Origin: Patescibacteria group bacterium
Lineage (GTDB): Bacteria; Patescibacteriota; Patescibacteriia; UBA11705; DATKZF01
Reading direction: 5' to 3'
Assembly (NCBI GenBank): GCA_049319825.1
Contig: JBMORT010000002.1
Span: 204,072 to 268,071, forward strand
Length of the DNA stretch: 64,000 bases
Shown here: positions 1 to 64,000 of the stretch, one piece after another
How positions within the stretch are numbered: position 1 is the stretch's first letter
Layout of the letters: each line of letters opens with the position of its first letter
Notes under the pieces: model-generated
Told to the model about the DNA's origin: nothing
What the model saw: the letters and a program-made list of their open reading frames with translations, nothing else
Database searches by the model: none
Translations under genes and position numbers: made by a program

Positions 1-3
1 ACG

Positions 4-465
4 TTGGATAATCTGCGCGACTATCCGCTGCCGGAAAAGCACTGTGAAATCACGCGCATCAATTTCACGGCCGCGGGCATCCCGATGACGGTATCCAGCG
101 TCGAAAACAGCATGTACGTCGAAACCGAGGTGAGGGATGTCGTCGCCTTCAGACAGTATGCCAGTGATGCGCTATCCTGGTGGAAAATCAGTTCGGGAAA
201 AATTGAAGATCTCGGGTCGCGGCTGTCCATGAAAGTCGCGACGCGGCAAAAATACGATTTTGCCATGCTCCGGCAGGCCATGTTCGATTACTACGGCAGG
301 TACTTCGACGATGTCAGCGCCACGGTCACTTGCGGCAATTTGCCCGAATGGATCGTGACGGAATATCCCGTCGAGTGGGAACGGGTGATTCGCGAGGCGC
401 CGATTCGCGAAGATCTCGCGCCGCCGGAACCAACCGCTCGTCCGGGGAAAAGGCGCCCACGATAA
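4..465 (+). CDS. hypothetical protein (possibly 5' truncated by window edge)
   Basis: 153-aa ORF running from the window start region; no recognisable motif; followed by hairpin terminator. Confidence 0.35.
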   Translation: MDNLRDYPLPEKHCEITRINFTAAGIPMTVSSVENSMYVETEVRDVVAFRQYASDALSWWKISSGKIEDLGSRLSMKVATRQKYDFAMLRQAMFDYYGRYFDDVSATVTCGNLPEWIVTEYPVEWERVIREAPIREDLAPPEPTARPGKRRPR

Positions 466-475
466 CTACGAAATT

Positions 476-498
476 AAAGCTCTGCATCAGAGCTTTTT
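476..498 (+). terminator. intrinsic terminator hairpin AAAGCTCTG-cat-CAGAGCTTT + TT
   Basis: 9-bp perfect inverted repeat immediately after stop of ORF 4..465. Confidence 0.5.
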
Positions 499-519
499 AT
501 AATTAAAAAAAATGAAAAA

Positions 520-546
520 AACACCGATCTAACCGGTGTTTTTATT
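520..546. terminator. bidirectional terminator hairpin AACACCG..CGGTGTT flanked by A-run and T-run
   Basis: 7-bp stem with A7 upstream and TTTATT downstream; lies between convergent ORFs. Confidence 0.45.
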
Positions 547-563
547 GTGATGGGGAGGTCGGG

Positions 564-1160
564 TTATTGAGGGTAGTTGGTGACATCGATTACTTTGCCG
601 TCATCATCCAGTAAAATCGTCACCGTCGGTTCCATGTCGGTTTGGTTTGGAAATGCCTGGACTTCCCAAAGATAATGAAAGTCGAGACCGTTGTAGCGCA
701 GCAGTGAAATAATGACCACCGCGTCGGGGTTAGAGGCTTTGAAAGCCTCGATTTCCTTTTTGGCCGCGTTATAAACCGCCGGACTGTCCATCTTCAGCGC
801 CTCACCGCCTTGCTGATCGTAAGAGCATTCGCCCTGATCGGTCATGGAAACGACCATTTCTTTTTTTACGGTCAGGTATTCGACTTTATTTTGAGACGGA
901 GAGCAATAGTAGAAGTACCAAGCGTCGCTTCTGCCGGTTTCATCGATCATTGATTGAAAGTTTTTTTCCACTACCGCGTCGGTCGCCCATGTCTTCGCTT
1001 TGACATCTGCCACTTTCTTCGCTTCTTGGATGGTCATCAGCGTTTTGCCTTCGACTTGATTTTGTGATTGCTGCTGATTGGCGGTCGGGGTTTGCTGCCC
1101 GCAGCCGGTCGCCATCAGCACCAGCGTCAACATCGGAATAAAAAGAAATGCTTTTTTCAT
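564..1160 (-). CDS. putative lipoprotein, unknown function
   Basis: N-terminal signal peptide with lipobox-like LMATGC; no catalytic motif recognised. Confidence 0.5.
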   Translation of the reverse strand: MKKAFLFIPMLTLVLMATGCGQQTPTANQQQSQNQVEGKTLMTIQEAKKVADVKAKTWATDAVVEKNFQSMIDETGRSDAWYFYYCSPSQNKVEYLTVKKEMVVSMTDQGECSYDQQGGEALKMDSPAVYNAAKKEIEAFKASNPDAVVIISLLRYNGLDFHYLWEVQAFPNQTDMEPTVTILLDDDGKVIDVTNYPQ

Positions 1161-1165
1161 AGTTT

Positions 1166-2149
1166 TTATTCTTTAATTAATAATCCGATTTTTTTATATA
1201 CTTCTTCCAATTTCCCCTCGGCTATTTTATTGGCGGCTTTCGAGCCTTTATCTAGAATTTTTATGACTTCTTTGTCGTCAATTTTTTTTAGCCGATCTTG
1301 AATCGGGGCAAAAAATTCGATTACTTTTTCCGCCAGATCTTTTTTAAAATCGCCATAACCTCGGCCTTGAAACGTTTTTTGTATGTCATTCATGCCTTTT
1401 CCGGTCACCAGATGGTAGATGGTCATTAAATTGGAAACAGCCGGCTTATCCGGCGCGTAGGCTATCTCTGAGCCGGAATCAGTGACCGCCTTGGCGATTT
1501 TTTTTCGAATAATATCAGGCTCATCGGTAACGGCGATGTAATTGTACTCGGATGCCGCTGATTTGGACATCTTTTGATTTGGATCGTCCAGCCCCATCAG
1601 GCGGGCGCCGAGGTTGGGTACAAAGCTTTGCGGCACAGTGAATGTTTGGCCGTACAAATTATTGAATTTTTTGGCAATGGTTCTGGCCAGCTCCACGTGC
1701 TGTTTTTGGTCTTCGCCCACCGGCACGACTTCCGTGTCGTAGAGCAAGATGTCGGCGGCCATCAGCACCGGATAATCAAACAAGCCCGCGTTAATATTTT
1801 CTTGGTGTCTTTGTGATTTGTCTTTGAATTGCGTCATGCGCTCAAGCTCGGCCATCGGCGTGATGGTGTTCAAAATCCATGACAGCTCGGCATGCGCCGG
1901 CACGCTGGATTGAAGAAACAGCGTGCATTTTTTCGGATCAATACCTGATGCCATGAACAACTTGGCCAAGTTGATCGTATTTTGTCTGAGTAATTCCGGA
2001 GGTTGGTGCACTGTCAGCGCGTGCCAATCGACAATGCAAAAAAACGAATCATATTCATTAATGAAATCAAGCCAATTTTTAATGGCGCCGAAATAATTGC
2101 CGATATGGATTATGCCGCTCGGCTGAATGCCGCTGAAGATTCTTTTCAT
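1166..2149 (-). CDS. trpS: tryptophanyl-tRNA synthetase
   Basis: class I aaRS HIGH-type motif (GIQPSG..HIGNY) and KMSKS motif; ~327 aa typical TrpRS size. Confidence 0.9.
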   Translation of the reverse strand: MKRIFSGIQPSGIIHIGNYFGAIKNWLDFINEYDSFFCIVDWHALTVHQPPELLRQNTINLAKLFMASGIDPKKCTLFLQSSVPAHAELSWILNTITPMAELERMTQFKDKSQRHQENINAGLFDYPVLMAADILLYDTEVVPVGEDQKQHVELARTIAKKFNNLYGQTFTVPQSFVPNLGARLMGLDDPNQKMSKSAASEYNYIAVTDEPDIIRKKIAKAVTDSGSEIAYAPDKPAVSNLMTIYHLVTGKGMNDIQKTFQGRGYGDFKKDLAEKVIEFFAPIQDRLKKIDDKEVIKILDKGSKAANKIAEGKLEEVYKKIGLLIKE

Positions 2150-2176
2150 ATATTTATGAAGCTGATTTAAATTGAC

Positions 2177-3907
2177 TTAGACTTCAATGACCACGGGCAG
2201 TACCATGGGACGTCGCTGCGTTTTTTTGAATAAAAATGCGCCAACTTCGTTTCTGAGCTTGTTTTTAATTTCGTTTGGATCGGCCGGACATTTGGCATTT
2301 TTATCCTTGACGATTTTTTTCACCAGACTTCTGGCGCTCTCCACCAATTCCTTGCTTTCCTTCATGTAAATGAATCCGCGAGAAATAATATCCGGACTGC
2401 CGACCAGCTCCCCGGTTCTCCGGCTGACCGTGGCGATTACCACGAACATGCCGTCTTCGGCCATTTGCATGCGGTCGCGCAATACAATATTGCTGATATC
2501 GCCGACGCCCAATCCGTCCACCATCACATACTCGGTCGGCACCCGTTCCTTGGTCAATTCGCCCATAATTTCCCGCCCTTTTTTATAGAATTCCATTACT
2601 TGGCCGTTATCGGCGACAAAGATGTTCGATTTGGGCATGCCCAGACTTTCCGCCAGTTCAGCGTTGGCTCGGAGCATGAAGTGATTGGCTTCGATCGGTA
2701 TGTAATATTTCGGCTTGAGCAATCGAATCAACATCTTCAGGTCTTCCTGCCGAGCGTGTCCGCCGGCATGGACATCCATCATTTTATAATGAAAAACTTT
2801 GGCCCCCTGCCTGGCGAGCGTGTCTTTTAAACTTTGAATGGTTCTTTCATTCCCGGGAATAACCGATGATGAGAAAATCACGGTGTCGCCTTTGGCAATG
2901 GACATAAAGCGGTGATCATTGTTGGCGATCCTCATTAACACCGCATTACTTTCGCCTTGCGCGCCGGTGCCGATCAGCACCTGTTTTTGCGGCGCCAGCC
3001 GTTGAAATTCTCCTTCTTCGACAATGGTGCCCGGCTTGATTTTTAAATATCCCAGCTGATGCGCGATTTCCACATTGGACTTCATGCTGCGTCCGTCAAG
3101 ATAAACTTTTTTTTCGAGTTTTTCGCAGATGGAGATGATCTGCTGAACTCGATTTAATAAAGAAGCGAAAGTGCCGACGATAATGCGGCCGGGAGCTTGT
3201 TCGAGTATTTGTTCCAAGTCTTGGCCGACAGTGCTTTCGGATATCTGGTAGCCGGGTTGCTCGGCGTTGGTGGAATCGGCCATTAGCGCTAAAACGCCGC
3301 GGGCGCCGAACTGGGCGATGCGGTTTAAATCCGCCGGCTTATCATTGATCGGGTTAAAATCAATTTTAAAATCTCCGGTGTGCACGATCATGCCGACCGG
3401 CGAAGTGATCACCACGCCGAAGCTATCGGGTATATTGTGGTTGACTCTGAAAAATTCCGCTTTCAATTTTCCCAGCGCGATGCTGTCTTTTTCCGGAATG
3501 ATTGTTTGAATGTTGAGTTTGGGCTGTTTGGATTCTTCGTGCCGCTTGGCGATGATGCCGGCCGTCAATTTGGTGGTGTAAATCGTCGGATTGCCCAGCT
3601 CCGGAATCAAATAAGACACGGCGCCGATGTGGTCGTAGTGGCCGTGAGTGATGATCACGCCTTTGATGTTTTTGATTTTGTTTTTTAGATAGGTGATGTC
3701 GGGAATGATAAAATCAATGCCCGGCATGTCTTCTTCTGGAAACTGCAATCCCATGTCGATAATGACTATGTCATTGCCGTATTCGACGACAGTCATGTTC
3801 CGGCCGACTTCTTCGAGTCCGCCAAGGGCCATCACGCGCAATTTATTGCCGCGCTGAGCCCAAGTTCTGGATAATGGCCGTCGCTGTCTGATTTTTCTTC
3901 TGTCCAT
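2177..3907 (-). CDS. rnj: ribonuclease J (metallo-beta-lactamase / beta-CASP RNase)
   Basis: ITHGHYDHIGA metallo-beta-lactamase motif, 576 aa; true start may be the internal MALGGLEEVG. Confidence 0.85.
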   Translation of the reverse strand: MDRRKIRQRRPLSRTWAQRGNKLRVMALGGLEEVGRNMTVVEYGNDIVIIDMGLQFPEEDMPGIDFIIPDITYLKNKIKNIKGVIITHGHYDHIGAVSYLIPELGNPTIYTTKLTAGIIAKRHEESKQPKLNIQTIIPEKDSIALGKLKAEFFRVNHNIPDSFGVVITSPVGMIVHTGDFKIDFNPINDKPADLNRIAQFGARGVLALMADSTNAEQPGYQISESTVGQDLEQILEQAPGRIIVGTFASLLNRVQQIISICEKLEKKVYLDGRSMKSNVEIAHQLGYLKIKPGTIVEEGEFQRLAPQKQVLIGTGAQGESNAVLMRIANNDHRFMSIAKGDTVIFSSSVIPGNERTIQSLKDTLARQGAKVFHYKMMDVHAGGHARQEDLKMLIRLLKPKYYIPIEANHFMLRANAELAESLGMPKSNIFVADNGQVMEFYKKGREIMGELTKERVPTEYVMVDGLGVGDISNIVLRDRMQMAEDGMFVVIATVSRRTGELVGSPDIISRGFIYMKESKELVESARSLVKKIVKDKNAKCPADPNEIKNKLRNEVGAFLFKKTQRRPMVLPVVIEV

Positions 3908-4034
3908 AATGTGTTCGATGTTTAATTATTAAAGAGAGAGCGGCGCCGCCTTCGGCGGCCACCATAAATTTCGGATCTCGCCGAAATTCGGGATCATTAT
4001 TTGAAGATATGGAATTCTTAAACGATGAATGTCG

Positions 4035-5891
4035 CTATTCTGATTTTTTGCCCAGCCGGCGATCGGTATTGACATACCAATCGGAGATGCCGGCATAACG
4101 ATGAGCGGGCATGATTATTTGGTGAGTTTCGATGCCTTGAATTTTTTTGGATATGGGATAAGTGTAGGTCGTGTTGATTAAAAATATCGCCGGCAATTCT
4201 TCCGCTATGATATTTTGAAATTCGACGTATTTGGTTTGCCGATCTTCCGTGTTTGTGGTTTTTCGGGCTTCCTCCAGCAGTTTATCGGCTTTGGCGTTTT
4301 TAAAGCATGACAAGTTCAGGCCCGGATGCTTGCATTGGGTAGAATGCCAAAACGGATACGGGTCGGGATCGGTGCCCAGAATTTCACCGTAAAGCAGAAT
4401 GCCGAAATTTCGATCTTTTATTTTATCTCGCTGTATTTGAGCGGCATCTAAAATCTCCAGGTTGGTTTTAACTCCGATTTGCTGCCATGATTGCTGAATG
4501 CTTTTGGCGATTTTTTCATACTCCGTTTGAGCGGGGAGAGTGATCGCCAGTTCCAAAAATTGATCTCCTTTTTTACGAACTTGAAATGGGTACGGATCAC
4601 TGCCTTCGCTCGTTGGATAAGCGGACAGCTTCCAGCCGGCGTCATCCAATATTTTTTTGGCTTGCTCTATATCGAAGCCGTATTTTTTAATGTCTTGGTT
4701 GTAGCCGATAAATCCTTCCAAAATCGGGCTGTCGATAGCAATGGCCGAATTTTGGTAAATCGATTCGACGATCTCGTTTTTATTAACGCCAGACGCCAGC
4801 GCCTGCCTGACGTTTTTATCTTTTAAAATTTCCGCCACGTTCAGATTGATAAATAAGGCAATGTATTGAGGCAGAGAAAATTGATAAAAATTTAAACTGC
4901 GGTTATTAAAAATATCCGATTTGTTTTTTTCCGGCAGATAGCTGATGCCCTCGATGTTTTTATTGTTAAGAGCGTCAATGGCGCTGGTAAAGTCAGGATA
5001 GAATTTGAAGGTTAAGGTTTCTATATAAGGCTGCTGTCCGTGATATAATTTGTTTTTCGTCAGAGAAATGATTTTAACCGCACCGTTTTTTTCTTTGTAT
5101 ATTGATTTGACTTTATATTTTCCGCAACCAACGGGTTTAATGTTCGTTTCCGCCAGATTCATGTTTTCCGCGGGGATATCAATCCAAACATGCTCCGGTA
5201 AGATGCCGACCGTCAGCGATTCCATAAATGGGGCAAAGACTTCCTCCAGTTTGAATTTAACTGTCCGATCGTCAATTCTTTCAACGCTGACGCCGCTGAA
5301 ATTGAAAATCAGCGGGCTTTTGGCCTTTGGATCTTTTATCCGGTCAACAGTAAAGATAACATCGTCAACCGTTAGTTTTTCACCGTCATCCCAGCTTAAT
5401 CCTTCACGCAAAGAGAGCGTGTATTCTTTTTGATCGTCGCTGATTTGAATGCTTGACGCCAGATCCGGAACCAATCCTTGGCTCGGATCAAATCGCAGCA
5501 GACCGGAGAAAATCAAATAACTCAAATCAAGATCGACATCGTTTGTTTGAGCCAGAACCGGATTTATGTATTGGGGCGATCCGATCAATCCTTCGGTGTA
5601 TTCGCCGCCTGCGGCGGCGGACACGTATGAGTTAATCCAATATAAATTTACGGCCAGCGCCATCACCGCGAATACGAGCAGCGGCGCGATTATTTTAATT
5701 AGCAACGATTCTGTTTTAGATAAATATTTGGAAACGTATTTAAGCTGCTTTAATGACGGTAGCCGTTTGGCGCCGCTTAAATTTTGGACCAGTCGCTGAT
5801 CCATTTGGGTCTGATATTGTATTCTCTTTATTTTTTCGCGATTTCCGGCGCCGATTCTCCCACGTAAAAATTTGTGAAAATATTTATTCAC
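4035..5891 (-). CDS. ABC transporter substrate-binding protein, family 5 (oligopeptide/nickel type), membrane anchored
   Basis: N-terminal TM helix then ~550 aa SBP_bac_5-like region. Confidence 0.65.
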   Translation of the reverse strand: MNKYFHKFLRGRIGAGNREKIKRIQYQTQMDQRLVQNLSGAKRLPSLKQLKYVSKYLSKTESLLIKIIAPLLVFAVMALAVNLYWINSYVSAAAGGEYTEGLIGSPQYINPVLAQTNDVDLDLSYLIFSGLLRFDPSQGLVPDLASSIQISDDQKEYTLSLREGLSWDDGEKLTVDDVIFTVDRIKDPKAKSPLIFNFSGVSVERIDDRTVKFKLEEVFAPFMESLTVGILPEHVWIDIPAENMNLAETNIKPVGCGKYKVKSIYKEKNGAVKIISLTKNKLYHGQQPYIETLTFKFYPDFTSAIDALNNKNIEGISYLPEKNKSDIFNNRSLNFYQFSLPQYIALFINLNVAEILKDKNVRQALASGVNKNEIVESIYQNSAIAIDSPILEGFIGYNQDIKKYGFDIEQAKKILDDAGWKLSAYPTSEGSDPYPFQVRKKGDQFLELAITLPAQTEYEKIAKSIQQSWQQIGVKTNLEILDAAQIQRDKIKDRNFGILLYGEILGTDPDPYPFWHSTQCKHPGLNLSCFKNAKADKLLEEARKTTNTEDRQTKYVEFQNIIAEELPAIFLINTTYTYPISKKIQGIETHQIIMPAHRYAGISDWYVNTDRRLGKKSE

Positions 5892-5912
5892 ACGATTGTA
5901 TGTAATTATTCA

Positions 5913-6134
5913 TTATAAAACGATTTGAAGAAATGAAACGCAGATGAATAATATGGAGAAAATAATGGTCAAAGTAAAAAGAGTTTTTTCGATACCGCGT
6001 TTGGTGCGATAAACCGCGCCGCTACCGCCGAAAACCCCGCTGAGGCCGGTGCCCCGATTCTGAAGCAAGATAACGATGATCAATAAAACTGACAGCGTGA
6101 TTTGGATAATAGTTAATATTCTTGATAAATCCAT
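5913..6134 (-). CDS. secG: preprotein translocase subunit SecG
   Basis: 73 aa, two TM helices with LLQ.RG.GL.G.FGG signature. Confidence 0.7.
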   Translation of the reverse strand: MDLSRILTIIQITLSVLLIIVILLQNRGTGLSGVFGGSGAVYRTKRGIEKTLFTLTIIFSILFICVSFLQIVL

Positions 6135-6284
6135 AGATTTAATTAATTTTCACCAATTAGTAATTTGGTAAAAAATCGTATTTTGGGATAGTTTAACGTT
6201 ATATAAAGGATTATAATGTAAACTTCGCGGCTTGTCAACGGCCGAGTTTTCGTTTCTTTTTTAAAAAATGCTATAATATAACCA

Positions 6285-6989
6285 ATGAAAAATAAACAAC
6301 AATGGCGTCAGCGGAGTTGGTTCAAACCGACAATGATTATGGTCGGCGTTGTTTTGATAATTACGGCCGTCGAGCTGGCCGTTCATCGTCCTTTTGGTAA
6401 TTTCTTTAGCGCCCTGCTTCATAAAACGGCAGTCAGAACATTTGACATGGAACAAATCGTCACCGCCGCCGATCCTTATCTGGGAGATCAATCCGCTCCG
6501 GTAAAAATAGTGGAATTCGCCGATTTCAATTGTCCGTATTGCCGGGCGGCTTACCCGGTGGTGCGAGAAGTGCTGAGCGAATATCAAGCCAGCGAGGTTT
6601 TTTTTCAGTTTCGGGATTTCCCGGTGGTCGCTGCCTCTTCGGTCTGGCTGGCCATGGCCGGATCATGCGCTCATGAGCAGAACAAATTCTGGCCTTTTCA
6701 TGATAAACTTTTTTTGCGACAGGGGCAGGTAACGGAATCAAACATCGGGCAGCTGGCTCAAACCGCCGGCCTGAATGTCGATTCGTTTCAACGCTGCCTT
6801 GATGGCGAAAAATATAGAAACGAAGTGGCCGACGATTATTTATCCGCGGAAAACAACGCCGTCGACGGCACGCCCACTTTTTTTATAAACGGTTTGATGT
6901 TTCAAGGCGTGCCGGAAAAGGAAAATTTGATAAAAATCATCGATCATTTTTTATCGACACAAGATTCGAAGGTCAAAACGGAGAAGTGA
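6285..6989 (+). CDS. DsbA-family thiol:disulfide oxidoreductase, membrane anchored
   Basis: N-terminal TM helix; thioredoxin-fold CPYC active site (FNCPYCRAAYP). Confidence 0.7.
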   Translation: MKNKQQWRQRSWFKPTMIMVGVVLIITAVELAVHRPFGNFFSALLHKTAVRTFDMEQIVTAADPYLGDQSAPVKIVEFADFNCPYCRAAYPVVREVLSEYQASEVFFQFRDFPVVAASSVWLAMAGSCAHEQNKFWPFHDKLFLRQGQVTESNIGQLAQTAGLNVDSFQRCLDGEKYRNEVADDYLSAENNAVDGTPTFFINGLMFQGVPEKENLIKIIDHFLSTQDSKVKTEK

Positions 6990-7076
6990 AATGAATGGAG
7001 AAATCGGCATTGCGTCTATTGCCGAATTATCGCCGATGTTTAATGTTTGCGGCTTCGCGTTTTAAATTAATTTCAT

Positions 7077-7631
7077 ATGAAAGAAATCAGAATACACGGT
7101 CGGGGAGGCCAAGGAGCGGTGACCGCCGCGGAATTGCTGGCCAGAGCCGTTTTCTATGCCGGAAAATATTCGCAAGCCTTTCCCAATTTTGGAGTTGAAA
7201 GACGTGGCGCTCCGCTTGAGGCTTACGTCCGGGTCAGCGACCAGTCGATCAGGTTGCGCCAGCAGGTTTATCATCCCGATTTTTTGATTATCATGGATAA
7301 AAGCTTATTGATGTCTTCGCGCACCGTGCACGGCGTGAAAAAAAATACGATTGTTTTGGTCAATAGCGAACATCCTTGTCGCTGTTCCAATTTGAAAACC
7401 TACCATGTTCCCGCCACTTCGATCGCTTTGGAGGCTTTGTCGAATCCCAATCTTATCAATACCGCTCTAATGGGAGCTTTCGCCGTCCTGACCGGATTGG
7501 TGACCGCTGATTCGCTTGAGCGAGCCGCCCAAGAAAGTTTTTTTCACAAGGGAGAAGACATTATTCAAAAAAATATCATTGCCATGAAAGTGGCGCGAAG
7601 GTTTATCGAAGAGGAATATTTAAAAAAATGA
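7077..7631 (+). CDS. porG: pyruvate/2-oxoacid:ferredoxin oxidoreductase gamma subunit
   Basis: N-terminal MKEIRIHGRGGQGAVTAAELLA signature of POR gamma. Confidence 0.8.
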   Translation: MKEIRIHGRGGQGAVTAAELLARAVFYAGKYSQAFPNFGVERRGAPLEAYVRVSDQSIRLRQQVYHPDFLIIMDKSLLMSSRTVHGVKKNTIVLVNSEHPCRCSNLKTYHVPATSIALEALSNPNLINTALMGAFAVLTGLVTADSLERAAQESFFHKGEDIIQKNIIAMKVARRFIEEEYLKK

Positions 7632-7682
7632 AAATATTAGCGCTTCGGACAATTATATTCGCTTAAGTTCAATTATTATCTT

Positions 7683-7961
7683 ATGAAAAAGCCGTTACAG
7701 ACCAAGCCCGGCACCTCCCGCTTCAATAATACCGGCGTTTGGCGGACATTTAAGCCCATCGTCGATCACTCGCGCTGCATCGCCTGCGGGATATGCTCGC
7801 GTGTCTGTCCGGAAGGCTGTATTTTTCCGGTCGGAGAAAAAATTCTTCAAAAGGGCGGAAAGGTTTTTTTCGAGCAAGACCTTGATTACTGCAAAGGGTG
7901 CGGCATTTGCGCCCAAGAATGTCCGGTCAAGTGCATTAAAATGATCAGAGAAGAAAAATAA
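7683..7961 (+). CDS. porD: pyruvate/2-oxoacid:ferredoxin oxidoreductase delta subunit (2x[4Fe-4S] ferredoxin)
   Basis: two CxxCxxCxxxCP clusters in 92 aa. Confidence 0.8.
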   Translation: MKKPLQTKPGTSRFNNTGVWRTFKPIVDHSRCIACGICSRVCPEGCIFPVGEKILQKGGKVFFEQDLDYCKGCGICAQECPVKCIKMIREEK

Positions 7962-8011
7962 AATAGCAACCGAAATTGAGATATCAATATGAAAACAGCG
8001 AGTTTACAAAT

Positions 8012-9121
8012 ATGAAAAAATTTCTCGAGGGATCTCAGGCCGTGGCTGAAGTGATCAAGCTGGTCAAACCGGATGTGGTGGCAGTTTATCCGATCACGCC
8101 GCAGACCCATATAATCGAAGCATTGGCTCAATATAAAGCCGACGGTTTGGCCGATTTTGAATATATCAGGGCTGAAAACGAGTTTGCTTCTTCTTCCATC
8201 GTTTTGGGCGCCAGCGCGGCCGGCAGCCGCGTTTATACCGCCTCGAGTTCTCAGGGACTGCTTTTAATGACTGAGGTTTTATACAATATCGCCGGCATGC
8301 GTTTACCAGTGGTGATGACCGCGGCGAACCGAGCAGTTTCCGCTCCGCTGAACATCTGGAACGATCAGCAAGACGCCATGCCCGCGCGCGATTCGGGCTG
8401 GTTGATGTTCTTTGCCAAGGATAATCAGGAGGCGGCGGATCTTCATTTGATGGCTTATAAGTTGGCCGAAAAGCTTTCGTTGCCGGCGATGGTCAATATG
8501 GACGGCTTTGTGTTGACGCACACTTATGAGCCGGTGGACATCCCGACTCAAGCGCAAGTCAATAAATTCATAAAAAAATACGTGCCGAAAAAAAATGCTC
8601 ATCTTAACGTTATCAGCCCGGTCAGTCTGGGCTGCTTTGCCACGCCCGACGATTATCAGGAAATTCGGCTCGAGCTCCACCGTGATTTGCTGGACGCGAA
8701 AAATCTTTATTTGCGGGAATTGAAAAAATTTAAAGCGATATTCGGCAGAGATCTCGGTATCATCGAATATTATGGGCCGAAAAACGCCACCAGAGTGTTA
8801 GTCTCGCTGGGGGCGGTGAGCGGTACGATACGAGCGGCGATTGACGAGTTAAACAAATCCGGACAAACCACGGCCGCGCTGAATATCACGCTGTTTCGAC
8901 CTTTTCCGATTGAAGAAATAAGAAACGCATTAAAAAACAAAAAAGAGGCGATCGTGCTCGATCGAGCCATTTCGTTGGGCAGCGGCGGTATTCTGCATAA
9001 TGAAATTTCCGCTGCCCTGGCCGGGTTGAAAGTGAAGGTCACCAGCCGGGTGACCGGACTCGGTGGCCGAGACATTACGGTCGATCAAATAAAGAAATTT
9101 TTTTCGAGTTATGACAAATAA
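8012..9121 (+). CDS. porA: pyruvate/2-oxoacid:ferredoxin oxidoreductase alpha subunit
   Basis: ORF track starts at TTG 7976; first ATG at 8012 (MKKFLEGSQAVAE..) typical PorA N-terminus. Confidence 0.85.
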   Translation: MKKFLEGSQAVAEVIKLVKPDVVAVYPITPQTHIIEALAQYKADGLADFEYIRAENEFASSSIVLGASAAGSRVYTASSSQGLLLMTEVLYNIAGMRLPVVMTAANRAVSAPLNIWNDQQDAMPARDSGWLMFFAKDNQEAADLHLMAYKLAEKLSLPAMVNMDGFVLTHTYEPVDIPTQAQVNKFIKKYVPKKNAHLNVISPVSLGCFATPDDYQEIRLELHRDLLDAKNLYLRELKKFKAIFGRDLGIIEYYGPKNATRVLVSLGAVSGTIRAAIDELNKSGQTTAALNITLFRPFPIEEIRNALKNKKEAIVLDRAISLGSGGILHNEISAALAGLKVKVTSRVTGLGGRDITVDQIKKFFSSYDK

Positions 9122-11444
9122 AAACAAAATTTTGATTTTTCTGATTTTTTTATCGGCCGCGTCATTTATCGGGCTGGCGCACCGCGTCGAGGCCGCCGCG
9201 GATTTGCAGCAAATCATTCCGCAGCTTCGAATTCCGATCCCTGATATATTGACTGAATTTCAGCAACCGACCTTCAGCACCGAAGGTGATAAAAGCTACG
9301 TGTACATCCCCTGGATCGCTCAGTATATCAGCGCCGTGTATCGCTACTCTTTGGTCATCGCCTCGGTTATATCCGTGATCGCGGTCATGATCGGCGGGTT
9401 TTTATATCTGACCAGCGCCGGCTTTCCATCCAGAATCGAGCAGGGCAAAAAATTTATTTTCGGCGCCATCACGGGCATGGTAATTATTATTTCATCATAC
9501 GTACTGCTTAACCTGATCAATCCGGAATTGGTGCGATTAAAGCCGATTAAGGTGCAAACAGTGGTTGGCGAGGTGGTGGTCGAGGGTGCGGCTTGCGAAA
9601 ATTTGAATCCGACGCAGGTCGCGGTCATTACGCCCACAGGCCCGGCGCGTCCGGATCAGGGACGATTTGCCTGCGCTAAGCCGTATGATGTCACCTCCAT
9701 CAACTCGCAGTATGTGGTGCCGACCGGCCAGCAGTGCCGCGGCGGTCATTGCGAAGATAATCAGGTCTGTACCGCTTCCGGCTGCGTTCAAGGATTGTTT
9801 TATGGCACCATCACTCAGCAGAGCGTGCCCGGATTCGGTTTGCGTTACGTTGATACAATTTATTTGTTTTTGGAAGAAGATGTCACGGGATCATCCGTCC
9901 AATTGACTCTGGGATCGATTTTCGGCACCGGATCGGCGGTGGAGACCGGCAAAGCTATTTATAAACAAGAGTATGGCGATCGCCCGACAAGCTTTTTTAT
10001 TCCCAGAACGCCGGAAGTGGTGAACGCCATTAAAGAAAACGGCGGCCGGGTAATGCTGGGAGTGGAGATCAATGACACCGGACAAAATATCAGCCAAATT
10101 TCAAAAGAATTATACGGAGATTTCGCCGGATTTTTAATTGGTAAGACGACTCCGACTATCGATGACGATTATTTTATCGGGAAAAGCGCCGCAGATCCGC
10201 GGCAGGCCGCCTGGATACAGCCGCAATGCAAAGTTTGTTTTTCTTTCGAAGTTAACGAGTCGGGCAAAGGCTACGCCGCTACCGCCGGTTGCCAGATGTG
10301 GAGCGCGCTCGAGGTGGTCAACAGCACCCAGCCGATCGAAGTAAACATCCGAGTCGGCGATTTTTTGGAAGATTATAACACTCAATCCGTTTGTGATTAT
10401 TCAAAGACATTGACCAAGACCGATGCCAAACCGGGCGGTCAATGTTTGGCCAGTGAATTGTATACCGTGAAAAAAATTGGCGGAGTTGATTATACTTGCC
10501 GGCCGGTGACTGCCAATTCTTCGGAATGGACGCGTCTGGCCGGCGCTCAGCAAAACGAGGTCTGTGACAATTTTGATTTTGTGCAGCCCAATGTTCCGCT
10601 GAACGGCACTGTTCCCGGCAATTGGAACAGCACCACCACCCAAGTGACCTGCGCCGATCAAAATACCGGCTGTTCATGGGCGATCCACGGCGCGACGCAA
10701 TGCGAATCGTCCACGCCGCTGACAAGATTGTACTGCTATGGCCGCTGTTTGGCCGGCGGCAACCAAGCGGTGGTGTCCGCTCCCGGGGAGCGCTGCGCCG
10801 CCGGCGGTGTCTGCGGTAAGTACGCAGGCGATCAATTGATATGTAATTATACTCAAAATATCTGTCAATTTGGAGAATGGGGCGATCAGTGCGTGCGGGA
10901 TGCGGATTGCAAAACTCCGGAATATCGATGCGACACATCGGAAAAAGCATGCGTGCGCACGCAAAAAGCCGCACAGCAGTGGCAGCATTGCATCGATAAT
11001 AATGATTGTCCTCAAGATTACTCGTGTTTGGAGGCGGGGTATACAAATGACTTGACTAAGTGCAAAGGTAATTTATCCAAGATGGCCGATCCGACAGAAG
11101 CGGCAAATTCAGATATCGATTACGGTATTTGCTGGCCAAACGATAAGATTGACGCTGATGGCGATACTGAATCCGATTGGGATGTGTTCGGGGTTTGCTA
11201 TTGCACCAGCTACACCGATTGCCAAGGAAACGTCAATTGGCCCGAAGCGACTTTTTGCAATACCGGCGGCGATAACTATTGCACCAAGCCGATCGCCGGC
11301 GCGCGCTGCGACGATCAGCTCGGGGTCGGTCTGCCTTCGGCGGCGACAAAGATAATCAGCCAGCCATTCCTATATTTGGATATTGGCAATGATTTGATCT
11401 GCACCTCGACCGATATTCTAAAATCCAAAAGACAATTATATTGA
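9111..11444 (+). CDS. secreted/membrane cysteine-rich protein with N-terminal TrbC/VirB2-like two-helix pilin module
   Basis: signal peptide, two hydrophobic helices separated by SAGFPSRIEQGKK loop, then ~600 aa Cys-rich region; overlaps porA stop by 11 nt and ends 1 nt before porB ATG. Confidence 0.6.
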   Translation: MTNKNKILIFLIFLSAASFIGLAHRVEAAADLQQIIPQLRIPIPDILTEFQQPTFSTEGDKSYVYIPWIAQYISAVYRYSLVIASVISVIAVMIGGFLYLTSAGFPSRIEQGKKFIFGAITGMVIIISSYVLLNLINPELVRLKPIKVQTVVGEVVVEGAACENLNPTQVAVITPTGPARPDQGRFACAKPYDVTSINSQYVVPTGQQCRGGHCEDNQVCTASGCVQGLFYGTITQQSVPGFGLRYVDTIYLFLEEDVTGSSVQLTLGSIFGTGSAVETGKAIYKQEYGDRPTSFFIPRTPEVVNAIKENGGRVMLGVEINDTGQNISQISKELYGDFAGFLIGKTTPTIDDDYFIGKSAADPRQAAWIQPQCKVCFSFEVNESGKGYAATAGCQMWSALEVVNSTQPIEVNIRVGDFLEDYNTQSVCDYSKTLTKTDAKPGGQCLASELYTVKKIGGVDYTCRPVTANSSEWTRLAGAQQNEVCDNFDFVQPNVPLNGTVPGNWNSTTTQVTCADQNTGCSWAIHGATQCESSTPLTRLYCYGRCLAGGNQAVVSAPGERCAAGGVCGKYAGDQLICNYTQNICQFGEWGDQCVRDADCKTPEYRCDTSEKACVRTQKAAQQWQHCIDNNDCPQDYSCLEAGYTNDLTKCKGNLSKMADPTEAANSDIDYGICWPNDKIDADGDTESDWDVFGVCYCTSYTDCQGNVNWPEATFCNTGGDNYCTKPIAGARCDDQLGVGLPSAATKIISQPFLYLDIGNDLICTSTDILKSKRQLY

Positions 11445-11445
11445 T

Positions 11446-12360
11446 ATGCCCACCAATCATCCTTATCATTCACCTTTTCAGCATTTAATCAATCCCGGCC
11501 ACACCGCCTGCTCCGGCTGCGGTTTAATCGTGGCCATGATTAATGTCTTGGACGCGCTCGGACCCAATACCATCATCGCCAATGCCACCGGCTGCAGCGA
11601 AGTGATTTCCAGTAAATACCCTCAGACCGCCTTCAAGGTGCCCTGGATTCATTCTTTATTTGAAAATCCGGTGGCCGTGGCTTCCGGAATAGAAGCGTCG
11701 CTTAGAAAAAACGGCAAGTCAGGTGAAATCAACGTGGTCGCCTGGGGCGGAGACGGCGCCATGTTCGATATCGGTATGGGATTTATTTCCGCCTCATGGG
11801 AAAGAAGAGAAAATATAATGATCGTCTGCCTCGACAATGAAGCATATATGAATACGGGCATTCAGGCCAGCGCGGCCACGCCACTGGACACTTATACGAT
11901 GACATCGCCATCGGGAAAAAGATCATGCGGCAATACGCTGACGAAAAAGGACATGGTGCGTTTGGCGCTGGCTCACGACGTGCCGTATGTGGCCACCGCG
12001 ACCATTGGCGATTTGATTGATTTGACCAATAAAGTGAAAAAAGCGGCCAAGATCAAAGGCCCCAAATATATTCAGGTACTGACCACCTGCGTTCCCGGCT
12101 GGAACACCGATCCGAAGGATTCAATCAATCTGGCTCGGCTGGCTCAGCAGACCGGCATTTATCCGGTTCTCGAATATGAATTTGGAAAATTGGCAGCCGT
12201 TAAAAAAGTATCCAAGGATCGGCCGCCGGTCGAGGAATATTTAAAACCTCAGGGACGGTTCCGGCATTTGTTTTCGAAAAGCGGATCTTGTCAGGCTGGC
12301 GTGGCGGCGATACAAAAAATGGCCGATGATAATGTGGAAAAGTTCGGATTGTTAAAATAA
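11446..12360 (+). CDS. porB: pyruvate/2-oxoacid:ferredoxin oxidoreductase beta subunit (TPP-binding)
   Basis: CSGCG motif and GDG..N TPP-binding region (WGGDGAMFDIGMGF..LDNEAYMNTG). Confidence 0.85.
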   Translation: MPTNHPYHSPFQHLINPGHTACSGCGLIVAMINVLDALGPNTIIANATGCSEVISSKYPQTAFKVPWIHSLFENPVAVASGIEASLRKNGKSGEINVVAWGGDGAMFDIGMGFISASWERRENIMIVCLDNEAYMNTGIQASAATPLDTYTMTSPSGKRSCGNTLTKKDMVRLALAHDVPYVATATIGDLIDLTNKVKKAAKIKGPKYIQVLTTCVPGWNTDPKDSINLARLAQQTGIYPVLEYEFGKLAAVKKVSKDRPPVEEYLKPQGRFRHLFSKSGSCQAGVAAIQKMADDNVEKFGLLK

Positions 12361-12605
12361 AATTATAATTTAAGGATAAGGATTAAGGCACCCGAATAAT
12401 GATAATCCCTTGGTGAATTTATTCGAAAGCTTTAATTTTTTTTATTGGAAACGGCTGAATGCCTGGTTTTAAATTTTTGCAATCTCAGGCTATTGCCGCT
12501 TTGATAAATGTATGATAGACTGATAAGCAAGATGTTTAAATACCTCCTGAACGGAGCTTGTGTGAAAGAGGTAATGTGGATTTCCAGTTATATATTTTAA
12601 GACAT

Positions 12606-15476
12606 ATGAACAAAACAATAAAAATAAAAGGCGCGCGGGTAAATAATTTAAAGAACATTTCCTTGGAAATCCCCCGAAACAAATTAATCGTTATTACCGG
12701 ACTGTCTGGCTCGGGCAAGTCTTCACTGGCGTTTGACACCATTTACGCGGAAGGTCAGCGTCGCTACGTGGAGAGCTTGTCTTCTTATGCCAGGCAGTTT
12801 TTAGATGTTCAGGATAAACCCGATGTCGATTTGATAGCAGGTTTGTCGCCGGCGATCGCCATCGATCAGCGCTCTTCTTCCAGAAATCCTCGATCAACCG
12901 TGGGCACGATCACCGAAACATACGATTTGCTGAGGCTGCTTTACGCGAGAATCGGCATCCCGCATTGTCCGGTTTGCGGCCGTGAATTGAAAAAACAGAG
13001 TGTCGACGAGATCGTCGATAAAATTTGGGCTATCGATCATCATGTTAATGTCACTATTTTGGCGCCGGTGCTGCGAGAGCAAAAAGGCAGCCATCGAAAG
13101 ATATTTGAAGAGTTGCAAAAAGCCAATTACTACCAAGTCCGTTTCGACGGCATTATCTATAATATTGAAGAAGCCCTCGCCATGCCGATCGACAAACAGA
13201 AAAAACACACCATGGAAGTGGTCGTTGATCGGGTGTTGCTCGACGGCGACAGAGATTTAAAAAATCAGCTGTCCGAATCGGTGAAAATCGCATTGGATCT
13301 GGGCGACGGCCTGGTTGTCATTCAACGATCGGATACCGAAGAAGATCAGCTTTTCAGCCAATATTACAATTGTCCGGAATGCGGCGTTAATTTCCCGGAA
13401 ATCGATTTGCGGAGTTTTTCGTTCAATTCGCCAAACGGCGCCTGTACGGATTGCTCCGGCTTGGGAACCAAGCAGGAGGTGGATCCCCAGCTGGTGATTT
13501 CCAACCCGCGTTTGACTTTGGCCGAAGGCGCCATCAAGCCCTGGACCAAAATATTTTCCACTCAAACGTCAAATATGCAGCTATTGGAAGCGGTGGCTCA
13601 GAAATATAAATTTTCATTGAATACTCCGGCCGGAAAATTGTCTAAAAAAGCGGTTGAGATCGTGCTTTACGGCACCGGACCCGAATTGTATCACATCGGC
13701 TCAAAATCAATGGCCTTCATCGGGGTGATACCGTTTTTGGAACAGAAATACAAAACGACAGATTCCGATTACATCCGAAAAGAGATTGAAAAATACATGC
13801 GCATGCATATCTGCCCGACCTGCGGCGGTAAAAGATTAAAAAAAGAAAGCCTGGCCGTTACTGTGGCCGGTATCAATATTTCCGAATTTTCGAACTTTAA
13901 TATCGGAAAGATCATCCAGCTCATTGCCGAGGCGTCATTAAGCGTAAAAGTCGCCGGGAAAAAGCTGCCCAGAAAGTTTGATTTAATCAAGGAGCCGCTC
14001 GATCGGCGACAGCTGGGAATCGCCGATCAGATTTTTAAAGAGCTGAAGAGACGGCTCGGCTTTATCGAGGATGTCGGCTTGGGTTATTTAACTCTCGACC
14101 GCAGCGCGGTCACCTTGTCCGGCGGCGAAGCGCAGCGCATCAGGCTGGCAACGCAGATGGGATCAAAGTTGGCTGAAGTGGTTTATGTCCTCGACGAGCC
14201 AACAATCGGTCTGCATCAGGCGGATGTTACTAAATTAATCGGCGCCCTGCAGAGTCTTAAAGCTCAGGAAAACACCGTAATCGTTGTTGAACATGACGAA
14301 TCGACCATGCTCGCCGCCGATCAAATCATCGACATCGGACCGGGTGCGGGTATTTACGGCGGAGAAGTGATCGCTCAGGGAACACCCGAACAAATCAAAA
14401 AAAATCCAAAATCATTAACGGGCCAGTATTTATCGGGCAAAAAAAAGATTTGTGCGACCGTTTCCAATCGAGCCAAACGCGGCAATGGAAAAAATATTTC
14501 CATTAAAGGCGCGACAGCCAACAATTTAAAAAATATCAATGTCGAAATACCGTTGGGGAAATTCGTTTGTATCACCGGCGTTTCCGGCTCGGGCAAATCG
14601 ACCTTGATGACCGATATTTTATCAAAGGCGCTGGCCAGGCAGTTCTATCGGTCAAAAGAATTGCCGGCAGAACATAAAAGTATTGACGGCATTCAGCACC
14701 TGGATAAGGTGATTACGATCGATCAATCACCGATTGGCAGGACGCCGCGCTCAAATCCGGCCACCTACACCGGCGTGTTTACCTATATCCGCGATTTGTT
14801 CACGCAAATTCCCGAAGCCAAAATCAAAGGTTATGACGCGGGTAAATTCAGCTTTAATGTCAAAGGCGGCCGCTGCGAAGCCTGCGGCGGAGACGGATTC
14901 GTTAAAATCGAAATGCAGTTTTTGCCCGATGTTTATGTGATCTGCGAAGAGTGCAAGGGAACCAGATATAAAAAAGAAATTCTGGAAATTCATTATCGAG
15001 GCAAAAACATCGCCGACATTTTGGAAATGACCATTGCCGAAGCCAATGAATTTTTCAGCGATATCCCTATTCTCAAAGAAAAATTGACTGTCTTGCAAGA
15101 AGTTGGTTTGGGCTATTTAAAGCTCGGTCAAAGCGCCACTACCTTGTCCGGCGGCGAGGCGCAGCGCATTAAACTGGCGACCGAACTTTCAAGGTATTCG
15201 ACCGGAAAGACTCTTTACATCCTTGATGAGCCGACCACCGGTCTTCATTTTGACGATATTAACCGACTGCTATTGATACTGAACCGCTTGGTCGATAAAG
15301 GCAATTCGGTGCTGATCATCGAGCATAATGTCGATGTTATCCGGCAGGCTGATTGGATTATTGATCTTGGTCCAGCAGGCGGTGAAAACGGCGGTTATCT
15401 GGTGGCTCAGGGAGCGCCGGCGGACATCATTAGGTCCAAAAAATCATTAACCGGTAAATATTTGAAAAAATCGTGA
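12606..15476 (+). CDS. uvrA: excinuclease ABC subunit A
   Basis: two ABC ATPase modules with Walker [10 protein letters not shown] / GVSGSGKST, zinc-finger CxxC pairs, 957 aa; first ATG in ORF at 12606. Confidence 0.95.
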
Positions 15477-15487
15477 CATTGACAAAA

Positions 15488-15862
15488 ATGCAATTTAATT
15501 ATAAATTAAAAAAGTGCCAAATCGGCGCTTTTTTTGCAGTGAACCAATGCTCTTGGGGGGAAAAGAGCATGACCGGAGCGGCCATCAGTTCGGAAATTAC
15601 CAATGTGCAGCAGGGGAATGACGTATCTCGGGTTTACTGTCGATCTTGCGGCAGCTTGTTGCCGCGATCAGGCATAGCTCTGGTCGATCACCAGCGTTTG
15701 CCCAATTGGGTACGATCATTATTTTCGGAATTGAAACCCAATGAACAGCATATTTTGACATACCACCCGCAGCTGGTTATTTGGCAGCAGTTTTTCCCGC
15801 GGTTGGATTATCTGCCGCTTAAATGCTGTAACTGTAACGGTCCGGTGACTTCAAACGAATAG
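15488..15862 (+). CDS. hypothetical small Cys-containing protein
   Basis: ORF immediately after uvrA; CRSCG and CCNCNG motifs; no family recognised. Confidence 0.3.
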   Translation: MQFNYKLKKCQIGAFFAVNQCSWGEKSMTGAAISSEITNVQQGNDVSRVYCRSCGSLLPRSGIALVDHQRLPNWVRSLFSELKPNEQHILTYHPQLVIWQQFFPRLDYLPLKCCNCNGPVTSNE

Positions 15863-15989
15863 AACCGTCAACAATTGGCGGTTTTTTAAAATACAAATAA
15901 AAGGAAATATCAATAAAAGAACGGCGATCTTATGTCAGCGGCGCATATAAAATTGATTGCGAAAAAAAACTACCTGCGTGGGGTAGTTA

Positions 15990-16406
15990 TCATCTGGTTT
16001 CCAAAAGTTTTTCAACTTCGGCGATTATTTCAGACGCCCTGATCGGTTTATCAATGTAGGCGTCGGCGCCATAAAGCGGAGATGTCATCTCGTTCAGATT
16101 GGGACCGATCGCCGTCACCATCAGGATCAGCGTCCTTTTTGTCCGGTGAGACTTGGCGGCTCCGCCGTTGGCAGTATATTGACGATCCTCCCAAGCCCTG
16201 ATTCTCCGGCAGGTTTCCCAGCCATTCCCAATCGGTAGCATGACATCCAAGATAATTACGTCTGGTCGAAATTCCACAAAGACATTAAAGGCGGTATCGC
16301 CGTCATAGGCTTCGAGCACCTGCAGTTCGAAAAATCTCTTTTTAAATGCTTTTTTGATAATCCGGCAATAATCTTCGTCGTCATCAACGATCAACAGTCT
16401 ATCCAT
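15990..16406 (-). CDS. stand-alone response-regulator receiver (CheY-like) domain protein
   Basis: IVDDDED acidic pocket, phospho-acceptor D in ILDVMLP, MVTA and DKP signatures. Confidence 0.75.
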   Translation of the reverse strand: MDRLLIVDDDEDYCRIIKKAFKKRFFELQVLEAYDGDTAFNVFVEFRPDVIILDVMLPIGNGWETCRRIRAWEDRQYTANGGAAKSHRTKRTLILMVTAIGPNLNEMTSPLYGADAYIDKPIRASEIIAEVEKLLETR

Positions 16407-16496
16407 GATTTTTCTCCCCCTCAGAGAAAAAGACGATAACGGCAGTTTACCTTAATTTTTTTTGAAAATCAAGGAGATTGAGAACAGACCGTTTGA

Positions 16497-16931
16497 TTAT
16501 GCCTTTTCCTCGAATGCCCGGCCAAAGACCTCAAACACATGAGAGCGCCGGATCGGATTGGGAATCCGATAGTCAGCACCCCAGCCGACAATGTCGTTTT
16601 TCCAAAATTCGCTGTCCGATTTTACTCCAACGATAATGAAATGACGACCATATTTTCCGATATCGAGCAGTGGATCGAGATTAAAATGGAATTGTTCGTC
16701 TATGAAAATGAGGCGGATTTGGTATCGGAAAGTCAGATCCCTGACATAAATCACATCTTCGGTGTTTACAATAAAAATTTGTTCGTTTATCGGGCAAAAT
16801 ATGTTTTGCAGTTGCCTGAATAATTCGAAATTTTTTGAAAGAACCAGCATATGAGGGATGCGCAGGGTTTTGGATAGCCATTCATCTCGATTTGCCGGCG
16901 ACTGCTTTTTGCGATAAATCCGTTGCCGCAT
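16497..16931 (-). CDS. hypothetical protein, possibly degenerate receiver-like fold
   Basis: alternating hydrophobic strands resembling REC topology but acidic pocket absent. Confidence 0.35.
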   Translation of the reverse strand: MRQRIYRKKQSPANRDEWLSKTLRIPHMLVLSKNFELFRQLQNIFCPINEQIFIVNTEDVIYVRDLTFRYQIRLIFIDEQFHFNLDPLLDIGKYGRHFIIVGVKSDSEFWKNDIVGWGADYRIPNPIRRSHVFEVFGRAFEEKA

Positions 16932-16970
16932 GTTTATCCCTCCCTATTTAAAAAAATTGATGAATTAAAA

Positions 16971-16991
16971 AACGGAAAAAGTTTTTCCGTT
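16971..16991. terminator. terminator hairpin AACGGAAAAA/TTTTTCCGTT after rplS
   Basis: 10-bp inverted repeat flanked by A/T runs directly at rplS stop. Confidence 0.55.
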
Positions 16992-17317
16992 TATTTGATT
17001 TCTTTAAGCTTTTTATTCGAGGTCCGAAGATGCTTCAGCTTGGCTCGATTTGTCTTATACTGTTTCTTTACGGTTATTTTCTCGATCGAGGGCATATTGA
17101 GCGGAAATATTTTTTCAACCCCGACACCGTCGGAAATTTTTCGAACTGTGATTGTGGCGCCCGATTGCGACCCGTGTTTTCTGGCTAGAACAGTGCCTTC
17201 AAAGACCTGTATTCTTTCTTTTTCTTCTCCTTTGGGGTTAAGTTCTTTGATCTTTTGGTAAATTCGAACAACTTTGCCGGGCTGGACATCTTGATGAATT
17301 TGTTTGGTTTCGGACAT
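16991..17317 (-). CDS. rplS: 50S ribosomal protein L19
   Basis: VFEGTVLARKHG..ATITVRKIS.GVGVEKIFPL signature. Confidence 0.9.
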   Translation of the reverse strand: MSETKQIHQDVQPGKVVRIYQKIKELNPKGEEKERIQVFEGTVLARKHGSQSGATITVRKISDGVGVEKIFPLNMPSIEKITVKKQYKTNRAKLKHLRTSNKKLKEIK

Positions 17318-17422
17318 ATTAATGGAAATAATAAGTAAAAAATAGTAAAAATATTGACGGTTTGGAGAATTGGGCAGTAACCGATCAACTGCAGTTAAGT
17401 TTAGACTTTTTTTCCGCCATTG

Positions 17423-17983
17423 TCAAGCATTTGAAAATATAATCTTTGCGCATGCCCGAACAGCGTCATCGAGCCGATTTTCAGGGTTAGCTACTGAAAA
17501 ATCGGCATATTTGGCCATTTCTTTTTCAGCCGGTATTTTTTCCAATCGTTTTTTTATTCGTTCCGAACCGAGATGCCTTTTTTTTAACCGGTTTTCCAAT
17601 GAAGCAGTGTCATTCCCGTCAATGAAAATGATGATAGAATCGTGGCGGTGGAATTCCGGCTTGTCGATGGACAGCGGATCGATCGTGCCGATCGCCGCTT
17701 TGCCACGGCTCCAAATATCCTCAATGTTTTCCATTGACTTGCCGTAATAATTGCCGTAGACAAGATCGTATTCCAATAGTTTTTTTTCTTCGATAAATTT
17801 TTGGAAATTATCGGTCGACACAAATTCATATTCTCCCGTTGTTTCATGGTTTTCACCGCGCGGCTCGCGGGTGGTATAGGTTTTTATCCTTTCCAGCCGG
17901 TCAGGATATTGCTGCAGCAGTTTATTGATGATGGTCGTTTTTCCGGCTCCCGACGGTCCGGAAATGATTATCAATTTATACAT
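17423..17983 (-). CDS. gmk: guanylate kinase
   Basis: P-loop GPSGAGKTT, YTTREPR..E..G..Y.F. Confidence 0.9.
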   Translation of the reverse strand: MYKLIIISGPSGAGKTTIINKLLQQYPDRLERIKTYTTREPRGENHETTGEYEFVSTDNFQKFIEEKKLLEYDLVYGNYYGKSMENIEDIWSRGKAAIGTIDPLSIDKPEFHRHDSIIIFIDGNDTASLENRLKKRHLGSERIKKRLEKIPAEKEMAKYADFSVANPENRLDDAVRACAKIIFSNA

Positions 17984-17989
17984 ATGGTA

Positions 17990-19555
17990 TTACGCATTGC
18001 CCGAATTACCCAGAATTTGTTTTTTGTTTTTTAATAAGAATTCAGCCGCCTCTTCCTTGGTGTAGATCCTGGCGGCCAGTTGCTCTTCCCGGACCATTTC
18101 CTTTGCTGCTTTGATCCACGGGCCGCCTTTTTTAATCATGAATACCTCCATTATTTCCATGCCGTCTAAAAGCTCGGCCGGCAGATGCTGCTGCTTTTCT
18201 CTAATGGCGTTGATTTTGCGGATTCTTTTGACCAGAGCATTATAATTATCCAGCGGCACAGATCCGTCAGGCCTAAGCGAGCATAACGAGTCGAGATAGA
18301 AAAGCATCAGCAGGCGATGACCTTTGGGACCCATGAAATATTTTTCAATGGTAGTATTTTTAATGGTGGCCGGGTTGGCGGAAACCGCGGTCATGTGCCT
18401 CTCTATTAAAAATTTGATCTGCTCGATTTGCTTTTTGGGAAATCTCAGCCGGCGTAGGATTGCATCGGCGATTTGCGCCCCGGCTTCATCATGACCGAAA
18501 AAGGTGATTTTCGCTTGTCCGTTTTTTTGGGTTTCTTTTCTGGTGGCGGGCTTGCCGATGTCATGAAGCAGCATGGCCATGACGAATTGCCCGTCAATTT
18601 TCGAGTCCGGAAATTGTTTTTTGAATTCCGGGGATTCAATCTTTCCGAGCATCAGCTTAGTATGTTCCCAGGTATCGCCTTCATAGTGGAATTCCGGCGG
18701 CTGCTCGCAGCCTTTTAGCGCCGACAATTCAGGCACGATCTGCTCGAAGACTCCTGATTTGTCAAAGAGGTCAAAGGCTCGGGTCGGATTGGCTTCCAGG
18801 GCCTTTAGCATTTCTTTTCTGATCGTATCTTCAGGCACGATTCGTTCTGTTTTGCCTTCGTTATTTTTCCTGGTGTCATTTAAATGCTTAGCGTTAGCAA
18901 TGATCGCCTGCCAAGTTTTCGGCTCGATTTCAAAGTCGAATTTGCAGGCGAAGCGGATGGCGCGCAATATTCTCGAATAGTCTTCTTTGAATCTTTCATT
19001 CGGATCGCCGACCGCGCGAATGATTTTATTTTCCAAATCCTTTTGCCCGCTGAAAGGATCGATCAGCTTGCCTTCGCGGACATCATAAGCCATGGCATTG
19101 ATAGTCAGATCGCGCCGGCCGAGATCTTTTTCGATCGGTAAATTGGGATCAGCCTGCACTTCAAAATCGCGGTAGCCGCCGGTGCCGGCAGCGTATTCCA
19201 CGCGCGGAAAAGCGATATCGATCGCTTCTTTGAGGCTTGAATCGGCGGGCATGAATTTATAAACGCCGAAATTTCTGCCGACCAGATCCAGGCTGCCTTT
19301 TTCCCGGGTCAAGGCGCTTTCTAATTCCTCTCGCGATATTTTTCTGAAAATAAAGTCATAATCCTTTGATTTCCCGGCTCCCAGCAGCGTGTCCCGAACA
19401 ATTCCGCCGACCAAATACAATTCCAACTGATCAAGCTCTTGATTTTCGATCAGGTCATCCAAAAAGCGCTTGATCGACGGCTCGGTTAAGATTTTTTTGC
19501 GGAGCTTATCTTCGGGCGTTTCTTTTTTGAAAAATATTTCTTTAAAAAATTTCAT
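17990..19555 (-). CDS. cca: CCA-adding tRNA nucleotidyltransferase with HD domain
   Basis: pol-beta NTase motif LVGGIVRD plus HD motif LLHDIGKP. Confidence 0.8.
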   Translation of the reverse strand: MKFFKEIFFKKETPEDKLRKKILTEPSIKRFLDDLIENQELDQLELYLVGGIVRDTLLGAGKSKDYDFIFRKISREELESALTREKGSLDLVGRNFGVYKFMPADSSLKEAIDIAFPRVEYAAGTGGYRDFEVQADPNLPIEKDLGRRDLTINAMAYDVREGKLIDPFSGQKDLENKIIRAVGDPNERFKEDYSRILRAIRFACKFDFEIEPKTWQAIIANAKHLNDTRKNNEGKTERIVPEDTIRKEMLKALEANPTRAFDLFDKSGVFEQIVPELSALKGCEQPPEFHYEGDTWEHTKLMLGKIESPEFKKQFPDSKIDGQFVMAMLLHDIGKPATRKETQKNGQAKITFFGHDEAGAQIADAILRRLRFPKKQIEQIKFLIERHMTAVSANPATIKNTTIEKYFMGPKGHRLLMLFYLDSLCSLRPDGSVPLDNYNALVKRIRKINAIREKQQHLPAELLDGMEIMEVFMIKKGGPWIKAAKEMVREEQLAARIYTKEEAAEFLLKNKKQILGNSGNA

Positions 19556-19561
19556 AAATTT

Positions 19562-19685
19562 TCCACCCCACTTTCAGTGGGCCTGTTTTTGAAGCCGACT
19601 GAAAGTCGGGCAGAAATTAAGTATTTCTACCCCACTTTTAGTGGACATTGTTATCTGAGTACACTGGAAGTCGGGCCGAAATTAT
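19562..19685. repeat. tandem ~62-bp duplicated unit carrying paired REP-like hairpins (CCCACTttcAGTGGG / CCGACTgaaAGTCGG)
   Basis: two diverged copies; each unit has two related short palindromes of form CCNACT-NNN-AGTNGG. Confidence 0.5.
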
Positions 19686-20620
19686 AATTTTCGCAAAAAA
19701 TTATTCAATTCTTCTTTTAAATCAATCTCATACTCCATCTCATTGCCCTGCAAATCCGTGAATTTCAAATAATATGATTCTAAAAACATGCGGCCGATGT
19801 CTGCCGGCTTGTATTGCTTGGATTTATATAATGGATCGCCGACCACCGGATGGCTGAGCGCGAACAGGTGTACTCTGATCTGGTGCGTGCGGCCGGTTTT
19901 CGGGCTGACATCGAGCAGCGAGTATTTGTTGTATTCTTTAATCACCTCGTATTGGGTTAGCGCTTCCCGGCCGAGGTCAGAGTTAAACGGATGGGCGGCC
20001 ATGGCGCCTTTATTCGAGCTGCGGCCGATGCGAAAAGCGATTGAGTCTTCTTTGGTGTCCAGTTTGCCGTAGATGAGCGCGTAATATTTTTTGGCAATGA
20101 GCCGGTCCTGAAATTGTTTTTTGAAATAATGAAATGCTGCCTGCGTTTTCGGAATAATCATCAGTCCCGATGTTTCTTTATCGAGGCGATGGACTATCGC
20201 CGGCCTGCTCGGATCGTCGCCGATATTTTTTAATTTAGGAAATTTTTTCATCAGCCAGTCGACCAATGTTTTCTCTTGACTCGATTCGGTGGGATGAACC
20301 AAAAGGTCAGCCGGTTTATTGATGATCAAATAATCGTCTTTATCGTCAATGATTTCAATTTTTTTAAAAAGCTCTTTGCTCATGTCTTTTTGAAAAACCT
20401 TTTTAACCTTGCTGATTGCTTTTTTTACTTTTTCTTCTTTGAATTCGACATTATCTCCGGTTTTTAAAAATTGATGCACAGCTGGCTTTTTGCCATTAAC
20501 CAAAACCAGGCCGGATTGAATTTTTTTCTGAATCTGACTGCGCGTGACTTCAGGCAGCGTTTCATTTAAAAATTTATCCAGCCGCCATTTATTGAATTGT
20601 TCTGATACTTTGTATTTCAT
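19682..20620 (-). CDS. rluD: RluA-family 23S rRNA pseudouridine synthase (RluD-like) with N-terminal S4 domain
   Basis: HRLDKETSGLMI catalytic motif; S4-like N-terminus. Confidence 0.85.
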   Translation of the reverse strand: MKYKVSEQFNKWRLDKFLNETLPEVTRSQIQKKIQSGLVLVNGKKPAVHQFLKTGDNVEFKEEKVKKAISKVKKVFQKDMSKELFKKIEIIDDKDDYLIINKPADLLVHPTESSQEKTLVDWLMKKFPKLKNIGDDPSRPAIVHRLDKETSGLMIIPKTQAAFHYFKKQFQDRLIAKKYYALIYGKLDTKEDSIAFRIGRSSNKGAMAAHPFNSDLGREALTQYEVIKEYNKYSLLDVSPKTGRTHQIRVHLFALSHPVVGDPLYKSKQYKPADIGRMFLESYYLKFTDLQGNEMEYEIDLKEELNNFLRKL

Positions 20621-20687
20621 GGGTGTATTCTAGCATTTGGGGCTATTTTTTTCAATAAAAAACGATTTTGCGTGGAAAATCGTTCGA

Positions 20688-21677
20688 TTAACACAGTTCG
20701 GTTTTTATCTGGTCCATGGAAAGCAGGTGTTTTCTCGCTCGAGTTAAAGTTTGTTCGATGCGGCATGGAGAAAAGTCCGCTTCGGTGAGAATTTTGGTCA
20801 AATCATCTTCTTCAATGATTGTTCTTGCCAGCATAAAGCGGGCGATTCTGCCGATTTCCGGAATTTTGGTGCCGCTTTTAATAAAGGCATGAAGTATTCT
20901 TTCACCTGGCCAATTTTTTTGTGAAAAAAGCGCGGTAAGAATTTTATCCAGCGACCAATCGCAGTCGCTGAGCGCCTTTAGCAGTCTGGCGTCCTCCCAG
21001 CGTAGCCATTCTGACATTTCCTGCACGATATTATAAGTGCTCCAGCTGTTTGCTTCGAGCGCGGCGATTATTTCAACGTCGTTCCAACCGGACTCCGTCA
21101 AATAGAGCTGCATGCTCTGCTTTGAGGACTTGGTGTCGCAAAAGGCTTTAACTATCCTGGATTTCGTCCAAGCTTGTTTCTCCAGAGTCATGACGATCAG
21201 GTGTCCTTTGAATATCTTTAACAGTAAGGCGACGATTTCATCGTCATCCCACTTCAAAGCGATCAGCGCGGTGGCGGTGCGTTCCAATATCGCGGTGTTT
21301 TTTTGGATGCCCAGCTCAAACAGCTGTCTCGAGTTTTCAGATAATAAACCGTGATTGAGAAAGAACAATGCTCTGGAAAAAATACTTACCCCGTATTTTT
21401 TTTCGGGAAAATAATCTCTGAGCGCTTCGATGATTAAATCATCCGGCAGGCCGGCGGCGATCAAATTCGCCACGGTGGCAATGTGAAGCAGCCGGATTTT
21501 TCTCCGCATTGACTCTTTTTCTATTTCCGAATTGGGCCATTGCGGTTGCTTGTTTCGGTCGGAGCCGAATATTTTATTAAGCAGCGCGACATTAATTCGA
21601 GCGCGGCTTTCCGGGTGTCCGATCAGTAAATCGCGGTATCTTTGCAGCAGCATTGGCAGGTCGCTGTTTGGTGTCAT
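20688..21677 (-). CDS. hypothetical alpha-helical repeat protein
   Basis: ~6 internal ~35-aa repeats (W/D-x-DD-x-I-I-x-A-L..); RBS GGAGGGGG upstream of ATG. Confidence 0.5.
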   Translation of the reverse strand: MTPNSDLPMLLQRYRDLLIGHPESRARINVALLNKIFGSDRNKQPQWPNSEIEKESMRRKIRLLHIATVANLIAAGLPDDLIIEALRDYFPEKKYGVSIFSRALFFLNHGLLSENSRQLFELGIQKNTAILERTATALIALKWDDDEIVALLLKIFKGHLIVMTLEKQAWTKSRIVKAFCDTKSSKQSMQLYLTESGWNDVEIIAALEANSWSTYNIVQEMSEWLRWEDARLLKALSDCDWSLDKILTALFSQKNWPGERILHAFIKSGTKIPEIGRIARFMLARTIIEEDDLTKILTEADFSPCRIEQTLTRARKHLLSMDQIKTELC

Positions 21678-21735
21678 GCTTCCCCCTCCAAGCGGAAAGA
21701 ACTTATTTATGATAACAATTTTTTGAAAAAAATAA

Positions 21736-21766
21736 AAGCGGCGATTTGCTTGGCCAATCGCCGCTT
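21736..21766 (-). terminator. terminator hairpin AAGCGGCGATT-tgcttggcc-AATCGCCGCTT (copy 1)
   Basis: 11-bp perfect stem overlapping the stop codon of gene 21765..22364, followed on minus strand by U-run. Confidence 0.55.
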
Positions 21767-22364
21767 ATGCAATTATTCTTTTTCTATTATAATGGATGGC
21801 CATGACGGCTACAGAGCCATTACCCAAAATGCCATTGACAAGCGGATATAGCAGTTGCGCGATGTCGCCTGACCAGTTTGAAATGATAACCGCCAAAGTC
21901 AGGCAGTAAGAGATGACTCCTAAAATCCATGGAGGCGATTTTTCTTTCAGCCTGCCGCTTTTAAGCCCCACCCAAATGGGAACAAAGGAAACGAACAAAA
22001 TTATTTGGAGCATCAGATTAGCCAGTCTGGCATTACCAGTGGTTAGCCAAAGGATTCCGACTGCGGCAGCCAGCGCCAGGCAGAAATAATCAAGCTTGCT
22101 GAATTCGACAAATTTACGTTTGATGTAAGAATACACAAAGACAATGATGGTCATGGCCGCGCAAAATATTGCCAATAAGCATTTTTCCCAACTGATGACC
22201 ATGATTGCAAAGGTGACTGCGTTCATGCTCATTACTACCAGCAAAATAATCCATGTTGCCGGATTGGGAATGGATTCCCCTTTCGAGATTTGCTTTAGAT
22301 AAATAAAATAAACCGGAATAATCAGGAGGCTTGACACCAGCCCGAGCATTTCCGATGCGGTCAT
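21765..22364 (-). CDS. hypothetical polytopic membrane protein (about 6 TM)
   Basis: start chosen at MTASEM with AAGGGAGA RBS 5 nt upstream; hydrophobicity pattern only. Confidence 0.5.
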   Translation of the reverse strand: MTASEMLGLVSSLLIIPVYFIYLKQISKGESIPNPATWIILLVVMSMNAVTFAIMVISWEKCLLAIFCAAMTIIVFVYSYIKRKFVEFSKLDYFCLALAAAVGILWLTTGNARLANLMLQIILFVSFVPIWVGLKSGRLKEKSPPWILGVISYCLTLAVIISNWSGDIAQLLYPLVNGILGNGSVAVMAIHYNRKRIIA

Positions 22365-22427
22365 TTTATTCTCCCTTCGTCTGCAGTTCAAAAAATTATA
22401 TTTTAAATAATGGATTTTGTCAATTAA

Positions 22428-22458
22428 AAGCGGCGATTTGCTTGGCCAATCGCCGCTT
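22428..22458 (-). terminator. terminator hairpin, identical copy 2 of the 21736..21766 element
   Basis: 35-nt identity to copy 1 including full stem-loop. Confidence 0.5.
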
Positions 22459-22495
22459 AAAAATTATTCCTTTGATTTGTTTTCTGTTTTTCGAA

Positions 22496-22693
22496 TCATT
22501 TTTTCTTTCTTTTTTCTGCCGTAAGCTTTTTCCTTGAAGAAATTCCCGTGCCCGGAATGCCCGTGTTCAGGAAAATCCCTTTTCTTCCGATGCTAATCGA
22601 CAGCCCCGGAATGCCGAAAGAAACTCCAATTCCATTTCCGGAAAGATTCAAACGAAGATTTCGGCCGAGTCTGATCCTTCGCTGGAAGCGCAT
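22496..22693 (-). CDS. DUF4236-like small glycine-rich protein
   Basis: MRFQRRIRLG..RLNLS..G.G.S.GIPG pattern typical of DUF4236; GGAG RBS. Confidence 0.5.
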   Translation of the reverse strand: MRFQRRIRLGRNLRLNLSGNGIGVSFGIPGLSISIGRKGIFLNTGIPGTGISSRKKLTAEKRKKK

Positions 22694-22704
22694 GTCTCTG
22701 CTCC

Positions 22705-22750
22705 TTTTCTAAAGTTAAAAAGAGGCGGTCTGGAATGTCCAAACCGCCTC
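22705..22750 (-). terminator. intrinsic terminator GAGGCGGT..ACCGCCTC + U-run
   Basis: 8-bp stem downstream of stop of 22772..23317 gene. Confidence 0.55.
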
Positions 22751-22771
22751 GCGTCACTGTGCTTGCAGCGG

Positions 22772-23317
22772 CTACTTCGTCGAGGACGAGCGCTTGCTCT
22801 CGGCGAGCGCCTCGGGCTCCTGCTCCAAGATATTGATCTTGGTGATGGCCTCGAAGGCGGGCTCGAGCTGCTTGAGCAGGGAGGCCGCCACTTCTCGGCC
22901 CGTGCCCTGCATGCAGTATTCGGCCACCTTGGCCACGGTGTTCGAGTTCGGGATGAATCCGTACTGAGTGGAGAGGTAGTGGACCGCGGTGGCGACGACC
23001 AGCGGTTCGAGCATGCGGCCGAGCTCGGTGTCGAAGTAACCGGGGTAGCTCTTGCCGAGCGCGCGTCGGACAATGCCGATGAGCAAATGGCAGGCCTCCT
23101 CGGACCCGGCGATCTTGGCGCCGTGCTTGAGGTTGTCCGTGACGGCCTGGAAAGTCTTGTTCGTCTTGTCGGTCATGGGGGGTCCTCCTTGGGTGGTTGA
23201 GCTGATGGCGGTATCAGCCCGTTTAGTTTCGGTCTGGACTTCGCTGTCAGGGTCTGGATCGCTCGCGGATTCTGGAATGCCCAGAACTTGCGCGATCTTC
23301 TTTTTCACGTTGGACAT
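22772..23317 (-). CDS. hypothetical protein on GC-rich (foreign-composition) island
   Basis: GC clearly ~60% versus ~42% flanks; strong AGGAGG RBS 6 nt before ATG (MSNVKKK); no family recognised. Confidence 0.55.
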   Translation of the reverse strand: MSNVKKKIAQVLGIPESASDPDPDSEVQTETKRADTAISSTTQGGPPMTDKTNKTFQAVTDNLKHGAKIAGSEEACHLLIGIVRRALGKSYPGYFDTELGRMLEPLVVATAVHYLSTQYGFIPNSNTVAKVAEYCMQGTGREVAASLLKQLEPAFEAITKINILEQEPEALAESKRSSSTK

Positions 23318-23421
23318 GCTGACCTCCTTTCGCTTCATGCCCCCAGCTTGATGGGCATAAAAACCGGCGATTTAACTCAGTAGACTCCTTCTCCACATGT
23401 TTTTGTTTGCTCGAGTTATCC

Positions 23422-24102
23422 TTAACCTTTTTGCATTTCCAAGTTTTCTACCAGAAGCATTTCAACAAACCTATCGATTACATCCGCTCTTGATTCAGTA
23501 TCTTCGCCGAGAGCCCTCAGCTCGGAAATCACGTCCGCATCGGTGATTTCTGATTCCTCGAACCAATCAGACTTTTTCCATTTCTCGTCAGCCGCCTGGC
23601 CCATGAAATCCAAATTGTTGCATGTCGGACAGGCGGCAAAAATGGATGGCCCGAGTCTTAGCACGACTCTATGGGAATCAAAATGACAGCAATTGGCCGT
23701 GAAATGCAAAGGATTTTCAATGCCCGATTCGATTTCCATATTAATTTCTTTAAAGACATTTCCCCAATCTGACATTTTTCTGAGTTTGGAATCAAGTTTA
23801 TCCTCGGAGACAGTCCATTTATTCACAAAGTTTTCGTCATCTCTTTGAACGTCTTCCAATTCATAGATCAGACCGCATGCAGGGCAATACGTGTAAAACA
23901 TTTTTGCGAATTCAAGAATCACCCAGTATGATGTCTGGGGATCATTACATTTTTGGCTTCGGCAGCGCCGAAAAGTAAAGAGCTTCACATCCTTGGGCAT
24001 ACTTGCCTTGAATTTTCTTTCGCGGGTTTTATGGAAGAATGCACAACGATCCCTGTCATGATTGTATGATTTGGCATATAGTGTTCCGAATGGCTCTGTC
24101 AT
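23422..24102 (-). CDS. hypothetical protein with two tandem CxxC-type zinc-ribbon-like halves
   Basis: internal duplication each with C..C and CP(A/T)C motifs. Confidence 0.5.
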   Translation of the reverse strand: MTEPFGTLYAKSYNHDRDRCAFFHKTRERKFKASMPKDVKLFTFRRCRSQKCNDPQTSYWVILEFAKMFYTYCPACGLIYELEDVQRDDENFVNKWTVSEDKLDSKLRKMSDWGNVFKEINMEIESGIENPLHFTANCCHFDSHRVVLRLGPSIFAACPTCNNLDFMGQAADEKWKKSDWFEESEITDADVISELRALGEDTESRADVIDRFVEMLLVENLEMQKG

Positions 24103-24285
24103 TTCTCTCTTCCCCCTTGGCGCTAATCAGCGCGTCTCGCGGTTGTCAACGAACAATTAACAAGCCATTATAACAAGAAAAAAATGAATATTCAATAATC
24201 TGTCAATAAAAAATATTATTATTTTAAATTCAATTCACTAAATTTAGATAAAAAAATAAAAATTAAAAAATTCTGTTCGTAAAAA

Positions 24286-24314
24286 TTGACAGATATTTAT
24301 CAATTTGCTATAAT
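24286..24314 (+). promoter_or_regulatory. sigma70-type promoter TTGACA-17-TATAAT, probably leaderless transcript
   Basis: perfect hexamers; -10 ends 6 nt before ATG at 24321. Confidence 0.6.
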
Positions 24315-24320
24315 AAAAGC

Positions 24321-25133
24321 ATGGAAACCAAAGCGGAACAAATCAAACTAATCAGCGAGCTGAGAAAAGCCGGATTAAAGCAAAAAGAAGCGGAAATTTA
24401 TGCCGCGCTTTTGGAATTGGGCGGCGCTTATCCTTCAAAAATAGCAGAATACACGAAATTAAACCGAAGCACTGTATATAAAATTTTGGAGGAGTTATCT
24501 ATCAAAGGTTTAGTATCAGAGGTTCAAAAGGGGAAAAAGCTATATTATCAGATTGAAAAGCCGGATAAATTGGTTCGCTTCGCAAAAGAGCAAATTAAAT
24601 TAGCGGAAAACAGATTGGAAAACGCGGAAAAAATATTGCCTGATATTGAAGGTTTATTTACTCTAACGCCGAATAAACCCAAAGTCAGTTTTTATGAAGA
24701 ACTTGACGGAGTTTTAAAAGTGTATGCGGATCATGTTGATGTCAAGGAATCATATGAACAGCTGGCATTTTCAAACACAGCCGGGGTCATTGAATTCATG
24801 CCATTAAAATTTAGAGAAGATTATGTAAAGAAAAAAGAGAAAATTTCCATCCCTTCCAGAGGAATTGTTCCTGACACGGAAAAGGATATTGATTATAACA
24901 AAACCGTATATAGAAATGTTAATAAAGGAATATGGCCGAAGTTGCGCTGGATACCGGCTAAAATGTTTCCCTATAAAGGTGAAATTACCATTTATGAAAA
25001 TAATAAAGTCTCTTTGGTTAATTTCAGCGAGCCGACGATGATTGGGGTAATTATTGAAGATAAAGACATCCACGACATGATGGCCATGATTTTCGAGCTA
25101 GCCTGGGCCGGAGCGAAGGAATTTGGAAATTAA
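24321..25133 (+). CDS. TrmB-family winged-helix transcriptional regulator
   Basis: N-terminal TrmB-type wHTH (KEAEIYAALLELGGAYPSKIAEYTKLNRSTVYKILEEL..KGLV). Confidence 0.7.
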   Translation: METKAEQIKLISELRKAGLKQKEAEIYAALLELGGAYPSKIAEYTKLNRSTVYKILEELSIKGLVSEVQKGKKLYYQIEKPDKLVRFAKEQIKLAENRLENAEKILPDIEGLFTLTPNKPKVSFYEELDGVLKVYADHVDVKESYEQLAFSNTAGVIEFMPLKFREDYVKKKEKISIPSRGIVPDTEKDIDYNKTVYRNVNKGIWPKLRWIPAKMFPYKGEITIYENNKVSLVNFSEPTMIGVIIEDKDIHDMMAMIFELAWAGAKEFGN

Positions 25134-25160
25134 AAGAAAGTTTGATTTTTACAGTTGGTG

Positions 25161-26486
25161 ATGATATTATTGAATAAATCAATAAAAAATATGACTCAAA
25201 CATTTATAAAAGATTTTAAAAATTTTAAAGACAAAGAGGTTTCAATCAAGGGCTGGGTTTATAACTTGCGCTCATCGGGCTCGATCATGTTTTTGCAGGT
25301 TCGCGACGGCTCCGGATTCGTGCAGGCGGTTGTTTCCAAAAAAGAAGTTGACGCCAAAGTATGGGAAGAAGCGAAAAAGATTACCACGGAAAGTTCCGTT
25401 GAATTGTCAGGCAAAGTAACCGAACATCCCAAGCAAAAAGGCGTTTTTGAATTGCAGGTTCTCGGCGTGAAAGTGATTCAAGTCGCGGCCGAATATCCGA
25501 TCGGCAAAAAAGAGCACGGCCCGGAGTTTTTATTGGATAATCGTCACCTGTGGCTCCGCTCTCCCAAGCAGTGGGCGGTCTTGCGCGTTCGCAACACGAT
25601 TATCAACGCGACTTACGAATATTTGAATAAAGAAGGATTTATAAAAGTCGACGCGCCGATTTTGACGCCCGTGTCATGCGAAGACACCACCACTTTGTTT
25701 GAAACGGATTATTTTGATTTGGGAAAAGCTTATTTGTCGCAATCGGGACAGCTTTATATTGAGGCCGCGATATTTTCGGTCGGACGCTGCTTTGACTTTG
25801 GTCCGACTTTCAGGGCGGAAAAGTCAAAGACTCGTCGACACTTGACCGAGTTTTGGATGATGGACGCGGAAGCCGCTTTTGTCGAACACGAAGAGAATAT
25901 GAAAATTCAGGAAGGGCTGATTTGCTTTATCATTAAAAAAGTCTTGGAGCAAAATCAATATGAGCTTGGCGTTTTGGAAAGAGATGTCGAGGCATTGAAG
26001 AAAATTAAAGCGCCATTCGGCCGGATGACTCACGCGGAAGCCGTTAAAAAGCTCCAGTCGCTCGGGTCAGACATTAAAAAAGACGATGACCTCGGCGCTG
26101 ATGACGAGACTTTGCTGACCAAAGAAAGCGCGGTGCCGATTTTCGTGGAGAAGTGGCCGGCGAAAATCAAAGCGTTTTACATGAAGATCGATCCGGAAAA
26201 CAATGACGTGGTGCTGGGCTCAGACCTGATCGCGCCCGAAGGCGCCGGAGAAATTATCGGCGGGTCTCAGCGCGAAGATGATTATGATTCATTGCTAAAG
26301 AGAATGAAAGCGCAGAAAATGCCGATCGAATCATTTCAGTGGTATCTTGACTTAAGAAAATACGGCTCAGTGCCGCACAGCGGCTTCGGCTATGGACTCG
26401 AAAGACTTGTTCGCTGGATCTGCGGCCTGCAGCATATCAGGGAAACTATACCTTTTCCGAGGATGATTAATCGGTTGACGCCGTAG
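25161..26486 (+). CDS. asnS: asparaginyl-tRNA synthetase
   Basis: class II core FRAEKSKTRRHLTEFWMMDAEAAF (E. coli AsnRS-like), C-terminal GSVPHSGFGYGLERL..IPFPR; start may be 25191. Confidence 0.85.
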   Translation: MILLNKSIKNMTQTFIKDFKNFKDKEVSIKGWVYNLRSSGSIMFLQVRDGSGFVQAVVSKKEVDAKVWEEAKKITTESSVELSGKVTEHPKQKGVFELQVLGVKVIQVAAEYPIGKKEHGPEFLLDNRHLWLRSPKQWAVLRVRNTIINATYEYLNKEGFIKVDAPILTPVSCEDTTTLFETDYFDLGKAYLSQSGQLYIEAAIFSVGRCFDFGPTFRAEKSKTRRHLTEFWMMDAEAAFVEHEENMKIQEGLICFIIKKVLEQNQYELGVLERDVEALKKIKAPFGRMTHAEAVKKLQSLGSDIKKDDDLGADDETLLTKESAVPIFVEKWPAKIKAFYMKIDPENNDVVLGSDLIAPEGAGEIIGGSQREDDYDSLLKRMKAQKMPIESFQWYLDLRKYGSVPHSGFGYGLERLVRWICGLQHIRETIPFPRMINRLTP

Positions 26487-26506
26487 AGCGAAAACATCGA
26501 TGCCAA

Positions 26507-26552
26507 TATACCCTTCGACCATGCTCAGGGCAGGCGAATTCATACTAATGAT
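26507..26552 (+). repeat. conserved ~45-nt 3' element (copy after asnS)
   Basis: ACCCTTCGAC..CTCAGGGCAGGC..AATTC..AATGAT, homologous to 35506..35550 after aspS. Confidence 0.5.
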
Positions 26553-26616
26553 ACGAATATTTAATCCGAATGCTCCGAATATCCTATCCGAATACCACGA
26601 ATATCCCAAAAGTTTG

Positions 26617-26641
26617 ATCCATGATCCATGATCCATGATCC
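26617..26641 (+). repeat. GATCCAT heptamer tandem repeat (x4) abutting start codon
   Basis: gatccatgatccatgatccatgatccatgat directly 5' of ATG at 26642. Confidence 0.7.
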
Positions 26642-26851
26642 ATGATTTATATGCCCATAGAAAACAGAGACGACGTCGATCCCGGCATGGAAGTGCTGAT
26701 TGTCCTAAAAAAAGATCAGCCCACCGGAAAATTGACCAAAGGTATTGTCAAAGAAATTTTAACCAATTCCGCTTTTCATCCGCGGGGGATCAAAGTCAGG
26801 CTCGAAGACGGGCAGGTGGGCCGGGCGCAGGAAATATTGGAGAATAAATAA
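26642..26851 (+). CDS. YwbE-family small protein (DUF2196-like)
   Basis: PGM.V.IVLKKDQ.TGKLT.GIVK.ILTNS..HP.GIKVRL..GQVGR pattern matches B. subtilis YwbE. Confidence 0.65.
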   Translation: MIYMPIENRDDVDPGMEVLIVLKKDQPTGKLTKGIVKEILTNSAFHPRGIKVRLEDGQVGRAQEILENK

Positions 26852-26890
26852 TTTTGACAATGAAAAATCATTGAGTGAAAATAAAAGTGT

Positions 26891-27262
26891 ATGGAAAAAG
26901 AAGTGACAACCAATAAAATTTTGGAATTTTTGCAAGAGCATGGCGCGACCAAGGCTGATATTAAGATTTTGAAAGGGGAAATGGATGAAAAATTCGATGA
27001 GGTTAATTCAAGATTCGATGAGGTTAATTCAAGATTCGAGGGGGTTAATTCAAGATTGGATAGGATTGAGTCACAGATGGTCACTAAGGAATATTTAGAT
27101 GATAAGCTCGCTGATTTAAGGGGCGATCTTGTTATTCTGACGAGAAAAGAAGACGCGAAATTAATTGAATTGGTTAAAATATTGGGAAACAAACAAGTCC
27201 TTGCCGAAGACGAAGTAAAAAAAATTCTGGAAATGGAGCCTTTTCCTAAATTAAGCTTATAA
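26891..27262 (+). CDS. hypothetical coiled-coil protein containing in-frame 21-bp x3 tandem repeat (FDEVNSR)
   Basis: protein-like plus-strand ORF; minus-strand overlapping ORF judged shadow. Confidence 0.45.
   Translation: MEKEVTTNKILEFLQEHGATKADIKILKGEMDEKFDEVNSRFDEVNSRFEGVNSRLDRIESQMVTKEYLDDKLADLRGDLVILTRKEDAKLIELVKILGNKQVLAEDEVKKILEMEPFPKLSL
26983..27046 (+). repeat. 21-bp tandem repeat x3 inside CDS
   Basis: attcgatgaggttaattcaag x2 plus a variant third copy. Confidence 0.7.
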
Positions 27263-27368
27263 ATGTTTTTAATTTAAAAGTAAAAAGTAAAATGGAATTA
27301 TTTTAAAATGTCTCGGCCGGGGCGTTTTTTTGATTGAAAAATATGACCGGATGTGATATTTTGATAAT

Positions 27369-28517
27369 ATGAATAACGCTTTGCCGCAAATATTCAGTAA
27401 AAAATGGTTTCTGGGCATTCGCCGTGAAGAATCCTTATTTTTTTATTCGTCAAAGTTTATTGACCGGGAAAAATTTACCCTGAAAAAGTACGAAAATAAT
27501 TTTGTCGAGTCAATATTAATTCCTCATGAAGATAATGAGCTGATTCGTGCTTTCAATTCCGATCAAGCCAAGCTTTTTCATCAGGAGTCAAAGGAAAAGG
27601 TTCTAAAAGATTTTTCAATAATAGAAAAGTTCATCAGCCATGACGACACGTTATGGGTTGAAATCCAGAAGCTTTCAGAAAAGCTGGCCAAATCGGTTGA
27701 GAAGCTCGACTTCAAAAAAGCGAAAGGAATTTTTCAGCGCATTCTTGAAAAATACGGCGAGCATGGCGCGTATTTTTTCTTTATTTTCTCAGTGGGCATG
27801 ATGCTTGAGGGAAATAAAGAAGAAGTTGCAAACTCAAAGCCGGCTTTGGCCGCGCATGACAAATGGAGAAATGAGGTGGCATTTAAAGAAGAAAAAATGG
27901 GCGAAAACTTGTTTGGGTTTTTTAAATTACTAAAATCTCAAAGCGTTTTGAACACTGCGGAAAAAGAGATGATGGAATTTTTGACTGCCGGTGAAGTCTT
28001 GGCTTTGGCCAGTTGTCAGATAACGAAAGAAGAAATCGAAAATAAAATCGCGCGCCGGAAGCAAAATGGCTATGTCTATTTATATTTGAGGGATTTGCAG
28101 TATCAAGACGTGGTTATTGATGATCTTTCGACAGTTGAAGCTGTTAAAAAATATTTTGAGAGTATGGAAGCGCCGGCAGGCAAAGTGATCGAAGGCCAGG
28201 TCGCTTTCCCCGCGAAAGAGAAAATTATCGGCGAAGCTGTTGTTCTCAAAGATAAAAGCGAATTAGGAAAAGCGGATTTGGCGGGAAAAATTTTGGTCAC
28301 CATCCAAACCACGCCGCATTTTATTCCGTATTTAAAAAATGTTAAGGCGATAATCACCGACGAAGGCGGCATCACCTGCCACGCGGCGATTGTGGCCAGG
28401 GAGTTAAAAATACCGTGCGTCATTGGCACGAAAATTGCTACAAAGATTTTAAAAGATGGCGACAAAGTGGAGGTGGATGCGGAAAAAGGGGTGGTGAAAA
28501 TTATTAAGAATGTTTGA
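27369..28517 (+). CDS. PEP-utilizing-enzyme mobile (phosphohistidine swivel) domain protein with unique 290-aa N-terminal domain (paralog 1)
   Basis: C-terminal ILVT..TTP.F.P..K...[28 protein letters not shown] matches PpsA/PPDK central His domain. Confidence 0.7.
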   Translation: MNNALPQIFSKKWFLGIRREESLFFYSSKFIDREKFTLKKYENNFVESILIPHEDNELIRAFNSDQAKLFHQESKEKVLKDFSIIEKFISHDDTLWVEIQKLSEKLAKSVEKLDFKKAKGIFQRILEKYGEHGAYFFFIFSVGMMLEGNKEEVANSKPALAAHDKWRNEVAFKEEKMGENLFGFFKLLKSQSVLNTAEKEMMEFLTAGEVLALASCQITKEEIENKIARRKQNGYVYLYLRDLQYQDVVIDDLSTVEAVKKYFESMEAPAGKVIEGQVAFPAKEKIIGEAVVLKDKSELGKADLAGKILVTIQTTPHFIPYLKNVKAIITDEGGITCHAAIVARELKIPCVIGTKIATKILKDGDKVEVDAEKGVVKIIKNV

Positions 28518-28523
28518 AATTAT

Positions 28524-29618
28524 ATGTTAAATAAAAAGAAAAAATTAGTTTTTGAAAAATCAATTACTAGGGACTGGCCGCTTTTTATCGTACAAATGTT
28601 GCATAAAGGTTTTACAAAAGAATTTGAAAAACAATTTAAATTTAGATATTTAGAAGTTTTATTTGATTGTTTTTCTGACCATTTAGATATATATAGAGCA
28701 CCTATTGAACATATTGAGAAAATGAGAGCCTTTATTTTAAATAATCTGCGCAGAAATCCCAATTTCATAAGAGAGGTTGCTAAAAAGTTAATAGATTATT
28801 TTGAAAATTTTAAAGATATAATTCATGAAATTGATAATAAAAGTTTAGTTGTAACTTCAAATAAAGAATTGTCACAAATTATAAAAGCTTTTATTAAAGC
28901 ACATCAAGAGTTGGAACCTTGTTTTGTTATGATGTTTTGGTTTCCAATACAAATGGAAAATCATCAAAATAAAGAAAAATATAAGCCAGATATTGATATC
29001 GCGGCAAAAATGCGGGCAAAGACCGAGAAAGTTGGCCCAGAGGGTGATAGAATTGCTAGAAAACTTTCTGAAGAAGTCAGCAGAAGAATGTTTGGGAATA
29101 AGGATTTTGCCAAATTTATTTCTTTAAAAGAAACGCACGCTTTTTTAACAAAGAATAAAAAAGTTAATAAAAAGATTATTGAAAAAAGAAAAAAGGGTTT
29201 TATATACGGAGCTTTAGGAATTAAATATATAAAATTGTCAGACTATGCAAAACTTGAAGGGTTGGAAGTAAAAACAACATTAGCAGACATAAACAATAAT
29301 TACATTAAAGGTTCAATTGCTTACAAAGGATATGTGAAAGGTAAAGTGAGAATTATTATATCAAAGAAAAATATTAAAACCCTGAAAAATGGTGAAATTT
29401 TGGTCACCGCAATGACAACACCTGAATTTGTCCCAGCAATGAAAAAAGCGGCGGCAATTATTACAGATGAAGGCGGCATCACCTGCCACGCGGCGATTGT
29501 CGCTAGAGAATTGAAAATTCCGTGCGTGATCGGCACTAAGGTCGCCACCAAAGTGCTAAAGGATGGCGACCAAGTAGAGGTTGACGCGACCAAGGGGATT
29601 GTCAGGATTTTAAAATAA
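28524..29618 (+). CDS. PEP-utilizing-enzyme mobile domain protein with different N-terminal domain (paralog 2)
   Basis: same C-terminal swivel domain; 32-nt stretch identical at DNA level to paralog 1. Confidence 0.7.
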
Positions 29619-29750
29619 TTTTTATAGAATATTATGGAACGCATGATGTATGTCCCAGGCATGGAAATATTAGGTATCAATAGCGAGTACTTTACAAGTA
29701 ATATATATTATTGTAAGATACACAATGATTGTTATTAATCCTACAATAAT

Positions 29751-31571
29751 ATGCTTGATAAATTATTCAATTCAAAAACCCGCGTGGCTGTTTTAGGCTT
29801 ATTTTTCAATGATGAAGACAAAAAATCTTATATCCAGGAAATCATCAAATCAGCGAAGACAGACGCGGCCAATACTCATCGCGAATTGGATAAGCTTGAA
29901 AAGCTCGGCATTCTAAAGAGCAAAAAACAGGGCAACCAAAAATATTATTTTTTAAATAAAGACAATGCTTACTTCGAAGCTTTGAAAAGGTTGTTCGCGG
30001 TTTACCGCCGGAAAGACGATGGCTGGTACCTGCTCGAAGAAATTCCCAATGGCACTCCCACCTTTGTGGCTGATGTCTGCAATTCCAAGCTGTCAGTGGA
30101 ATGGAATGAGAAAAAAGGCTTCAAATATCCTCCCACGGATTTTCTGACCATCTACCGGAACGGCGTGGCCAGCATTTACTTTGTAAAATCTCAATTCGAT
30201 AAATACAGCCGCAGCATGCTGGACGGCTTTATCGCCGATCCCGCTTCTTTGCACAAAGTGAATGAAGAAATCATCAAGCAGTCGGACAGCTTGCGCGCTT
30301 ATTCACAAAAAGTATCTGCCATGAATCTGAAAATATTGGACGACAAAGAGCTGGGCAGTGTATTTTCTAATTTTTATAGAGAATATGAGCGCACTCATAT
30401 GTGGGCCTGGCCGCATACTGCGCCTGACTTTGGCGAAGCGTATTTATCCAAGTATTCTTTCGCGTATCTTAATGAGCGGCTGAAAAAAACCGGTAAAAAT
30501 TATTCGGTTGGCGAGATTTTCTCCAAGCTGACTTCGCCGACAGAGGAAAGCAATGCCCAAAAAGAATATCGCGACTTGCTTGCGATTTTGGATTATATTT
30601 TAAAGGAGAAATCATTGAGCCAATACTTTGCTGAAACCGAAACCCGCTTTATCCTGCGCGACCTGATGAAAAAAAATGAAAAGGCCTGGCAGATGATCGT
30701 CAATCATACTGATAAGTACGGCTGGCTGGGCTATGGCCTGATCGGCCCTGGCTGGAGCGAAGAGTACTTTATTGATATTTTGTGCAGCTTGATCAGGCAG
30801 CAAAGCGATCCGCAAAAGCTTTTGGCCAAAATCGAAGCTGAGAGGAAGGAATTGGCAAAGGAGCAGGAAAATATTTTCCAAGAGCTAAAAATTGACGACA
30901 GGAATCGAGAATTCTTTATCGGCGCCAAAGGCCTGGTCTTCACCAAGGGTTATCGAAAAGATTCATTATTCTACTTTTTCAGCGTGCTGGAAAATATTCT
31001 CAATGAATTGTGCAGAAGATACTATTTGTCAATGAACCAGGCGCGAATGCTCTTCCCGCATGAGATCGAAGATATATTAGGCGGCCAAAGCTTTGACTTC
31101 TCGGTTTTGAATGACAGGCAGAAATTATGCGCGCACTATTCAGCCGGACGCACCGATTATTGGAATGACACCATTGTAATCGGCGCTGAAGCGGAGAAAT
31201 TGATCAATAAGCTGCAATTCATTGAAGAAGACATTTCTGATATTAAAATTTTGAACGGCGAATGCGCCTCGCCCGGCAAATCCAGGGGCCGGGCCGTGAT
31301 TGTCAATGTCACGAAGGACATGCAGAAAATGAAAGACGGCGATATCTTGATTTCCATTGCCACCAATCCTGACCTGGTGCCGGCCATCAAGCGCGCCTCA
31401 GCCATTGTCACTGATGTGGGCGGGATCACCTGCCATGCGGCCATTATTTCCCGCGAGCTGGGAGTGCCCTGCGTCATTGGCACGAAATACTCGACCAAAG
31501 TGCTCAAAGACGGGGATATCATCGAAGTCGATGCCACGCACGGCAAAGTGACTATTATTAAAAGAGCGTAA
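29751..31571 (+). CDS. wHTH plus large middle domain plus PEP-utilizing-enzyme mobile domain protein (paralog 3)
   Basis: N-terminal ArsR-like wHTH, ~420-aa middle region, C-terminal [22 protein letters not shown]. Confidence 0.7.
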   Translation: MLDKLFNSKTRVAVLGLFFNDEDKKSYIQEIIKSAKTDAANTHRELDKLEKLGILKSKKQGNQKYYFLNKDNAYFEALKRLFAVYRRKDDGWYLLEEIPNGTPTFVADVCNSKLSVEWNEKKGFKYPPTDFLTIYRNGVASIYFVKSQFDKYSRSMLDGFIADPASLHKVNEEIIKQSDSLRAYSQKVSAMNLKILDDKELGSVFSNFYREYERTHMWAWPHTAPDFGEAYLSKYSFAYLNERLKKTGKNYSVGEIFSKLTSPTEESNAQKEYRDLLAILDYILKEKSLSQYFAETETRFILRDLMKKNEKAWQMIVNHTDKYGWLGYGLIGPGWSEEYFIDILCSLIRQQSDPQKLLAKIEAERKELAKEQENIFQELKIDDRNREFFIGAKGLVFTKGYRKDSLFYFFSVLENILNELCRRYYLSMNQARMLFPHEIEDILGGQSFDFSVLNDRQKLCAHYSAGRTDYWNDTIVIGAEAEKLINKLQFIEEDISDIKILNGECASPGKSRGRAVIVNVTKDMQKMKDGDILISIATNPDLVPAIKRASAIVTDVGGITCHAAIISRELGVPCVIGTKYSTKVLKDGDIIEVDATHGKVTIIKRA

Positions 31572-31575
31572 AAAT

Positions 31576-32514
31576 ATGTTCACAAAAATTTTCAAGGAAT
31601 TAAACTATAAAAGCGTCGACATCGCCGGCGGCAAAGGAGCTTCGCTGGGAGAAATGACTCGGGCCGGCATTCCGATTCCTCCCGGATACGTTGTTTTGGC
31701 CGGAGCTTTTGATAAATTTTTGGAAGAAACGGATTTAAATGTGGAAATAAAGGCTGTGATCGACGAGGTTAATTACGAAGACGTGAAATCAGTTGACGTA
31801 GCGTCGAGCAAAATCAGAGATTTAATCGCTGATGCGGATTTTCCGGCAGATATTGCCGGCGAAGTCCAAGAAGAATTCAAAAAATTGGGCGCTGAATACG
31901 TGGCGGTGCGAAGTTCAGCCACGGCTGAAGATTCTTCGATCGCTTCCTGGGCCGGCGAGCTGGAAAGTTATTTGAATGTTAAAGAAAAAGGCCTGCTTGA
32001 CGCAGTGAAAAAATGCTGGTCGTCTTTATTTACTCCGCGGGCGATTTTTTACCGCAAAGAAAAAGGATTGATCGACAGCAAGGTTTCAGTCGCGGTGGTG
32101 ATTCAAAAAATGGTCAATAGTGAAATTGCCGGCATTACCTTTACAGTTCATCCGGTGACCAAGGATCCGAATCAAATAATCATTGAAGCCGGATTCGGTC
32201 TGGGCGAGGCGATAGTTTCCGGCAGTATTACCCCCGATAGCTATGTGATTGAAAAAGATACCTGGAATATCATTGATATCAATGTGGCAGAGCAGGAGCG
32301 CCAGCTGGTTCGCGTGCCGGCCGGCGGCAACGTTTGGAAGGAGCTGCCTGCAACTAAGAAAGAAAAGCAAAAATTGACCGGCGAGCAAGTGGTTGAATTG
32401 GCACAATTATGCTATGACATTGAAAAGCACTATAATTTCCCGTGCGATATTGAGTGGGCGTTTGATGCCGGCAAGTTTTATATAACGCAGTCAAGGCCGA
32501 TAACGACTTTGTGA
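31576..32514 (+). CDS. stand-alone PEP synthase / pyruvate phosphate dikinase N-terminal ATP-grasp (PPDK_N) domain protein
   Basis: GGKGASLGEM, VRSSATAED, DIEWA..GKFYITQSRP motifs align with E. coli PpsA N-terminal 320 aa; no His or TIM-barrel domain in this ORF. Confidence 0.75.
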   Translation: MFTKIFKELNYKSVDIAGGKGASLGEMTRAGIPIPPGYVVLAGAFDKFLEETDLNVEIKAVIDEVNYEDVKSVDVASSKIRDLIADADFPADIAGEVQEEFKKLGAEYVAVRSSATAEDSSIASWAGELESYLNVKEKGLLDAVKKCWSSLFTPRAIFYRKEKGLIDSKVSVAVVIQKMVNSEIAGITFTVHPVTKDPNQIIIEAGFGLGEAIVSGSITPDSYVIEKDTWNIIDINVAEQERQLVRVPAGGNVWKELPATKKEKQKLTGEQVVELAQLCYDIEKHYNFPCDIEWAFDAGKFYITQSRPITTL

Positions 32515-32550
32515 AGGCAGTAGGCAAGAGGCAATAGGCAGTAGGTAAAT

Positions 32551-32572
32551 CGGCGCACGGCGCCGGTTTTTT
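32551..32572 (+). terminator. terminator CGGCGC-acg-GCGCCG + T6
   Basis: follows ATP-grasp gene and AGGCRAT heptamer array. Confidence 0.55.
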
Positions 32573-32574
32573 AA

Positions 32575-32603
32575 TTGACAGAATTCAGGTATTGATTTAA
32601 TAT
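32575..32603 (+). promoter_or_regulatory. sigma70-type promoter TTGACA-17-TAATAT
   Basis: consensus -35, good -10, 40 nt upstream of AGGAGG RBS. Confidence 0.5.
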
Positions 32604-32642
32604 GAAGTGTTGTTGTCGGCCGAGCAAAAAAGGAGGAGAGAT

Positions 32643-33278
32643 TTGGCAATCAACGGCTATAAAAAAATCGAAGCCCGGGTGGAAAGAATCAAAGAGTGGT
32701 TCAGGCTTCACGGCTTTGAAATTGAGGTTCCTTTTCCGAGGAGCGAAAACGGATTTCAAATCGAGATTCCTTTTCCGGGGATTAAAAGCCAATTTCAATC
32801 TTTCAATGCCCAATACGCGTTGAGACAAGAGAATGGCTGGGAGCTTTTTTACCGGCCGTCGAGCAGGGAAGTTTCGTATTTCGAATTTTTGGCGGAAGTT
32901 GGACAGAAATTTCATTGGACAACGAGAATCGGTGTTCGAAAAAGCATCAATTGGACATGGACGCAAAGCGGCTATTGGTTCTGGGCGCAAATTTGTCCTG
33001 CCGCGCCCGTTTTTGGCAAATGCGAAGACGTGGTGCCGGCGCGTTGCCAGGAAAATCAGCGGCCGCCGAGCATTGAAGAATATTTGCTGATGTATCATTT
33101 GCACCGATGCGATACTGGCCGCAAGCTGGATCACAATCCCGCGGTTTGGCTGACGACCAAGCTCCGCGGACACGCGCTGAGCGCGCTCGGCGATTGCGGC
33201 GGCATCAATGTCGGCATTGCCGACAATTTCACGCCCAACCCCGGCTGTGGCTTGCGCTTGGTGAAAGTGATCGGTTGA
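32643..33278 (+). CDS. hypothetical Trp-rich protein
   Basis: TTG start 6 nt after AGGAGG; internal repeat GF(E/Q)IE(V/I)PFP; minus-strand 260-aa ORF over same region rejected. Confidence 0.45.
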   Translation: MAINGYKKIEARVERIKEWFRLHGFEIEVPFPRSENGFQIEIPFPGIKSQFQSFNAQYALRQENGWELFYRPSSREVSYFEFLAEVGQKFHWTTRIGVRKSINWTWTQSGYWFWAQICPAAPVFGKCEDVVPARCQENQRPPSIEEYLLMYHLHRCDTGRKLDHNPAVWLTTKLRGHALSALGDCGGINVGIADNFTPNPGCGLRLVKVIG

Positions 33279-33445
33279 TTTTACCCTGTTTTCATAAAGC
33301 GGGGTTTTTTGTTTTGTCGAAGTGGCCGGACAAAAATTAATTGATATTCGCAAAGAAATAGTGTGATTTTTCGCGTGTTGTCGAATGTGGAAAACATTTT
33401 ATTCGATTTTTTGATACCCCTCGGGTTATGATGAAAATATAATTT

Positions 33446-33979
33446 ATGATTTATAAAGAATCAAAACAATATCGTTTACCCGGTTATAATTACGCCAATG
33501 ATGGATTTTATTTTGTGACGATTTGCGCCCAGAACATGCGAATGTTTTTTGGGAACGTTGTCAACGGCCAAATGATTTTGTCAAAAATCGGAAAAATCGC
33601 CAATCAATATTGGCTCGAAATTCCCAAACATTTTCCGCATGCGCGGTTGCATGAATACATTGTTATGCCGCACCATGTCCATGGAATTTTGGAGTTGCGA
33701 ACCCGTGTTGTTGTAGGAACGCGCCATGGCGCGTTCTTACAACAAAATTCCATGGGCATGCATCCATTGGTCAGGAATTCGTTGTCATCAATCCTCAACC
33801 ATTTCAAGGGGGCAGTGAAAAAATGGTGCAATCGAAACAATCATGGAAATTTTGCCTGGATGTCACGATTTCGCGATACAGTTATTTTGCATGAAAACGC
33901 ATTATACAACTTCCGCAAATACATCATTAACAACCCGTCAAATTGGGAATTGAAGAAAAACAATCCTGATTTGATGTAA
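33446..33979 (+). CDS. REP-associated tyrosine transposase (RAYT) / IS200-like HUH Y1 transposase
   Basis: YR.PG..YFVT N-terminus, HUH motif PHHVHGIL, C-terminal RFRD..I.....Y....YI.NNP, matching E. coli RayT pattern. Confidence 0.7.
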   Translation: MIYKESKQYRLPGYNYANDGFYFVTICAQNMRMFFGNVVNGQMILSKIGKIANQYWLEIPKHFPHARLHEYIVMPHHVHGILELRTRVVVGTRHGAFLQQNSMGMHPLVRNSLSSILNHFKGAVKKWCNRNNHGNFAWMSRFRDTVILHENALYNFRKYIINNPSNWELKKNNPDLM

Positions 33980-33995
33980 TATAATATCAAAATTC

Positions 33996-34019
33996 ATCGC
34001 GCTTGCCGCGATTTTTTTT
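33996..34019 (+). terminator. terminator ATCGCG-cttgc-CGCGAT + T8
   Basis: follows RAYT stop. Confidence 0.55.
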
Positions 34020-34132
34020 ATTTTTGAAGAATGAATCAGGGGTGCGTCAATATATTTGAAAAACCGGTGCCGATGCTGTATAATTATTGTAATAATTATT
34101 GATATTATTAATTATTTTTTATTTAAAAAAAT

Positions 34133-35479
34133 ATGGACAGAACGCTCAATTTGGAGGTAGTCAATAAAAAAGGAGAGGAAGTGATGATCGAAGGCTGGGT
34201 CGATGGCCGCAGAAACATGGGAAAAATCGTGTTTCTCGACATGCGCGACCGCACCGGAGTTCTGCAGGTCGTTTTGGTGCCCGGCGAGCTCGATAAAGAT
34301 TCCCAAAAACTGATTGATAACATCAGGCCGCAATTCGTATTGGCGATTGAAGGCATCGTTAACGAGCGGACAGGCAAAAACGCCAATCCGCAGATGGAGA
34401 CCGGCACAGTGGAAGTGCTGGCTAAAAAAATCACGGTTTTGGCCGAGGCGGAAACGCTGCCTTACGAGCTTGGTTCGGAAATGAAAATGGATACGTACCT
34501 CGATAACGCGCCGCTCAATTATCGAGATGAAAAAGCAAGAGCGATTTTTAAAGTGCAGGCCGCGTTGATACAGGGTTTTAGGAGCTTTTTAACGGCCGAA
34601 GGTTTTACCGAATTCCAGGCGCCCAAGCTGGTGGCCGAGGCCACTGAAGGCGGCGCCAATGTTTTCAAAATCGATTATTTCGGCAAAGCCGCTTATCTGG
34701 GCCAGAGTCCGCAATTTTACAAACAAATTATGACCGGCGTCTATGAGCGGGTTTTCACCTGCGGAAACGTTTATCGGGCGGAAGCGCATCACACATCACG
34801 GCATATTAATGAATATACCTCGCTTGATTTTGAAATGGGATTTATCAAAGATCATACGGATGTGATGGACATGACTCGCAGAGCTTTGACGGCAATGATG
34901 AATAACGTGGTTAAAAATTGCGATAAGCAAATCAAACTTCTTGATGCGGCCGTGCCCGAAGTGCCGGCGGAGATTCCGGCCTTGAAATTGGCCGAAGCGC
35001 AGAAAATTTTAAAGCATGAATTCGGCCAGGACTGCGAAGGCGAGCCGGATCTCGAGCCGCACCATGAAGAATTGATCTGCCAGTATGCCAAGCGGGAATT
35101 TAATTCTGATTTTATTTTCATCACTCATTATCCGGTCGAAAAAAGGCCGATGTACACCATGCCTGATGAAAAGGATAAGGGAAAGACCAAAAGCTTTGAC
35201 CTGCTTTTCCGCGGCTGCGAAATAGTGACCGGCGGTCAGCGTATCCATGACTATGAAATGCTGCTTGATAATATTAAAAAATTTAAAATGGATCCCCAGG
35301 ACTTTGAATTTTATTTAGAGGCGTTCAAATACGGCATGCCGCCCGAAGGCGGGATCGGCATGGGGCTGGAGCGGGTGACCCAAAAACTGCTTGGCCTGGA
35401 AAATATCAAGCAGGCCACGCTGTTTCCGCGCGATGATGTAAGGATAGATTTGCCTTTAAGTAAAGAAAATAACAAATAA
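34133..35479 (+). CDS. aspS: aspartyl-tRNA synthetase, archaeal/eukaryal type (likely non-discriminating)
   Basis: class II core YRAEAHHTSRHINEYTSLDFEM; C-terminal GMGLERV...LFPRD..RI.P. Confidence 0.8.
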   Translation: MDRTLNLEVVNKKGEEVMIEGWVDGRRNMGKIVFLDMRDRTGVLQVVLVPGELDKDSQKLIDNIRPQFVLAIEGIVNERTGKNANPQMETGTVEVLAKKITVLAEAETLPYELGSEMKMDTYLDNAPLNYRDEKARAIFKVQAALIQGFRSFLTAEGFTEFQAPKLVAEATEGGANVFKIDYFGKAAYLGQSPQFYKQIMTGVYERVFTCGNVYRAEAHHTSRHINEYTSLDFEMGFIKDHTDVMDMTRRALTAMMNNVVKNCDKQIKLLDAAVPEVPAEIPALKLAEAQKILKHEFGQDCEGEPDLEPHHEELICQYAKREFNSDFIFITHYPVEKRPMYTMPDEKDKGKTKSFDLLFRGCEIVTGGQRIHDYEMLLDNIKKFKMDPQDFEFYLEAFKYGMPPEGGIGMGLERVTQKLLGLENIKQATLFPRDDVRIDLPLSKENNK

Positions 35480-35505
35480 CAAAATCCAAATAACAAATAA
35501 ATCAC

Positions 35506-35550
35506 AATGACCCTTCGACTAATCTCAGGACAGGCCTAAATTCCAATGAT
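35506..35550 (+). repeat. conserved ~45-nt 3' element (copy after aspS)
   Basis: homologous to 26507..26552. Confidence 0.5.
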
Positions 35551-35629
35551 CCAAACAATTTTGAAAATTTGGACATTGGAGCTTTAATATTATTTGTGAT
35601 TTGTGATTTGACATTTGAGATTTATTGCA

Positions 35630-35956
35630 ATGCGTTTATCAAAGCTCCAAAAATACATTCTCATTCAATGCTATCAAGATAAAGGCGACAAAATGCACCG
35701 CGATCGCCTGATTGGATTTTATGGAAATATTCAGCAAGCGCCCAAATCTAAAGTTCAGACAAAGATAATCACCCGCAGCTTGGAAAGCCTGATTGATAAA
35801 GAATTAATGACCGGATTCGGCGTGCGCACTCCGCATAAGTGGTTCATAAAGGAAATCAGACTGACATCAAAAGGCAAAAAAGAAGCGAAGAATCTGCTCG
35901 GCGAGCAGATGAGTTTGCCATTAAAAACAAGAAAGGCGATAGGCGATAGGCGATAA
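35630..35956 (+). CDS. hypothetical basic protein; 3' end overlaps AGGCGAT x3 repeat
   Basis: 108-aa ORF upstream of scpA; no motif. Confidence 0.35.
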   Translation: MRLSKLQKYILIQCYQDKGDKMHRDRLIGFYGNIQQAPKSKVQTKIITRSLESLIDKELMTGFGVRTPHKWFIKEIRLTSKGKKEAKNLLGEQMSLPLKTRKAIGDRR

Positions 35957-35975
35957 GCGACACGCATTTCAAATT

Positions 35976-36665
35976 ATGTATAAAATTCAGACAGAAAAAT
36001 ATTCCGGACCGCTTGATCTGCTGTTAAAGCTGATCGAGGATAAGAAATTTGAGATCACTGAAATCTCTTTGGGGAAGGTGACCGATCAATATTTGGCGCG
36101 CATTGAAAAAATGGCGGATAAGCCGGCGGAAGAATTAGCTGATTTTTTGGTTATCGCGGCCAAGCTGCTGCTGCTGAAGTCAAAGGCGATTTTGCCGGTA
36201 ATGGAGGAAGATGAAGAGCCGGATGAACTGGAAAAGCAACTCCGGATTTATAAGGAATTTTATGAGGCCAGCAAAATCATGAACAAAATACTATTATCGG
36301 AAAATTTTTCTTTCGGCCGGGAGCGCCCCCCAATGCCGCTGGAAGTGGAATTCGCGCCGCCCAAGGATCTGGCCGCCACGGATTTAATGAATACTTTTAT
36401 TAGAATATTAAAAAAACTTGATCCGCTCATTCATTTGCCGAAAGTATCCATAAAAAAAGCGATCAGTTTGCAGGCGACCATCATGGATTTACAAAATTCA
36501 ATAAAACGTTTTAGAAAAATAGATTTTTCGAAAATTACTCAGAAAGCCAAATCAAAAACTGAGCTGATAGTTCATTTTCTCGCCTTGCTTGAATTGATGA
36601 AAAGACAAGACGTGGAAGCGGAGCAGAGCGGGGTTTTCGGAAATATTTTAGTTAAAAAAATATAG
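35976..36665 (+). CDS. scpA: segregation and condensation protein A
   Basis: GPLDLLL.LI......I..I.L..V..QY plus ADFLVIAAKLLLLKS. Confidence 0.8.
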   Translation: MYKIQTEKYSGPLDLLLKLIEDKKFEITEISLGKVTDQYLARIEKMADKPAEELADFLVIAAKLLLLKSKAILPVMEEDEEPDELEKQLRIYKEFYEASKIMNKILLSENFSFGRERPPMPLEVEFAPPKDLAATDLMNTFIRILKKLDPLIHLPKVSIKKAISLQATIMDLQNSIKRFRKIDFSKITQKAKSKTELIVHFLALLELMKRQDVEAEQSGVFGNILVKKI

Positions 36666-36781
36666 AGATTACAAATTTATCACAAAGTGATCCCTTCGGG
36701 ACAAATTGAATACAAATATTACAAATGGTTACAAATTGTTGCGAGTCCGTATAATCTCGTAACATCTCGTAACAATAATTT

Positions 36782-37342
36782 ATGTTAAAATCACAACTCG
36801 AAAGTATTTTATTCGCATCCACCAAGCCTGTCTCAGTTAAGGACCTGCAGAGATTTTTTAAAAAATCTAATTTAAAAATTGATAAAACCGAAATTAGTGT
36901 CGCGCTCGGCGCATTGATGCTGGAATATAATGTTGATCATAAGGGCGTGCACATTATTAATGTCGAGGATAAATATCAAATGGTCACCAACCCCAGCAAT
37001 AAAGATTTGGTTGAAAAAATGATAAAACTCGATCGTACCGGCGAGCTAACGCAGCCGTCCTTGGAAACCTTGACGATCATCGCGTATCGGGGCCCGATTT
37101 CCAAGATTGAACTGGAGCAGATCAGAGGCGTGAATTGCAGCTTGATCATAAGGAATTTGATGATCCGCGGATTAATTGATACGACCATAAACGATGTTAA
37201 TGGACAGGAAATGTATAATATTACCACCGAGTTTTTGCAGTTTTTGGGGATGAACACCGTCGATGAGTTGCCTGATTACGCCAAGCTGCACCAGATAGAA
37301 AGCTTGGATGAGTTTTTGGGGAAAGGCAACCCTGCCGAATAA
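36782..37342 (+). CDS. scpB: segregation and condensation protein B
   Basis: LESILFAS..PVSV..L N-terminus, ~186 aa. Confidence 0.75.
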   Translation: MLKSQLESILFASTKPVSVKDLQRFFKKSNLKIDKTEISVALGALMLEYNVDHKGVHIINVEDKYQMVTNPSNKDLVEKMIKLDRTGELTQPSLETLTIIAYRGPISKIELEQIRGVNCSLIIRNLMIRGLIDTTINDVNGQEMYNITTEFLQFLGMNTVDELPDYAKLHQIESLDEFLGKGNPAE

Positions 37343-37344
37343 TT

Positions 37345-38232
37345 ATGATTGAATTTGTCATATCGCTAATATTACTGTTAAATCCCATAGCCGCGCCGGC
37401 CGCGCCGAATATTTTTAATTTTTCAGTTCAGGAATCCGGACCGCAAAAGATTCAAAACGGCAATATGGGAGTGAAGCTGACCGCCTCAAATTTCATTGCC
37501 AAAGACGTTGAGTCCGGGGCAATCTTATATTCCTCGGGTGAAAATGAGCAGACTCCTTTGGCGAGCTTGACCAAGCTGATGACCGCGCTGGTTTTTTCGG
37601 ATACCAATCCCGAATGGCAATCCCAGATCGAACTGACCCAAAAAGATGAAACTGACGGCGCTTATCCTCATGTATATCGCGGAGAGAAAGTAACCATTGA
37701 AAATCTTTTCAATTCCATGCTGATTTCCTCCGATAACAATTCAGCGGAAGCATTGGTCAGATCGACCGGGTTATCTTCAGAAAAATTTGTTGAAAGGATG
37801 AATATGCTGGCGGCCAATAATGATCTGAAACAAACTCATTTCGTCGATCCCACGGGATTATCGGCGGAAAATGTATCCAGCGCGGCTGACGTGGCGCGGT
37901 TACTGGAGTTGGCGGTATTAAACGATGATATTCGAAAAGCGTTATCACATAAAACTTATAGTTTTGATATATTAAACAGTAATAAAATCAGAAAAATTTA
38001 TACCACCAATCAATTACTGGATAGCTTTTTAAACTCAGAAAAAAGCGGCTACGCCATAATTGGCGGTAAGACCGGGTTTTTGCCGGAAGCGGGCGGTTGT
38101 TTGGCGGTCATGATCGAAAAAGACGGACGGCGGATCATTTCAGTCGTTTTGGGCAGCAGCAATTACGATACTCGTTTTCAGGATACGAAAGCATTGGTTG
38201 ACTGGGTGTTTTTAAATTATCAGTGGGAATGA
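37345..38232 (+). CDS. D-alanyl-D-alanine carboxypeptidase (peptidase S11, low-MW PBP)
   Basis: SxxK (LASLTKLM), SxN (SSDNNS), KTG (GGKTGF) motifs. Confidence 0.75.
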   Translation: MIEFVISLILLLNPIAAPAAPNIFNFSVQESGPQKIQNGNMGVKLTASNFIAKDVESGAILYSSGENEQTPLASLTKLMTALVFSDTNPEWQSQIELTQKDETDGAYPHVYRGEKVTIENLFNSMLISSDNNSAEALVRSTGLSSEKFVERMNMLAANNDLKQTHFVDPTGLSAENVSSAADVARLLELAVLNDDIRKALSHKTYSFDILNSNKIRKIYTTNQLLDSFLNSEKSGYAIIGGKTGFLPEAGGCLAVMIEKDGRRIISVVLGSSNYDTRFQDTKALVDWVFLNYQWE

Positions 38233-38333
38233 TCCGAATTTTCGATTCGAAATATCCCAAATGACCCGAATTGGCAGGACGAAGATGTAATATTCGTGGC
38301 ATTCGGATACATTCGGGGATTCGGATTATATAT

Positions 38334-38834
38334 ATGATTCAATCAATCATCGATTTCTTCAGTCGGCTGGATCCGCGATGGGCCACTTTTTGGCTGTCAA
38401 TGATTCCGGTGACAGAGCTTCGGGCCGCCATCCCCATTGCGCTGAGCGTCTATAAGCTTTCGGTGGCGCAAACAATAATATTTGCCGTGCTCGGTGATAT
38501 TTTGCCTGCAATTTTTATATTGTTTGGATTTGAGAAAGCCAGCAGTTATTTGGCGGGGAAGTCAAATACTTATAAAAAATTTCAGGATTGGCTTTTCGAG
38601 CGGACAAGAAAGAAATTTGAAAAAAAATATCATAAATATGGATTGATCGGTCTGGCGCTTTTCGTGGCGATTCCGCTGCCGGGAACAGGCTCATGGACCG
38701 GATCGATCGCCGCTTTTCTTTTCGGTCTGGAAAAAAAGAGAGCATTGATTTTTATTTTGCTGGGTGTTATTATGGCTTCAATTTTAGTAACCTTGCTGAG
38801 TTTGGGTGTGATTCACATAAATCACGCAATATGA
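38334..38834 (+). CDS. small membrane protein (COG2426-like putative small multidrug export family)
   Basis: ATG at 38334 preceded by ATTCGG repeat array; 4 TM. Confidence 0.45.
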   Translation: MIQSIIDFFSRLDPRWATFWLSMIPVTELRAAIPIALSVYKLSVAQTIIFAVLGDILPAIFILFGFEKASSYLAGKSNTYKKFQDWLFERTRKKFEKKYHKYGLIGLALFVAIPLPGTGSWTGSIAAFLFGLEKKRALIFILLGVIMASILVTLLSLGVIHINHAI

Positions 38835-39271
38835 AAATAACGATTTGCGGTTCAATCGCGTTTTTCGATGAAATGCAGAAGATTCATGATAATTTGCTGC
38901 AGTTGGGGCATGAAGTGAAGATTCCTCCGACAGAAATCGCCGATAATCAAGGCAAGCTGATTTCAGTCAAACGTTATTATGAAATGAGAAAAGAGGAAAA
39001 TGACGATGTCAGTTGGATTTGGGAAAAAAAGAAAAAAGCGATGCGCGCTCATTTTGAAAAAGTCGAGTGGGCCGATGCCATTTTGGTATTAAATTACAAT
39101 AAGAACGGCATTGAAAATTATATCGGTGCCAATACTTTCCTGGAAATGGGATTGGCCTTCCACTTGGGAAAGACGATATATTTATTGAATCCGATTCCCG
39201 ATATTTCATATAAAGAAGAATTGCTGGCGATGTTTCCATGTGTAATTAATGGTGATTTAACTCAATTATGA
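38831..39271 (+). CDS. nucleoside 2-deoxyribosyltransferase-like protein
   Basis: ATGA overlap with previous gene; ITICGS...LEMGLAFHLGKTIYLL pattern. Confidence 0.4.
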   Translation: MKITICGSIAFFDEMQKIHDNLLQLGHEVKIPPTEIADNQGKLISVKRYYEMRKEENDDVSWIWEKKKKAMRAHFEKVEWADAILVLNYNKNGIENYIGANTFLEMGLAFHLGKTIYLLNPIPDISYKEELLAMFPCVINGDLTQL

Positions 39272-40395
39272 AAATAGGCGTCGACTGCCGAAAAATATTC
39301 AACCCGATTACCAACGAAGGCGCTGGCATTGAGCGTTATGTGTTTAATTTGGTGAAAAATTTAATTGAAATTGATGAAAACAATCAGTATGTCTTATTCG
39401 TGCCGAAAAGATATCCTCAAGAGGCATTAGACATATTAATAAAGCGCCAAGCCAATGTAAAATTAATACCAATAAGCGACGGTAAGATTCCGTTTTTTTC
39501 CAATCATTTACTTTTCGCGCTCGAGCTTCGAAGAGCATCGCTTGATTTGGCGATCTTTCCCGCCAATACCATTCCAATCGGATATAATCGTCGTTCTTTT
39601 TTGTTTATTCATGATTTGATCATTTACAAACATCCTGAATGGTTTCCGGCCGGGCAATTTTTTTCCAGAAAAATTGCGGTTCCGCTGAGTATAAAAAAAT
39701 CAGATAAAATATTGGCGATTTCTCAGGCGGTAAAAACCGATTTGGAACAATTATTCGGAGTTCAGAGCAATAAAATCAAGATCATCTATCCGTCCATCGA
39801 TATTTATACCGAGGTCGACGAAGAAACGGAAAATAAGATTATCGCCAAATATAATTTGAAAAAGCGATATATTTTTTTCGTCGGCACTATAGAACCGAGG
39901 AAAAATTTGGAAAATTTAATTAGGGCATTTACAAAAATTTCATCTGCCATGGCCGATGTCGATTTGTACATCGCCGGCAATATCGGTTGGCATTATGAGC
40001 GCATTTTTCAGGCGGCCAAAACCTCCGGCGGCAAATCGAATATTCGATTTTTGGGAGCTGTCTCGAACCGCGAAAAATTGGTTTTAATGAAAGAGGCGAT
40101 GATTTTCGCTTTCATTTCATGGGACGAGGGTTTTGGCATGCCGGTATTGGAAGCGATGAAAATCGGACTGCCGGTGATCACCTCGAGCTGCGGCGGATTG
40201 GGTGAACTTGTTTATGATCAGCGTCAAATCGTTCGGCCGGGCGATGTTAATGATATTGCCGCAAAATTAAAAAATCTCCTGGAAGATCAGGAAATTCGTA
40301 AGAATATCATTGAAAAACAAAGAAAATGGGCGGAAAATTTCAGCTGGCGGATCTCCGTTCAAAAACTGTTAAAAATTATAGAAGGCGAACAATAA
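39268..40395 (+). CDS. glycosyltransferase family 4 (GT-B, group 1)
   Basis: FVGTIEPRKN..L and EGFG..E..A.G.PV motifs. Confidence 0.8.
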   Translation: MKIGVDCRKIFNPITNEGAGIERYVFNLVKNLIEIDENNQYVLFVPKRYPQEALDILIKRQANVKLIPISDGKIPFFSNHLLFALELRRASLDLAIFPANTIPIGYNRRSFLFIHDLIIYKHPEWFPAGQFFSRKIAVPLSIKKSDKILAISQAVKTDLEQLFGVQSNKIKIIYPSIDIYTEVDEETENKIIAKYNLKKRYIFFVGTIEPRKNLENLIRAFTKISSAMADVDLYIAGNIGWHYERIFQAAKTSGGKSNIRFLGAVSNREKLVLMKEAMIFAFISWDEGFGMPVLEAMKIGLPVITSSCGGLGELVYDQRQIVRPGDVNDIAAKLKNLLEDQEIRKNIIEKQRKWAENFSWRISVQKLLKIIEGEQ

Positions 40396-40833
40396 AATCA
40401 ATATTGCCAGTTGCATCATCAGCCCGGTAGACAGGCTGATTTTTTTTGTTTTGAATATATCATGGAAAAATTCGTGCGCCTGATAAAATCTTCTGAACAA
40501 TTTGGGATAAACCTCGTGAACTCCCACCAATAAGTCGGGCAGCAGCGATCCGGCTAAGGCCATGAAGATAGCTAGGTAACTGATGATATTATTATGAAAC
40601 TTTATCAGCCAAAATAAATTGAATGCCAGGCATAGGCCAATATCAATTAAAATCAGCTGTACGATTTGTTTCGGCTTGGTTTTGGCGCGATATTCCTCTA
40701 TCAAATTTTGATCGCCATGGGGAATCATGTCCATGATAAAATGAGCGATAAAGGCAATGATGAACGCCAGCCACCAATTGTTAGTTTTTTGTCCGATTAA
40801 AACGCCGGTCGCGGCGTGAACGGTTAATAGCAT
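40369..40833 (-). CDS. membrane-bound metal-dependent hydrolase-like protein (YdjM/DUF457-like)
   Basis: His-rich TM helices; ATG at 40833 with GATCCATGATCCATG directly upstream. Confidence 0.4.
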   Translation of the reverse strand: MLLTVHAATGVLIGQKTNNWWLAFIIAFIAHFIMDMIPHGDQNLIEEYRAKTKPKQIVQLILIDIGLCLAFNLFWLIKFHNNIISYLAIFMALAGSLLPDLLVGVHEVYPKLFRRFYQAHEFFHDIFKTKKISLSTGLMMQLAILILLFAFYNF

Positions 40834-40911
40834 ATAGCATGGATCATGGATCAATTCAATGATTTTTTATTTATTTCATGTCGAATGCCCCATGTTCCAT
40901 CAGTCATTATA

Positions 40912-41859
40912 TCACAAGTCAACATTAAGTATAGATACCTCCGGTGGATTAAATAAACGCGCGCGCGGGCCGGTTTCTCCCACTCCCGGAGTTATAAACA
41001 ATTGAGTTTGATCGAATCGAAACAATCCGGTGTCAAATTTTCTTCCCAGCTCATCCGGCAGCGGAGATAACGGGCCTATCAGCGGCAGCCTGATTTGGCC
41101 GGCATGCGTGTGACCGCTGAGCATAATATCGACCTGGTTATTCGCTTCCAGTATGTAATCAGGGTTGTGACAGAGCATCAGACTGGGAATTGATTCATTT
41201 ATCCCGGACAAAGCTTTTTCCAAATCAGCCTCGCCGGTCCAGATTTCCTTGATGCCGATGATGTTGAATTGCTGACTATTGATTGTTAATTGTTGATTGT
41301 CGTTTTCCAGCAGGGCAAGGTTATACTTTCGCAGCATTTGTCGGAGCACGTATGTTTTATCTTGTTGCTGCGAGCTTTTGAATTCAGAAAGGTGATAGTC
41401 ATGGTTGCCGCTGATGACAACCAGCGGAAATTTCCCACTGAGTTTTAATATCGGTTCGAGATATTTGGCATTTTCTCCGGCGCCATAAATATAGTCGCCG
41501 AGTAAAACTATCAGATCAGGATTTTGTTGATCTATGGTGTCAGCGATTTTTTGGCTGTAATTATATTTTTTAAATGGCCCAAAATGAGGATCGGAAACGG
41601 CCGCTATCTTAATGCGATCCGGCGATTCATTTTTTTTGATATCAACTGAATATTCTTTAACCGTGACCAGCTTGGGTTCGATGAAGCTGCCATAAAATAC
41701 TACGACAAAACCGACAATCAATATAATTCCGATTATCAATTTCCAAGCGTGTCTGCTGCCGTGTTTAAAACAAAAAAATGCCTTTAACAATTTATAGGCA
41801 AATAAGGCGCTGAATATAAGGAATGAATCGGTTATTATTTCAAAAGCGTAGAAAATCAT
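40912..41859 (-). CDS. calcineurin-like metallophosphoesterase, membrane anchored
   Basis: DPHFG, GDYIYG, GNHDY, GHTHAGQ motifs. Confidence 0.75.
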   Translation of the reverse strand: MIFYAFEIITDSFLIFSALFAYKLLKAFFCFKHGSRHAWKLIIGIILIVGFVVVFYGSFIEPKLVTVKEYSVDIKKNESPDRIKIAAVSDPHFGPFKKYNYSQKIADTIDQQNPDLIVLLGDYIYGAGENAKYLEPILKLSGKFPLVVISGNHDYHLSEFKSSQQQDKTYVLRQMLRKYNLALLENDNQQLTINSQQFNIIGIKEIWTGEADLEKALSGINESIPSLMLCHNPDYILEANNQVDIMLSGHTHAGQIRLPLIGPLSPLPDELGRKFDTGLFRFDQTQLFITPGVGETGPRARLFNPPEVSILNVDL

Positions 41860-41911
41860 CGTTATAAAAATTAAAGGTAACGTTTATGTATTAGAACGAT
41901 TTTAAATATTT

Positions 41912-41987
41912 TGGTAGCGGGGAGGGGACTCGAACCCCTGACCTCCAGGTTATGGGCCTGGCGAGCTGCCAACTGCTCTACCCCGCG
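41912..41987 (-). tRNA. tRNA-Met (CAU), initiator-type
   Basis: cloverleaf with anticodon loop CCCAUAA, A11:U24, mismatched 1:72 (C x U), encoded CCA. Confidence 0.8.
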
Positions 41988-42059
41988 ATAAAAAAAATAA
42001 TGTGGCTGTGCCATTCGAAGCGCACGCAATCAATGCGATAATTCAGTATATTCCTGTCG

Positions 42060-42079
42060 TTCTTCGCTGGCGCGAAGAA
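42060..42079 (-). other. tRNA 3'-trailer hairpin TTCTTCGC-tggc-GCGAAGAA abutting tRNA 3' end
   Basis: 8-bp stem ends 1 nt before CCA of tRNA 42080..42156. Confidence 0.5.
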
Positions 42080-42156
42080 TGGTAGCAGGGGCGGGGATCG
42101 AACCCGCGACCTGAGGGTTATGATTCCTCCGCTCTAGCCAACTGAGCTACCCTGCC
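42080..42156 (-). tRNA. tRNA with CAU anticodon (elongator Met or Ile2-lysidine)
   Basis: cloverleaf, loop AUCAUAA, C11:G24, encoded CCA. Confidence 0.75.
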
Positions 42157-42256
42157 CCACGGAAAATAAAAAATACCGTTTTAAGGTTCTTAAATATTAT
42201 AGCAAACATATGAATTCTTGGCAAGAAAAGATTAAAAAAGAGCATAATTTATGCTC

Positions 42257-43165
42257 TTATCGAAGTTTAATCTGAATCCATTTCTCAGCCGTGCTTTTTC
42301 TGTAATAAATTTGAATGTAGCTTTCGGTCTTTTCCGAGCGCAGGCTTTTTCGCAGCAGCAGCTGCGCCGCATGCAGCTCAGGGACGATTTCCGGGTCCAG
42401 TTCCAGCCCCAGGAATTGATACAGTTGAGGGCCGACCTTGAAATTCGTTTTTTCGACCAGCAGCTGCTTTGTCAGATCATACAAGGCCTGCTGATCAGGC
42501 GACATTGTTTTTTCTTCAGTGAATTTCGCGAAAAACGCGCTGATCAAGTCAAGCGCTTTGGCCGCGAGTTCCGGCTCGATCCTGGTAATGTGTGCGACGA
42601 TCGCCCTGACTCTTCTCAGGCCGTCAGAGGAGTCGATGGTGATCTGGCTGCGTAGCTTGCCAGCCTCATCAATCAGTCGATGATACACATGGCTGCTCAG
42701 ATAATCATTGCGATGCGCCAGAGCTTCAAGGACACGATTGTTAAGTGCGAATACCTGATCGACCAGATCATCTGTTTCTTTTTTCTCGGTTTCGACTTGT
42801 TGCCTTAAAGTCGCCAACTCTATCTCCAGGAGTTTGATTCTATGCTGGTGATCTTTAATATGCTTTCTGGCAATATCCCGTTTCTCGGTTAGCTTATCGG
42901 TGTCAACTTCCCAATCTTTGACAATATTTTGCCACGTCAGATGCTTTTTCGTTCCGAAAAGTCGGACGGTGACATTGGCCAGATCGGCGGCCGCTTTTCG
43001 GAATCGGTTATATCCCTGAGTCCACTTGGCTCTGGCCTTTGCTTCTACCTCAACCCATACGGAAAGTCCTTTTTTCAATTTGCAAAGCAATGATTCTTTT
43101 TGCTGAATCGGGTTTGGCTTTTTGGCCACGATTCTTCTCCTTTTCCTTGTCGTGATATTGAACAC
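42257..43165 (-). CDS. hypothetical coiled-coil protein
   Basis: 302-aa ORF, heptad-rich; alternative GTG start with GGAGA RBS at ~43127. Confidence 0.45.
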   Translation of the reverse strand: MFNITTRKRRRIVAKKPNPIQQKESLLCKLKKGLSVWVEVEAKARAKWTQGYNRFRKAAADLANVTVRLFGTKKHLTWQNIVKDWEVDTDKLTEKRDIARKHIKDHQHRIKLLEIELATLRQQVETEKKETDDLVDQVFALNNRVLEALAHRNDYLSSHVYHRLIDEAGKLRSQITIDSSDGLRRVRAIVAHITRIEPELAAKALDLISAFFAKFTEEKTMSPDQQALYDLTKQLLVEKTNFKVGPQLYQFLGLELDPEIVPELHAAQLLLRKSLRSEKTESYIQIYYRKSTAEKWIQIKLR

Positions 43166-43417
43166 GATATTCTATGTTAAAATTTTATTATAAAAATGTC
43201 AAGAAAAAAAATCCCTTAAAAGGGAAATGTGGCTGCGCCAGCCTTAGCGCAGTAGCTTGTCAGTAAAAGAAAACGTGAATTTTCAAGGCCCTTCTTCGCT
43301 GAAGCGACGAAGGGCATTCTTCGCTCTGCACAATGGCCGTGCCAGCCGTAGCGCCAGCCAATTATTACGTTTACTGCTGATCAAGATGTCGTCCTTCGCG
43401 TAAAGCTTCGGACGACA

Positions 43418-43437
43418 GCCTTCGCTGGCGCGAAGGC
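43418..43437 (-). other. tRNA 3'-trailer hairpin GCCTTCGC-tggc-GCGAAGGC abutting tRNA-Leu 3' end
   Basis: same architecture and loop as 42060..42079. Confidence 0.5.
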
Positions 43438-43524
43438 TGGTGCCGCCGGTCGGAGTCGAACCGACATGGACGTAAGCCCACACGATTTTGAGTCGTGCGC
43501 GTCTACCAGTTCCGCCACGGCGGC
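43438..43524 (-). tRNA. tRNA-Leu (CAA)
   Basis: 87 nt, long variable arm, anticodon loop CUCAAAA, encoded CCA. Confidence 0.85.
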
Positions 43525-43839
43525 ATGAAAAATTAATAATCTTTTTTAATCCACTAATTACTTAAATATTTAATATTTCCTTATTTATTAATGTTTTTCA
43601 ATATTCTTTACCGATACCTGATTTTTAAATATTTTTCTCTTTCTCTTGCTGCCGTTCTTGATAAAAATTTTTCTATCAAAATTGTTTTAAATGGCTTATA
43701 TGGTTTCGTGGTTCTATTGTATCCCAAATTGTGCTGTTTTATTCTTCTTGCTGGATTATCAGATATGCCAACCTATATGTATGTTCTTGCTACGCTAGAA
43801 ATCGCATAAGTAAAGTAGCTTTTCATATGAAAAAAATAT

Positions 43840-43893
43840 GTCGTGCGCGCCTGCCTGCCGGCAGGCAGGTCTACCAATTTCGCCACGGCGGCA
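43840..43893 (-). pseudogene. truncated tRNA-Leu 5' fragment interrupted by a perfect 20-bp palindrome
   Basis: matches tRNA-Leu nt 1-24 and 25-34 with CCTGCCTGCCGGCAGGCAGG inserted between. Confidence 0.5.
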
Positions 43894-44042
43894 ATATGAT
43901 TACGTGAAACATTATACTACAATTAGCAAAAATTGTCAAAAAGGAACGGATATATTATAATGAAATGGAGTTTATGAATCGGATATCAGGCGGGATATTG
44001 GCCGGAAGTAGATGCTTATTTAATTACCACCAATTATACAAT

Positions 44043-44807
44043 ATGGGCAAAATCGTCTCAATCGTCAATCAAAAAGGGGGAGTGGGTAAAACCACCACGG
44101 CCATAAATTTGTGCGCGTATCTGGCGGAATTCGGCAAATTCGTATTGCTTGTCGACATGGATCCGCAGGCCAACGCCACCAGCGGATTGGGGATAGACTA
44201 TCAAAATATCGATTACGGCCTTTATGAGGTGCTGATCGGAGAGAAATATTTTAAGGATATTGTTTTACCGACTAAGCACCAGGGCTTTCGCATTGCTCCG
44301 GCCACGCCGAATTTGGCCGGCGCCGGGGTGGAGATGGTCGGTCTGGATCGCCGGGAATTCAGGCTTCAGGACGCGTTGCTCGAAGTCAAGGGAGACTATG
44401 ACTATATATTCATTGACTGCCCGCCATCGCTGGGGCTTTTGACATTAAACAGTTTGGTGGCGGCTGATGAAATATTGATTCCGGTGCAGGCCGAGTACTA
44501 TGCTCTCGAGGGCTTGGGACAGCTCATGTACACGGTTGATTTAGTCAAGGAAAATTTAAAACCGGAAATAGACATCATGGGCGCGGTGATTACCATGTTT
44601 GATAAGAGAAATAATTTGTCAGAGCAGATAATGAATGAACTGTATCAATATTTTCCAAATAAAATTTTTCGGTCAGTGGTTCCAAGGAACGTGCGCCTGA
44701 CAGAGGCTCCCAGTCACGGCCTGTCTATTATTCACTATGATGCGGCTTCGAGCGGCAGCAAGGCTTATGAGAGGCTGGCGAGGGAGATAATTGATTTAGA
44801 AAAATAA
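44043..44807 (+). CDS. parA: ParA/Soj chromosome partitioning ATPase
   Basis: deviant Walker A KGGVGKTTT; first ATG after TTGTCA-17-TATAAT promoter. Confidence 0.85.
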   Translation: MGKIVSIVNQKGGVGKTTTAINLCAYLAEFGKFVLLVDMDPQANATSGLGIDYQNIDYGLYEVLIGEKYFKDIVLPTKHQGFRIAPATPNLAGAGVEMVGLDRREFRLQDALLEVKGDYDYIFIDCPPSLGLLTLNSLVAADEILIPVQAEYYALEGLGQLMYTVDLVKENLKPEIDIMGAVITMFDKRNNLSEQIMNELYQYFPNKIFRSVVPRNVRLTEAPSHGLSIIHYDAASSGSKAYERLAREIIDLEK

Positions 44808-44905
44808 GATATACGGACATTCGGAAAGGTTACAGAAGCTACAAAAGTTGCTTTTCTGTGATTTCCTAGCTTTCCGTAAGTCCGTAACTTTAAATAAAAA
44901 TAAAT

Positions 44906-45787
44906 ATGATACAAAAAAAAGGTTTGGGCCGGGGCCTGGGCTCGTTGATACCTAAAAAGGTTTCTCCCAGTCTGGTGCGGGAAGAAAACAAGGAAATGGT
45001 TTTAGAGCCGAGCAAAGATCAAATCGTCCAAATCCCGGTCGAAAAAATCGAGCCTAATCCGATGCAGCCCAGACAGGTCTTCAGTCATCAGGATCTGGAG
45101 GAATTAATCGAATCGATTAAACATTACGGTATCCTGCAGCCGCTGGTGGTCACGAAAGCGGGCGAGATGTATCAGCTGATCGCTGGCGAGCGGCGCTGGC
45201 GGGCGTCAAAAGTCATCGGTCTGGAAAAGGTGCCGGTTATTGTCAGGGATGCCACTGAGCAGGAAAAGCTGGAATTGTCATTGATAGAAAATATCCAAAG
45301 AAAAAATTTAAATCCGATCGAAGAGGCGGCCAGCTATCAGCGTTTAGCCAATGAATTTAATTTAACTCAAGAGGAAATCGCCGCTAAGCTCGGAAAATCA
45401 AGGCCGAAAATAGCCAATACCATCAGATTGCTACAATTGCCTGAAAAAATTCAGCGCGCGCTGGTGGAGGAGAAAATCACCGAAGGCCATGCGCGGGTGA
45501 TACTCAGCCTGCCGACGGAAAAGCAGCAGCTTGATTTTTTGAATAAAATTTTGCAAAATGAATTTACTGTTAGAGAGGCGGAAACCCAGGCGAGAAAAGC
45601 TTCCGGCCGAAAGCCGAAAGTGCTAAAGAGCCTAAAGGACCCGCTGACTGAAGCTCAGAAAGAAGAGCTGCGCCAGAAGCTTAATACCAAAGTCGATATT
45701 AAAAAATCAGCCGGCCGCGGACAAATATTAATTGATTTTTATTCGGAGGAAGAGCTCGGCGAATTGATCAAAAAAATTTGCGATTAA
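44906..45787 (+). CDS. parB: ParB/Spo0J partition protein
   Basis: KGLGRGL N-terminus, ParB box GERRWRA, HTH region. Confidence 0.85.
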   Translation: MIQKKGLGRGLGSLIPKKVSPSLVREENKEMVLEPSKDQIVQIPVEKIEPNPMQPRQVFSHQDLEELIESIKHYGILQPLVVTKAGEMYQLIAGERRWRASKVIGLEKVPVIVRDATEQEKLELSLIENIQRKNLNPIEEAASYQRLANEFNLTQEEIAAKLGKSRPKIANTIRLLQLPEKIQRALVEEKITEGHARVILSLPTEKQQLDFLNKILQNEFTVREAETQARKASGRKPKVLKSLKDPLTEAQKEELRQKLNTKVDIKKSAGRGQILIDFYSEEELGELIKKICD

Positions 45788-45808
45788 TATTATCTCGTAA
45801 CAATATAT

Positions 45809-46369
45809 ATGAAAAAATTTAAATTTCTAATCGCTCTATTAATTGTTCCTTTGTTAATTTCAGCCTGCAGCTGCCAAAAGCAGCCGACAGATAGAGATCA
45901 CGTTGAGCTGCTCGTGCCCGATGATGTCAAGGGCAAGGTAAAGGACTGGGTCGTTTATACCAACCCGGCGTTTCGCTACGAGCTGCGCTCTCCAGAAAAT
46001 TGGGAAATATTGGATCTGAATAAAACCGGTGAGGATGTGTATTTTTATGAAAAAGGGAAAAGCATCACCGACGATTATAAGGGGGAGCTCAGGATTCTGG
46101 GATTTTCCAATTGGCTGGAAAAACTGTCCATTGACGAATTTATAAAATCAAAGGCGCCGACCAATTATTACGCCATCAGTGCCGGAGAAGATCGACAGGA
46201 AATTCAATTCAGGGACTTTTACGCCATACGTTTTGATAATGTGGAGATCGCCGAAAATCAGCTGATCGACGTATTGGCGATAGATGGCCGAGACAGGATA
46301 ATTTTGATAGAGCTTCGCGGTACAAAAAAAGATATTGAAACGATTCTGGGCAGCATGTATTTTTATTAA
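45809..46369 (+). CDS. putative lipoprotein
   Basis: signal peptide with LISAC lipobox. Confidence 0.5.
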   Translation: MKKFKFLIALLIVPLLISACSCQKQPTDRDHVELLVPDDVKGKVKDWVVYTNPAFRYELRSPENWEILDLNKTGEDVYFYEKGKSITDDYKGELRILGFSNWLEKLSIDEFIKSKAPTNYYAISAGEDRQEIQFRDFYAIRFDNVEIAENQLIDVLAIDGRDRIILIELRGTKKDIETILGSMYFY

Positions 46370-46438
46370 TGGTCAATAATTAAAGATTAAAGCAAATATC
46401 GAGCGGTGCTTTCGCCGCGCAAAAAAATTAAAAATAAT

Positions 46439-46470
46439 AAGACCGAGAGTGTTTTCTCGGTCTTTTTTTT
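46439..46470. terminator. bidirectional terminator AAGACCGAGA-gtgtt-TTCTCGGTCTT + T9
   Basis: 10-bp stem between convergent genes. Confidence 0.6.
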
Positions 46471-47162
46471 TAGTTTGAATAGTTGAAGACCCGGATTTGG
46501 GTCCTCGCCTTGGCCTTTACCAGCAGTCTGGTGGCCATGGGATTGACCCACATCGGGTCGGTCTTGCCGTTCCAGACGAAGATTCGTCCGGCTTTGGCAA
46601 CGGGCAGTTCCGCCCAGTTGCCGATGTTTTTTTCGTCCGGCACCATCACCATGATGGGCGCGGTGTAGTCGAAGATCTTGGCCAGCACCGGCTTGCCCAT
46701 CCTGATTTCGTAGATGGGGCCGGGCTCGATGTCGGCCTCGAAATCGGGCCGCCAGGCCATGGCCACGGCCGCCGGGCGGTCATTGTCCGTGATCGGACTG
46801 CTGATGCTCAAACCGAACACGCGGTTGAGCATCCCCGGCAGCGCGTAGTTTAGAACCACCAGCGCGCCAATGACGATGGCGATGAATACCACCATCGCCT
46901 TGGCCCAGAACCAGTCTCTGGGCTTTGGCTTTTTGGCCTCGGGCTTTTTGGCCGTTTTCTTGGCATCGGCCTCGGACTTGTCGTCCGTTTTTTGGGTCTG
47001 CGCGTCCGCCTTCGGCCAGGCGCCCAGACACACGAAAAGTCCTGCCACTGCGGCTCCGATCACTGCCCAGACCGCGTAGCCCGGGATGACCTTGAGCCCG
47101 ATGGCCGAGCCGATCAGCGCGACCAGCAGTCCGAACAGAATTGCCATTACCTTCCTTTTCAT
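46470..47162 (-). CDS. membrane protein co-transcribed with SPFH protein (possible NfeD-like partner), GC-rich
   Basis: 3 TM plus Lys-rich linker plus C-terminal soluble domain; GC ~58%. Confidence 0.5.
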   Translation of the reverse strand: MKRKVMAILFGLLVALIGSAIGLKVIPGYAVWAVIGAAVAGLFVCLGAWPKADAQTQKTDDKSEADAKKTAKKPEAKKPKPRDWFWAKAMVVFIAIVIGALVVLNYALPGMLNRVFGLSISSPITDNDRPAAVAMAWRPDFEADIEPGPIYEIRMGKPVLAKIFDYTAPIMVMVPDEKNIGNWAELPVAKAGRIFVWNGKTDPMWVNPMATRLLVKAKARTQIRVFNYSN

Positions 47163-47172
47163 TAAAAACCTC

Positions 47173-48189
47173 CTAGAGGTTGAAGAGTTTCGCGGGATCG
47201 ATCAGGTTCACATTGCCCTGTCCGCCCTTGCCCCAGGCGGCCAGCGCCTGCCACTTGAGCTGCTCAAGCTTGAATCGAGCCAGCTCTGCGCCGGTGACTC
47301 CCAGTTTCCCGAGAGCCTCGGCCTCCTTTTCGAGCGCCTTGACCTGCGCCTGGCCTTCGAGCGCGCTCAGCTCTTCTTTACGGCGAGCGACCTCGATGCT
47401 GGCCTGAATGTCGACCAGCGCAGCCTGACGCTTCTGATGCTCGACCACGACCGCCTTGAGGCTTTCCTCGACCTCGGGGTCGAGGTTGACGTCCTCGATC
47501 AGCACATCAAGGATCTCGATGCCCCACTGATTCTGGATGTCGATCTCATCGGTGGTCGGGTTCAGCAGTCCCTCCCTCATCAGGCGGCTGTTTTCGAGCC
47601 AGTCGATGGCCAGCAGGTTCTCGAACTCGACGTTGATGTCGAGCACGATCTTTTGGAACAACCTGCGGATCAGGTCGTCCACCAGTTCCCGGGCCTTGGT
47701 TTCTTCGGCTCCGCCAATCAGATTTTGCTTGACCTGCAGAAATCTTTCGGCGTTCCGAATGAGGTTCCCCTTCGTCTGGAACCTCAGGTTGAGCGAGATC
47801 TCTTTGGCCACCACCTTGACCGGAGTCTTGATGGCTTTGCCGTCGCTGCCGACCACCGTGTACTGGAGATCGGCTTTGACATCTCGCACATTTAGCGAGA
47901 ATAATTCCGTGGACTGGACGATGCGCTCTTCCCACCAGGGGAAGTAGATCCTCCAGCCCGGGTGTTTCACCGCGATCAGGCCACCGAAACTGACGATAAA
48001 CCAGATTTCGGTGGGTTTGACCATCTCGACCCTGATCATGTTCATGACCAGGATCGCGGCCGCGATGATCGTGCTGCCGATGATCAGCATGTCGCTGACA
48101 TCGATCGGCCGCATGACCCACAGCAAGATCATCTCGCACAAAACAAACAGCCAGAGCAGGGCGAATTTCAACATGCTCGAATAATTCAT
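47173..48189 (-). CDS. SPFH/band-7 (stomatin/flotillin-like) family protein, GC-rich
   Basis: N-terminal TM then SPFH core then long coiled coil; start at second ATG (48189) preceded by GGGAGG. Confidence 0.75.
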   Translation of the reverse strand: MNYSSMLKFALLWLFVLCEMILLWVMRPIDVSDMLIIGSTIIAAAILVMNMIRVEMVKPTEIWFIVSFGGLIAVKHPGWRIYFPWWEERIVQSTELFSLNVRDVKADLQYTVVGSDGKAIKTPVKVVAKEISLNLRFQTKGNLIRNAERFLQVKQNLIGGAEETKARELVDDLIRRLFQKIVLDINVEFENLLAIDWLENSRLMREGLLNPTTDEIDIQNQWGIEILDVLIEDVNLDPEVEESLKAVVVEHQKRQAALVDIQASIEVARRKEELSALEGQAQVKALEKEAEALGKLGVTGAELARFKLEQLKWQALAAWGKGGQGNVNLIDPAKLFNL

Positions 48190-48231
48190 CTGATTCCTCC
48201 CGATTGGTTTAATTTCATCCAAATTCATATT

Positions 48232-48260
48232 ATTATATCATATTTTTTCATTTTTGTCAA
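48232..48260 (-). promoter_or_regulatory. sigma70 promoter TTGACA-17-TATAAT driving GC-rich SPFH operon
   Basis: perfect hexamers, AT-rich host-like context. Confidence 0.6.
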
Positions 48261-48261
48261 T

Positions 48262-48291
48262 TTAGCCAAAAAGAGAGCCGGAGCTCTCTTT
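48262..48291 (-). terminator. terminator AAAGAGAGC-tccg-GCTCTCTTT after pilin-like gene
   Basis: 9-bp stem plus U-run. Confidence 0.5.
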
Positions 48292-48324
48292 GGTATTAGA
48301 TGATTTTTATTCTAAAATTAGCAA

Positions 48325-48825
48325 TTATTGCTGCAATGCTCTAAGAACGAATGAAACCAAGGTATAGCTGAGGAAAATAACAGCCAAACCGATGGCCGCG
48401 TATAGCATGGCCTTCTTGCCTTTGTCAATCCGGCCTTCACTGCCGCCAGAAAACATCCACAGCACGCCGCCGTAGATGAATACGGCCAGAGCGATCGATC
48501 CGGAAACGCCGATAACCGATTTGATGATCCGGCCAATCACCACGTTGATGTCGGTTTGCTCCCCCGGTGTTTTGGCCAGAAAATTTGGTAAAATAATGTC
48601 CGCCGGCGTAGTAGATTGAGCGCCGCCCGGAGCGGGCGGTGTAACTTCCAGCGTGGCGGTGCCGCCCGGAACCTCGCCGGTCTGCGTGCCGCCGCCTTCA
48701 CCGCCCGTTTGAGTGCCGCCGGCGTCCGGCAGAGTTTGAGTCGCCAAAGCCAATGGCGCTGATGCGATCACCAGAGAAAATAGCAAAATTGTCGGAATTA
48801 ATAAATGGATTGTTTTGGTTTTCAT
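48325..48825 (-). CDS. TrbC/VirB2-like pilin-family protein
   Basis: signal peptide, G/T/P-rich repeats, two C-terminal TM helices with GGSEGRIDKGKK loop; internal Met start at 48825. Confidence 0.6.
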   Translation of the reverse strand: MKTKTIHLLIPTILLFSLVIASAPLALATQTLPDAGGTQTGGEGGGTQTGEVPGGTATLEVTPPAPGGAQSTTPADIILPNFLAKTPGEQTDINVVIGRIIKSVIGVSGSIALAVFIYGGVLWMFSGGSEGRIDKGKKAMLYAAIGLAVIFLSYTLVSFVLRALQQ

Positions 48826-48827
48826 AT

Positions 48828-50276
48828 TTATGTGCTGGGAATTATTTTTTTCCATGTTGATTTTTTAAAACTGCTGATATGCGTTTTGGCCGTTCGTGTT
48901 TTGACGAATTTAAGCCACTGGGGATTTGGACCCTTGCGGTGCTTGTCGATGATGATGTCAACGACATCGCCGTTTTTAAGCTTGGCGTCGAGCGGCACCT
49001 GCTGATCGTTAACGCTAGCGCTGCCGCATTTATTGCCGATATCCGAATGTATTTCATAGGCGAAATCAACCGGGGTGGCGCCTTCGGGCAGATCGATAAC
49101 GTCGCCTTTTGGTGTGAAAACAAAAATTCTATTTTGGAAAAAATCTATTTTGACCGTTTCTAAAAAATTTTCATCGTCTTTAATTTCTTTTTGCCATTTC
49201 GCCAACTCATCGACCCAGCCCAAATCTTCAATTTTTGTTTTTCCTCCCTTTTCTTTATATTTCCAGTGTGAGGCGATGCCGAATTCCGCTTGCTCGTGCA
49301 TCTGCGGCGTGCGAATTTGGAATTCAACCTGCTCGTGATTGTCGCCGAATACGGTGGTATGCAGCGATTGATAACCGTTCGGCTTTGGCTGGGCGATATA
49401 ATCTTTTATTCTGCCTTTAACCGGCTTCCATAAGCTGTGAATAATGCCCAGCGCCGCGTAGCAATCGGCAATATCCTTAACGATGATTCGCGCCGCCACC
49501 AAATCGTAGATGTGATTGATGTCTTTTTCGTTTTTTATCAATTTGCGGTAAAGGCTGTAATAATGCTTCGTGCGGCTGTACACGTCCAGATAGTGGACGT
49601 TATTTTCTTTCAATTTCCGTTTTAATTTATTAAGCATTGATTCCAGCGCGCGTTCTTTGATCGGCAGCCCCTTTTTTATTAAACCCTCCACCCAAATATA
49701 TTCATCGGGAAAACCGTATTTGAACGCCTCATCCTCCAGCTTGCCTTGCAATTCTCCCATGCCCAGCCGATTGGCGATCGGCGCGTAGATTTCCAGCACT
49801 TCCATGGCGATGCGTTTTTGTTTATCCGCCGGCAGCGCGTAGAGCGTTCTTAAATTGTGAAGCCGATCGGCGAATTTGATGATGATCACCCGAATGTCTT
49901 TGGCCATGGCCACGAACATTTTGCGCAAATTTTCAACATAGCGTTTCATGCCGCGGTATTTGACGGTGCCGAGCTTGGTAATGCCATCGACCATGTCGGC
50001 GACGTCAGCGCCGAAATTTTGTTTGATGTCTTCCAGCGTGTATTCGGTGTCTTCCGGAACATCATGAAGCAAGCCGGCGATTATTATATTTTGATTGACC
50101 CCAAGATCGGCGAGGTTTTGGGCGGTGGCCAGCGCGTGATCAATATAGTCGACACCGGTGGCGCGGCGCTGGCCGGCGTGCGCTGTTTTCGCAAATTCAT
50201 AAGCCAGCTCGATCAGCGCCAGATCGGCTTTGGGGTCATACTTTTTAACGGTTGTCAGCAATTTGCGAATGGTCAT
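48828..50276 (-). CDS. rel: Rel/SpoT-family (p)ppGpp synthetase/hydrolase (HD intact) with TGS domain, no ACT
   Basis: HD motif LLHDVPEDT, synthetase YQSLHTTV..RTPQMH, TGS TPKGDVIDLP.GATP.DFAY. Confidence 0.85.
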   Translation of the reverse strand: MTIRKLLTTVKKYDPKADLALIELAYEFAKTAHAGQRRATGVDYIDHALATAQNLADLGVNQNIIIAGLLHDVPEDTEYTLEDIKQNFGADVADMVDGITKLGTVKYRGMKRYVENLRKMFVAMAKDIRVIIIKFADRLHNLRTLYALPADKQKRIAMEVLEIYAPIANRLGMGELQGKLEDEAFKYGFPDEYIWVEGLIKKGLPIKERALESMLNKLKRKLKENNVHYLDVYSRTKHYYSLYRKLIKNEKDINHIYDLVAARIIVKDIADCYAALGIIHSLWKPVKGRIKDYIAQPKPNGYQSLHTTVFGDNHEQVEFQIRTPQMHEQAEFGIASHWKYKEKGGKTKIEDLGWVDELAKWQKEIKDDENFLETVKIDFFQNRIFVFTPKGDVIDLPEGATPVDFAYEIHSDIGNKCGSASVNDQQVPLDAKLKNGDVVDIIIDKHRKGPNPQWLKFVKTRTAKTHISSFKKSTWKKIIPST

Positions 50277-50283
50277 AATTATA

Positions 50284-51912
50284 TTATAGCAGATCTTTAG
50301 TTGAAGCGTATTTAGTTATCATCTTTTTGGCCAAATTTGATTTCACGAAATTCAGCCAAGCCGGATCAGGGCCTTCGGAATTGATGTCCGGAATGATTTC
50401 CACCACGTCCTCATTTTCCAGCTTGCGACTGAGCTCGGCCGGTTGATTGTTTACCAGCGCGAACTTGCAGAAATGTCCCAGATCCGAATGGATATGATAG
50501 GCAAAATCCACCGGCGTGGCCCCCTGCGGCAGGGATATAATATCGCCCTTTGGCGTGTACACGTAAATTTTTTCTTGGAATATTTTGCTCAGCTCCTCGT
50601 CCCAGATATTTTTTTGGGAAAATAGGCTGCTGGCTCGGAGTAAACGCTTGGCCCAGTCGTTTTCCACGGCCGCGCCATCTTTATAGAATAAATGAGCGGC
50701 GACGCCATATTGAGCTTGGTGATGCATGTCATGGGTTCTAATTTGAAATTCGGTCAGACGATTGCCCGGGCCGATGACTGTCGTGTGCAAAGTTTGATAG
50801 CCGTTTTCTTTCGGCGCGGCAATATAATCCTTGATTCTCTTGTGCACCGGCGGCCAGAGGCCGTGAATGATGCGCATCATCAAGTAGCATTCATCGACGG
50901 TATTAACGATGACGCGCAGTGCGAACACATCGTAAATTTCATTGAATGTTTTTTGTTTGGTTTTCATTTTTTGGTAGATGCTGTAGTAGTGCTTAAAACG
51001 GCCGTTGACTTCACAGTTGATGTTGTTCTTTTCCGCTTCTCGCTGCACGGCCTTTTTCAGTTTATTAATGTATTTATCCCTGATTTTTTTATTCTCTTTG
51101 CCGAATTTGTCGGCGATTTTTTGATATTCTTTGGGCTGCAGGATGCGGAATGCGTGATCCTCCAGCTGCCAGCGTACGCGCCAAATGCCCAGCATGTTGG
51201 CGATGGGTGCTAAAATTTCCTTGGCTTGTTTGGCCAAAAGATATTTGTCTTCAAGCGCGATTTTCTCGTCGTTGCCTAGCGAATCGAGCATCGAGGCCAT
51301 CTTGATGAAAATAACGCGAACATCTTGCGCCATTACCAACATCAGTTCTTTGATGTTGTTGTTGAAACTTTTCGTTTTATTGGCCAAGTGATTTATTTTT
51401 CTGTATTTTTTTAATATTTCCAGCGCGTGATTGCCCAGCTCCTTCTTTATCATCGGATCAAAATCATCGATTTCGTTTTCCAAATCGACATGATGGAGCA
51501 TGCTGGCGGCGATAGTGATCGCGTCAACCTTCATCGTGCTCAACAGCTGCGAAGTGTTGACTGAGTGCCAAAAAAACATTCGGTGACGTTTTTGATCCTG
51601 GCCGTTAAAATATTGATCAATGTAATCCAGCACGATTACAATTTTATAATTGTCTCTGCCAATGATTTTTTCTATTTCCGATCTTTTTTCAGGAGAGACT
51701 TGGTTGATTTTAAAAATCGCTGATGAGGCGATAAAAAAAGGAGAAGCATTGGCCATTGCCAGCTTCTCCGCCAGTATTAATTGTTTTTCGTAGGTTTCTT
51801 TGGTGATTATGTTTGCGTTTAGGCATTTTTCCAAATAATTCAAAGCTTCGCCCAATATTTCCGCATCAGGCCTATTTTTTTCGATGAATTCCTGGAGCGT
51901 TTTATTACCCAT
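50284..51912 (-). CDS. RelA-like paralog with degenerate HD domain, synthetase and TGS
   Basis: HD replaced by MLHHVDLE; synthetase YQTLHTTV..RTHDMH; TGS present. Confidence 0.8.
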   Translation of the reverse strand: MGNKTLQEFIEKNRPDAEILGEALNYLEKCLNANIITKETYEKQLILAEKLAMANASPFFIASSAIFKINQVSPEKRSEIEKIIGRDNYKIVIVLDYIDQYFNGQDQKRHRMFFWHSVNTSQLLSTMKVDAITIAASMLHHVDLENEIDDFDPMIKKELGNHALEILKKYRKINHLANKTKSFNNNIKELMLVMAQDVRVIFIKMASMLDSLGNDEKIALEDKYLLAKQAKEILAPIANMLGIWRVRWQLEDHAFRILQPKEYQKIADKFGKENKKIRDKYINKLKKAVQREAEKNNINCEVNGRFKHYYSIYQKMKTKQKTFNEIYDVFALRVIVNTVDECYLMMRIIHGLWPPVHKRIKDYIAAPKENGYQTLHTTVIGPGNRLTEFQIRTHDMHHQAQYGVAAHLFYKDGAAVENDWAKRLLRASSLFSQKNIWDEELSKIFQEKIYVYTPKGDIISLPQGATPVDFAYHIHSDLGHFCKFALVNNQPAELSRKLENEDVVEIIPDINSEGPDPAWLNFVKSNLAKKMITKYASTKDLL

Positions 51913-52029
51913 ATGATCTTAATACTATTATAACAGATTTAGGCGAATGTCAAATACGTTTCAGTTGTAATAAAAAGGCAATAGGCAATAGGCAGTAGGC
52001 AGTAGACGACTGACATATGCGCCGAACTA

Positions 52030-52058
52030 TTGACAACCTTTGAAAAGTTTGCTACAAT
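52030..52058 (+). promoter_or_regulatory. sigma70 promoter TTGACA-17-TACAAT
   Basis: in 880-bp non-coding region. Confidence 0.5.
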
Positions 52059-52064
52059 GTAATT

Positions 52065-52134
52065 GTTGATGCGTTGGGAGTATCCCAATGACGCAGACAC
52101 TCCTCGGAAGTTTTCCTACGAGGAGTGTTTTGTT
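52065..52134 (+). ncRNA. candidate ~70-nt small RNA (two hairpins plus U-tail)
   Basis: hairpin TTGGGA-gta-TCCCAA then CACTCCTCG-12nt-CGAGGAGTG followed by TTTTGTT. Confidence 0.35.
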
Positions 52135-52795
52135 ATTACGAATTTTCCATACTAGAAGATAAAGCATAGCTATGTTTTTGTTACAAATATTACGAATTTT
52201 ACGAATTACAACCACTAATTTGGGAAATCGTAATTTTGTTACGAATTACAATCACTTTCGAGATTTAGGAATTCGAGCTTCACAATCCCTGAATCAAACT
52301 CGGTTTTGATCCATCATCCATGTTCCATGATTCAAGACTTTATCAACAATTCAATTTTTGCATTTCAATTCATATTTGATAAAATAAAGCCGAGGGTCGC
52401 CGGAAACCCTAGCATCAACAATGTCATTGGGGTTACAATCCGGTACCCTCACTGTATTCGATATAAAAAATACAAAATTTGAAATTGGGGATAGACAATG
52501 GAAATCTCCTGTTTCTAAATATTCTTCAGTCAACTCAATATCTCTCAAATCCTTATCCTTGCCTGATGGCTCGCGCAGTAGTTTGTCAGATTCGCTTAAT
52601 CGGGCAATATAAAAAAACAGGACGCCGGGTCCTGATTTTATATTGGGAATTGGAAACTGGAAATTAGAAATTGGGAAAATGTCTACGGATCTATGAAAAA
52701 ATGGATCAACGGATTGCAAACACATATAACATATAACTGATGAATAAATCATTGTTATTTGTTTCATGCTTCATGCTTCATGCTCCATGGACAAA

Positions 52796-55021
52796 TTATT
52801 CCTTCTCCGCCTTCTCAGTATGCTTACATTCCTTATTCGAACATTTGACGGTGCCTTTCGGACCGAATACAAGCTGCGAGCCGCAGTCCGGGCATTTTTT
52901 ATCAACCGGTTTTGACCAATATACGTTCTTGCATTCAGGATAGTTTGAACAGCCGTAAAAAGTCTTGCCGCGCTTTGATCTCCTTTCAATAATTTCGCCT
53001 TTGCCGCATTCGGGACATTTAACGCCCGTTGACTTCACGATCGGCTTGATGTTTTTGCATTCCGGATATTTCGAGCAGCCTAAAAATTTGCCGTAGCGGC
53101 CGTGCTTGATCACCATTGGCGCGCCGCATTTGTCGCAAATCTCATTAGTGGCTTCCGGCTCTTCGGTTTTTATTTCTCCATTAGTCGAAACGATGTTTTT
53201 AGTGTTTTTGCATTCAGGATAATTGGAACAGGCCAAAAATTTTCCGAAGCGGCCCATCTTAATAACCATGGGCGATCCGCATTTTTCGCAAATTTCCTTA
53301 GTCTCTTCTTCGGTAATTTCTTTTTTCGAAACTTCTTTTTCTTTTTTCTCCAAGTTTTTTTCGAATGGATTATAAAATTCATCGATTACTGGCTGCCATT
53401 CTTTTTTTCCTTCGGCGATTTTGTCTAAGTCTTCCTCCATATGAGCGGTGAAATCATAGTCAACGATATTTGGGAAATGAGCGACCAAAAGGTCATTGAC
53501 CACGAAAGCCATGTCTGTTGGCACAAGCTTTTTATCCTCTTTGACCACGTAGTTTCTGTCCTGGATAGTGGCAATGGTAGGCGCGTAAGTGGAAGGCCGA
53601 CCAATGCCGCGCTCTTCGAGCGCTTTGACCAGAGCGGCTTCCGTGTAGCGCGCCGGCGGCTGGGTAAAGTGCTGGAGCGGCTCGATTTTTTTGGCTTCGA
53701 CCGGATCTTTTTCCTTGAGCGCTGGCAAAATAGTTTCCTTGGTGTCTGTGGAATACACTTTTTGCCAGCCCGGGAATTTTATTTGCACGCCATTGGCGCG
53801 GAAAGTGAATTCACCTTTGGCGTTTTCGATATCAACAGCGGTCTGATCGAGCTTGGCATCAGCCATCTGGCTGGCCAGCGATCGCGACCAGATCAGATTG
53901 TAAAGCTTGTATTGATTATTATTTAAAAATTGTTTGATCGAGTCAGGTGTTCTGTCCGCTTGGGTCGGTCTGATGGCTTCATGAGCTTCTTGAGCGCCTT
54001 TTGATTTTTTATAAGCGCGGGCAGCCGGTCCCAGATACTCTTTGCCGAATTCGGATTCAATGAATTTTTTTACGCCGTCTTTGAATTCATCAGATAAATT
54101 CAAAGAGTCGGTTCTCATATAGGTGATCAAACCTGTTGATCCTTCCGATCCCAGCTCAATACCTTCATAAAGCTGCTGAGCCAGCATCATTGTTTGCTTG
54201 GCGGAAAAGCCGAGCTTGCTATTGGCTTCCTGCTGCAGCGTGGAGGTCTTAAATGGCGTCGGCGCTTTTTTAGCGGTTTCTTTGATTTCTACCTTGGCGA
54301 TTTTATAATCCTGCTTTTCAAGCTTGGCCAAAAGCTCCTTGGCCTGCTTTTCATTTTTAATATCCAGCTTCTTTAATGTCTTGCCGTCAACTTTATAAAG
54401 CTTGGCAGAAAATTCATTATTGTCTTTGGCAAATACAGCTTCGATCGTCCAATATTCTTCTTTTTTAAAAGCCTTAATTTCCCGCTCGCGTTCTACTATC
54501 AGGCGGACAGCCACGGACTGGACGCGTCCGGCAGAAAGGCCGCGCGCCACTTTTTTCCAAAGAAAAGGCGACAGCTTGTAGCCGACCAGCCTGTCGAGCA
54601 CGCGCCGCGCCTGCTGGGCGTCGACCAGATGCAAATCAATGTCGCGCGGATGCTCGATTGATTTTTCAATGGCCGACTTGGTTATTTCATGAAAGGTGAT
54701 TCTCTTGGATTTGCCTTTCTTTGGCTTTAAAATATTTTTCAAATGCCAGGCAATGGCTTCGCCTTCGCGGTCCTCGTCAGTCGCGAAGTATATCTCATCC
54801 GATTTTTTAGCCGCTTCTTTTAAGGCGTTGACAGCCTTTCTGGCCTTGGGAGGAATGACATATTGAGGTTCGTAATTGTTTTCGACGTCAACTCCCATTT
54901 TAGTTTTCGGCAAATCCCGCACATGACCAAAAGAAGACAGGATAGTGTATTCAGCCTTTGGTAAAAATTTGGTAATGGTTTTAGCTTTGGTCGGGGATTC
55001 GACGATGACTAGATTTTTCAT
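52796..55021 (-). CDS. topA: DNA topoisomerase I with C-terminal zinc ribbons
   Basis: Toprim plus Topo IA core plus four C4 zinc ribbons. Confidence 0.9.
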   Translation of the reverse strand: MKNLVIVESPTKAKTITKFLPKAEYTILSSFGHVRDLPKTKMGVDVENNYEPQYVIPPKARKAVNALKEAAKKSDEIYFATDEDREGEAIAWHLKNILKPKKGKSKRITFHEITKSAIEKSIEHPRDIDLHLVDAQQARRVLDRLVGYKLSPFLWKKVARGLSAGRVQSVAVRLIVEREREIKAFKKEEYWTIEAVFAKDNNEFSAKLYKVDGKTLKKLDIKNEKQAKELLAKLEKQDYKIAKVEIKETAKKAPTPFKTSTLQQEANSKLGFSAKQTMMLAQQLYEGIELGSEGSTGLITYMRTDSLNLSDEFKDGVKKFIESEFGKEYLGPAARAYKKSKGAQEAHEAIRPTQADRTPDSIKQFLNNNQYKLYNLIWSRSLASQMADAKLDQTAVDIENAKGEFTFRANGVQIKFPGWQKVYSTDTKETILPALKEKDPVEAKKIEPLQHFTQPPARYTEAALVKALEERGIGRPSTYAPTIATIQDRNYVVKEDKKLVPTDMAFVVNDLLVAHFPNIVDYDFTAHMEEDLDKIAEGKKEWQPVIDEFYNPFEKNLEKKEKEVSKKEITEEETKEICEKCGSPMVIKMGRFGKFLACSNYPECKNTKNIVSTNGEIKTEEPEATNEICDKCGAPMVIKHGRYGKFLGCSKYPECKNIKPIVKSTGVKCPECGKGEIIERRSKRGKTFYGCSNYPECKNVYWSKPVDKKCPDCGSQLVFGPKGTVKCSNKECKHTEKAEKE

Positions 55022-55282
55022 ATATAAAGGTATCGATGCGAATATTCTAATTATATTGATGATGCGGATTTAACTTTTCTTTATTTGCATGATTGGTATA
55101 ATTCGCATGCATTTGGATATTGGCATCGATTAAAATTTCATTTTGTTAAAATACTGACACTATTTTATAACCTTGTCAAATAAGATTCTGGAAAAGTTGA
55201 TTTTTGAGCGGTATAATCATCAAATTGACAGGTTTTATGTTTTATATTATATTGTTCAATCAGACAGACCAAGGAGGATATC

Positions 55283-55876
55283 ATGAAAGCCAAGCTTGGA
55301 GCGATTTTTCTCCTTTGCCTTTACTGTCGGTGCTCGGGAATATTGTCGGATGATCAGACAACGGTTCAGGTGGAAATTCAAAAGGTTCCGAATGGCTCGC
55401 CAATCGATATCACCGCCAGGTATTTGGCTGAAATAGAGGTTGCTCAGGCAATTGGTGGCGTCTATCCGTTTTTAAGAAACAAATGCCAAGCGCGATCGGT
55501 CATGGTTTATTTCGATAATTATCATGAGTCTGACGACGTGAGTTTCGCGTCGGTTGTGGTCACCCCGTACGGTTCGGAATTATTGTTTGAGTTTTATGTC
55601 AAGGACATGACTCTAATTCGGCGCTACACGCAGGCAATGATGGCGATCGATGTCAGCCGTCGTGAACCGACGCCGGTGCAGGGGCGATCATTTTATTGGG
55701 CCCGCGTGACGCTTGGCCAGCACCTGCCGCTGGAAAGATTGGCGTACTCGCTGAAGCAATTAGACGCGGGCACGCGCTATACACGGCTGCAGTACATTTG
55801 TCGGAATATTTCCGGAAAAAGAATCAAGCAGCTGGAGGGAAAATGGATTCGATACCAGCGCGAGTTCGTAAAATAA
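55283..55876 (+). CDS. hypothetical secreted protein
   Basis: AGGAGG RBS, signal peptide, terminator after stop. Confidence 0.5.
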   Translation: MKAKLGAIFLLCLYCRCSGILSDDQTTVQVEIQKVPNGSPIDITARYLAEIEVAQAIGGVYPFLRNKCQARSVMVYFDNYHESDDVSFASVVVTPYGSELLFEFYVKDMTLIRRYTQAMMAIDVSRREPTPVQGRSFYWARVTLGQHLPLERLAYSLKQLDAGTRYTRLQYICRNISGKRIKQLEGKWIRYQREFVK

Positions 55877-55878
55877 AC

Positions 55879-55907
55879 AGCCCCTCGGAACGCGAAGGGC
55901 TTTTTTG
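55879..55907 (+). terminator. terminator AGCCCCTCG..CGAAGGGCT + T6
   Basis: 9-bp stem with one mismatch. Confidence 0.55.
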
Positions 55908-55975
55908 TTTTGGGAATTGGAAATGGGGAATTGGAAATGGGGTTAATCCTAGTTTCCAATTTTCATTTTTTAGTT

Positions 55976-57238
55976 TCAGCCATTAAAACTTTTTCTGGTT
56001 TTAAGAATCTTTTCTTCGGACACCCAAAATTTTCTCAGCTCGCCGCACAAAAATGTCGAGCCGGTTATCAGCAGTGTTTCGTTTTTTCTTTGATTCCTTC
56101 TCGCCTCGTCAAAAGCTTGCCAAGGGTCAAGATACGGTTGGCATTTTATTTTCGGCCAGAATTTTTTTATCACGGGCACTATTTTCAGCGGGTCAGTCGC
56201 CCGCCGCTGCTCGACCAAAAAGCGAGTGGCATAAACCTGGCAATTAAAATTGTCGAGCAAGGGCTTGAGGCAGGCTTTTTCATCCTTGGGAGAGGACAGG
56301 GCAAAAACAATGTGAAGTTTTGTCGTTCTATGGTTCTGTAGTTTTATAGTTAAATATTTCAGTTTATCAGGATTGTGAGCGGAGTCCAAAATGACAAGAG
56401 GATTTTTTTGGATAACTTCAAGCCGGCAGGGAAGCTTGGCCTTGGCGATCCCGGCTTTGATGAATTGCTTTTTTATTTTCAGATATTCTGCCATTTTTGA
56501 GGCCAGTTCAGCATTCGGATTTTGTTTCGACTCGACCCAAACCATTTTAGCTTTGGTTTTTTTTGCCTCGTTGTCAAAGATTTTTAGAAATTGTTTTTTC
56601 TTTTCAGTGGTCAAGCAAATATTTTGATGAATAATGCCGGCTTTTTCATATGCCACATCCTTTAATGTCGGCCCGATGATATGCAGATGGTCCGGTCCGA
56701 TATTGGTAATGGCCGCAACATCGATTCTGCTCAAGGCATTGGCCGCGTCATAGCGGCCGCCGCAGCCGACTTCGATGATTTGATAATCGCATTTTTGTTG
56801 TTTGAAATAGAGCAGGGCGATCAGCAGAAAATTCTCAAAATATGAAGGCAGACTCGTTTGCTCATGGCATTTTTCAATGATCGGTTTGGCTTTCTCAACC
56901 ATTGCCGTAAATTCATCCGGGCTGATATATAAATCATTGACTTTGATTCGCTCGATCGCAGCGGTCGAATGGGGAGACATGTAGGTGCCGACTTTTTTTC
57001 CCGCTTCAGTTAAAATTTGCTGCAATATATTGCAAGTTGACCCCTTGCCGCTGGTGCCGGTGACCACAATTATTTTTTTCGCCGACCTTTCAGGATTGCC
57101 CGCCAATTTTAACAGCAGCTTGGCCCGCTTTAAATATTGCCGCGGATCTCTGGCGCCCGTAATTGAAGAATCCTCGCGGAGATTGGCGAGGGAAATTAAA
57201 TAATTGAACGATTGGTTGTATTGCTTGAATGAAAACAT
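55976..57238 (-). CDS. folC: FolC-like Mur-ligase family protein (folylpolyglutamate/dihydrofolate synthase-like)
   Basis: VTGTSGKGST P-loop, DSAHNPD motif, 420 aa. Confidence 0.65.
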   Translation of the reverse strand: MFSFKQYNQSFNYLISLANLREDSSITGARDPRQYLKRAKLLLKLAGNPERSAKKIIVVTGTSGKGSTCNILQQILTEAGKKVGTYMSPHSTAAIERIKVNDLYISPDEFTAMVEKAKPIIEKCHEQTSLPSYFENFLLIALLYFKQQKCDYQIIEVGCGGRYDAANALSRIDVAAITNIGPDHLHIIGPTLKDVAYEKAGIIHQNICLTTEKKKQFLKIFDNEAKKTKAKMVWVESKQNPNAELASKMAEYLKIKKQFIKAGIAKAKLPCRLEVIQKNPLVILDSAHNPDKLKYLTIKLQNHRTTKLHIVFALSSPKDEKACLKPLLDNFNCQVYATRFLVEQRRATDPLKIVPVIKKFWPKIKCQPYLDPWQAFDEARRNQRKNETLLITGSTFLCGELRKFWVSEEKILKTRKSFNG

Positions 57239-57333
57239 TTTTTTTGTAAAGAGATACGCGGGAAAGAAAATGAAACAAGTTCGGCTTTTAAAGACGCGCC
57301 TTGCTAGTTTACTTGTTTTACTTGTCTTGGTAA

Positions 57334-58428
57334 TTATGATTTGACATAATTCTGATTCCCCAGATTCTTCACCATGCCTTTCATTTCCATTATAGTCAGA
57401 TTCGAATTGATTTCGCCAGCGCTGAGGCCGGTCAGCTTGACGACAAGATCGATGTGCTTGGGCTCGTCGGACAAAATTTCCAAAATCCTCTGCTCGATCG
57501 GACTGGCCGGCAGAATTTTTTTGTTTTCGGAATATTCTTCAATTTTTTCAATGTTTAACTCTTCCAATATATCGTCGACGCCGGTCACCAGCTTGGCCCC
57601 CTGTTTGATCAGATCATTGGTGCCTTGACTGACCGGAGAAGTGATCGGACCGGGAACAGCAAACACTTCGCGATTTTGATCAAGCGCGTATTTGGCGGTG
57701 ATCAGCGCGCCGGATGTTTCCCCGGCTTCAATGACCAGAGTTCCGACGCTCAGTCCGGAGATGATTCTGTTTCTGGTCGGGAAATTATGTCGCAGCGGAA
57801 GCGTGCCGATCGGGTATTCGGACAGCAGCAAGCCGCCGTTATCCAATATTTGCTGAGCCAGATAGCGATTAGATGTGGGATAAATATTTTCTCGATCAAT
57901 GCTTGAGCCGAGAACGGCAATAGTTTTTCCGCCGTATTTTATTGTTTCCGAATGAACCAACGAGTCGATTCCCAAAGCCAGACCGCTAACCAAAGTCAGC
58001 TCGGCCTTGACCAGGCCCCGCACCAGTTCCGGCACGATTTGCTGTCCATAGCCGGATATTTTTCGAGTGCCGACTACGGCTAAGGATATTTTTGACAAGC
58101 ATTCAATGTTGCCGCGATAAAACAGCAGCGCCGGCGATCCGTGTATTTGCTTGAGCGGCGCCGGGTATTCCGGCTGAGTGAAAAATATTGCTTTTAACTT
58201 GGCGGATTGGAATTTTTCTAGCTCTGATTCCGGATCAATAAATTTTCGCTTGGCCGCGAATTCCTCGGCCACGGACATTTCAATCCCGGCCTGCATCATT
58301 TCTTGCGGACGTGCATTGAAAGCGTCTTTGAGCGATGGGAAATAATTGAACAATCGCTTGAGACGAACCGAACCGATTTTGGGAAATCTGATAATTCCCA
58401 GACAGTATTTTAATTCTTCGATCAGCAT
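57334..58428 (-). CDS. dprA: DNA processing protein A (DprA/Smf)
   Basis: Rossmann-like DprA core AVVGTRK..G..LA.G.D...H; start at internal ATG 58428. Confidence 0.8.
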   Translation of the reverse strand: MLIEELKYCLGIIRFPKIGSVRLKRLFNYFPSLKDAFNARPQEMMQAGIEMSVAEEFAAKRKFIDPESELEKFQSAKLKAIFFTQPEYPAPLKQIHGSPALLFYRGNIECLSKISLAVVGTRKISGYGQQIVPELVRGLVKAELTLVSGLALGIDSLVHSETIKYGGKTIAVLGSSIDRENIYPTSNRYLAQQILDNGGLLLSEYPIGTLPLRHNFPTRNRIISGLSVGTLVIEAGETSGALITAKYALDQNREVFAVPGPITSPVSQGTNDLIKQGAKLVTGVDDILEELNIEKIEEYSENKKILPASPIEQRILEILSDEPKHIDLVVKLTGLSAGEINSNLTIMEMKGMVKNLGNQNYVKS

Positions 58429-58487
58429 ATGTTGTATCAGGTTAACATAAAAGAAATTTTTTGAAAATATGATTAATTTCCGACGCG

Positions 58488-58516
58488 TTGACAAAAAATG
58501 TTTGAAACGATAGAAT
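58488..58516 (+). promoter_or_regulatory. sigma70 promoter TTGACA-17-TAGAAT
   Basis: drives candidate ncRNA. Confidence 0.5.
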
Positions 58517-58522
58517 TTTATT

Positions 58523-58653
58523 GATGATCGCCCCGCTGCGACAGGGTGAATGGCGCATCGCCCGAATAACCCCTGTTGGCTCACCCATTGCGCCAGCTCA
58601 ACGAAACCGCAAATCGCCCGCAAACAATCATTGTTTGCGGGCCTGCCTTTTTT
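58523..58653 (+). ncRNA. candidate ~130-nt structured RNA with pseudoknot-compatible pairings and terminator
   Basis: interleaved complementary pairs ACAGGG/CCCTGT and TGGCGCA/TGCGCCA; 11-bp terminator stem CCCGCAAACAA/TTGTTTGCGGG then T6. Confidence 0.35.
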
Positions 58654-58831
58654 AAAAAAGTGCCGTAACCAGTAAAAGGAAATAGCTTACGGAAATAGCA
58701 TGAGTTTTTGGCTCTGCTGTGGGTTTGGCATTTCGAGCTTTATTTTTGTGTAAATTTAGCATGTTATCATTGTTTATTGACAACCTTCATAATTATTTAT
58801 AAACTGAAATCGCTTGAAAAACAATGTCACG

Positions 58832-58860
58832 TTGACATTCTCCATATTTTATGATATAAT
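58832..58860 (+). promoter_or_regulatory. sigma70 promoter TTGACA-17-TATAAT with ~200-nt leader to GC-rich lipoprotein gene
   Basis: perfect consensus; second weaker promoter TTGACA-17-TAAACT at 58777..58805. Confidence 0.55.
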
Positions 58861-59073
58861 AGAAAGTCAATTCAGAGGAATGGGAGAATGAATTTTTTAA
58901 CAATACGCGCATGATTTTGCTTATCGGCCGGGTCAGTGCTAGCAGCCCCTCCTCTGCTGCCGAGTACCTGCGTTGGTAAGCAATATCATGAGCGGTATTG
59001 TCCGATAGAATCCCCGGATCCTCGAGATAGCGGGGATTCATTGTATACGACAAACTCACGGAAGGAGTTAACT

Positions 59074-59427
59074 ATGTCCAAGTTGGTAGTTCTGGCTCTT
59101 CTGGTCGGAGTCGGTGGCTGTACGCTGAGCGCGGGTCCGCCGGTTCTCGTCAATACCCCGCACTACGCCTACCATTCGGGCGGCCTGTGCAATGACGGGT
59201 TCTACTACGACGGCTATTACTGCCGTGCGGCCCGGTTCGCCCATGTCTTCTACCGTCCACACCCCGAGTACGGCCGCGGCTACTACCACGGCTACTCGGG
59301 CCATGCCTACTACCGCCATCATCCCTACCGCCGGCCAACCGTCGTCGTCACCGATCACCAGCAGCACCGTAAAGTAAAGGTGGTCAAGGTCAAGCGGCCC
59401 CGCCATCGTCCCCATCGCTATCGCTAA
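59074..59427 (+). CDS. small Tyr/His/Arg-rich lipoprotein on GC-rich island
   Basis: GGAGG RBS, signal peptide with lipobox-like VGGC, GC ~62%. Confidence 0.5.
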   Translation: MSKLVVLALLVGVGGCTLSAGPPVLVNTPHYAYHSGGLCNDGFYYDGYYCRAARFAHVFYRPHPEYGRGYYHGYSGHAYYRHHPYRRPTVVVTDHQQHRKVKVVKVKRPRHRPHRYR

Positions 59428-59438
59428 TCCAAAAAAAA

Positions 59439-59466
59439 GAGCGCTGAAGCCATGCTTTCAGCGCTC
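59439..59466. terminator. bidirectional terminator GAGCGCTGAA..TTCAGCGCTC flanked by A8 / T-run
   Basis: 10-bp stem between lipoprotein gene and pth. Confidence 0.6.
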
Positions 59467-59482
59467 AAAAGTTTTAAATAAG

Positions 59483-60022
59483 CTATATCAATTTTTCCTG
59501 TTCCAAAATCTTGCCAAAGGTTTTTTTTAATTTATTTTTTTCTAATAATGAAAATTTGCGCAATACGAAATCCGCCGCATCGCCCATTTTCCGGCGGTCA
59601 GGCCTGGCCACGCCGATCCGCAGCCGCCAGAAGTCGTTTGATCCAAGCTTGTCCATTATGTCTTGCACCCCGCGGTGGCCGGCGCTTGATCGCGATCGCT
59701 GCAATTTGTATTCGCCCAGTAAAATATCGATGTCATCATGCACGACCAAAATATCGTCCAAATTGATTTTAAAATAGGCGGCGATGCTCTGCGCGGCCGA
59801 ACCCGATTTATTCATAAAAGTCAGCGGCTTGGCCAAAATTATTTTTTTTCCGTCTGCTACGACTTGGTTTATCCAGCTGGACCAGCGCGTTTCTTTCTTC
59901 CAGCCGGAAAATCCTGGCGCTTTGTCGGCGATCATGTCGAGCATCATGAATCCGACATTGTGCCGCGTTTTTTCATATGCGGCCCCGGGATTACCCAGAC
60001 CGATTATTAATTTTGTTTTCAT
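59483..60022 (-). CDS. pth: peptidyl-tRNA hydrolase
   Basis: LIIGLGNPG..Y..TRHN.GF N-terminus. Confidence 0.9.
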   Translation of the reverse strand: MKTKLIIGLGNPGAAYEKTRHNVGFMMLDMIADKAPGFSGWKKETRWSSWINQVVADGKKIILAKPLTFMNKSGSAAQSIAAYFKINLDDILVVHDDIDILLGEYKLQRSRSSAGHRGVQDIMDKLGSNDFWRLRIGVARPDRRKMGDAADFVLRKFSLLEKNKLKKTFGKILEQEKLI

Positions 60023-61398
60023 AAAGTCTGTTGTCTTTTTTTTGCAATGAGTTTAATACCGCTGCCGCTTTTGAAAAATTTTTCCCGCAAACTGTTTAAC
60101 AAATAACGGCGATACGAGAAAGACAGCCATTTGGGTTCATTGACGATTACCGCGAATGTCGGCGGATCAATGCCGATTTGATTGATTTCATAAATATACG
60201 GCGGTTTGGCCAGTCGCGATTTGGCGCGCGGCGGCTGTTTTTTTATCAATGATTTTAGCAATCTATCAAGCCCGCTTTGGCTGATCACTTGTTTTCTGGC
60301 TTCGATCAGTTCGACCAGCATTTCCATTAATTTGGAAACGCGAAATCCGGATTTGGCCGAAACAAACACGATCGGCGCCCAAGCCAAAAAAGGCAGCATC
60401 GTCTGATAATACTCAATATATTTTTTTTGCGTTTTGGTGTCTTTTTCCGGTATCAGATCCCATTTATTGGCGACGATGATCAGGCTGGGATGGTTTTCCA
60501 TAATTTGCTGAGCCAAATTTTTATCTTGAAATTCAAGCCGTCGCGAGCAGTCGGTTATCAGCAGCGCGACATCCGATTCCTCTATCGATTGCAAGCTTTG
60601 TTCAATTCCCTGTCGTTCAAGTTTGCCTTTCACTTTGCCTTTTTTGCGCACGCCGGCGGTATCGATGAATTGAAAATTATAGGTGCTTCCGTTTTTGGCT
60701 TTATAATCAACATCGATCGTTTGCCGGTCGCGGGTGGTATGCGGTTTTTCGTTGACGATCACGCGCTCTTCGCCGGCGATGACATTAAATAGAGATGATT
60801 TGCCGACATTGGGTTTGCCGATCAGCGCGACTTTAATTTTTTTATCCACTTTTTCTTTAACGATTTCAGCCGTTTGTTTGTTTAGATTTATTTTTTCAAA
60901 AATAATGTCCAAAAGATCGCCGGAGCCGCGGCCGCTGAGCGCCGACACCGGAATCGGATCGCCCAGCCCAAGCTTATAGAATTCGGGCAGCGTGGCGTCC
61001 TGCCGGGCCGAATCACATTTGTTGACCACCAATAAAATATCTTTTTTATTTTTTAGACGAATGCGCTTGAGGATTTTTTTGTCATCGGCCAGCGGTCCGG
61101 ATTTGGCGTCAACCACAAACAGCACCAAATCGGCCTGGGCGATGGCGATGTCGGCTTGTTTTAGAGATTGCTCTTCGATCAGATCGGGATCCTTCACGTC
61201 CAGACCCGCGGCATCGATAATCGTGAAATTTTCTCCGCGCCACAATACTTGGCCGTATTGTCGGTCGCGAGTGGTGCCGGCGATGTCGGAAACAATCGCC
61301 TGGCGGGTTTCCGTCAGTTTATTGAACAGCGTGGATTTGCCGACGTTTACTCGGCCGGCCAAAACCACGGCCGGGTTTTCTTTTTTTATCTTGCTCAT
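60019..61398 (-). CDS. der: ribosome-associated GTPase Der (EngA)
   Basis: two G domains (GRVNVGKSTLFN, GKPNVGKSSLFN) plus KH-like C-term. Confidence 0.9.
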   Translation of the reverse strand: MSKIKKENPAVVLAGRVNVGKSTLFNKLTETRQAIVSDIAGTTRDRQYGQVLWRGENFTIIDAAGLDVKDPDLIEEQSLKQADIAIAQADLVLFVVDAKSGPLADDKKILKRIRLKNKKDILLVVNKCDSARQDATLPEFYKLGLGDPIPVSALSGRGSGDLLDIIFEKINLNKQTAEIVKEKVDKKIKVALIGKPNVGKSSLFNVIAGEERVIVNEKPHTTRDRQTIDVDYKAKNGSTYNFQFIDTAGVRKKGKVKGKLERQGIEQSLQSIEESDVALLITDCSRRLEFQDKNLAQQIMENHPSLIIVANKWDLIPEKDTKTQKKYIEYYQTMLPFLAWAPIVFVSAKSGFRVSKLMEMLVELIEARKQVISQSGLDRLLKSLIKKQPPRAKSRLAKPPYIYEINQIGIDPPTFAVIVNEPKWLSFSYRRYLLNSLREKFFKSGSGIKLIAKKRQQTL

Positions 61399-61586
61399 AT
61401 CATTGAATATATTATAGCTTGAGAATGAATGAAATTAAAGGGGCGTCCAAGAAAAAAAAACAAGCACTGTGCTTTTTTGTTTTTAACTTAAAAAATCGCT
61501 GCACGACTCCATGATTTTTATTTTTTGGTCCGAGGCTGGCCCGCCGCCGATGAACTTTTATTAGTTTGTGTTTATAATTTTATCAA

Positions 61587-62987
61587 TCACAGATTGGCAT
61601 TATCCGATCCGATGATGACGTAGAATTCAGTGTTTGGCGCCGCCAGCTTCGCCACCCAATCCGGAATATCAGTCGATGATTTCACCTTGAAAATCGTTTC
61701 CAGTACCTCGGTCGTGCTTTGCTTTTGTCCGCCAGTCAAATCGTATATGAAGGTTTGGTCATAATCTTGGCTGGGAGCATTGCCGATTTTTTCTACTTCA
61801 TAGCCCAAGTTCTGCAATTTGAGCGACGTTTTGTAAGCTAAGCCGCTGACTTTGGTGCCGTTCTTTATTTCGATCGATGCCGTGTTTTTATTTTCGATTT
61901 CGTGCTGTCCGATAAAAATATTTTCCACCGCGAATTGGATTTCCGAAAAGCTATTGCCCACCGGTCGCAGCACCGACGCCTCGCCGAATTTTGTCCCGTA
62001 TAAAAAGCCGTTTGGGCCATCATCGAGCACCAAGGTGAAAATATCCCGATTATTGATATCCTGAGTCAGCCGTGCCAGCCGGACAATTTCCCAAATTTCC
62101 ATGTTGGTCGAGGAATTGTCGCTAAAGGTGCTGATGATGGATGAAATTTTTTTGGGATTGAGAAAAAATTTGTATGAAAGCAGTTTCTCTCTGACCGCTT
62201 GTATCACTTTTTGTTGTCGCCGGCTGCGGGAGAAGTCCCCGGATTCGCCATTGTTGCCGTGTCTGGATCTGACAAATTTAAGCGCCTCTTCGCCGGTCAT
62301 CTGCTGCCAGCCTTCTTCAAAGTGCACCACTTGGTATTTGTAATTGTAGGTGGGATATTGATAATCGGTGAATGTCCGGTCAACATAGACATCGATGCCG
62401 CCAAGGTCATCGATAAAATCCTCGAATCCCTGAAAATCAACTTGAACAAAATAATGAATATCCAGATCCAAAATATTGGAAACGATCTCGGTGGCGTATT
62501 CGCCGCCGGAGCCGCTTTGATGGGCTTCGGCAAAAGCGTAAGCGTTATTGATTTTTCCCTGGCCGTATCCGGGCAAATCCACCAGCAGATCCCGAGGCAC
62601 GGAAATTAAAGCCAGTTGCTGAGTCGACGGCTTATAGCTGGCCAGCATAATAGTATCGGTCAGATTGGCGCCGTCGTGTCCGTGACCGCCATTGCCCAGC
62701 ATCAGAATGTTGATTCGATCTTCCTGTTCTCCGGCAAGAAGCTGTTCATGGCCGAGCAGCAGCTGCCCCATGTTTTTAAAAAAACCTGATCCCGGGAATT
62801 GCATGTTTTCTCCGTCAGAGAAAATTACCTGAAAACCAAAAACAGCAAAAACAGCCAGCGAGATGACGAACAAATATATGACCAATCGGCTGACTTTGAA
62901 TATTTTTTTGCCTTTGGGGGCGGAATTATCCTCTTTATTGAGCAGGTTTATTTTGGTGGCGGTGTCTAGATGATCCAAATTTTTCAT
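61587..62987 (-). CDS. LytR-CpsA-Psr (LCP) family cell-envelope protein with C-terminal LytR_C domain
   Basis: N-terminal TM, LCP core. Confidence 0.7.
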   Translation of the reverse strand: MKNLDHLDTATKINLLNKEDNSAPKGKKIFKVSRLVIYLFVISLAVFAVFGFQVIFSDGENMQFPGSGFFKNMGQLLLGHEQLLAGEQEDRINILMLGNGGHGHDGANLTDTIMLASYKPSTQQLALISVPRDLLVDLPGYGQGKINNAYAFAEAHQSGSGGEYATEIVSNILDLDIHYFVQVDFQGFEDFIDDLGGIDVYVDRTFTDYQYPTYNYKYQVVHFEEGWQQMTGEEALKFVRSRHGNNGESGDFSRSRRQQKVIQAVREKLLSYKFFLNPKKISSIISTFSDNSSTNMEIWEIVRLARLTQDINNRDIFTLVLDDGPNGFLYGTKFGEASVLRPVGNSFSEIQFAVENIFIGQHEIENKNTASIEIKNGTKVSGLAYKTSLKLQNLGYEVEKIGNAPSQDYDQTFIYDLTGGQKQSTTEVLETIFKVKSSTDIPDWVAKLAAPNTEFYVIIGSDNANL

Positions 62988-63118
62988 AATTTCTTTATCT
63001 ACAAAATTATTATAAGAGAATATAGATGATTTGACAACCTCTGTCTGTTTTGGTATTTGCTCTAATTTACAATTGGTGATATAATTAGGGCAATTGCATT
63101 AATTCAGATTACATTTAT

Positions 63119-63733
63119 ATGGAAAAAATAGAAACAAATGATCCGATTATCCCCAACAAATCAAGGAAGCGCGTTTTTTTTGAATTTGTCTGGGACTTGC
63201 TAAAAGTCGCTTGCATTTCGCTGGCGATTATAATTCCGGTCAGATATTTTTTAATCCAGCCGTTTTACGTCAAAGGCGCTTCGATGGAACCGAATTTGTA
63301 TGACCATGAATATCTGATAATCGATGAAATTTCTTATCGTTTCAACGGTCCGGAGCGGGGCGATATTGTCGTTTTTAAATATCCGCTCGACCAATCGCAA
63401 TATTTTATAAAAAGAGTGATCGGTCTGCCGGGAGAAAAAGTCGAGGTCAAAGACGGCATGATTTATATTTATTCTACAGATCAGGAGGGCACTGCCAGAA
63501 AGTACGTGTTGAATGAAACGGGATATCTAGATCCGAGCATTAAAACCTACGGCAACCATGCTTTTACTTTAGCGGCGGATGAATATTTTATGCTGGGAGA
63601 CAACCGCACTCAAAGCCTCGATTCCCGCACTTTTGGACCGGTATACCGGGATTTAATCATGGGAAAGGTTTGGCTGCGCGGCTGGCCTTTTAATCGAGCC
63701 ATGGTGTTCAGCGAGGTCGAATACGGGTTTTAA
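63119..63733 (+). CDS. lepB: signal peptidase I
   Basis: GASMEP (Ser box), GDIVVFK, KRVIGLPGE (Lys box), GDNR..S.DSR. Confidence 0.85.
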   Translation: MEKIETNDPIIPNKSRKRVFFEFVWDLLKVACISLAIIIPVRYFLIQPFYVKGASMEPNLYDHEYLIIDEISYRFNGPERGDIVVFKYPLDQSQYFIKRVIGLPGEKVEVKDGMIYIYSTDQEGTARKYVLNETGYLDPSIKTYGNHAFTLAADEYFMLGDNRTQSLDSRTFGPVYRDLIMGKVWLRGWPFNRAMVFSEVEYGF

Positions 63734-63799
63734 CGTTTCAGACGCGTCATTATATAGCTCAAAATTTTAATCTTTTATTTTTTATCTAATCTTCAACCT

Positions 63800-64000
63800 A
63801 TGCCACGCAGAAAAAAAACCGAAGAGCCGGCGGTAAAAATAAAATCAATTAAAACCCCTCAGCTGGTCAGAGGGATGAAGGATATAATTCCCGGTGATCA
63901 AAAATACTGGAATTATTTAAGGGATAGAATCAGAAAGATCGCCGAAGATTACTCATTTAAAAGAATCGATACCCCGATTTTAGAAAGCGTCAATCTGTTC
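63800..64000 (+). CDS. hisS: histidyl-tRNA synthetase, N-terminal fragment (runs off window)
   Basis: RGMKDIIPGDQKYW..I.......Y.F..I.TPI.E...LF matches HisRS N-terminus. Confidence 0.6.
   Translation, partial: MPRRKKTEEPAVKIKSIKTPQLVRGMKDIIPGDQKYWNYLRDRIRKIAEDYSFKRIDTPILESVNLF

Follow-up and report, generated by a model that had tools for sequence, protein, structure and literature searches.

A cysteine-rich protein with a pilin-like membrane hairpin is encoded between porA and porB in the por cluster of Patescibacteria

The 64,000-nt stretch of Patescibacteria DNA analysed here (the window) contains a porGDAB cluster for a four-subunit pyruvate/2-oxoacid:ferredoxin oxidoreductase (POR), with a gene for a 777-aa predicted exported protein (X777) embedded between porA and porB (Table 1). 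Across the loci compared, genes of this type (X) appear to be ancestral, clade-wide residents of the Patescibacteria por cluster, with dsbA as a further conserved partner. We favour, at slightly better than even likelihood, the reading that X777 is no POR subunit but an abundant protein of the cell surface or of host contact, which the linked DsbA oxidises and which is expressed together with POR. We found no description of this linkage between a surface protein and core metabolism.

Table 1. Features of the por cluster, of X777 and of the small pilin gene (window coordinates)
Feature	Coordinates	Strand	Details
DsbA-like thiol:disulfide oxidoreductase, membrane-anchored	6285..6989	+	first gene of the cluster; Pfam Thioredoxin_4 5.7e-31, DSBA 1.7e-21
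porG/porC, gamma subunit of four-subunit pyruvate/2-oxoacid:ferredoxin oxidoreductase	7077..7631	+	Pfam POR 2.9e-40; NCBIfam PorC_KorC subfamily 188.6 bits (cut-off 81.1)
porD, delta subunit, 2x[4Fe-4S] ferredoxin-like	7683..7961	+	Pfam Fer4 families; NCBIfam PorD_KorD 93.4 bits (cut-off 60.05)
porA, alpha subunit	7976..9121	+	Pfam POR_N 5.7e-70, PFOR_II 4.7e-25; NCBIfam PorA_Arch 442 bits, under equivalog cut-off 550
Overlap of porA 3' end and X777 start, 11 nt	9111..9121	+	geometry of translational coupling
X777, 777-aa predicted exported protein, T4SS_pilin-like membrane hairpin and Cys-rich ectodomain	9111..11444	+	
Predicted Sec signal peptide, residues 1-28	9111..9194	+	h-region ILIFLIFLSAASFIGLA; cleavage motif VEA↓A; hydropathy
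T4SS_pilin/VirB2-like module	9300..9563	+	IPWIAQYI motif, TM1 (~72-103), cytoplasmic basic loop (104-113), TM2 (114-140), INPELV motif
Ectodomain core, residues 150-500	9558..10610	+	predicted 6-Cys knot near membrane, then beta-rich domains
C-terminal Cys-rich tail, residues 501-777	10611..11441	+	putative small disulfide-knot modules, C..D.DC...C type
X777 stop TGA (11442-11444), one base, porB ATG	11442..11448	+	termination-reinitiation geometry
porB, beta (TPP-binding) subunit	11446..12360	+	Pfam TPP_enzyme_C 4.6e-19; NCBIfam PorB PRK11865 341.5 bits, under equivalog cut-off 405
Small 176-aa bona fide T4SS_pilin/TrbC-family gene, paralogue of the X777 module	48325..48855	-	PF18895 41.8 bits (GA 26.6); PF04956 TrbC 28.1 bits (GA 27.9)

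The order porG, porD, porA, 777-aa frame, porB reported in the earlier note was recovered, with strong Pfam and NCBIfam support for all four por genes; the start of porA is uncertain (TTG at 7976 versus ATG at 8012 in another gene caller, which gives a 369-aa call, on L001). Both junctions described before, -11 nt on the porA side of X777 and +1 nt on the porB side, were reproduced, and no Shine-Dalgarno-like motif was seen upstream of the porB ATG. Co-transcription of X777 with the por genes, as previously proposed, is very likely, because the gene sits embedded and tightly packed in the operon and no terminator or promoter signal on the + strand of the X777/por cluster exceeded shuffled expectation. 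The DsbA-like protein at the cluster head carries a predicted N-terminal TM segment and a CPYC active-site motif at residue 83; neither a DsbB nor a VKOR partner was seen in the window.

In agreement with the earlier reading, the hydropathy profile of X777 gives a signal peptide, probably cleaved after residue 28 at an AXA-type site, and two hydrophobic helices flanking the basic loop SAGFPSRIEQGKK; the A-x-A-like cleavage motif aligns across orthologues, and AF2 predicts a helical hairpin for the module. X777 alone scores 18.2 bits against PF18895 (T4SS_pilin; E 0.0026, residues 69-136), short of the gathering threshold of 26.6 bits, and has no match to PF04956 (TrbC) at E ≤ 0.1; we place it in the T4SS_pilin family because its relatives match, PF18895 being found at E ≤ 1e-3 in 49 of 55 X777 homologues (best 3.7e-11). 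For orthologue P0004 a precomputed PF18895 match is graded 'weak', and orthologue P0003 is named 'pilin' by NCBI. The general plan of a pilin, a signal peptide plus two hydrophobic helices joined by a short predicted cytoplasmic loop, is thus present, but its size is not: small pilins have roughly 70-130 aa when mature, mature X777 about 749 aa with the ectodomain (627 aa, residues 151-777) at its C-terminus.

The relationship to a second pilin gene in the window, claimed from architecture, proved to be one of homology, with the end of that gene corrected from 48825 to 48855. Using the 20-sequence module alignment (A6) as query and the window pilin (48325..48852, - strand) as target, hhalign returned a probability of 96.9% and an E of 1.6e-10 over 64 columns, and the X-module HMM scored 45 bits on the small pilin. 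Among 46 window proteins scanned (most ORFs of at least 120 aa, within the 64 kb), neither VirB4, VirB6 nor VirB3 was detected, all recognisable matches being to housekeeping families; a link of X777 to a pilus is therefore unsupported here. The X-module family has thousands of members, including paralogues fused to Amidase_2, SLT, C39-like and M15/VanY hydrolases, and the hairpin module is, as these fusions indicate, a general anchor for putatively exported domains in CPR.

The large Cys-rich domain described after the helices is real, although the 'more than 60' cysteines attributed to it are in fact 38, all in the ectodomain and none before residue 162; this still amounts to 6.1% of residues 151-777, versus 1.07% in 52 other window proteins. 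C162, C188, C209, C214, C220 and C225 would form the membrane-proximal 6-Cys knot, the beta-rich core domains carry the conserved motifs LxIExND and PTIDDDYY, and the tail has about 20 invariant Cys columns in 12 orthologues. Aligned over their full length, these 12 orthologues (28-37% identity) retain 26 invariant Cys columns, which marks the ectodomain as real and constrained, with its Cys skeleton kept despite fast evolution. Structure modelling gave a pLDDT of 76.5 and a pTM of 0.70 for the core and mixed pLDDT values (35-83) for the tail. Dickkopf-type matches to the tail, in relatives and in the PDB, were weak; the PDB yielded no specific structural relative of the ectodomain, and no signature of a hydrolase or other enzyme was found in it. 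The conserved cysteines are confined to the predicted extracytoplasmic part and a CPYC DsbA-like oxidase is encoded in the same cluster, a combination that, on sequence grounds, fits a DsbA substrate.

Of 43 complete Patescibacteria por loci, 33 have one or two X-module genes between porA and porB, so that a contiguous porA-porB is not the rule; in 2 further complete loci the gene is found only after porB, and in 11 truncated loci directly 3' of porA. The insertion is odd, as the earlier note had it, when set against non-CPR loci, where porA and porB are contiguous in 14/14, without an X-module gene and without dsbA, but it is clade-wide and not peculiar to this genome. A DsbA homologue precedes porG in 43/43 complete Patescibacteria-type loci, compared with 0/14 non-CPR loci. 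The porA-porB junction is split by 0.65-3.2 kb of cargo in Patescibacteria, whereas the aligned parts of the two genes are 50-288 nt apart in non-CPR loci. With the closest relative (L084/L085), synteny is complete between RNase J and Gmk; in 9 loci dsbA-porG-porD is inverted relative to porA-X-porB and the linkage persists. Over 34 related loci the median distances are 18 nt from porA to X, with 4-nt ATGA-type overlaps in several of them, and 14 nt from X to porB.

A single ancestral gain of X, followed by its loss in one subclade, fits the porA tree. The subclade lacking X keeps POR and DsbA, so DsbA is not dedicated to X. Members of the X family vary in copy number (1-3), in length (178-959 aa) and in position (before porA, between porA and porB, after porB), with a Cys content nearly always of 3-7%; in L092 a full-length orthologue immediately precedes uvrA, and porB does not follow it; X-module matches elsewhere in the flanks number 1 only. 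Identity to the L084 proteins is 32% for X777 and 48% for DsbA, versus 70% for porA, 80% for porB and 80% for uvrA.

Other genes were also observed in the porA-porB interval of relatives: DUF2283-type and HigB/HigA toxin-antitoxin pairs, 23S_rRNA_IVP/bAvd-like genes, an NTP-transferase gene (L005, L016) and, in L018, an unrelated anchored protein. Such varied contents fit a permissive site as well as selected co-expression.

In the favoured reading, X777 would belong to the CPR-specific T4SS_pilin (VirB2-like) family and reach the membrane by Sec export. After signal-peptide cleavage, sequence features and structure model suggest that its hairpin resides in the membrane with the N-terminus out, the basic loop in and the C-terminus out, displaying an ectodomain that may be rigidified by up to 19 disulfides, for which the membrane-anchored DsbA from the cluster head is the likely oxidase. 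Packed against porA and porB in translational-coupling geometry and presumably co-transcribed with por, X777 would accordingly be produced each time that POR is, at a level of the same order, and its expression would be locked to central catabolism. Most likely it serves as an abundant, fast-evolving surface protein in adhesion or in contact with a host, and it may be displayed on a VirB2-type filament or next to one. The earlier suggestion that expression of X777 is coupled to POR is thus reasonable, whereas a direct functional role in POR is unsupported, because only about 10 residues would be cytoplasmic, copy number, length and ectodomain are variable, one subclade has lost X with POR kept, and other cargo occupies the slot.

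The idea of an artefact (assembly chimera, frameshifted fusion, or mobile or foreign gene inserted recently) draws on nothing but the a priori oddity of finding a por operon split, and the comparative data have already refuted it; its probability is negligible. Neither a frameshift nor a chimera, named as refuting evidence in the earlier note, was found. The identical 14.3-kb sequence is present on a contig from another assembler, frame 0 is open over 2.3 kb, against 27 and 37 stops in the other two frames, an orthologue occupies the same position in syntenic GCA_035528115.1 and the arrangement recurs in dozens of independent MAGs; the GC3 of X777 (0.572) equals that of its neighbours (porA 0.568, porB 0.567), and no repeats, tRNA genes or integrase genes were found at its borders. 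X777 was also rejected as a POR subunit, as it has no POR-family matches and the gene is missing from 14/14 non-CPR loci and from one POR-keeping Patescibacteria subclade. That X might nevertheless serve POR as an accessory, either as a membrane tether or in a redox path from ferredoxin/POR to extracytoplasmic thiol-disulfide chemistry by DsbA and the Cys-rich domain, is very improbable. The three-way dsbA-por-X linkage is conserved in this clade only, and translation of X as a Sec/SRP substrate should keep the polycistronic por mRNA localised to the membrane; against this, the predicted cytoplasmic part is limited to the loop (SRIEQGKK), the TM helices lack Cys and cofactor motifs, divergence of X (178-959 aa) outpaces that of the POR subunits by a factor of 2-3, and one subclade as well as every non-CPR relative has POR but no X. 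With potentials of about -120 mV for DsbA-type thiols and about -400 mV for ferredoxin, the former are unable to reduce ferredoxin, which POR makes in its reduced form and does not consume.

X could instead be a polymerising pilin or pilus-tip subunit, its hairpin entering a T4SS-type filament of small pilins and its ectodomain standing outside as an adhesin. Since both ends of the subunit point outward in known VirB2/TraA pili, a domain fused to the C-terminus would be exposed; the module is homologous to the small window pilin and to PF18895 and structurally similar to a conjugative pilin. VirB2-like pilins and variable pilin arrays moreover occur widely among CPR, and in one cultivated strain they are essential (PMC12102498). 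However, a VirB2-type helical lattice could accommodate a 627-aa domain on each subunit only with steric difficulty, the genes for VirB4, VirB6 and VirB3 are missing nearby (64-kb window), and peptidoglycan hydrolases on the same module suggest a generic membrane anchor; we regard this possibility as unlikely. Somewhat unlikely, too, is that the pilin-module gene is the oldest occupant of a permissive porA-porB slot, a hitchhiker for which linkage to POR is of no selective benefit apart from free transcription. The slot is shared with the toxin-antitoxin, 23S_rRNA_IVP/bAvd-like, NTP-transferase (L005, L016) and anchored-protein (L018) genes, X is variable in copy number and position and has been lost in a subclade that kept POR, and the L092 orthologue adjoins uvrA with porB missing after it. 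Yet X is retained across a deep and diverse clade (33/43) despite local inversions and ~50% divergence of the por proteins, the coupling distances are tight, the flanks are nearly free of module genes (1 match) though the family has thousands of members, and same-type non-CPR por operons never carry insertions (14/14). A more far-reaching reading, unlikely in our estimation, takes dsbA-porGDA-X-porB as a Patescibacteria-specific functional unit that couples synthesis of the cell's major fast-evolving host-contact protein to pyruvate oxidation, stoichiometrically through translational coupling of X to porA and porB, and spatially through co-translational membrane insertion of X, which would tether the por mRNA at the membrane. 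If so, attachment capacity would track catabolic flux, the contact site would have POR assembling at the membrane underneath, and the ectodomain would be a previously unseen disulfide-knotted fold.

Pilins of Patescibacteria (PF18895 T4SS_pilin and PF04956 TrbC-VirB2; surveyed in Microb Genom 2025, PMC12102498) resemble X777 in signal peptide, two-helix hairpin and short basic loop, with profile-level homology, and like the X family are CPR-restricted, fast-evolving and present as multiple variable paralogues per genome. Canonical members, however, have ~100-180 aa and are often arrayed near virB4, whereas X777 reaches 777 aa through its Cys-rich C-terminal ectodomain, sits in a por operon, no T4SS gene being found in the 64 kb, and by itself stays under the Pfam threshold. 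Gram-positive T4SS peptidoglycan hydrolases (PrgK/TcpG/VirB1-like) likewise combine an N-terminal membrane anchor with an exported domain, and the CPR paralogues P0001, P0021 and P0153 carry the very same hairpin module as X777 (38-52% identity); the X777 ectodomain, in contrast, shows no signature of a hydrolase or other enzyme. DsbA-dependent Cys-rich surface proteins (pilus and adhesin substrates, chlamydial Cys-rich envelope proteins) share with X777 a predicted extracytoplasmic location, Cys richness and a DsbA-type oxidase encoded alongside, but have no sequence or fold relationship to it, and the linkage of such an oxidase-substrate pair to the operon of an anaerobic Fe-S enzyme is not known from those systems. 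The flanking PorC/G, PorD, PorA and PorB homologues stand in the canonical order of archaeal/Thermotoga-type porGDAB operons, in which porA and porB are adjacent and dsbA is absent, unlike the cargo-split Patescibacteria junction. A further parallel is offered by the Pam pili of CPR, whose genes are conserved beside ATP-synthase genes and for which a coupling of surface structure and metabolism was proposed (bioRxiv 10.64898/2026.03.03.709456). Both are CPR-specific surface or filament genes in conserved linkage with core energy metabolism; as described, Pam pilins are Ig-like donor-strand-exchange subunits with chaperone-usher-like partners, encoded next to ATP synthase mainly in Saccharimonadia and Microgenomatia, while X777 has a VirB2-like hairpin and X lies inside the POR operon.

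An X gene and dsbA in the operon of a key catabolic enzyme across a deep clade would give surface-metabolism coupling a concrete case that can be tested, alongside the Pam-pilus/ATP-synthase linkage reported recently. Much of bacterial diversity may consist of Patescibacteria (CPR); their cultivated members to date are epibionts, and little is known about their host recognition or about how their minimal metabolism connects to their surface. The porA-porB slot may serve as a simple synteny marker for rapidly evolving candidate host-interaction proteins, even where sequence similarity fails; the X777 ectodomain is a candidate new extracellular fold, and a VirB2-like hairpin acting as a general anchor for large exported domains, cell-wall hydrolases included, would alter how 'pilin' annotations in CPR are read.

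X777 was also considered as a target of a diversity-generating retroelement and rejected: direct repeats of at least 40 nt are absent (window 6000-12600, L084), and no RT was found among the called genes. L054 has a single AT-rich 41-nt repeat pair that looks like a chance match. The small neighbour gene in L054 and L084 is a 23S_rRNA_IVP gene (109 bits) and not bAvd (20.6 bits, < 40).

The order of the genes in the por cluster and the matches that identify its pyruvate:ferredoxin oxidoreductase (POR) genes are collected in the table. The 777-aa ORF (X777; X for its counterparts in other loci) had been described in the earlier note as lying within this cluster, and the ORF coordinates bear this out, with an 11-nt overlap with porA at its start and, at its end, a TGA stop codon separated by a single base from the ATG of porB. 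GC3 was 0.572 for X777 vs 0.568 for porA and 0.567 for porB. No Shine-Dalgarno-like motif was found preceding porB, and within the cluster sites resembling promoters or terminators were not above shuffled expectation, with no terminator-like site on the + strand from dsbA to porB. Neither repeats nor tandem repeats were detected within or around X777, and no known RNA elements in the region, the only hits being three tRNAs elsewhere in the window.

Genes of the por cluster in the window, and uvrA, their family matches, and the identity of their products to the corresponding proteins of GCA_035528115.1
Feature	Position	Strand	Strong Pfam match	Best NCBIfam model	Identity
DsbA-like gene	6285..6989	+			48%
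porG	7077..7631	+	POR	pyruvate-synthase PorC
porD	7683..7961	+	Fer4	pyruvate-synthase PorD	79%
porA	7976..9121	+	POR_N + PFOR_II	pyruvate-synthase PorA	70%
X777 (777-aa ORF)	9111..11444	+			32%
porB	11446..12360	+	TPP_enzyme_C	pyruvate-synthase PorB	80%
uvrA					80%

In the hydropathy profile, X777 starts with a signal-like segment (VEA|A site after residue 28), followed by two hydrophobic helices (~72-103 and 114-140), which are joined by the basic loop SRIEQGKK. The protein contains 38 cysteines, not more than 60 as previously counted, all 38 located after residue 161; Cys content is 6.1% in residues 151-777 vs 1.07% in a set of 52 further window proteins. Full-length orthologues form a small set (related proteins P0003-P0008 and P0011, 28-37% identity), in which 26 Cys columns are invariant and several further columns hold Cys in at least 90% of the sequences. 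Judged from the alignment, the cysteines are conserved and confined to the predicted extracytoplasmic part, and because of the 26 invariant columns this ectodomain is taken to be a constrained structure stabilised by disulfides. It comprises a six-Cys knot next to the membrane (C162 to C225), a beta-rich core that carries the LxIExND and PTIDDDYY motifs, and a tail of small Cys-knot modules. A PDB sequence search with the family profile gave no match below E 0.4, and Foldseek against the PDB gave none.

On its own, X777 scored below threshold against Pfam PF18895 (T4SS_pilin; 18.2 vs 26.6 bits) and had no match in NCBIfam; a word-indexed protein search returned two partial matches only, and four with the orthologue alignment as query, all restricted to the N-terminal module. 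At E <= 1e-3, an exhaustive HMMER search returned 13,835 representative clusters, of which almost all cover only residues ~30-155, and PF18895 was matched at E <= 1e-3 by 49/55 of the relatives collected. The small pilin gene at 48325..48855(-), which scores 41.8 bits against PF18895 and 28.1 against TrbC (PF04956), is by these scores a bona fide member of the T4SS_pilin family, and an alignment of the module (20 sequences) matched it in hhalign with a probability of 96.9% and an E-value of 1.6e-10. Together, the match and this membership uphold the earlier claim of a module common to both genes, and on the strength of such profile comparisons the X hairpin is homologous to the T4SS_pilin family. 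Orthologue P0003 carries the NCBI label 'pilin'. No T4SS machinery is present within the 64-kb window. VirB2-like pilins (PF18895, PF04956) are known to be widespread in Patescibacteria (CPR), where they often form variable arrays close to virB4 (PMC12102498). Directly upstream of the small pilin gene, two RelA/SpoT homologues lie in tandem (482 and 542 aa, both with HD_4, RelA_SpoT and TGS; window 48828..51912(-)), the first overlapping it by 28 nt, so that another pilin gene is packed against housekeeping genes.

The same hairpin was found fused to Amidase_2 (paralogues P0001 and P0021), to a lytic transglycosylase (P0153) and, in further paralogues, to C39-like and M15/VanY peptidases; from these other domains on the same hairpin it follows that in CPR the module is also a generic anchor of exported domains. 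The hydrolase-fused paralogues occupy a separate conserved locus, adjoining ClpB and a PD40/TolB-like gene. At this second home of the module (fetched loci L002:4813-9605, L003:3952-5481 and L090:4147-7715), its genes are fused to Amidase_2 or C39-like peptidoglycan hydrolases or to other Cys-rich domains, and often occur as tandem paralogues.

For comparison, 80 loci were fetched with PorA from GTDB contigs (one genome per species), and the window proteins and an HMM of the module were mapped onto them. Of these loci, 43 have porA, porB and a dsbA homologue. In 33 of the 43, porA and porB are separated by one or two module genes; in two, a module gene lies only directly after porB; and eight have none. 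In 11 further loci, with contigs ending soon after porA, a module gene directly follows porA. A single module match was found elsewhere in the flanks of the loci. In all 14 non-CPR loci without dsbA (labelled Zixibacteria, Ignavibacteria, Gammaproteobacteria, Omnitrophota, Firestonebacteria and Desulfobacterales), porA and porB are adjacent and a module gene is absent. In a neighbour-joining tree of porA, the dsbA-type loci form one clade, and those without a module gene a single subclade inside it (L005, L008, L011, L014-L016, L020, L023); the simplest history suggested by the tree would be one gain of dsbA and X in the ancestor, then one loss. Packing is tight: over 34 loci the median spacing is 18 nt between porA and X and 14 nt between X and porB, and several of them have 4-nt overlaps. 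The synteny of X with dsbA and por is clade-wide. The earlier interpretation of X777 as an unusual gene in a POR operon was largely right but too narrow, as the position of X within the por cluster is a clade-wide, ancestral arrangement and not a local oddity.

The closest relative, with orthologue P0003, is found in GCA_035528115.1 (L084/L085), which is syntenic with the window over RNase J, SBP, SecG, DsbA, porG, porD, porA, X, porB, UvrA, response regulator, L19 and Gmk. X evolves fast relative to its operon neighbours (identities in the table). Some public taxonomic labels look wrong: GCA_035528115.1 (L085) is labelled Candidatus Bipolaricaulota, and many dsbA-por-pilin loci 'uncultured Gammaproteobacteria' (binchicken MAGs, e.g. 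L006-L009); loci with these labels group with Patescibacteria in the porA tree. In locus L092 (L092:1-2898), a full-length X orthologue of 753 aa lies immediately in front of uvrA and is not followed by porB. Ahead of it is the C-terminal end of a second Cys-rich protein, inside whose gene the contig starts; the locus may represent a lineage that kept the surface-protein genes after por was lost or moved.

Other genes were also found at the porA-porB junction. About ten loci carry small accessory genes between the last module gene and porB, among them a recurrent pair of ~70-aa genes and HigB/HigA or RelE-like toxin-antitoxin pairs. A gene for a 23S_rRNA_IVP four-helix protein (122-127 aa, 109 bits) lies in the interval in two distant loci, between porA and X and directly upstream of X in L084 (L084:5604-5972), and after X in L054 (L054:8299-8679). 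X is replaced by an NTP_transferase gene (glucose-1-phosphate nucleotidyltransferase-like) in L005:7156-7986 and L016:7128-7940, both of a Buchananbacteria-like subclade without a pilin-module gene, and by an unrelated anchored protein in L018. Since toxin-antitoxin pairs, 23S_rRNA_IVP, NTP-transferase and other genes also occupy the interval, the junction is a permissive cargo site. The recurrent tiny gene pair was located inside the porA-porB interval of L017, L022, L025, L028, L034, L035, L037, L046 and L054 (e.g. L037:7940-9018), sometimes with the toxin-antitoxin pairs alongside; the first gene encodes ~71 aa ('MIYFTKYAEKKF..LNKH') and the second ~69 aa ('M.YDPEANI.SWEI...'), with a weak match to DUF2283.

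This permissiveness is the main support for a reading of X as a passenger in the slot between porA and porB; the linkage withstands rearrangement, as it is kept in nine loci in which dsbA-porG-porD is inverted relative to porA-X-porB. A direct role of X in POR is unlikely, because only ~10 of its residues are predicted to face the cytoplasm, its TM helices hold no Cys or cofactor motifs, its length ranges between 178 and 959 aa depending on the locus, POR occurs without X in one subclade and all non-CPR relatives, and DsbA-type thiols are, by established redox potentials, unable to reduce ferredoxin. From topology and redox potentials, direct redox coupling of DsbA or X to POR was likewise judged unlikely.

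An assembly chimera or frameshift, raised in the earlier note as a possible artefact, was looked for and refuted: the X777 frame is open over 2.3 kb (27 and 37 stops in the other two frames), the same locus occurs in GCA_035528115.1, and a second, Logan contig carries an identical 14.3-kb sequence. This contig shows that the result is independent of the assembler, but probably not that it is independent of the sample. The GC3 value, the lack of promoter-like or terminator-like sites above expectation and the absence of repeats likewise speak against an artefact. Recent horizontal insertion was rejected on the basis of a GC3 like that of the neighbours and because repeats, tRNA genes and integrase genes are absent. 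The reading of X as a DGR target was suggested by a bAvd-like gene that adjoins the orthologue in L084 and L054; it was also rejected, with no TR/VR repeats and no RT found, and the small gene being 23S_rRNA_IVP, with proteins that match bAvd only weakly.

In the arrangement that we favour, an ancestral surface protein encoded within the por cluster, X777 would be co-transcribed with por and exported via Sec, with cleavage after residue 28. By the positive-inside rule, its N-terminus would lie outside, the loop inside and the C-terminus outside, and up to 19 disulfides would be introduced by the linked membrane-anchored CPYC DsbA. Translation of porB would proceed by reinitiation after the X stop codon; the amounts of X and POR would be of similar order, as would suit a structural surface protein of high abundance, and the por mRNA would be tethered to the membrane while X is synthesised. 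X is a putative adhesion or host-contact protein because it evolves fast, varies in copy number and ectodomain and has weak fold matches of adhesin-like and fimbrial-like type, and because cultivated Patescibacteria live as epibionts (PMC12102498). Both the function of X and the reason for its linkage to POR are put forward here as proposals.

The literature searched did not mention any pilin or DsbA gene within the por operons of CPR; a large, conserved Cys-rich ectodomain fused to the module, the conserved position of the module gene inside the por operon and the DsbA partner of por-linked X are all undescribed there. X777 is a T4SS_pilin-family protein in which both the ectodomain and the conserved genomic context are new. 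The closest parallel in concept comes from a 2026 report of Pam pili conserved beside ATP-synthase genes in CPR, which belong to a different pilin class from that of X777 (bioRxiv 10.64898/2026.03.03.709456). The Pam linkage is a neighbourhood with ATP synthase, whereas that of X777 is a position inside the operon. The por-X arrangement would surprise a CPR specialist, and is directly testable.

Further features were noted in the window. An ORF of 129 aa (15473..15862 (+); 5.4% Cys, no Pfam match) overlaps the uvrA stop by 4 nt; an ORF (124 aa) is conserved in the corresponding place in L001, a locus with another gene call of porA. At 27369..32514 (+), three tandem genes (382, 364 and 606 aa) each end in a PEP-utilizers mobile domain, and next to them comes a PPDK_N ATP-binding protein (312 aa) encoded on its own. 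The arrangement looks like a split, triplicated PEP synthase/PPDK-like system; GC is low in this stretch (0.34-0.36 at 27-30 kb). The cluster is flanked by two paralogous class II (Asp/Asn/Lys-type) tRNA synthetase genes ~8 kb apart (25155..26486 and 34133..35479 (+)). A GC spike of 0.589 (window mean ~0.45) at 47001..48000 falls within an SPFH/Band7 gene (47173..48228(-)).

Follow-up and report, generated by a model that had tools for sequence, protein, structure and literature searches.

REPINs are doublets of REPs that form hairpins, and they have been described in Pseudomonas, Enterobacteria and Neisseria (Bertels and Rainey; PMC3116915, PMC3337134, 10.1101/2021.07.10.451892). REPs carry a terminal tetranucleotide, GTAG or CGTC (PMC3733652). 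The literature searched yielded no account of REP-, REPIN- or MITE-like families from CPR/Patescibacteria. The genomes of these bacteria are tiny, tightly packed and generally seen as repeat-poor. In E. coli, REP hairpins shield mRNA from 3′ exonucleases, and REPs stabilise the upstream mRNA.

We analysed an element of REPIN-like shape that lies between an rluD-like gene and cca in a window of 64 kb (the whole stretch of DNA studied here, which is the part of a 384,691-bp contig covered by our scan of the source genome). The minus strand is the transcribed strand of both genes that flank the element. The features, in the order of transcription, are as follows.

19682..20620, minus strand: rluD-like gene, upstream, encoding a pseudouridine synthase of the RluD/RluA family (PseudoU_synth_2 PF00849, E = 1.6e-31; S4 domain)
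19682..19684, minus strand: stop codon TAA of the rluD-like gene, directly abutting the TTTC tag of arm 1L
19556..19681, minus strand: the whole element, that is, the rluD-cca gap of 126 bp, filled by two tandem inverted doublets
19659..19681, minus strand: arm 1L (c4), TTTCGGCCCGACTTCCAGTGTAC, G-type, 29.2 bits, beginning straight after the rluD stop
19647..19658, minus strand: spacer of doublet 1, 12 nt, the loop of long hairpin 1
19624..19646, plus strand: arm 1R (c3), TTTCTACCCCACTTTTAGTGGAC, C-type, 5-bp mini-stem, 39.9 bits
19617..19623, minus strand: linker joining the doublets, 7 nt, the loop in an alternative 1R:2L pairing (−25.0 kcal/mol)
19594..19616, minus strand: arm 2L (c2), TTTCTGCCCGACTTTCAGTCGGC, G-type, perfect 6-bp mini-stem, 44 bits
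19583..19593, minus strand: spacer of doublet 2, 11 nt
19560..19582, plus strand: arm 2R (c1), TTTCCACCCCACTTTCAGTGGGC, C-type, perfect 6-bp mini-stem, 39.6 bits; its sense-strand complement holds the cca ribosome-binding site
19563..19569, minus strand: putative cca Shine-Dalgarno (SD) sequence, GGGGUGG in the sense RNA, 7 nt 5′ of the AUG, as read from the sequence
19553..19555, minus strand: start codon ATG of cca
17990..19555, minus strand: cca, downstream, encoding the CCA-adding tRNA nucleotidyltransferase (PolyA_pol and HD domain)

The element is built from four modules of about 23 nt in alternating orientation, making two inverted doublets, and each module consists of a TTTC tag, two nucleotides and a 15-bp palindrome, CCSACT-N3-AGTSGG. 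Every doublet joins one G-type arm (CCGACT..AGTCGG) to one C-type arm (CCCACT..AGTGGG), and the two types alternate along the element across linkers of 12, 7 and 11 nt. The repeat cluster claimed for this gap by the original prediction is real: a repeat search recovered two families of direct repeats at a spacing of 64–65 nt (22 nt with 91% and 21 nt with 90% identity) as well as inverted pairs, one of 23 nt (83%) and one of 20 nt (85%). The element gave no output in Tandem Repeats Finder, because it has just two copies and they have diverged. The palindrome pattern CCNACTNNNAGTNGG has two exact matches, at 19567-19581 and 19595-19609, where shuffles expect 0.00, and the 21-nt module consensus matches three times at ≤3 mismatches, again against 0.00 expected; the anatomy of the element is not due to chance. 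As for the four mini-palindromes proposed earlier, the two exact ones stand, the one at 19632-19644 is weaker, with a 5-bp stem, and that in 19659-19681 has lost its stem, the mini-stem of arm 1L having decayed to 0.0 kcal/mol when folded alone.

The size of the module (23 nt) and its stems of 6–7 bp fit the short imperfect palindrome of 20–40 bp that makes up a REP. As in REPINs, two short modules with a palindrome of about 14–15 bp stand inverted to each other, the spacer varies while the arms are conserved, and folding is possible either arm by arm or, for the whole doublet, into a single long hairpin. As in the Y/Z REP mosaics of E. coli BIMEs, two subtypes strictly alternate in tandem, with long (11–12 nt) and short (7 nt) linkers; a conserved terminal tetranucleotide adjoins the stem, and the site lies between co-directional genes. 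The BIME-like organisation predicted earlier is thus borne out, and is more exactly REPIN-like, with inverted doublets of tagged palindromes around a variable spacer. The element differs from tagged REPs in its tag, which is TTTC and not GTAG or CGTC (PMC3733652), and in its very low copy number. It also differs from BIMEs in that its 3′ arm also provides the ribosome-binding site for the gene that follows; binding of IHF, gyrase and Pol I is a feature of BIMEs and is not known for the element.

We assessed covariation and tag conservation on an alignment of 17 arms (A3). Tag positions T6, T7 and C8 are invariant in all 17. Pair 14-24 is CG in eight arms and GC in six, and pair 13-25 is CG in 11, UA in two, AU in one and GU in one. 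The covariation score of the mini-hairpin was 0.238, compared with 0.092 for shuffled alignments; none of 500 shuffles reached it, and slid controls stayed at or below 0.072. These compensatory changes support the predicted mini-hairpin. Because each doublet pairs arms of unlike type, symmetric G.G and C.C mismatches are present in every long hairpin, whereas each mini-hairpin stays perfect. Doublets of unlike arms with perfect mini-hairpins say that selection acts on the mini-hairpins.

We compared the same site in relatives. The element stands between rluD and cca, straight after the rluD stop, in three lineages (the window, L003 and L006), all of which share the junction TAATTTC of stop and tag. 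In L093 it lies directly 5′ of cca, again as two tandem units, with the contig beginning inside the element, and in L007 there is no element between rluD and cca. Arms of the window and L003 are identical at 29/29 and 16/16 positions: a 29-nt stretch that includes arm 2L is the same as the L003 arm after the rluD stop, and in the spacer of doublet 2, between arms that are identical on either side, just the first 3 nt (TTC) are common to both. Third positions of identical four-fold codons, taken as a neutral control, agreed in only 44–56% of cases between the window and L003, whose synonymous sites are close to saturation. The strict identity of loop and tag across distant lineages implies a candidate trans-acting partner. 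Elsewhere the rluD-cca copies decay piecemeal (L006, L093). Like REPINs, the element is extragenic, vertically inherited and long-lived; unlike them, it keeps to a single orthologous site in lineages that have reached saturation at synonymous positions.

The predicted fold of the sense-strand RNA consists of two long imperfect stem-loops (minimum free energy −54.8 kcal/mol, z = −6.9). The antisense strand reaches −46 kcal/mol (z = −5.05), the sense strand folding better because U.G pairs form in the sense RNA only. In the cca-proximal stem-loop (long hairpin 2, −33 to −34 kcal/mol) arm 2L pairs with arm 2R, and the cca SD is fully paired with UUUCUGCCC of arm 2L. Indeed, opening the cca start region (−18..+3) was predicted to cost 22.5 kcal/mol, the highest value among 50 ORFs compared (median 4.8, SD 4.0, next highest 15.1 kcal/mol). 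L003 has the same layout, with the SD in an arm and an opening cost of 20.1 kcal/mol, and there the pairing of the SD with the segment immediately 3′ of the upstream stop codon is clearest. Sequestration of the SD is not kept in all orthologues: in L006 the element is in decay and about 110 nt separate it from the start of cca, and in L093 the cca-proximal arm is degenerate. Given the selection on the mini-hairpins, the long SD-masking helix may be a by-product.

With intercistronic hairpins that sequester a Shine-Dalgarno sequence the element shares a stable helix on the downstream SD (predicted opening about 20 kcal/mol), but it is built from a repeat module that is found elsewhere, also in the other orientation. 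When a ribosome parked at the rluD stop was modelled by blocking arm 1L, the cost of opening the SD fell from 18.7 to about 9–10 kcal/mol; in contrast to translational coupling devices, the parked ribosome only halves the cost. A relay from 1L:1R plus 2L:2R to 1R:2L was rejected as modelled, the 2L:2R state still being favoured by about 5 kcal/mol; on these energies, a translational-coupling relay is no more than a possibility.

The reading we favour, at somewhat better than even confidence, is that of an old, retained REPIN-like element of two tandem doublets, present as one copy after the rluD stop and acting as an intercistronic RNA structure. One old copy would have become fixed right after the rluD stop and been kept by selection. 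The two genes share the minus strand and little sequence separates them, so a common rluD-cca message presumably includes the element. As arm 2R, with the cca SD, is paired by arm 2L, long stem-loop 2 would mask the SD and strongly hinder independent loading of ribosomes on cca. By analogy with the REP hairpins of E. coli, the hairpins may also protect the rluD message 5′ of them against 3′ exonucleases. The sequence analysis establishes the anatomy, the single locus in the window, synteny, conservation measured against saturated neutral sites, covariation of the mini-hairpin and a predicted occlusion of the start region; co-transcription, an effect on translation or stability and a mobile origin of the element are inferred.

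We found near-identical arms at non-orthologous loci of distant Patescibacteria, namely between tsaD and argS (L073, a match of 25/26 nt), between uvrB and yjbQ (L074/L096, two tandem units) and in an intergenic region of Kuenenbacteria (L032, a single arm). The copies in L073 and L096 have the opposite orientation relative to transcription, which is more in keeping with a DNA-level element than with an RNA signal specific to one strand. In L098, whose UvrB is 88% identical to that of L096, the cluster is absent and the empty site contains TAGAAA (TTTCTA); insertion and deletion would each account for this difference and are not separable from these sequences. PATEs, which derive from IS200/IS605 and have Y1 transposases, likewise place a hairpin beside a conserved tetranucleotide, a possible cleavage or target site, and the TAGAAA of L098 is a further likeness, but the arms of the element are inverted, not direct, and no transposase is associated with it. 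As judged from these loci, the module appears to be a family and not a one-off, low in copy number, scattered through Patescibacteria and with signs of past gain or loss.

These loci bear on a different reading, unlikely but to be taken seriously, in which the module is a non-mobile cis-regulatory RNA motif, bound by a candidate conserved RNA-binding protein or RNase of Patescibacteria, at a few, mostly tRNA-related genes (rluD/cca, tsaD/argS). The primary sequence, loop and tag included, is strongly conserved across distant lineages, the site is stably syntenic, copy numbers are low throughout, and all loops follow the pattern C-U-NNN-A-G of an anticodon loop, as read from A3. However, both orientations occur in one transcript and flip between loci, so that the RNA loops differ (UUUC versus GAAA); the uvrB-yjbQ locus is not tRNA-related, and a close relative lacks the element there; copies decay piecemeal, and the module belongs to no Rfam family. 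At gathering thresholds, Rfam 15 gave three tRNAs only in the window and, across six related loci, no match at the element and one unrelated tmRNA; at E values up to 10 the element region yielded sub-threshold hairpin noise, nothing near a gathering threshold. ARAGORN placed no tRNA or tmRNA near the element.

The anticodon-loop pattern is the only likeness to tRNA or rRNA that fits, and it does so weakly; a mimic of the tRNA T-arm or of rRNA helix 69 was dismissed for lack of fit on comparison by eye. We hold it rather improbable, though a degree above fanciful, that a so far unrecognised trans-acting factor, shared by Patescibacteria through conservation, has the TTTC-tagged hairpin as its substrate. 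The element would then be either (a) the first REPIN-like intragenomic replicator of very low copy number in CPR, served by a factor that is not a canonical RAYT with flanking REPs, and recruited at this site as a translational gate for cca, or (b) a decoy resembling an anticodon loop, whose C-U-NNN-A-G hairpin would let the tRNA-handling enzymes encoded next to it (RluD/Cca, TsaD/ArgRS) sense or regulate their own messages.

The original prediction had seen in the cluster a REP family served by a RAYT-type transposase encoded at 33446..33979. An active REP/BIME family, mobilised or maintained by that Y1 enzyme, is in our view improbable. The architecture is BIME/REPIN-like, a conserved 5′ tetranucleotide stands beside a covarying hairpin as in GTAG-tagged REPs (PMC3733652), a Y1/HUH relative is encoded in the window, and members occur at differing loci in other CPR genomes, with one difference of presence and absence; this much of the interpretation holds, whereas the low copy number, the TTTC tag and the unlinked RAYT do not agree with it.

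The ORF at 33446..33979 exists and matches the NCBIfam model NF047646 (REP_Tyr_transpos; E = 1.5e-10), but at 41 bits against a cutoff of 80; it has no Pfam match, and some of its homologues match PF01797. To judge by these profiles, it is probably only a distant RAYT/IS200-like relative; the RAYTs that go with REPINs belong to Group 2 or 3 and are single-copy genes with their cognate REP or REPIN on the flanks. With the covariance model we found no copy of the module flanking it, its flanks showing terminator-like hairpins only, and none next to its homologues elsewhere. The gene bears an internal GTAG-tagged palindrome of its own, which differs in sequence from the module. In L003, where the element is retained, the syntenic gap between PPDK_N and aspS lacks the gene, and a word-index search of limited sensitivity found no homologue on a contig whose length matches one of the L003 genome; ORFs of 177 and 180 aa beside the L003 element, considered as RAYT candidates, are unrelated to the RAYT-like protein of the window. 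Conversely, the same ENA contig in L007 encodes a homologue, yet the rluD-cca gap of this genome is without the element. No link between the element and the transposase-like gene nearby is visible, and the proposed RAYT link appears to fail every test run.

Nor did the census reveal a population of copies. With filters off, the covariance model R1 found the four arms alone in the 64 kb, at 29–44 bits; a further match at 24840-24869 (18 bits, E about 0.1) lies inside an ORF, forms no hairpin and was rejected. Thus the copies of the palindrome expected elsewhere did not appear: exact pattern, consensus and covariance model found no second locus within the 64-kb window, and elsewhere in the genome further copies are possible. 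The 762,837-bp contig of one relative holds a single exact pattern match, and about 95 kb of distinct sequence from the relatives L003, L006, L007, L094 and L095 holds no further copies. The wider census relied on TTTCNNCCCSACTTTYAGTSG, a pattern of 35 bits. It revealed no genome with the motif at high copy in a set of 185,579 species representatives, a collection that includes neither the source genome nor GCA_035528115.1. TTTCNNCCCSACTTTYAGTSG matched 42 stretches in species-representative contigs, where about 35 chance matches are expected by a hand estimate from the information content of the pattern, 40 in metagenome contigs and none in viral contigs. Conserved coding genes of Flavobacterium and Microcoleus, matched by chance, a repeat of greater length in Maridesulfovibrio and unrelated contigs rich in GC account for most of these matches. 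No blastn match pointed to a phage or plasmid origin of the element.

In these respects the element departs from REPINs, which number tens to hundreds per genome: it occupies one locus in 64 kb, has no cognate RAYT flanked by copies, and resides in a CPR genome of about 1 Mb, outside the clades with described REPIN-RAYT systems. In this lineage it is not an active, abundant REP population. The region, without other copies in 64 kb and syntenically conserved, largely answers to the ordinary conserved sequence against which the original prediction had set its repeat, although the repeat character itself holds.

Four double-stranded DNA operators (palindromes of 15–17 bp) for a dimeric transcription factor at a cca promoter seem very improbable: the palindromic sites lie 28–36 bp apart and a sigma-70-like match (TTGAAT, 16 nt, TATAAT) overlaps the rluD stop, but half-sites change together and keep complementarity (CG to GC, CG to UA), the signature of a folded single strand, and the promoter in the rluD 3′ end was discarded, its single consensus match equalling the shuffle mean of 1.0 and not being conserved in L003 or L006. 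Just as hard to credit are ordinary intrinsic terminators ending rluD transcription, for although GC-rich hairpins stand just 3′ of the stop codon and related copies in L062/L072 and L073 precede U-tracts, on the sense strand no U-tract follows any of the four hairpins, the two terminator-like matches (19567-19581, 19632-19644) are antisense, and the last hairpin contains the cca SD and stops just 4 nt short of the start codon of cca.

A REP-like shape and a RAYT-like ORF in one window do not make a REP-RAYT system, which is a warning for annotation. With base-level conservation despite saturated synonymous sites, and one or few loci per genome, the module stands between two categories, the selfish or mutualist populations of REPINs on one side and regulatory RNA structures of single copy on the other. 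Should there be a dedicated binding protein, the module would offer a defined 23-nt bait for it. If masking of the SD is true, the element would be a clear case of a domesticated repeat derivative that sets how strongly an essential enzyme of tRNA maturation is expressed.

The 126-bp gap between the genes for an RluD/RluA-family pseudouridine synthase and the CCA-adding enzyme (cca) holds a real, non-random, REPIN/BIME-like palindromic cluster of four related ~23-nt modules, whose orientation alternates. The locus is laid out as follows:

19682..20620, minus strand: RluD/RluA-family pseudouridine synthase, upstream gene (PF00849, E = 1.6e-31, plus S4 domain)
19556..19681: rluD–cca gap
19659-19681, minus strand: module c4, TTTCGGCCCGACTTCCAGTGTAC
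19624-19646, plus strand: module c3, TTTCTACCCCACTTTTAGTGGAC
19594-19616, minus strand: module c2, TTTCTGCCCGACTTTCAGTCGGC
19560-19582, plus strand: module c1, TTTCCACCCCACTTTCAGTGGGC
17990..19555, minus strand: cca, downstream gene (PolyA_pol head, RNA-binding and HD domains)

Next after cca, at a distance of 6 nt, comes gmk. On the transcribed strand the order is TAA (stop), arm 1L (c4), 12 nt, arm 1R (c3 complement), 7 nt, arm 2L (c2), 11 nt, arm 2R (c1 complement), AUUU and the AUG of cca. The ~62-bp direct repeats of the original prediction are real as two repeat units, and are better described as a tandem pair of inverted doublets. The four mini-palindromes also predicted hold up as related modules, but the exact pattern CCNACT-N3-AGTNGG occurs in two only (0.00 matches expected); the c3 stem is 5 bp and c4 has lost its own. 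Judged by published definitions (PMC3733652; 10.1101/2021.07.10.451892), the element has the architecture of REPs, BIMEs and REPINs, namely alternating tagged palindromes in inverted doublets, as its description as BIME-like implied, but differs from them in copy number, tag and RAYT association.

The dispersed copies expected of a REP were not seen. In the 64-kb window, the 21-nt consensus with up to 3 mismatches had no match outside the rluD–cca locus, and a hairpin scan (ACT-N2-4-AGT, at least 3 flanking pairs) gave this locus and one AT-rich chance site only. A covariance model built from 17 arms and run with filters off found the four arms at 29-44 bits; its next-best match (18 bits, E ~0.1) lies within an ORF and has no hairpin, and so is not a copy. 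A 22.7-kb Logan contig of the same organism (L001) carries an identical element. For public collections we used the pattern TTTCNNCCCSACTTTYAGTSG, which fits three of the four window arms. It had 42 stretches in 185,579 species-representative genomes (~35 expected by chance, by a hand estimate), and nearly all of these were unrelated repeats or chance matches in coding genes. JGI metagenomes gave 40 stretches and viral contigs none. No high-copy genome appeared among the species representatives or the JGI metagenomes, collections that do not include the window's own genome. The closest relative's 762,837-bp contig, Ga0307378_10000001, has exactly one stretch, the orthologous one (L066). As the pattern would miss about two thirds of the 18 known arms, the lack of extra matches there allows at most a handful of further copies.

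Syntenic loci (rluD–cca–gmk–rplS–response regulator–uvrA) were reached via Cca homologues. One of them, L003/L004 (Cca 68% identical), has one doublet, which runs from directly after the rluD stop codon to the cca start; its left arm equals c2 within a 29/29-nt match, and the 3′ part of its right arm equals c1 over 16/16 nt. The doublet that follows the stop codon in L006 (Cca 67-68% identical) is decayed and lies about 110 nt away from cca. L093 (Cca 61% identical) has two tandem doublets directly upstream of cca, and its first unit has ACTAAAA...GGGGTAGAAAT in common with that of the window, which places the duplication before their split. The element is absent from the rluD–cca gap of both L007 (Cca 57% identical) and L094 (Cca 54% identical). 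A comparison of L003 with the window gives 44-56% identity at third positions of identical four-fold-degenerate codons, which places neutral sites near saturation, while 45/45 arm positions are identical and the spacer is common only in its first 3 nt. The primary sequence of the arms is strongly constrained, not their pairing alone.

Several other features of these relatives were noted. The loop of the right-arm mini-hairpin is the exact site of a 29-nt GC-rich hairpin insertion, CCCGCCTTCGCTAACGCTACGGCGGACAA, in L003 (9947-9975), with equivalents in L004, L005 and L066; the insertion makes the relative's long hairpin branched. Instead of the element, the gaps of L007 (9092-9988) and L094 (9051-9947) hold a 298-aa ORF without a Pfam match. 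L003 also has a bAvd/23S_rRNA_IVP-type small gene (19782-20150) between pyruvate:ferredoxin oxidoreductase genes; it has no counterpart among the genes called on L001.

The same module is found at other loci. Metagenome contigs of sample Ga0315547 come from a Parcubacteria-type organism (UvrB relatives labelled Moranbacteria or Parcubacteria; UvrA about 51% identical to the window's). On one of them, L073, the module lies between tsaD and argS, with c2 and flanks matched at 25/26 nt; on L074/L096 two tandem units separate uvrB from a small ORF and yjbQ. The L073 and L096 doublets are oriented relative to transcription opposite to the window's. No further copies were found in the 22 kb around uvrB, so copy number is low there as well. 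In L098, whose UvrB is 88% identical to that of L096, the conserved small ORF is kept, the ~110-130-nt cluster is missing and TAGAAA is left at the junction; the two loci differ by presence or absence of the cluster, through either insertion or deletion. A Kuenenbacteria genome has a single intergenic arm, AAATTTCTGCCCCACTTTCAGTGGGTTCAAA.

Related features were noted on these and other contigs. Between trkA and uvrB, L096 (9330-9910) has an extra 136-aa basic ORF absent from L098 (9900-10010); a weak single TTTC-tagged arm, TTTCTAACTGACTTTAGTCAGG, lies upstream of it, a duplicated terminator, AGCCGCATCTCAAAAAGATGCGGCTTTTT, brackets it, and the region looks like a small inserted cassette. A second hairpin repeat of Ga0315547, CTGGAGTA-GCGGACTTTAGTCCGC-GATCG, occurs at L073 3169-3184, 3572-3587, 10246-10261 and 10468-10483 and at L074 4131-4146 (= L096 12027-12042). 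Two copies lie in-frame within argS as ATFRSRS(D/K)..LK.ATP peptide inserts, recalling the gene-inserted palindromic elements of Rickettsia, and TsaD of this organism has a similar insert. GC-rich metagenome contigs of a different organism (L068 5930-6010, 6870-6985 and 7135-7175; also L052, L054, L080 and L085-L087) have a dispersed repeat that shares the tagged core of the TTTC module, TTTCGCCCCCACTTTTAGTGGGGGG. A conserved GC-rich stretch, CGCCCGCCGGCGCGCCCACTC, comes after it, and at 2/3 L068 sites 2-3 iteron-like direct copies of GTTTCGCCCCCAC come before it; the three L068 copies lie within 1.2 kb, at least two of them flanking one gene. A Bacteroidales MAG contig (L043, 349-2106) has five copies of CCCGACTTTTAGTCGGGATGCTCTG at regular intervals of 378-533 nt, with the hairpin core of the TTTC module in common.

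We analysed which structure of the element is kept. The sense RNA is predicted to form two long imperfect hairpins (-54.8 kcal/mol, z = -6.9; 0/200 shuffles as stable), and the antisense strand folds less stably, at -46 kcal/mol (z = -5.05). Folded alone, doublet 2 reaches -33 to -34 and doublet 1 -19 to -21 kcal/mol; isolated arms reach -5.6 to -8.5 kcal/mol, with the exception of c4 (0.0 kcal/mol). Covariation backs the mini-hairpins rather than the long helix. In the 17-arm alignment 79.8% of the cells of the 7-bp mini-hairpin are paired, compared with 17.6-36.5% in slid controls. Its covariation score is 0.238 against 0.092 +/- 0.024 in shuffles, and 0/500 shuffles reach it, a count that overstates significance because the arms are related; the fairer test is against the slid controls. 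Pair 14-24 is divided between CG (8 arms) and GC (6 arms), and pair 13-25 is CG in 11, UA in 2, AU in 1 and GU in 1. Every doublet joins one G-type arm (CCGACT/AGTCGG or variant) to one C-type arm (CCCACT/AGTGGG), so that the mini-hairpins are perfect and the long hairpin always has symmetric G.G and C.C mismatches. A double-stranded operator is disfavoured, as the half-sites change together and preserve complementarity, which points to a folded single strand, either RNA or single-stranded DNA. The TTTC tag is invariant and the ACTTT.AGT core near-invariant among arms, implying that some partner recognizes the module sequence-specifically.

The RAYT-type HUH transposase suggested as mobilizer of the hairpins is only partly borne out. 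The ORF (33446..33979) is real, and an HUH-like HHVH motif can be read in its translation, as can late tyrosines, but it scores 41 bits (E = 1.5e-10) against NCBIfam REP_Tyr_transpos, below the cutoff of 80, and has no Pfam match. There are 40 detectable homologues, some with PF01797 and one named RayT by JGI. The role as mobilizer found no support: no TTTC module flanks the gene in the window or its homologues in contigs L099-L103, L003 keeps the element with no RAYT-like gene in its PPDK_N–aspS gap, and in the L007 genome, where the same ENA contig encodes a homologue, the element is absent. The RAYT-like gene lies 14 kb from the element, and no tie between the two was detected. The PPDK_N–aspS gap, 1.6 kb in the window (32515-34132), is much shorter in L003 (188 nt) and L102 (192 nt), and the extra DNA looks like a lineage-specific insertion. 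Two long ORFs without significant Pfam matches, 32571..33353 (minus) and 32607..33278 (plus), also lie in it, antisense to each other. A nested imperfect palindrome of ~87 nt (33674-33760, plus strand) with a GTAG-tagged inner core, TTGTAGGAACGCGCCA|TGGCGCGTTCTTACAA, lies within the RAYT-like gene just past the HUH motif. Two homologues conserve it with compensatory differences (L099 1400-1484, L102 5411-5488), the palindrome being the same in a 76%-identical homologue and of different sequence in a more distant one. It thus appears to be kept by compensatory change. It may be a real cognate or autoregulatory hairpin of the Y1 enzyme; if the enzyme has a cognate hairpin, the GTAG palindrome is a better candidate than the TTTC module.

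The position of the element suggests an action on cca. The sense-strand complement of c1 reads GCCCACUGAAAGUGGGGUGGAAA-AUUU-AUG, and its GGGGUGG is a putative cca SD, 7 nt from AUG, with 7 anti-SD pairs including two G.U (by standard 16S 3′-end complementarity). In predicted long hairpin 2 all of it pairs with UUUCUGCCC in arm 2L, in a helix whose U.G and G.U pairs exist only in the sense RNA. The predicted cost of opening cca positions -18..+3, 22.5 kcal/mol, is the highest of 50 window ORFs of at least 150 aa (median 4.8, mean 6.1, SD 4.0, next highest 15.1), and L003 has the same SD arrangement (20.1 kcal/mol). Neither L006 nor L093 conserves the SD masking. In other bacteria, REP hairpins protect messages and SD-sequestering stems limit initiation. 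Given the paired SD, the record opening cost in the window and the same arrangement in L003, we propose, by modelling and analogy, that the element would ride on an rluD–cca transcript and limit independent initiation at the cca start, with protection of the rluD message as a possible second role. In a model of translational coupling, where a ribosome at the rluD stop codon melts 1L with relay via 1R:2L, the opening cost of 18.7 kcal/mol drops to about 9-10, and pairing 2L:2R is still favoured over 1R:2L by about 5 kcal/mol. Since the cost is no more than halved and 2L:2R still wins, such coupling is possible but not supported.

The element had no match in Rfam, phage or plasmid collections, and we found no description of a comparable element in the literature. 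The comparisons indicate that the cluster is a member of a previously undescribed, low-copy TTTC-tagged hairpin family in Patescibacteria, represented in the window lineage by what appears to be a single (copies counted over 64 kb), old, selectively maintained copy between rluD and cca.

What the first reader, a model, noticed from the sequence alone, without database searches (positions are those of the whole stretch)
22705..23340. Single-gene GC-rich island with strong AGGAGG RBS (foreign composition)
The segment from about 22760 to 23330 is visibly ~60% GC with GC-rich third codon positions, against ~42% in both flanks. It encodes a 181-aa protein of no recognisable family. It is preceded by a canonical AGGAGG SD with 6-nt spacing and followed by a clean terminator. 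This is a compositional signature of recent horizontal acquisition from a high-GC donor. The window contains two more such islands.
Basis: seen in the sequence. Interest (0 to 1): 0.6.

Follow-up and report, generated by a model that had tools for sequence, protein, structure and literature searches.

The report
Old phage-derived gene staying GC-rich
The GC-rich single gene is real, but it is not a recent import: it is a phage-type gene with two start sites that related Patescibacteria genomes keep at the same spot, and it has stayed GC-rich in all of them, which passive decay of foreign DNA does not explain.

Summary
Observation confirmed. The 181-aa gene (22772-23317, minus strand) has GC 0.61 and GC3 0.83, against about 0.43-0.46 and 0.45-0.55 in its neighbours. 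It has an AGGAGG ribosome-binding site and a 13-bp terminator.

'Recent acquisition' is not supported.
- Orthologues sit at the same locus (TrmB regulator, Zn-ribbon gene, this gene) in four other Patescibacteria lineages.
- All four are GC-elevated: +0.12 to +0.21 GC and +0.19 to +0.42 GC3.
- Their synonymous sites are about as diverged as those of the neighbouring TrmB gene.
- On the window and L001 branches, AT-to-GC and GC-to-AT synonymous changes balance, whereas neutral amelioration predicts 81-88% GC-to-AT.

The elevation is concentrated in a 134-aa core (GC3 0.91). This core begins at a second, in-frame ATG with its own AGGAGG, conserved in all five lineages.

The core belongs to an uncurated family of at least 174 representatives. 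In all of them it is a C-terminal helical domain behind variable N-termini, nearly always preceded by an internal Met. Members sit in early-gene arrays of large phage-like contigs. The core is remotely homologous to the C-terminus of the toxic phage T5 pre-early protein gp011.

Best reading: an anciently captured phage gene whose GC-rich codon usage is actively maintained. The cause and the function are unproven.

The parts
22772..23317 (-). Gene X, long form (181 aa): a short N-terminal helix and a polar linker (codons 1-47, GC3 0.60), then the conserved core
   Evidence: ORF and translation. Identical protein P0001 called independently. Composition. Orthologues aligned.
22772..23176 (-). Gene X, short form or core (134 aa) from the in-frame ATG 23176..23174. 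GC 0.63, GC3 0.91. All-helical domain (AF2 pLDDT 92).
   Evidence: The internal ATG is conserved in all five lineages. In L021 the gene starts there and the upstream frame carries stops. Structure model. GC3 step.
23323..23328 (-). Shine-Dalgarno 1: AGGAGG, 5 nt before ATG 23317
   Evidence: Read from the sequence.
23184..23189 (-). Shine-Dalgarno 2: in-frame AGGAGG, 7 nt before the internal ATG 23176
   Evidence: Sequence. Equivalent AAGGAG-like motifs lie 6-9 nt before the same ATG in L001, L002, L004 and L021.
22722..22750 (-). Intrinsic terminator: 13-bp stem, 3-nt loop, then TTTTT
23422..24102 (-). Upstream Zn-ribbon (CxxC-rich) gene, 226 aa, host-like composition (GC 0.43). It is the conserved partner of X and probably lies in the same transcript.
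   Evidence: Homologues lie directly upstream of X in L001 (1-nt stop/start overlap), L002 and L021. No promoter hit between this gene and X.
24167..24195 (-). Promoter-like site (TTGAAT-17-TATAAT with extended TG) upstream of the Zn-ribbon gene; candidate promoter of the Zn-ribbon-X unit
   Evidence: consensus match only.
24321..25133 (+). Divergently transcribed TrmB-family regulator with a perfect consensus promoter at 24286-24314. Conserved neighbour of the Zn-ribbon-X pair wherever the upstream DNA is available (the L004 contig starts inside X).
   Evidence: Pfam PF01978. Promoter. Synteny.
23357..23373 (.). Half copy (15 of 17 nt) of the 38-nt terminator hairpin element found whole at 21730-21767 and 22422-22459. 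It lies between the Zn-ribbon gene and X.
   Evidence: Its meaning is uncertain: possibly a decayed terminator at the boundary of the GC-rich segment.

Best explanation
X is a resident, protein-coding gene of phage ancestry. An ancestor of a small Patescibacteria clade captured it.

The gene now sits in a conserved unit. A TrmB-type regulator is transcribed divergently from a two-gene transcript, Zn-ribbon protein then X, which ends in a strong terminator.

X is read from two in-frame starts, each with its own strong Shine-Dalgarno. This should give a 181-aa form and a 134-aa form consisting only of the conserved helical domain.

That domain is the C-terminal module of a wide, uncurated phage family. 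The family includes the toxic, nucleoid-disturbing pre-early protein gp011 of phage T5. Family members typically carry the same nested start.

The high GC is a codon-usage property of the core: C- and G-ending codons even at two-fold sites. It has persisted in every lineage while synonymous sites turned over. It therefore behaves as a gene-specific equilibrium, held by selection on synonymous sites (expression level or mRNA stability) or by GC-biased repair, and not as an un-ameliorated remnant.

Shown: the anatomy, the synteny, the persistence and the homology.
Inferred: that both forms are made, what the protein does, and which force holds the GC.
For: Synteny and GC offset in five lineages (core versus pooled flanks):
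- window: GC 0.630 / GC3 0.911 versus 0.458 / 0.531
- L001: 0.611 / 0.870 versus 0.441 / 0.518
- L021: 0.582 / 0.780 versus 0.371 / 0.359
- L004: 0.517 / 0.605 versus 0.347 / 0.289
- L002: 0.469 / 0.483 versus 0.355 / 0.293

Age:
- Four-fold-site identity between X orthologues is 0.36-0.71, against 0.26-0.48 expected at saturation.
- For TrmB it is 0.21-0.42, against 0.22-0.26 expected.

Stationarity:
- Polarised synonymous changes on the window and L001 branches are 7 AT-to-GC versus 5 GC-to-AT (4 versus 4 with L021 alone as outgroup).
- Neutral decay toward background predicts 81-88% GC-to-AT (P = 1.5e-4 to 3e-3).

Coding status: GC3 far above GC2, 53 invariant residues, and third-position variation.

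Second start:
- SD plus ATG is conserved in all five lineages; L021 uses only this start.
- Family-wide, 114 of 117 long members have a Met 4-35 residues before the core, against 37% expected.
- That Met is preceded by residues with purine-rich codons (P = 3e-8).
- SD-like motifs are seen in 4 of 5 remote loci.
- The GC3 step of 0.60 to 0.91 lies at the internal start.

Family:
- 174 remote homologues; the domain is always C-terminal.
- Contexts look like early-gene arrays of large phage-like contigs.
- The AF2 model has pLDDT 92.
- Foldseek matches T5-like phage proteins with probability 1.0.
- hhalign of A2 against A4 gives 90% probability and E 1.7e-6.
- T5.011 carries the same C-terminal domain.
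- T5.011 is toxic and gives a nucleoid phenotype (bioRxiv 10.64898/2026.04.02.716235).
Against: - There are no expression or proteome data, so neither the two isoforms nor a high or low expression level is shown.
- The only ribosomal protein gene in the window (L19) has background codon usage, so the GC-rich codon usage is not this genome's visible 'highly expressed' usage.
- Three other GC-rich genes in the window use the same codons. At least one of them (SPFH) has no close homologue elsewhere and looks like a true recent import. The codon usage could therefore simply be 'foreign'.
- GC elevation is not family-wide. It is absent from AT-rich phage contexts: L011, L019 and T5.011.
- The log-odds shift of GC3 is not constant (0.8-2.2), and the L002 and L004 copies show strong net GC-to-AT flux.
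- The X and Zn-ribbon trees disagree with the TrmB tree (quartet sites 11:3:0 versus 14:4:3), so inheritance was not purely vertical.
- The substitution counts are small and polarised by parsimony.
Confidence: 0.55

Rival explanations
1. Ancient transfer from a high-GC phage or host, followed only by slow neutral amelioration. The high GC would be a fading remnant with no force maintaining it.
For: - The nearest outgroup homologues lie in GC 0.56-0.68 phage-like contigs, with gene GC3 of 0.91-0.94 (0.97-0.975 in the core).
- The ancestral third-position state reconstructs as G/C at most sites.
- The copies in the AT-rich L002 and L004 genomes show 14-17 versus 2 and 6-10 versus 2 GC-to-AT versus AT-to-GC changes.
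- X GC3 falls as host GC3 falls.
Against: - Flanking four-fold sites are at or near saturation between lineages (TrmB 0.21-0.42 versus 0.22-0.26 expected), yet X keeps +0.19 to +0.42 GC3 everywhere.
- The window and L001 branches show balanced flux where 81-88% GC-to-AT is expected.
- The L021 copy has GC3 0.78 in a genome whose flanking genes have GC3 about 0.36.
Confidence: 0.2
2. Repeated replacement. The chromosomal copy is periodically overwritten, by recombination or GC-biased conversion, with copies that circulate among related Patescibacteria or on a GC-rich mobile element. This would keep it 'young' and GC-rich at a fixed locus.
For: - Gene trees are incongruent: the X core and the Zn-ribbon protein group (window, L001 | L002, L021), whereas TrmB groups (L001, L021 | window, L002).
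- Blocks of 20-30 nt are nearly identical across lineages and could support recombination.
- The same genome has other GC-rich genes that look recently imported.
Against: - No close copy was found in IMG/VR viral contigs, GenBank phages, or anywhere outside the five chromosomal lineages.
- The co-inherited Zn-ribbon partner has host-like composition.
- X synonymous divergence is comparable to that of TrmB.
- The quartet test rests on few sites and one flanking gene.
Confidence: 0.13
3. Recent horizontal acquisition by this genome from a high-GC donor.
For: Strong compositional and codon-usage outlier with sharp, gene-sized boundaries. There is a half terminator element at the upstream boundary.
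Against: - Orthologues with 57-75% core identity lie at the same locus in four other lineages.
- No tRNA gene or flanking direct repeats were found; the flanking genes with a family match are housekeeping, and none is a recombinase.
- No donor-like close homologue exists among 5.8 billion proteins.
Confidence: 0.05
4. Artefact: a chimeric contig, or a GC-rich structured RNA mistaken for an ORF.
For: GC-rich islands in AT-richer genomes are often RNA genes. The mRNA folds slightly better than shuffles (z = -2.6, terminator included).
Against: - An independent assembly and four other genomes reproduce the junctions.
- There is no Rfam match even at E <= 1.
- Strong codon periodicity and protein-level conservation, with 174 protein homologues and a confident fold.
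- The long antisense ORF (22763-23200) is interrupted in L004 and is what high GC3 produces by itself.
Confidence: 0.02

Closest known systems
Phage T5 pre-early protein gp011 (T5.011, NC_005859 6495-7505) and its homologues in Demerecviridae (for example Pantoea phage AAS21 gp199)
   Same: - The C-terminal helical domain of about 100 aa is remotely homologous (hhalign 90%, E 1.7e-6; Foldseek probability 1.0, TM 0.49-0.59).
- The domain is C-terminal, lies behind a polar linker, and is preceded by an in-frame Met with an SD-like stretch.
- The gene has its own strong expression signals and terminator.
   Different: - gp011 is 336 aa with a roughly 200-aa N-terminal domain that X lacks.
- It lies in the first-step-transfer terminal repeat of a virulent phage, not in a bacterial chromosome.
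- It is not GC-elevated (0.399 versus 0.400).
- Its function is unknown beyond toxicity and disturbed nucleoids in E. coli.
Compositionally atypical horizontally acquired genes and their amelioration (Lawrence and Ochman model; from my own knowledge)
   Same: A sharp gene-sized GC and codon-usage anomaly, a plausible foreign (phage) source, and copies in AT-richer hosts that are eroding toward AT.
   Different: - The gene is conserved and syntenic across five lineages.
- The offset persists although neighbouring synonymous sites are saturated.
- No net decay is seen in two lineages.
- No integrase gene, tRNA gene or flanking direct repeats were seen.
Nested in-frame genes that make a long and a short product (lambda C/Nu3, T7 gene 4A/4B, Tn5 transposase/inhibitor; from my own knowledge)
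   Same: There is a second in-frame ATG with its own Shine-Dalgarno inside the ORF, conserved across orthologues and across the wider family.
   Different: The two products are not demonstrated here. In this family the conserved part is the short C-terminal product and the N-terminal parts are unrelated to one another. There is no link to capsid assembly, primase or transposition.
Selection or biased gene conversion favouring G+C at synonymous sites in bacteria (Hildebrand 2010, Hershberg and Petrov 2010, Raghavan 2012, Lassalle 2015; from my own knowledge)
   Same: A directional force toward G/C at synonymous sites opposing an AT-biased background is what the stationarity result implies.
   Different: Those effects are genome-wide and modest. 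Here a single gene, mostly one domain of it, sits 0.19-0.42 above its genome's GC3 in several genomes.

Membership tests
Recently acquired genomic island (horizontal transfer into this genome) | Base composition and codon usage unlike the host's | tested here: met
   GC 0.61 versus 0.45. GC3 0.83 versus about 0.5. Codon choice at two-fold sites has z = 5.5-5.6.
Recently acquired genomic island (horizontal transfer into this genome) | Absent from the same locus in close relatives | tested here: not met
   Orthologues lie next to TrmB and the Zn-ribbon gene in L001, L002 and L021. L004 has X followed by the same DUF4236 gene.
Recently acquired genomic island (horizontal transfer into this genome) | Mobility marks: integrase, tRNA target, flanking direct repeats | tested here: not met
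   There is no tRNA within 18 kb. No repeats flank the gene except a half terminator element at 23357-23373. Neighbours with a family match are housekeeping genes; the rest are unknown, and none matches a recombinase.
T5 gp011-like pre-early proteins (Demerecviridae) | C-terminal helical domain homologous to that of gp011 | tested here: met
   hhalign A2 versus A4: probability 90%, E 1.7e-6, 82 columns. Foldseek hits BFVD models of T5-like phage proteins with probability 1.0. Against a single sequence the signal is weak.
T5 gp011-like pre-early proteins (Demerecviridae) | N-terminal domain of about 200 aa shared by Tequintavirus gp011 homologues | tested here: not met
   X has only a 47-aa extension. 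tblastn with AAS21 gp199 finds 496 phage records, but tblastn with X, P0010, P0013 or P0015 finds no phage.
T5 gp011-like pre-early proteins (Demerecviridae) | Toxic to the host and disturbs the nucleoid when expressed | not testable with these tools
   Known for T5.011 only.
Nested dual-start gene | In-frame internal ATG with its own Shine-Dalgarno, conserved among orthologues | tested here: met
   The motifs AGGAGG, AAGGAGA, CAGGAGA, AAGGAG and AAGGAGGG lie 6-9 nt before the aligned ATG in the five lineages. Family-wide Met enrichment is 114/117 versus 37% expected.
Nested dual-start gene | Two protein products made in the cell | not testable with these tools
   Needs proteomics or ribosome profiling. 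L021, where only the short form can be made, shows that the short form is sufficient.
Structured non-coding RNA | Match to a described RNA family, or structure well beyond chance | tested here: not met
   Rfam gathering and E-value searches are negative. Fold z = -2.6 with the terminator included.
Curated protein families (Pfam, NCBIfam, PHROGs, PADLOC, PDB) | Significant profile, sequence or fold match | tested here: not met

The most novel reading that the evidence does not exclude
A single domesticated phage host-takeover domain has been held at a GC3 far above its genome's for longer than the synonymous saturation time, in several Patescibacteria lineages of different base composition. The force would be gene-specific selection on synonymous sites or GC-biased conversion.

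The same uncurated family, from T5 gp011 to this gene, would be built around a conserved nested start that releases the C-terminal domain as a separate product.

This would be a rare, clean natural case for measuring selection on GC content in one bacterial gene. It would also give a first handle on what T5 gp011 does.
Probability: 0.35. Interest if true: 0.65.

Novelty: new variant of a known kind. Interest (0 to 1): 0.45.

Why it matters
Atypical GC is routinely read as 'recent horizontal transfer'. Here that shortcut fails. The anomaly is as old as the clade and appears to be maintained, so composition-based island callers would mis-date it.

If the maintaining force is selection or biased conversion on one small gene, the five orthologues in hosts of 35-46% GC form a natural experiment on what sets GC at synonymous sites.

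Separately, the work defines an uncurated helical domain family with a conserved internal start and ties it to T5 gp011. That protein is a toxic pre-early protein which 'resists functional predictions'. The internal start suggests a concrete reason why its wild-type gene could not be cloned while a recoded one could.

Tried and rejected
**Searches that found nothing**
- Curated libraries (Pfam, PHROGs, NCBIfam, PADLOC) and PDB sequence searches gave no match for X.
- The first AF2 run, with 5 sequences, was unusable (pLDDT 47). Only the 71-sequence alignment gave a confident model.
- tblastn of X, P0010, P0013 and P0015 against GenBank phages found nothing.
- Viral-contig scans either failed for lack of a conserved stretch or found no relative.

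**Ideas tested and dropped**
- Antisense ORF 22763-23200: it lies in the codon-aligned antisense frame, which high GC3 leaves open, and it is interrupted in L004. Rejected.
- Structured RNA: rejected.
- Alignment folding for covariation was not pursued, because overall synonymous conservation in X is no higher than in TrmB.
- Link between the window's SPFH island and the Band_7 gene near the homologue in L009: no similarity.
- Membrane protein: rejected, since the maximum 19-residue hydropathy is 0.87.
- Zn-ribbon partner as a split-off N-terminal domain of the phage proteins: no similarity.
- Translational selection of the usual kind: not supported, because L19 is background-like. However, the window holds no other highly expressed marker.
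- Defence-system membership: no PADLOC hit.

Full report
**1. What is there**

The GC-rich stretch is one gene on the minus strand. The ORF runs 22772..23338. The start supported by a ribosome-binding site is ATG 23317, with AGGAGG at 23328..23323 and a 5-nt spacer. This gives 181 aa, the same protein an independent gene call produced.

Composition:
- CDS GC is 0.612 (GC1 0.57, GC2 0.44, GC3 0.83).
- The neighbouring genes have GC 0.43-0.46 and GC3 0.45-0.51. The window mean is 0.446.
- Only 0.6% of equally long windows are as GC-rich.

A 13-bp hairpin followed by TTTTT lies about 20 nt after the stop codon.

**2. Genome context**

The window is a chromosomal stretch of a Patescibacteria MAG. 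One of its proteins is identical to an NCBI entry named 'Patescibacteria group bacterium', on a 384,691-bp contig. The window carries housekeeping genes: aminoacyl-tRNA synthetases, RNase J, UvrA, L19, ParAB, TopA and RelA/SpoT.

**3. Not recent, and not an artefact**

A search of 5.8 billion proteins found only four non-identical relatives. Their contigs show the same neighbourhood. A TrmB-type regulator, with AsnRS beyond it, is transcribed divergently from a Zn-ribbon gene followed by X. A 329-aa repeat protein and RluD lie further on.

Counting identical contigs once, there are five lineages: the window, L001, L002, L004 and L021. A separate Logan assembly also reproduces the AsnRS-TrmB-Zn-ribbon-X order for the window's own sequence.

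In every lineage the X core is more GC-rich than the pooled flanking genes:

| Lineage | X core GC / GC3 | Flanks GC / GC3 |
|---|---|---|
| window | 0.630 / 0.911 | 0.458 / 0.531 |
| L001 | 0.611 / 0.870 | 0.441 / 0.518 |
| L021 | 0.582 / 0.780 | 0.371 / 0.359 |
| L004 | 0.517 / 0.605 | 0.347 / 0.289 |
| L002 | 0.469 / 0.483 | 0.355 / 0.293 |

The Zn-ribbon gene directly upstream has host-like composition everywhere. No promoter hit separates it from X, and in L001 its stop overlaps X's start by one base. The anomaly is therefore confined to X.

**4. How old is it, and is it decaying?**

TrmB proteins of these lineages are 69-82% identical. Their four-fold sites are at or near the identity expected at saturation (0.21-0.42 observed versus 0.22-0.26 expected). 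X core four-fold sites are similarly diverged (0.36-0.71 versus 0.26-0.48 expected). X is therefore about as old in these genomes as its neighbours.

If its GC were a fading remnant, third positions should be flowing from G/C to A/T.
- In the AT-rich L002 and L004 genomes they are: 14-17 versus 2, and 6-10 versus 2.
- On the window and L001 branches the polarised synonymous changes are balanced: 7 AT-to-GC versus 5 GC-to-AT, or 4 versus 4 with the GC-rich L021 copy as the only outgroup.
- Neutral decay toward the background predicts 81-88% GC-to-AT (P = 1.5e-4 to 3e-3).

The counts are small and polarised by parsimony. They nonetheless point to a maintained, gene-specific equilibrium in at least these lineages.

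The codon pattern fits a directional pull toward G/C. The genome's own genes use G/C-ending codons in four-fold families (0.66) but A/T-ending codons in two-fold families (C at NNY 0.42; G at Lys/Glu/Gln 0.29). X uses C/G endings throughout (0.84, 0.73, 0.84).

**5. A second start, and where the GC step lies**

An in-frame ATG at 23176 is preceded by another AGGAGG at 23184-23189. The same ATG, with an AAGGAG-like motif 6-9 nt upstream, is present in all five lineages. In L021 the upstream extension carries stop codons and the gene begins at this ATG.

GC3 is 0.60 in the 47-codon extension and 0.91 in the 134-codon core. L001 and L002 show the same step. The conserved, compositionally odd unit is therefore the short form.

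**6. What the protein is**

A profile of the five orthologues finds 174 remote homologues among 1.84 billion representative proteins.
- The matching region is always C-terminal (median tail 4 aa).
- It lies behind N-terminal parts of 0-547 aa. The ten long members scanned have no significant Pfam match.
- In 114 of 117 long members a Met lies 4-35 residues before the core, where 37% is expected from the Met frequency.
- That Met is preceded by Glu/Lys/Gly/Arg-rich residues, which have purine-rich, SD-like codons (P = 3e-8).
- SD-like motifs are visible in four of five remote loci for which DNA is held.

The nested start is thus a family trait.

Members with long contigs sit among dense, co-directional small ORFs. 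These arrays also carry thymidylate synthase, ParB-like, RadC, Ku, NAMPT, DNA methyltransferase, RusA and HNH genes, on contigs of up to about 140-180 kb. They look like early regions of large phages.

With a 71-sequence alignment, AlphaFold gives a confident all-helical model (pLDDT 92; helices 3-43, 51-71, 78-118 and 120-131). No hydrophobic stretch is long enough for a membrane span. No solved structure matches.

Predicted viral structures do match. They are uncharacterised proteins of T5-like phages (probability 1.0, TM 0.49-0.59). I traced the Pantoea phage AAS21 hit to gp199. Its homologues occur in 496 phage records and include T5.011, which lies in the first-step-transfer terminal repeat. 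Profile-profile comparison of the X family with the C-terminal domains of these proteins gives 90% probability and E 1.7e-6.

T5.011 has its own promoter and terminator. It is dispensable in the laboratory but toxic in E. coli, where it gives unevenly stained, poorly segregated nucleoids. The authors say it 'resists functional predictions'. The wild-type gene could not be cloned, whereas a synonymously recoded one could (bioRxiv 10.64898/2026.04.02.716235). An internal start releasing the C-terminal domain (M219 in T5.011) is a testable explanation for that.

**7. How I think it works**

*Shown:* a conserved unit of TrmB-type regulator, Zn-ribbon gene and X, with one promoter-like site and one strong terminator; two SD-ATG pairs in X; a conserved helical core of phage ancestry; and a GC-rich codon usage that persists across lineages.

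*Inferred:*
- The Zn-ribbon gene and X are co-transcribed, possibly under the divergent regulator.
- Ribosomes start at both sites and make a 181-aa and a 134-aa protein.
- The core acts by binding a conserved cellular partner. This follows from the variable N-termini on a constant C-terminus, and by analogy with gp011 the partner may be nucleoid-associated.
- The G/C-ending codons are kept by selection on expression (mRNA stability or translation rate) or by GC-biased repair. I cannot tell which.

Two facts point in opposite directions. Two strong ribosome-binding sites argue for high output. A toxic relative and a non-host codon usage would fit attenuation.

**8. What weakens this reading**

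- GC elevation is not a family trait. It is strong in L009, mild in L018, and absent from AT-rich L011, L019 and T5.011.
- The nearest outgroup members lie in high-GC contigs, so the high GC probably began as a foreign signature.
- The three other GC-rich genes of the window share the codon usage. The SPFH gene has no close homologue elsewhere, so this genome does take up GC-rich DNA.
- The X and Zn-ribbon trees disagree with TrmB. This leaves room for exchange among lineages, although no extrachromosomal close copy was found.

**9. Verdict**

The finding is a variant of a known kind, the compositionally atypical acquired gene. It has three unusual features: long persistence of the anomaly at a syntenic locus, a conserved nested start, and a link to an uncharacterised T5 pre-early protein. 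Its interest is moderate.

Noticed in passing
window 46441-47886 (genes 46470-47162 and 47173-48228, minus strand): This is the second GC-rich island. It holds a 230-aa membrane protein and an SPFH/Band_7 protein, with GC 0.57-0.60, GC3 0.80-0.81 and the same codon usage as X. The SPFH protein has no homologue at E <= 1e-20 other than itself, so unlike X this island may be a genuine lineage-specific import.
   Followed up: partly
window 58921-59466 (ORF 59074-59427, plus strand): This is the third GC-rich island (GC about 0.59). It encodes a small predicted lipoprotein (MSKLVVLALLVGVGGC...) with a Tyr/His/Arg/Pro-rich tail. It has no Pfam, NCBIfam or PHROGs match (tested on the longer 58936-59427 ORF), and no PADLOC or Rfam match.
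   Followed up: partly
window 21730-21767, 22422-22459 and 23357-23373: A 38-nt hairpin element (AAAAGCGGCGATTTGCTTGGCCAATCGCCGCTTA) occurs twice, nearly identically (37 of 38 nt; a 29-nt core is identical). On the minus strand it reads as a terminator after the 208-aa and DUF4236 genes. A half copy (15 of 17 nt) lies between the Zn-ribbon gene and X, at the upstream edge of the GC-rich segment.
   Followed up: partly
window, all genes: The genome's own codon usage is split. Four-fold families end mostly in G/C (0.66), whereas two-fold families end mostly in A/T (C at NNY 0.42; G at Lys/Glu/Gln 0.29). This context dependence is unexplained.
   Followed up: no
window 22395-22423 (minus strand) and 24286-24314 (plus strand): There are two perfect 12-of-12 sigma-70 consensus promoters (TTGACA-17-TATAAT), in front of the 208-aa membrane protein gene and the TrmB-like regulator. 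The region has 11 promoter-like hits, against 4.0 +/- 2.2 in shuffles.
   Followed up: no
window 28524-29618 (plus strand): This gene is an AT-rich outlier (GC 0.313, GC3 0.274; local GC 0.28-0.29). It is the opposite kind of compositional island. It lies among PEP-utilising / PPDK-like genes.
   Followed up: no
window 20688-21677 (minus strand); L001 11661-12650; L002 11893-12867: A 329-aa protein built of repeats of the form W-[DN]-D-x-x-I-[VI]-x-A-L has no Pfam match. It is conserved near X in three lineages at 33-38% identity.
   Followed up: partly
NC_005859 (phage T5) 6495-7505, locus L030: T5.011 carries the same C-terminal domain as X, preceded by an in-frame Met (M219) with AAAGGA upstream (7 nt from the ATG). 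The published failure to clone the wild-type gene, while a recoded version could be cloned, might be due to internal expression of this domain.
   Followed up: partly
window 48828-50276 and 50284-51912 (minus strand); 41912-42156: There are two tandem RelA/SpoT-family genes (HD, RelA_SpoT and TGS domains in each) and two adjacent tRNA-Met(CAT) genes.
   Followed up: no
L002 12998-20396; L001 10733-11057: In the AT-rich relative, the variable region beside X holds an AAA_5 (MoxR-like) ATPase gene, an adjacent uncharacterised 564-aa gene, and a reverse transcriptase/RNase H gene. L001 has a pair of 90-nt repeats (91% identical) just downstream of X.
   Followed up: no
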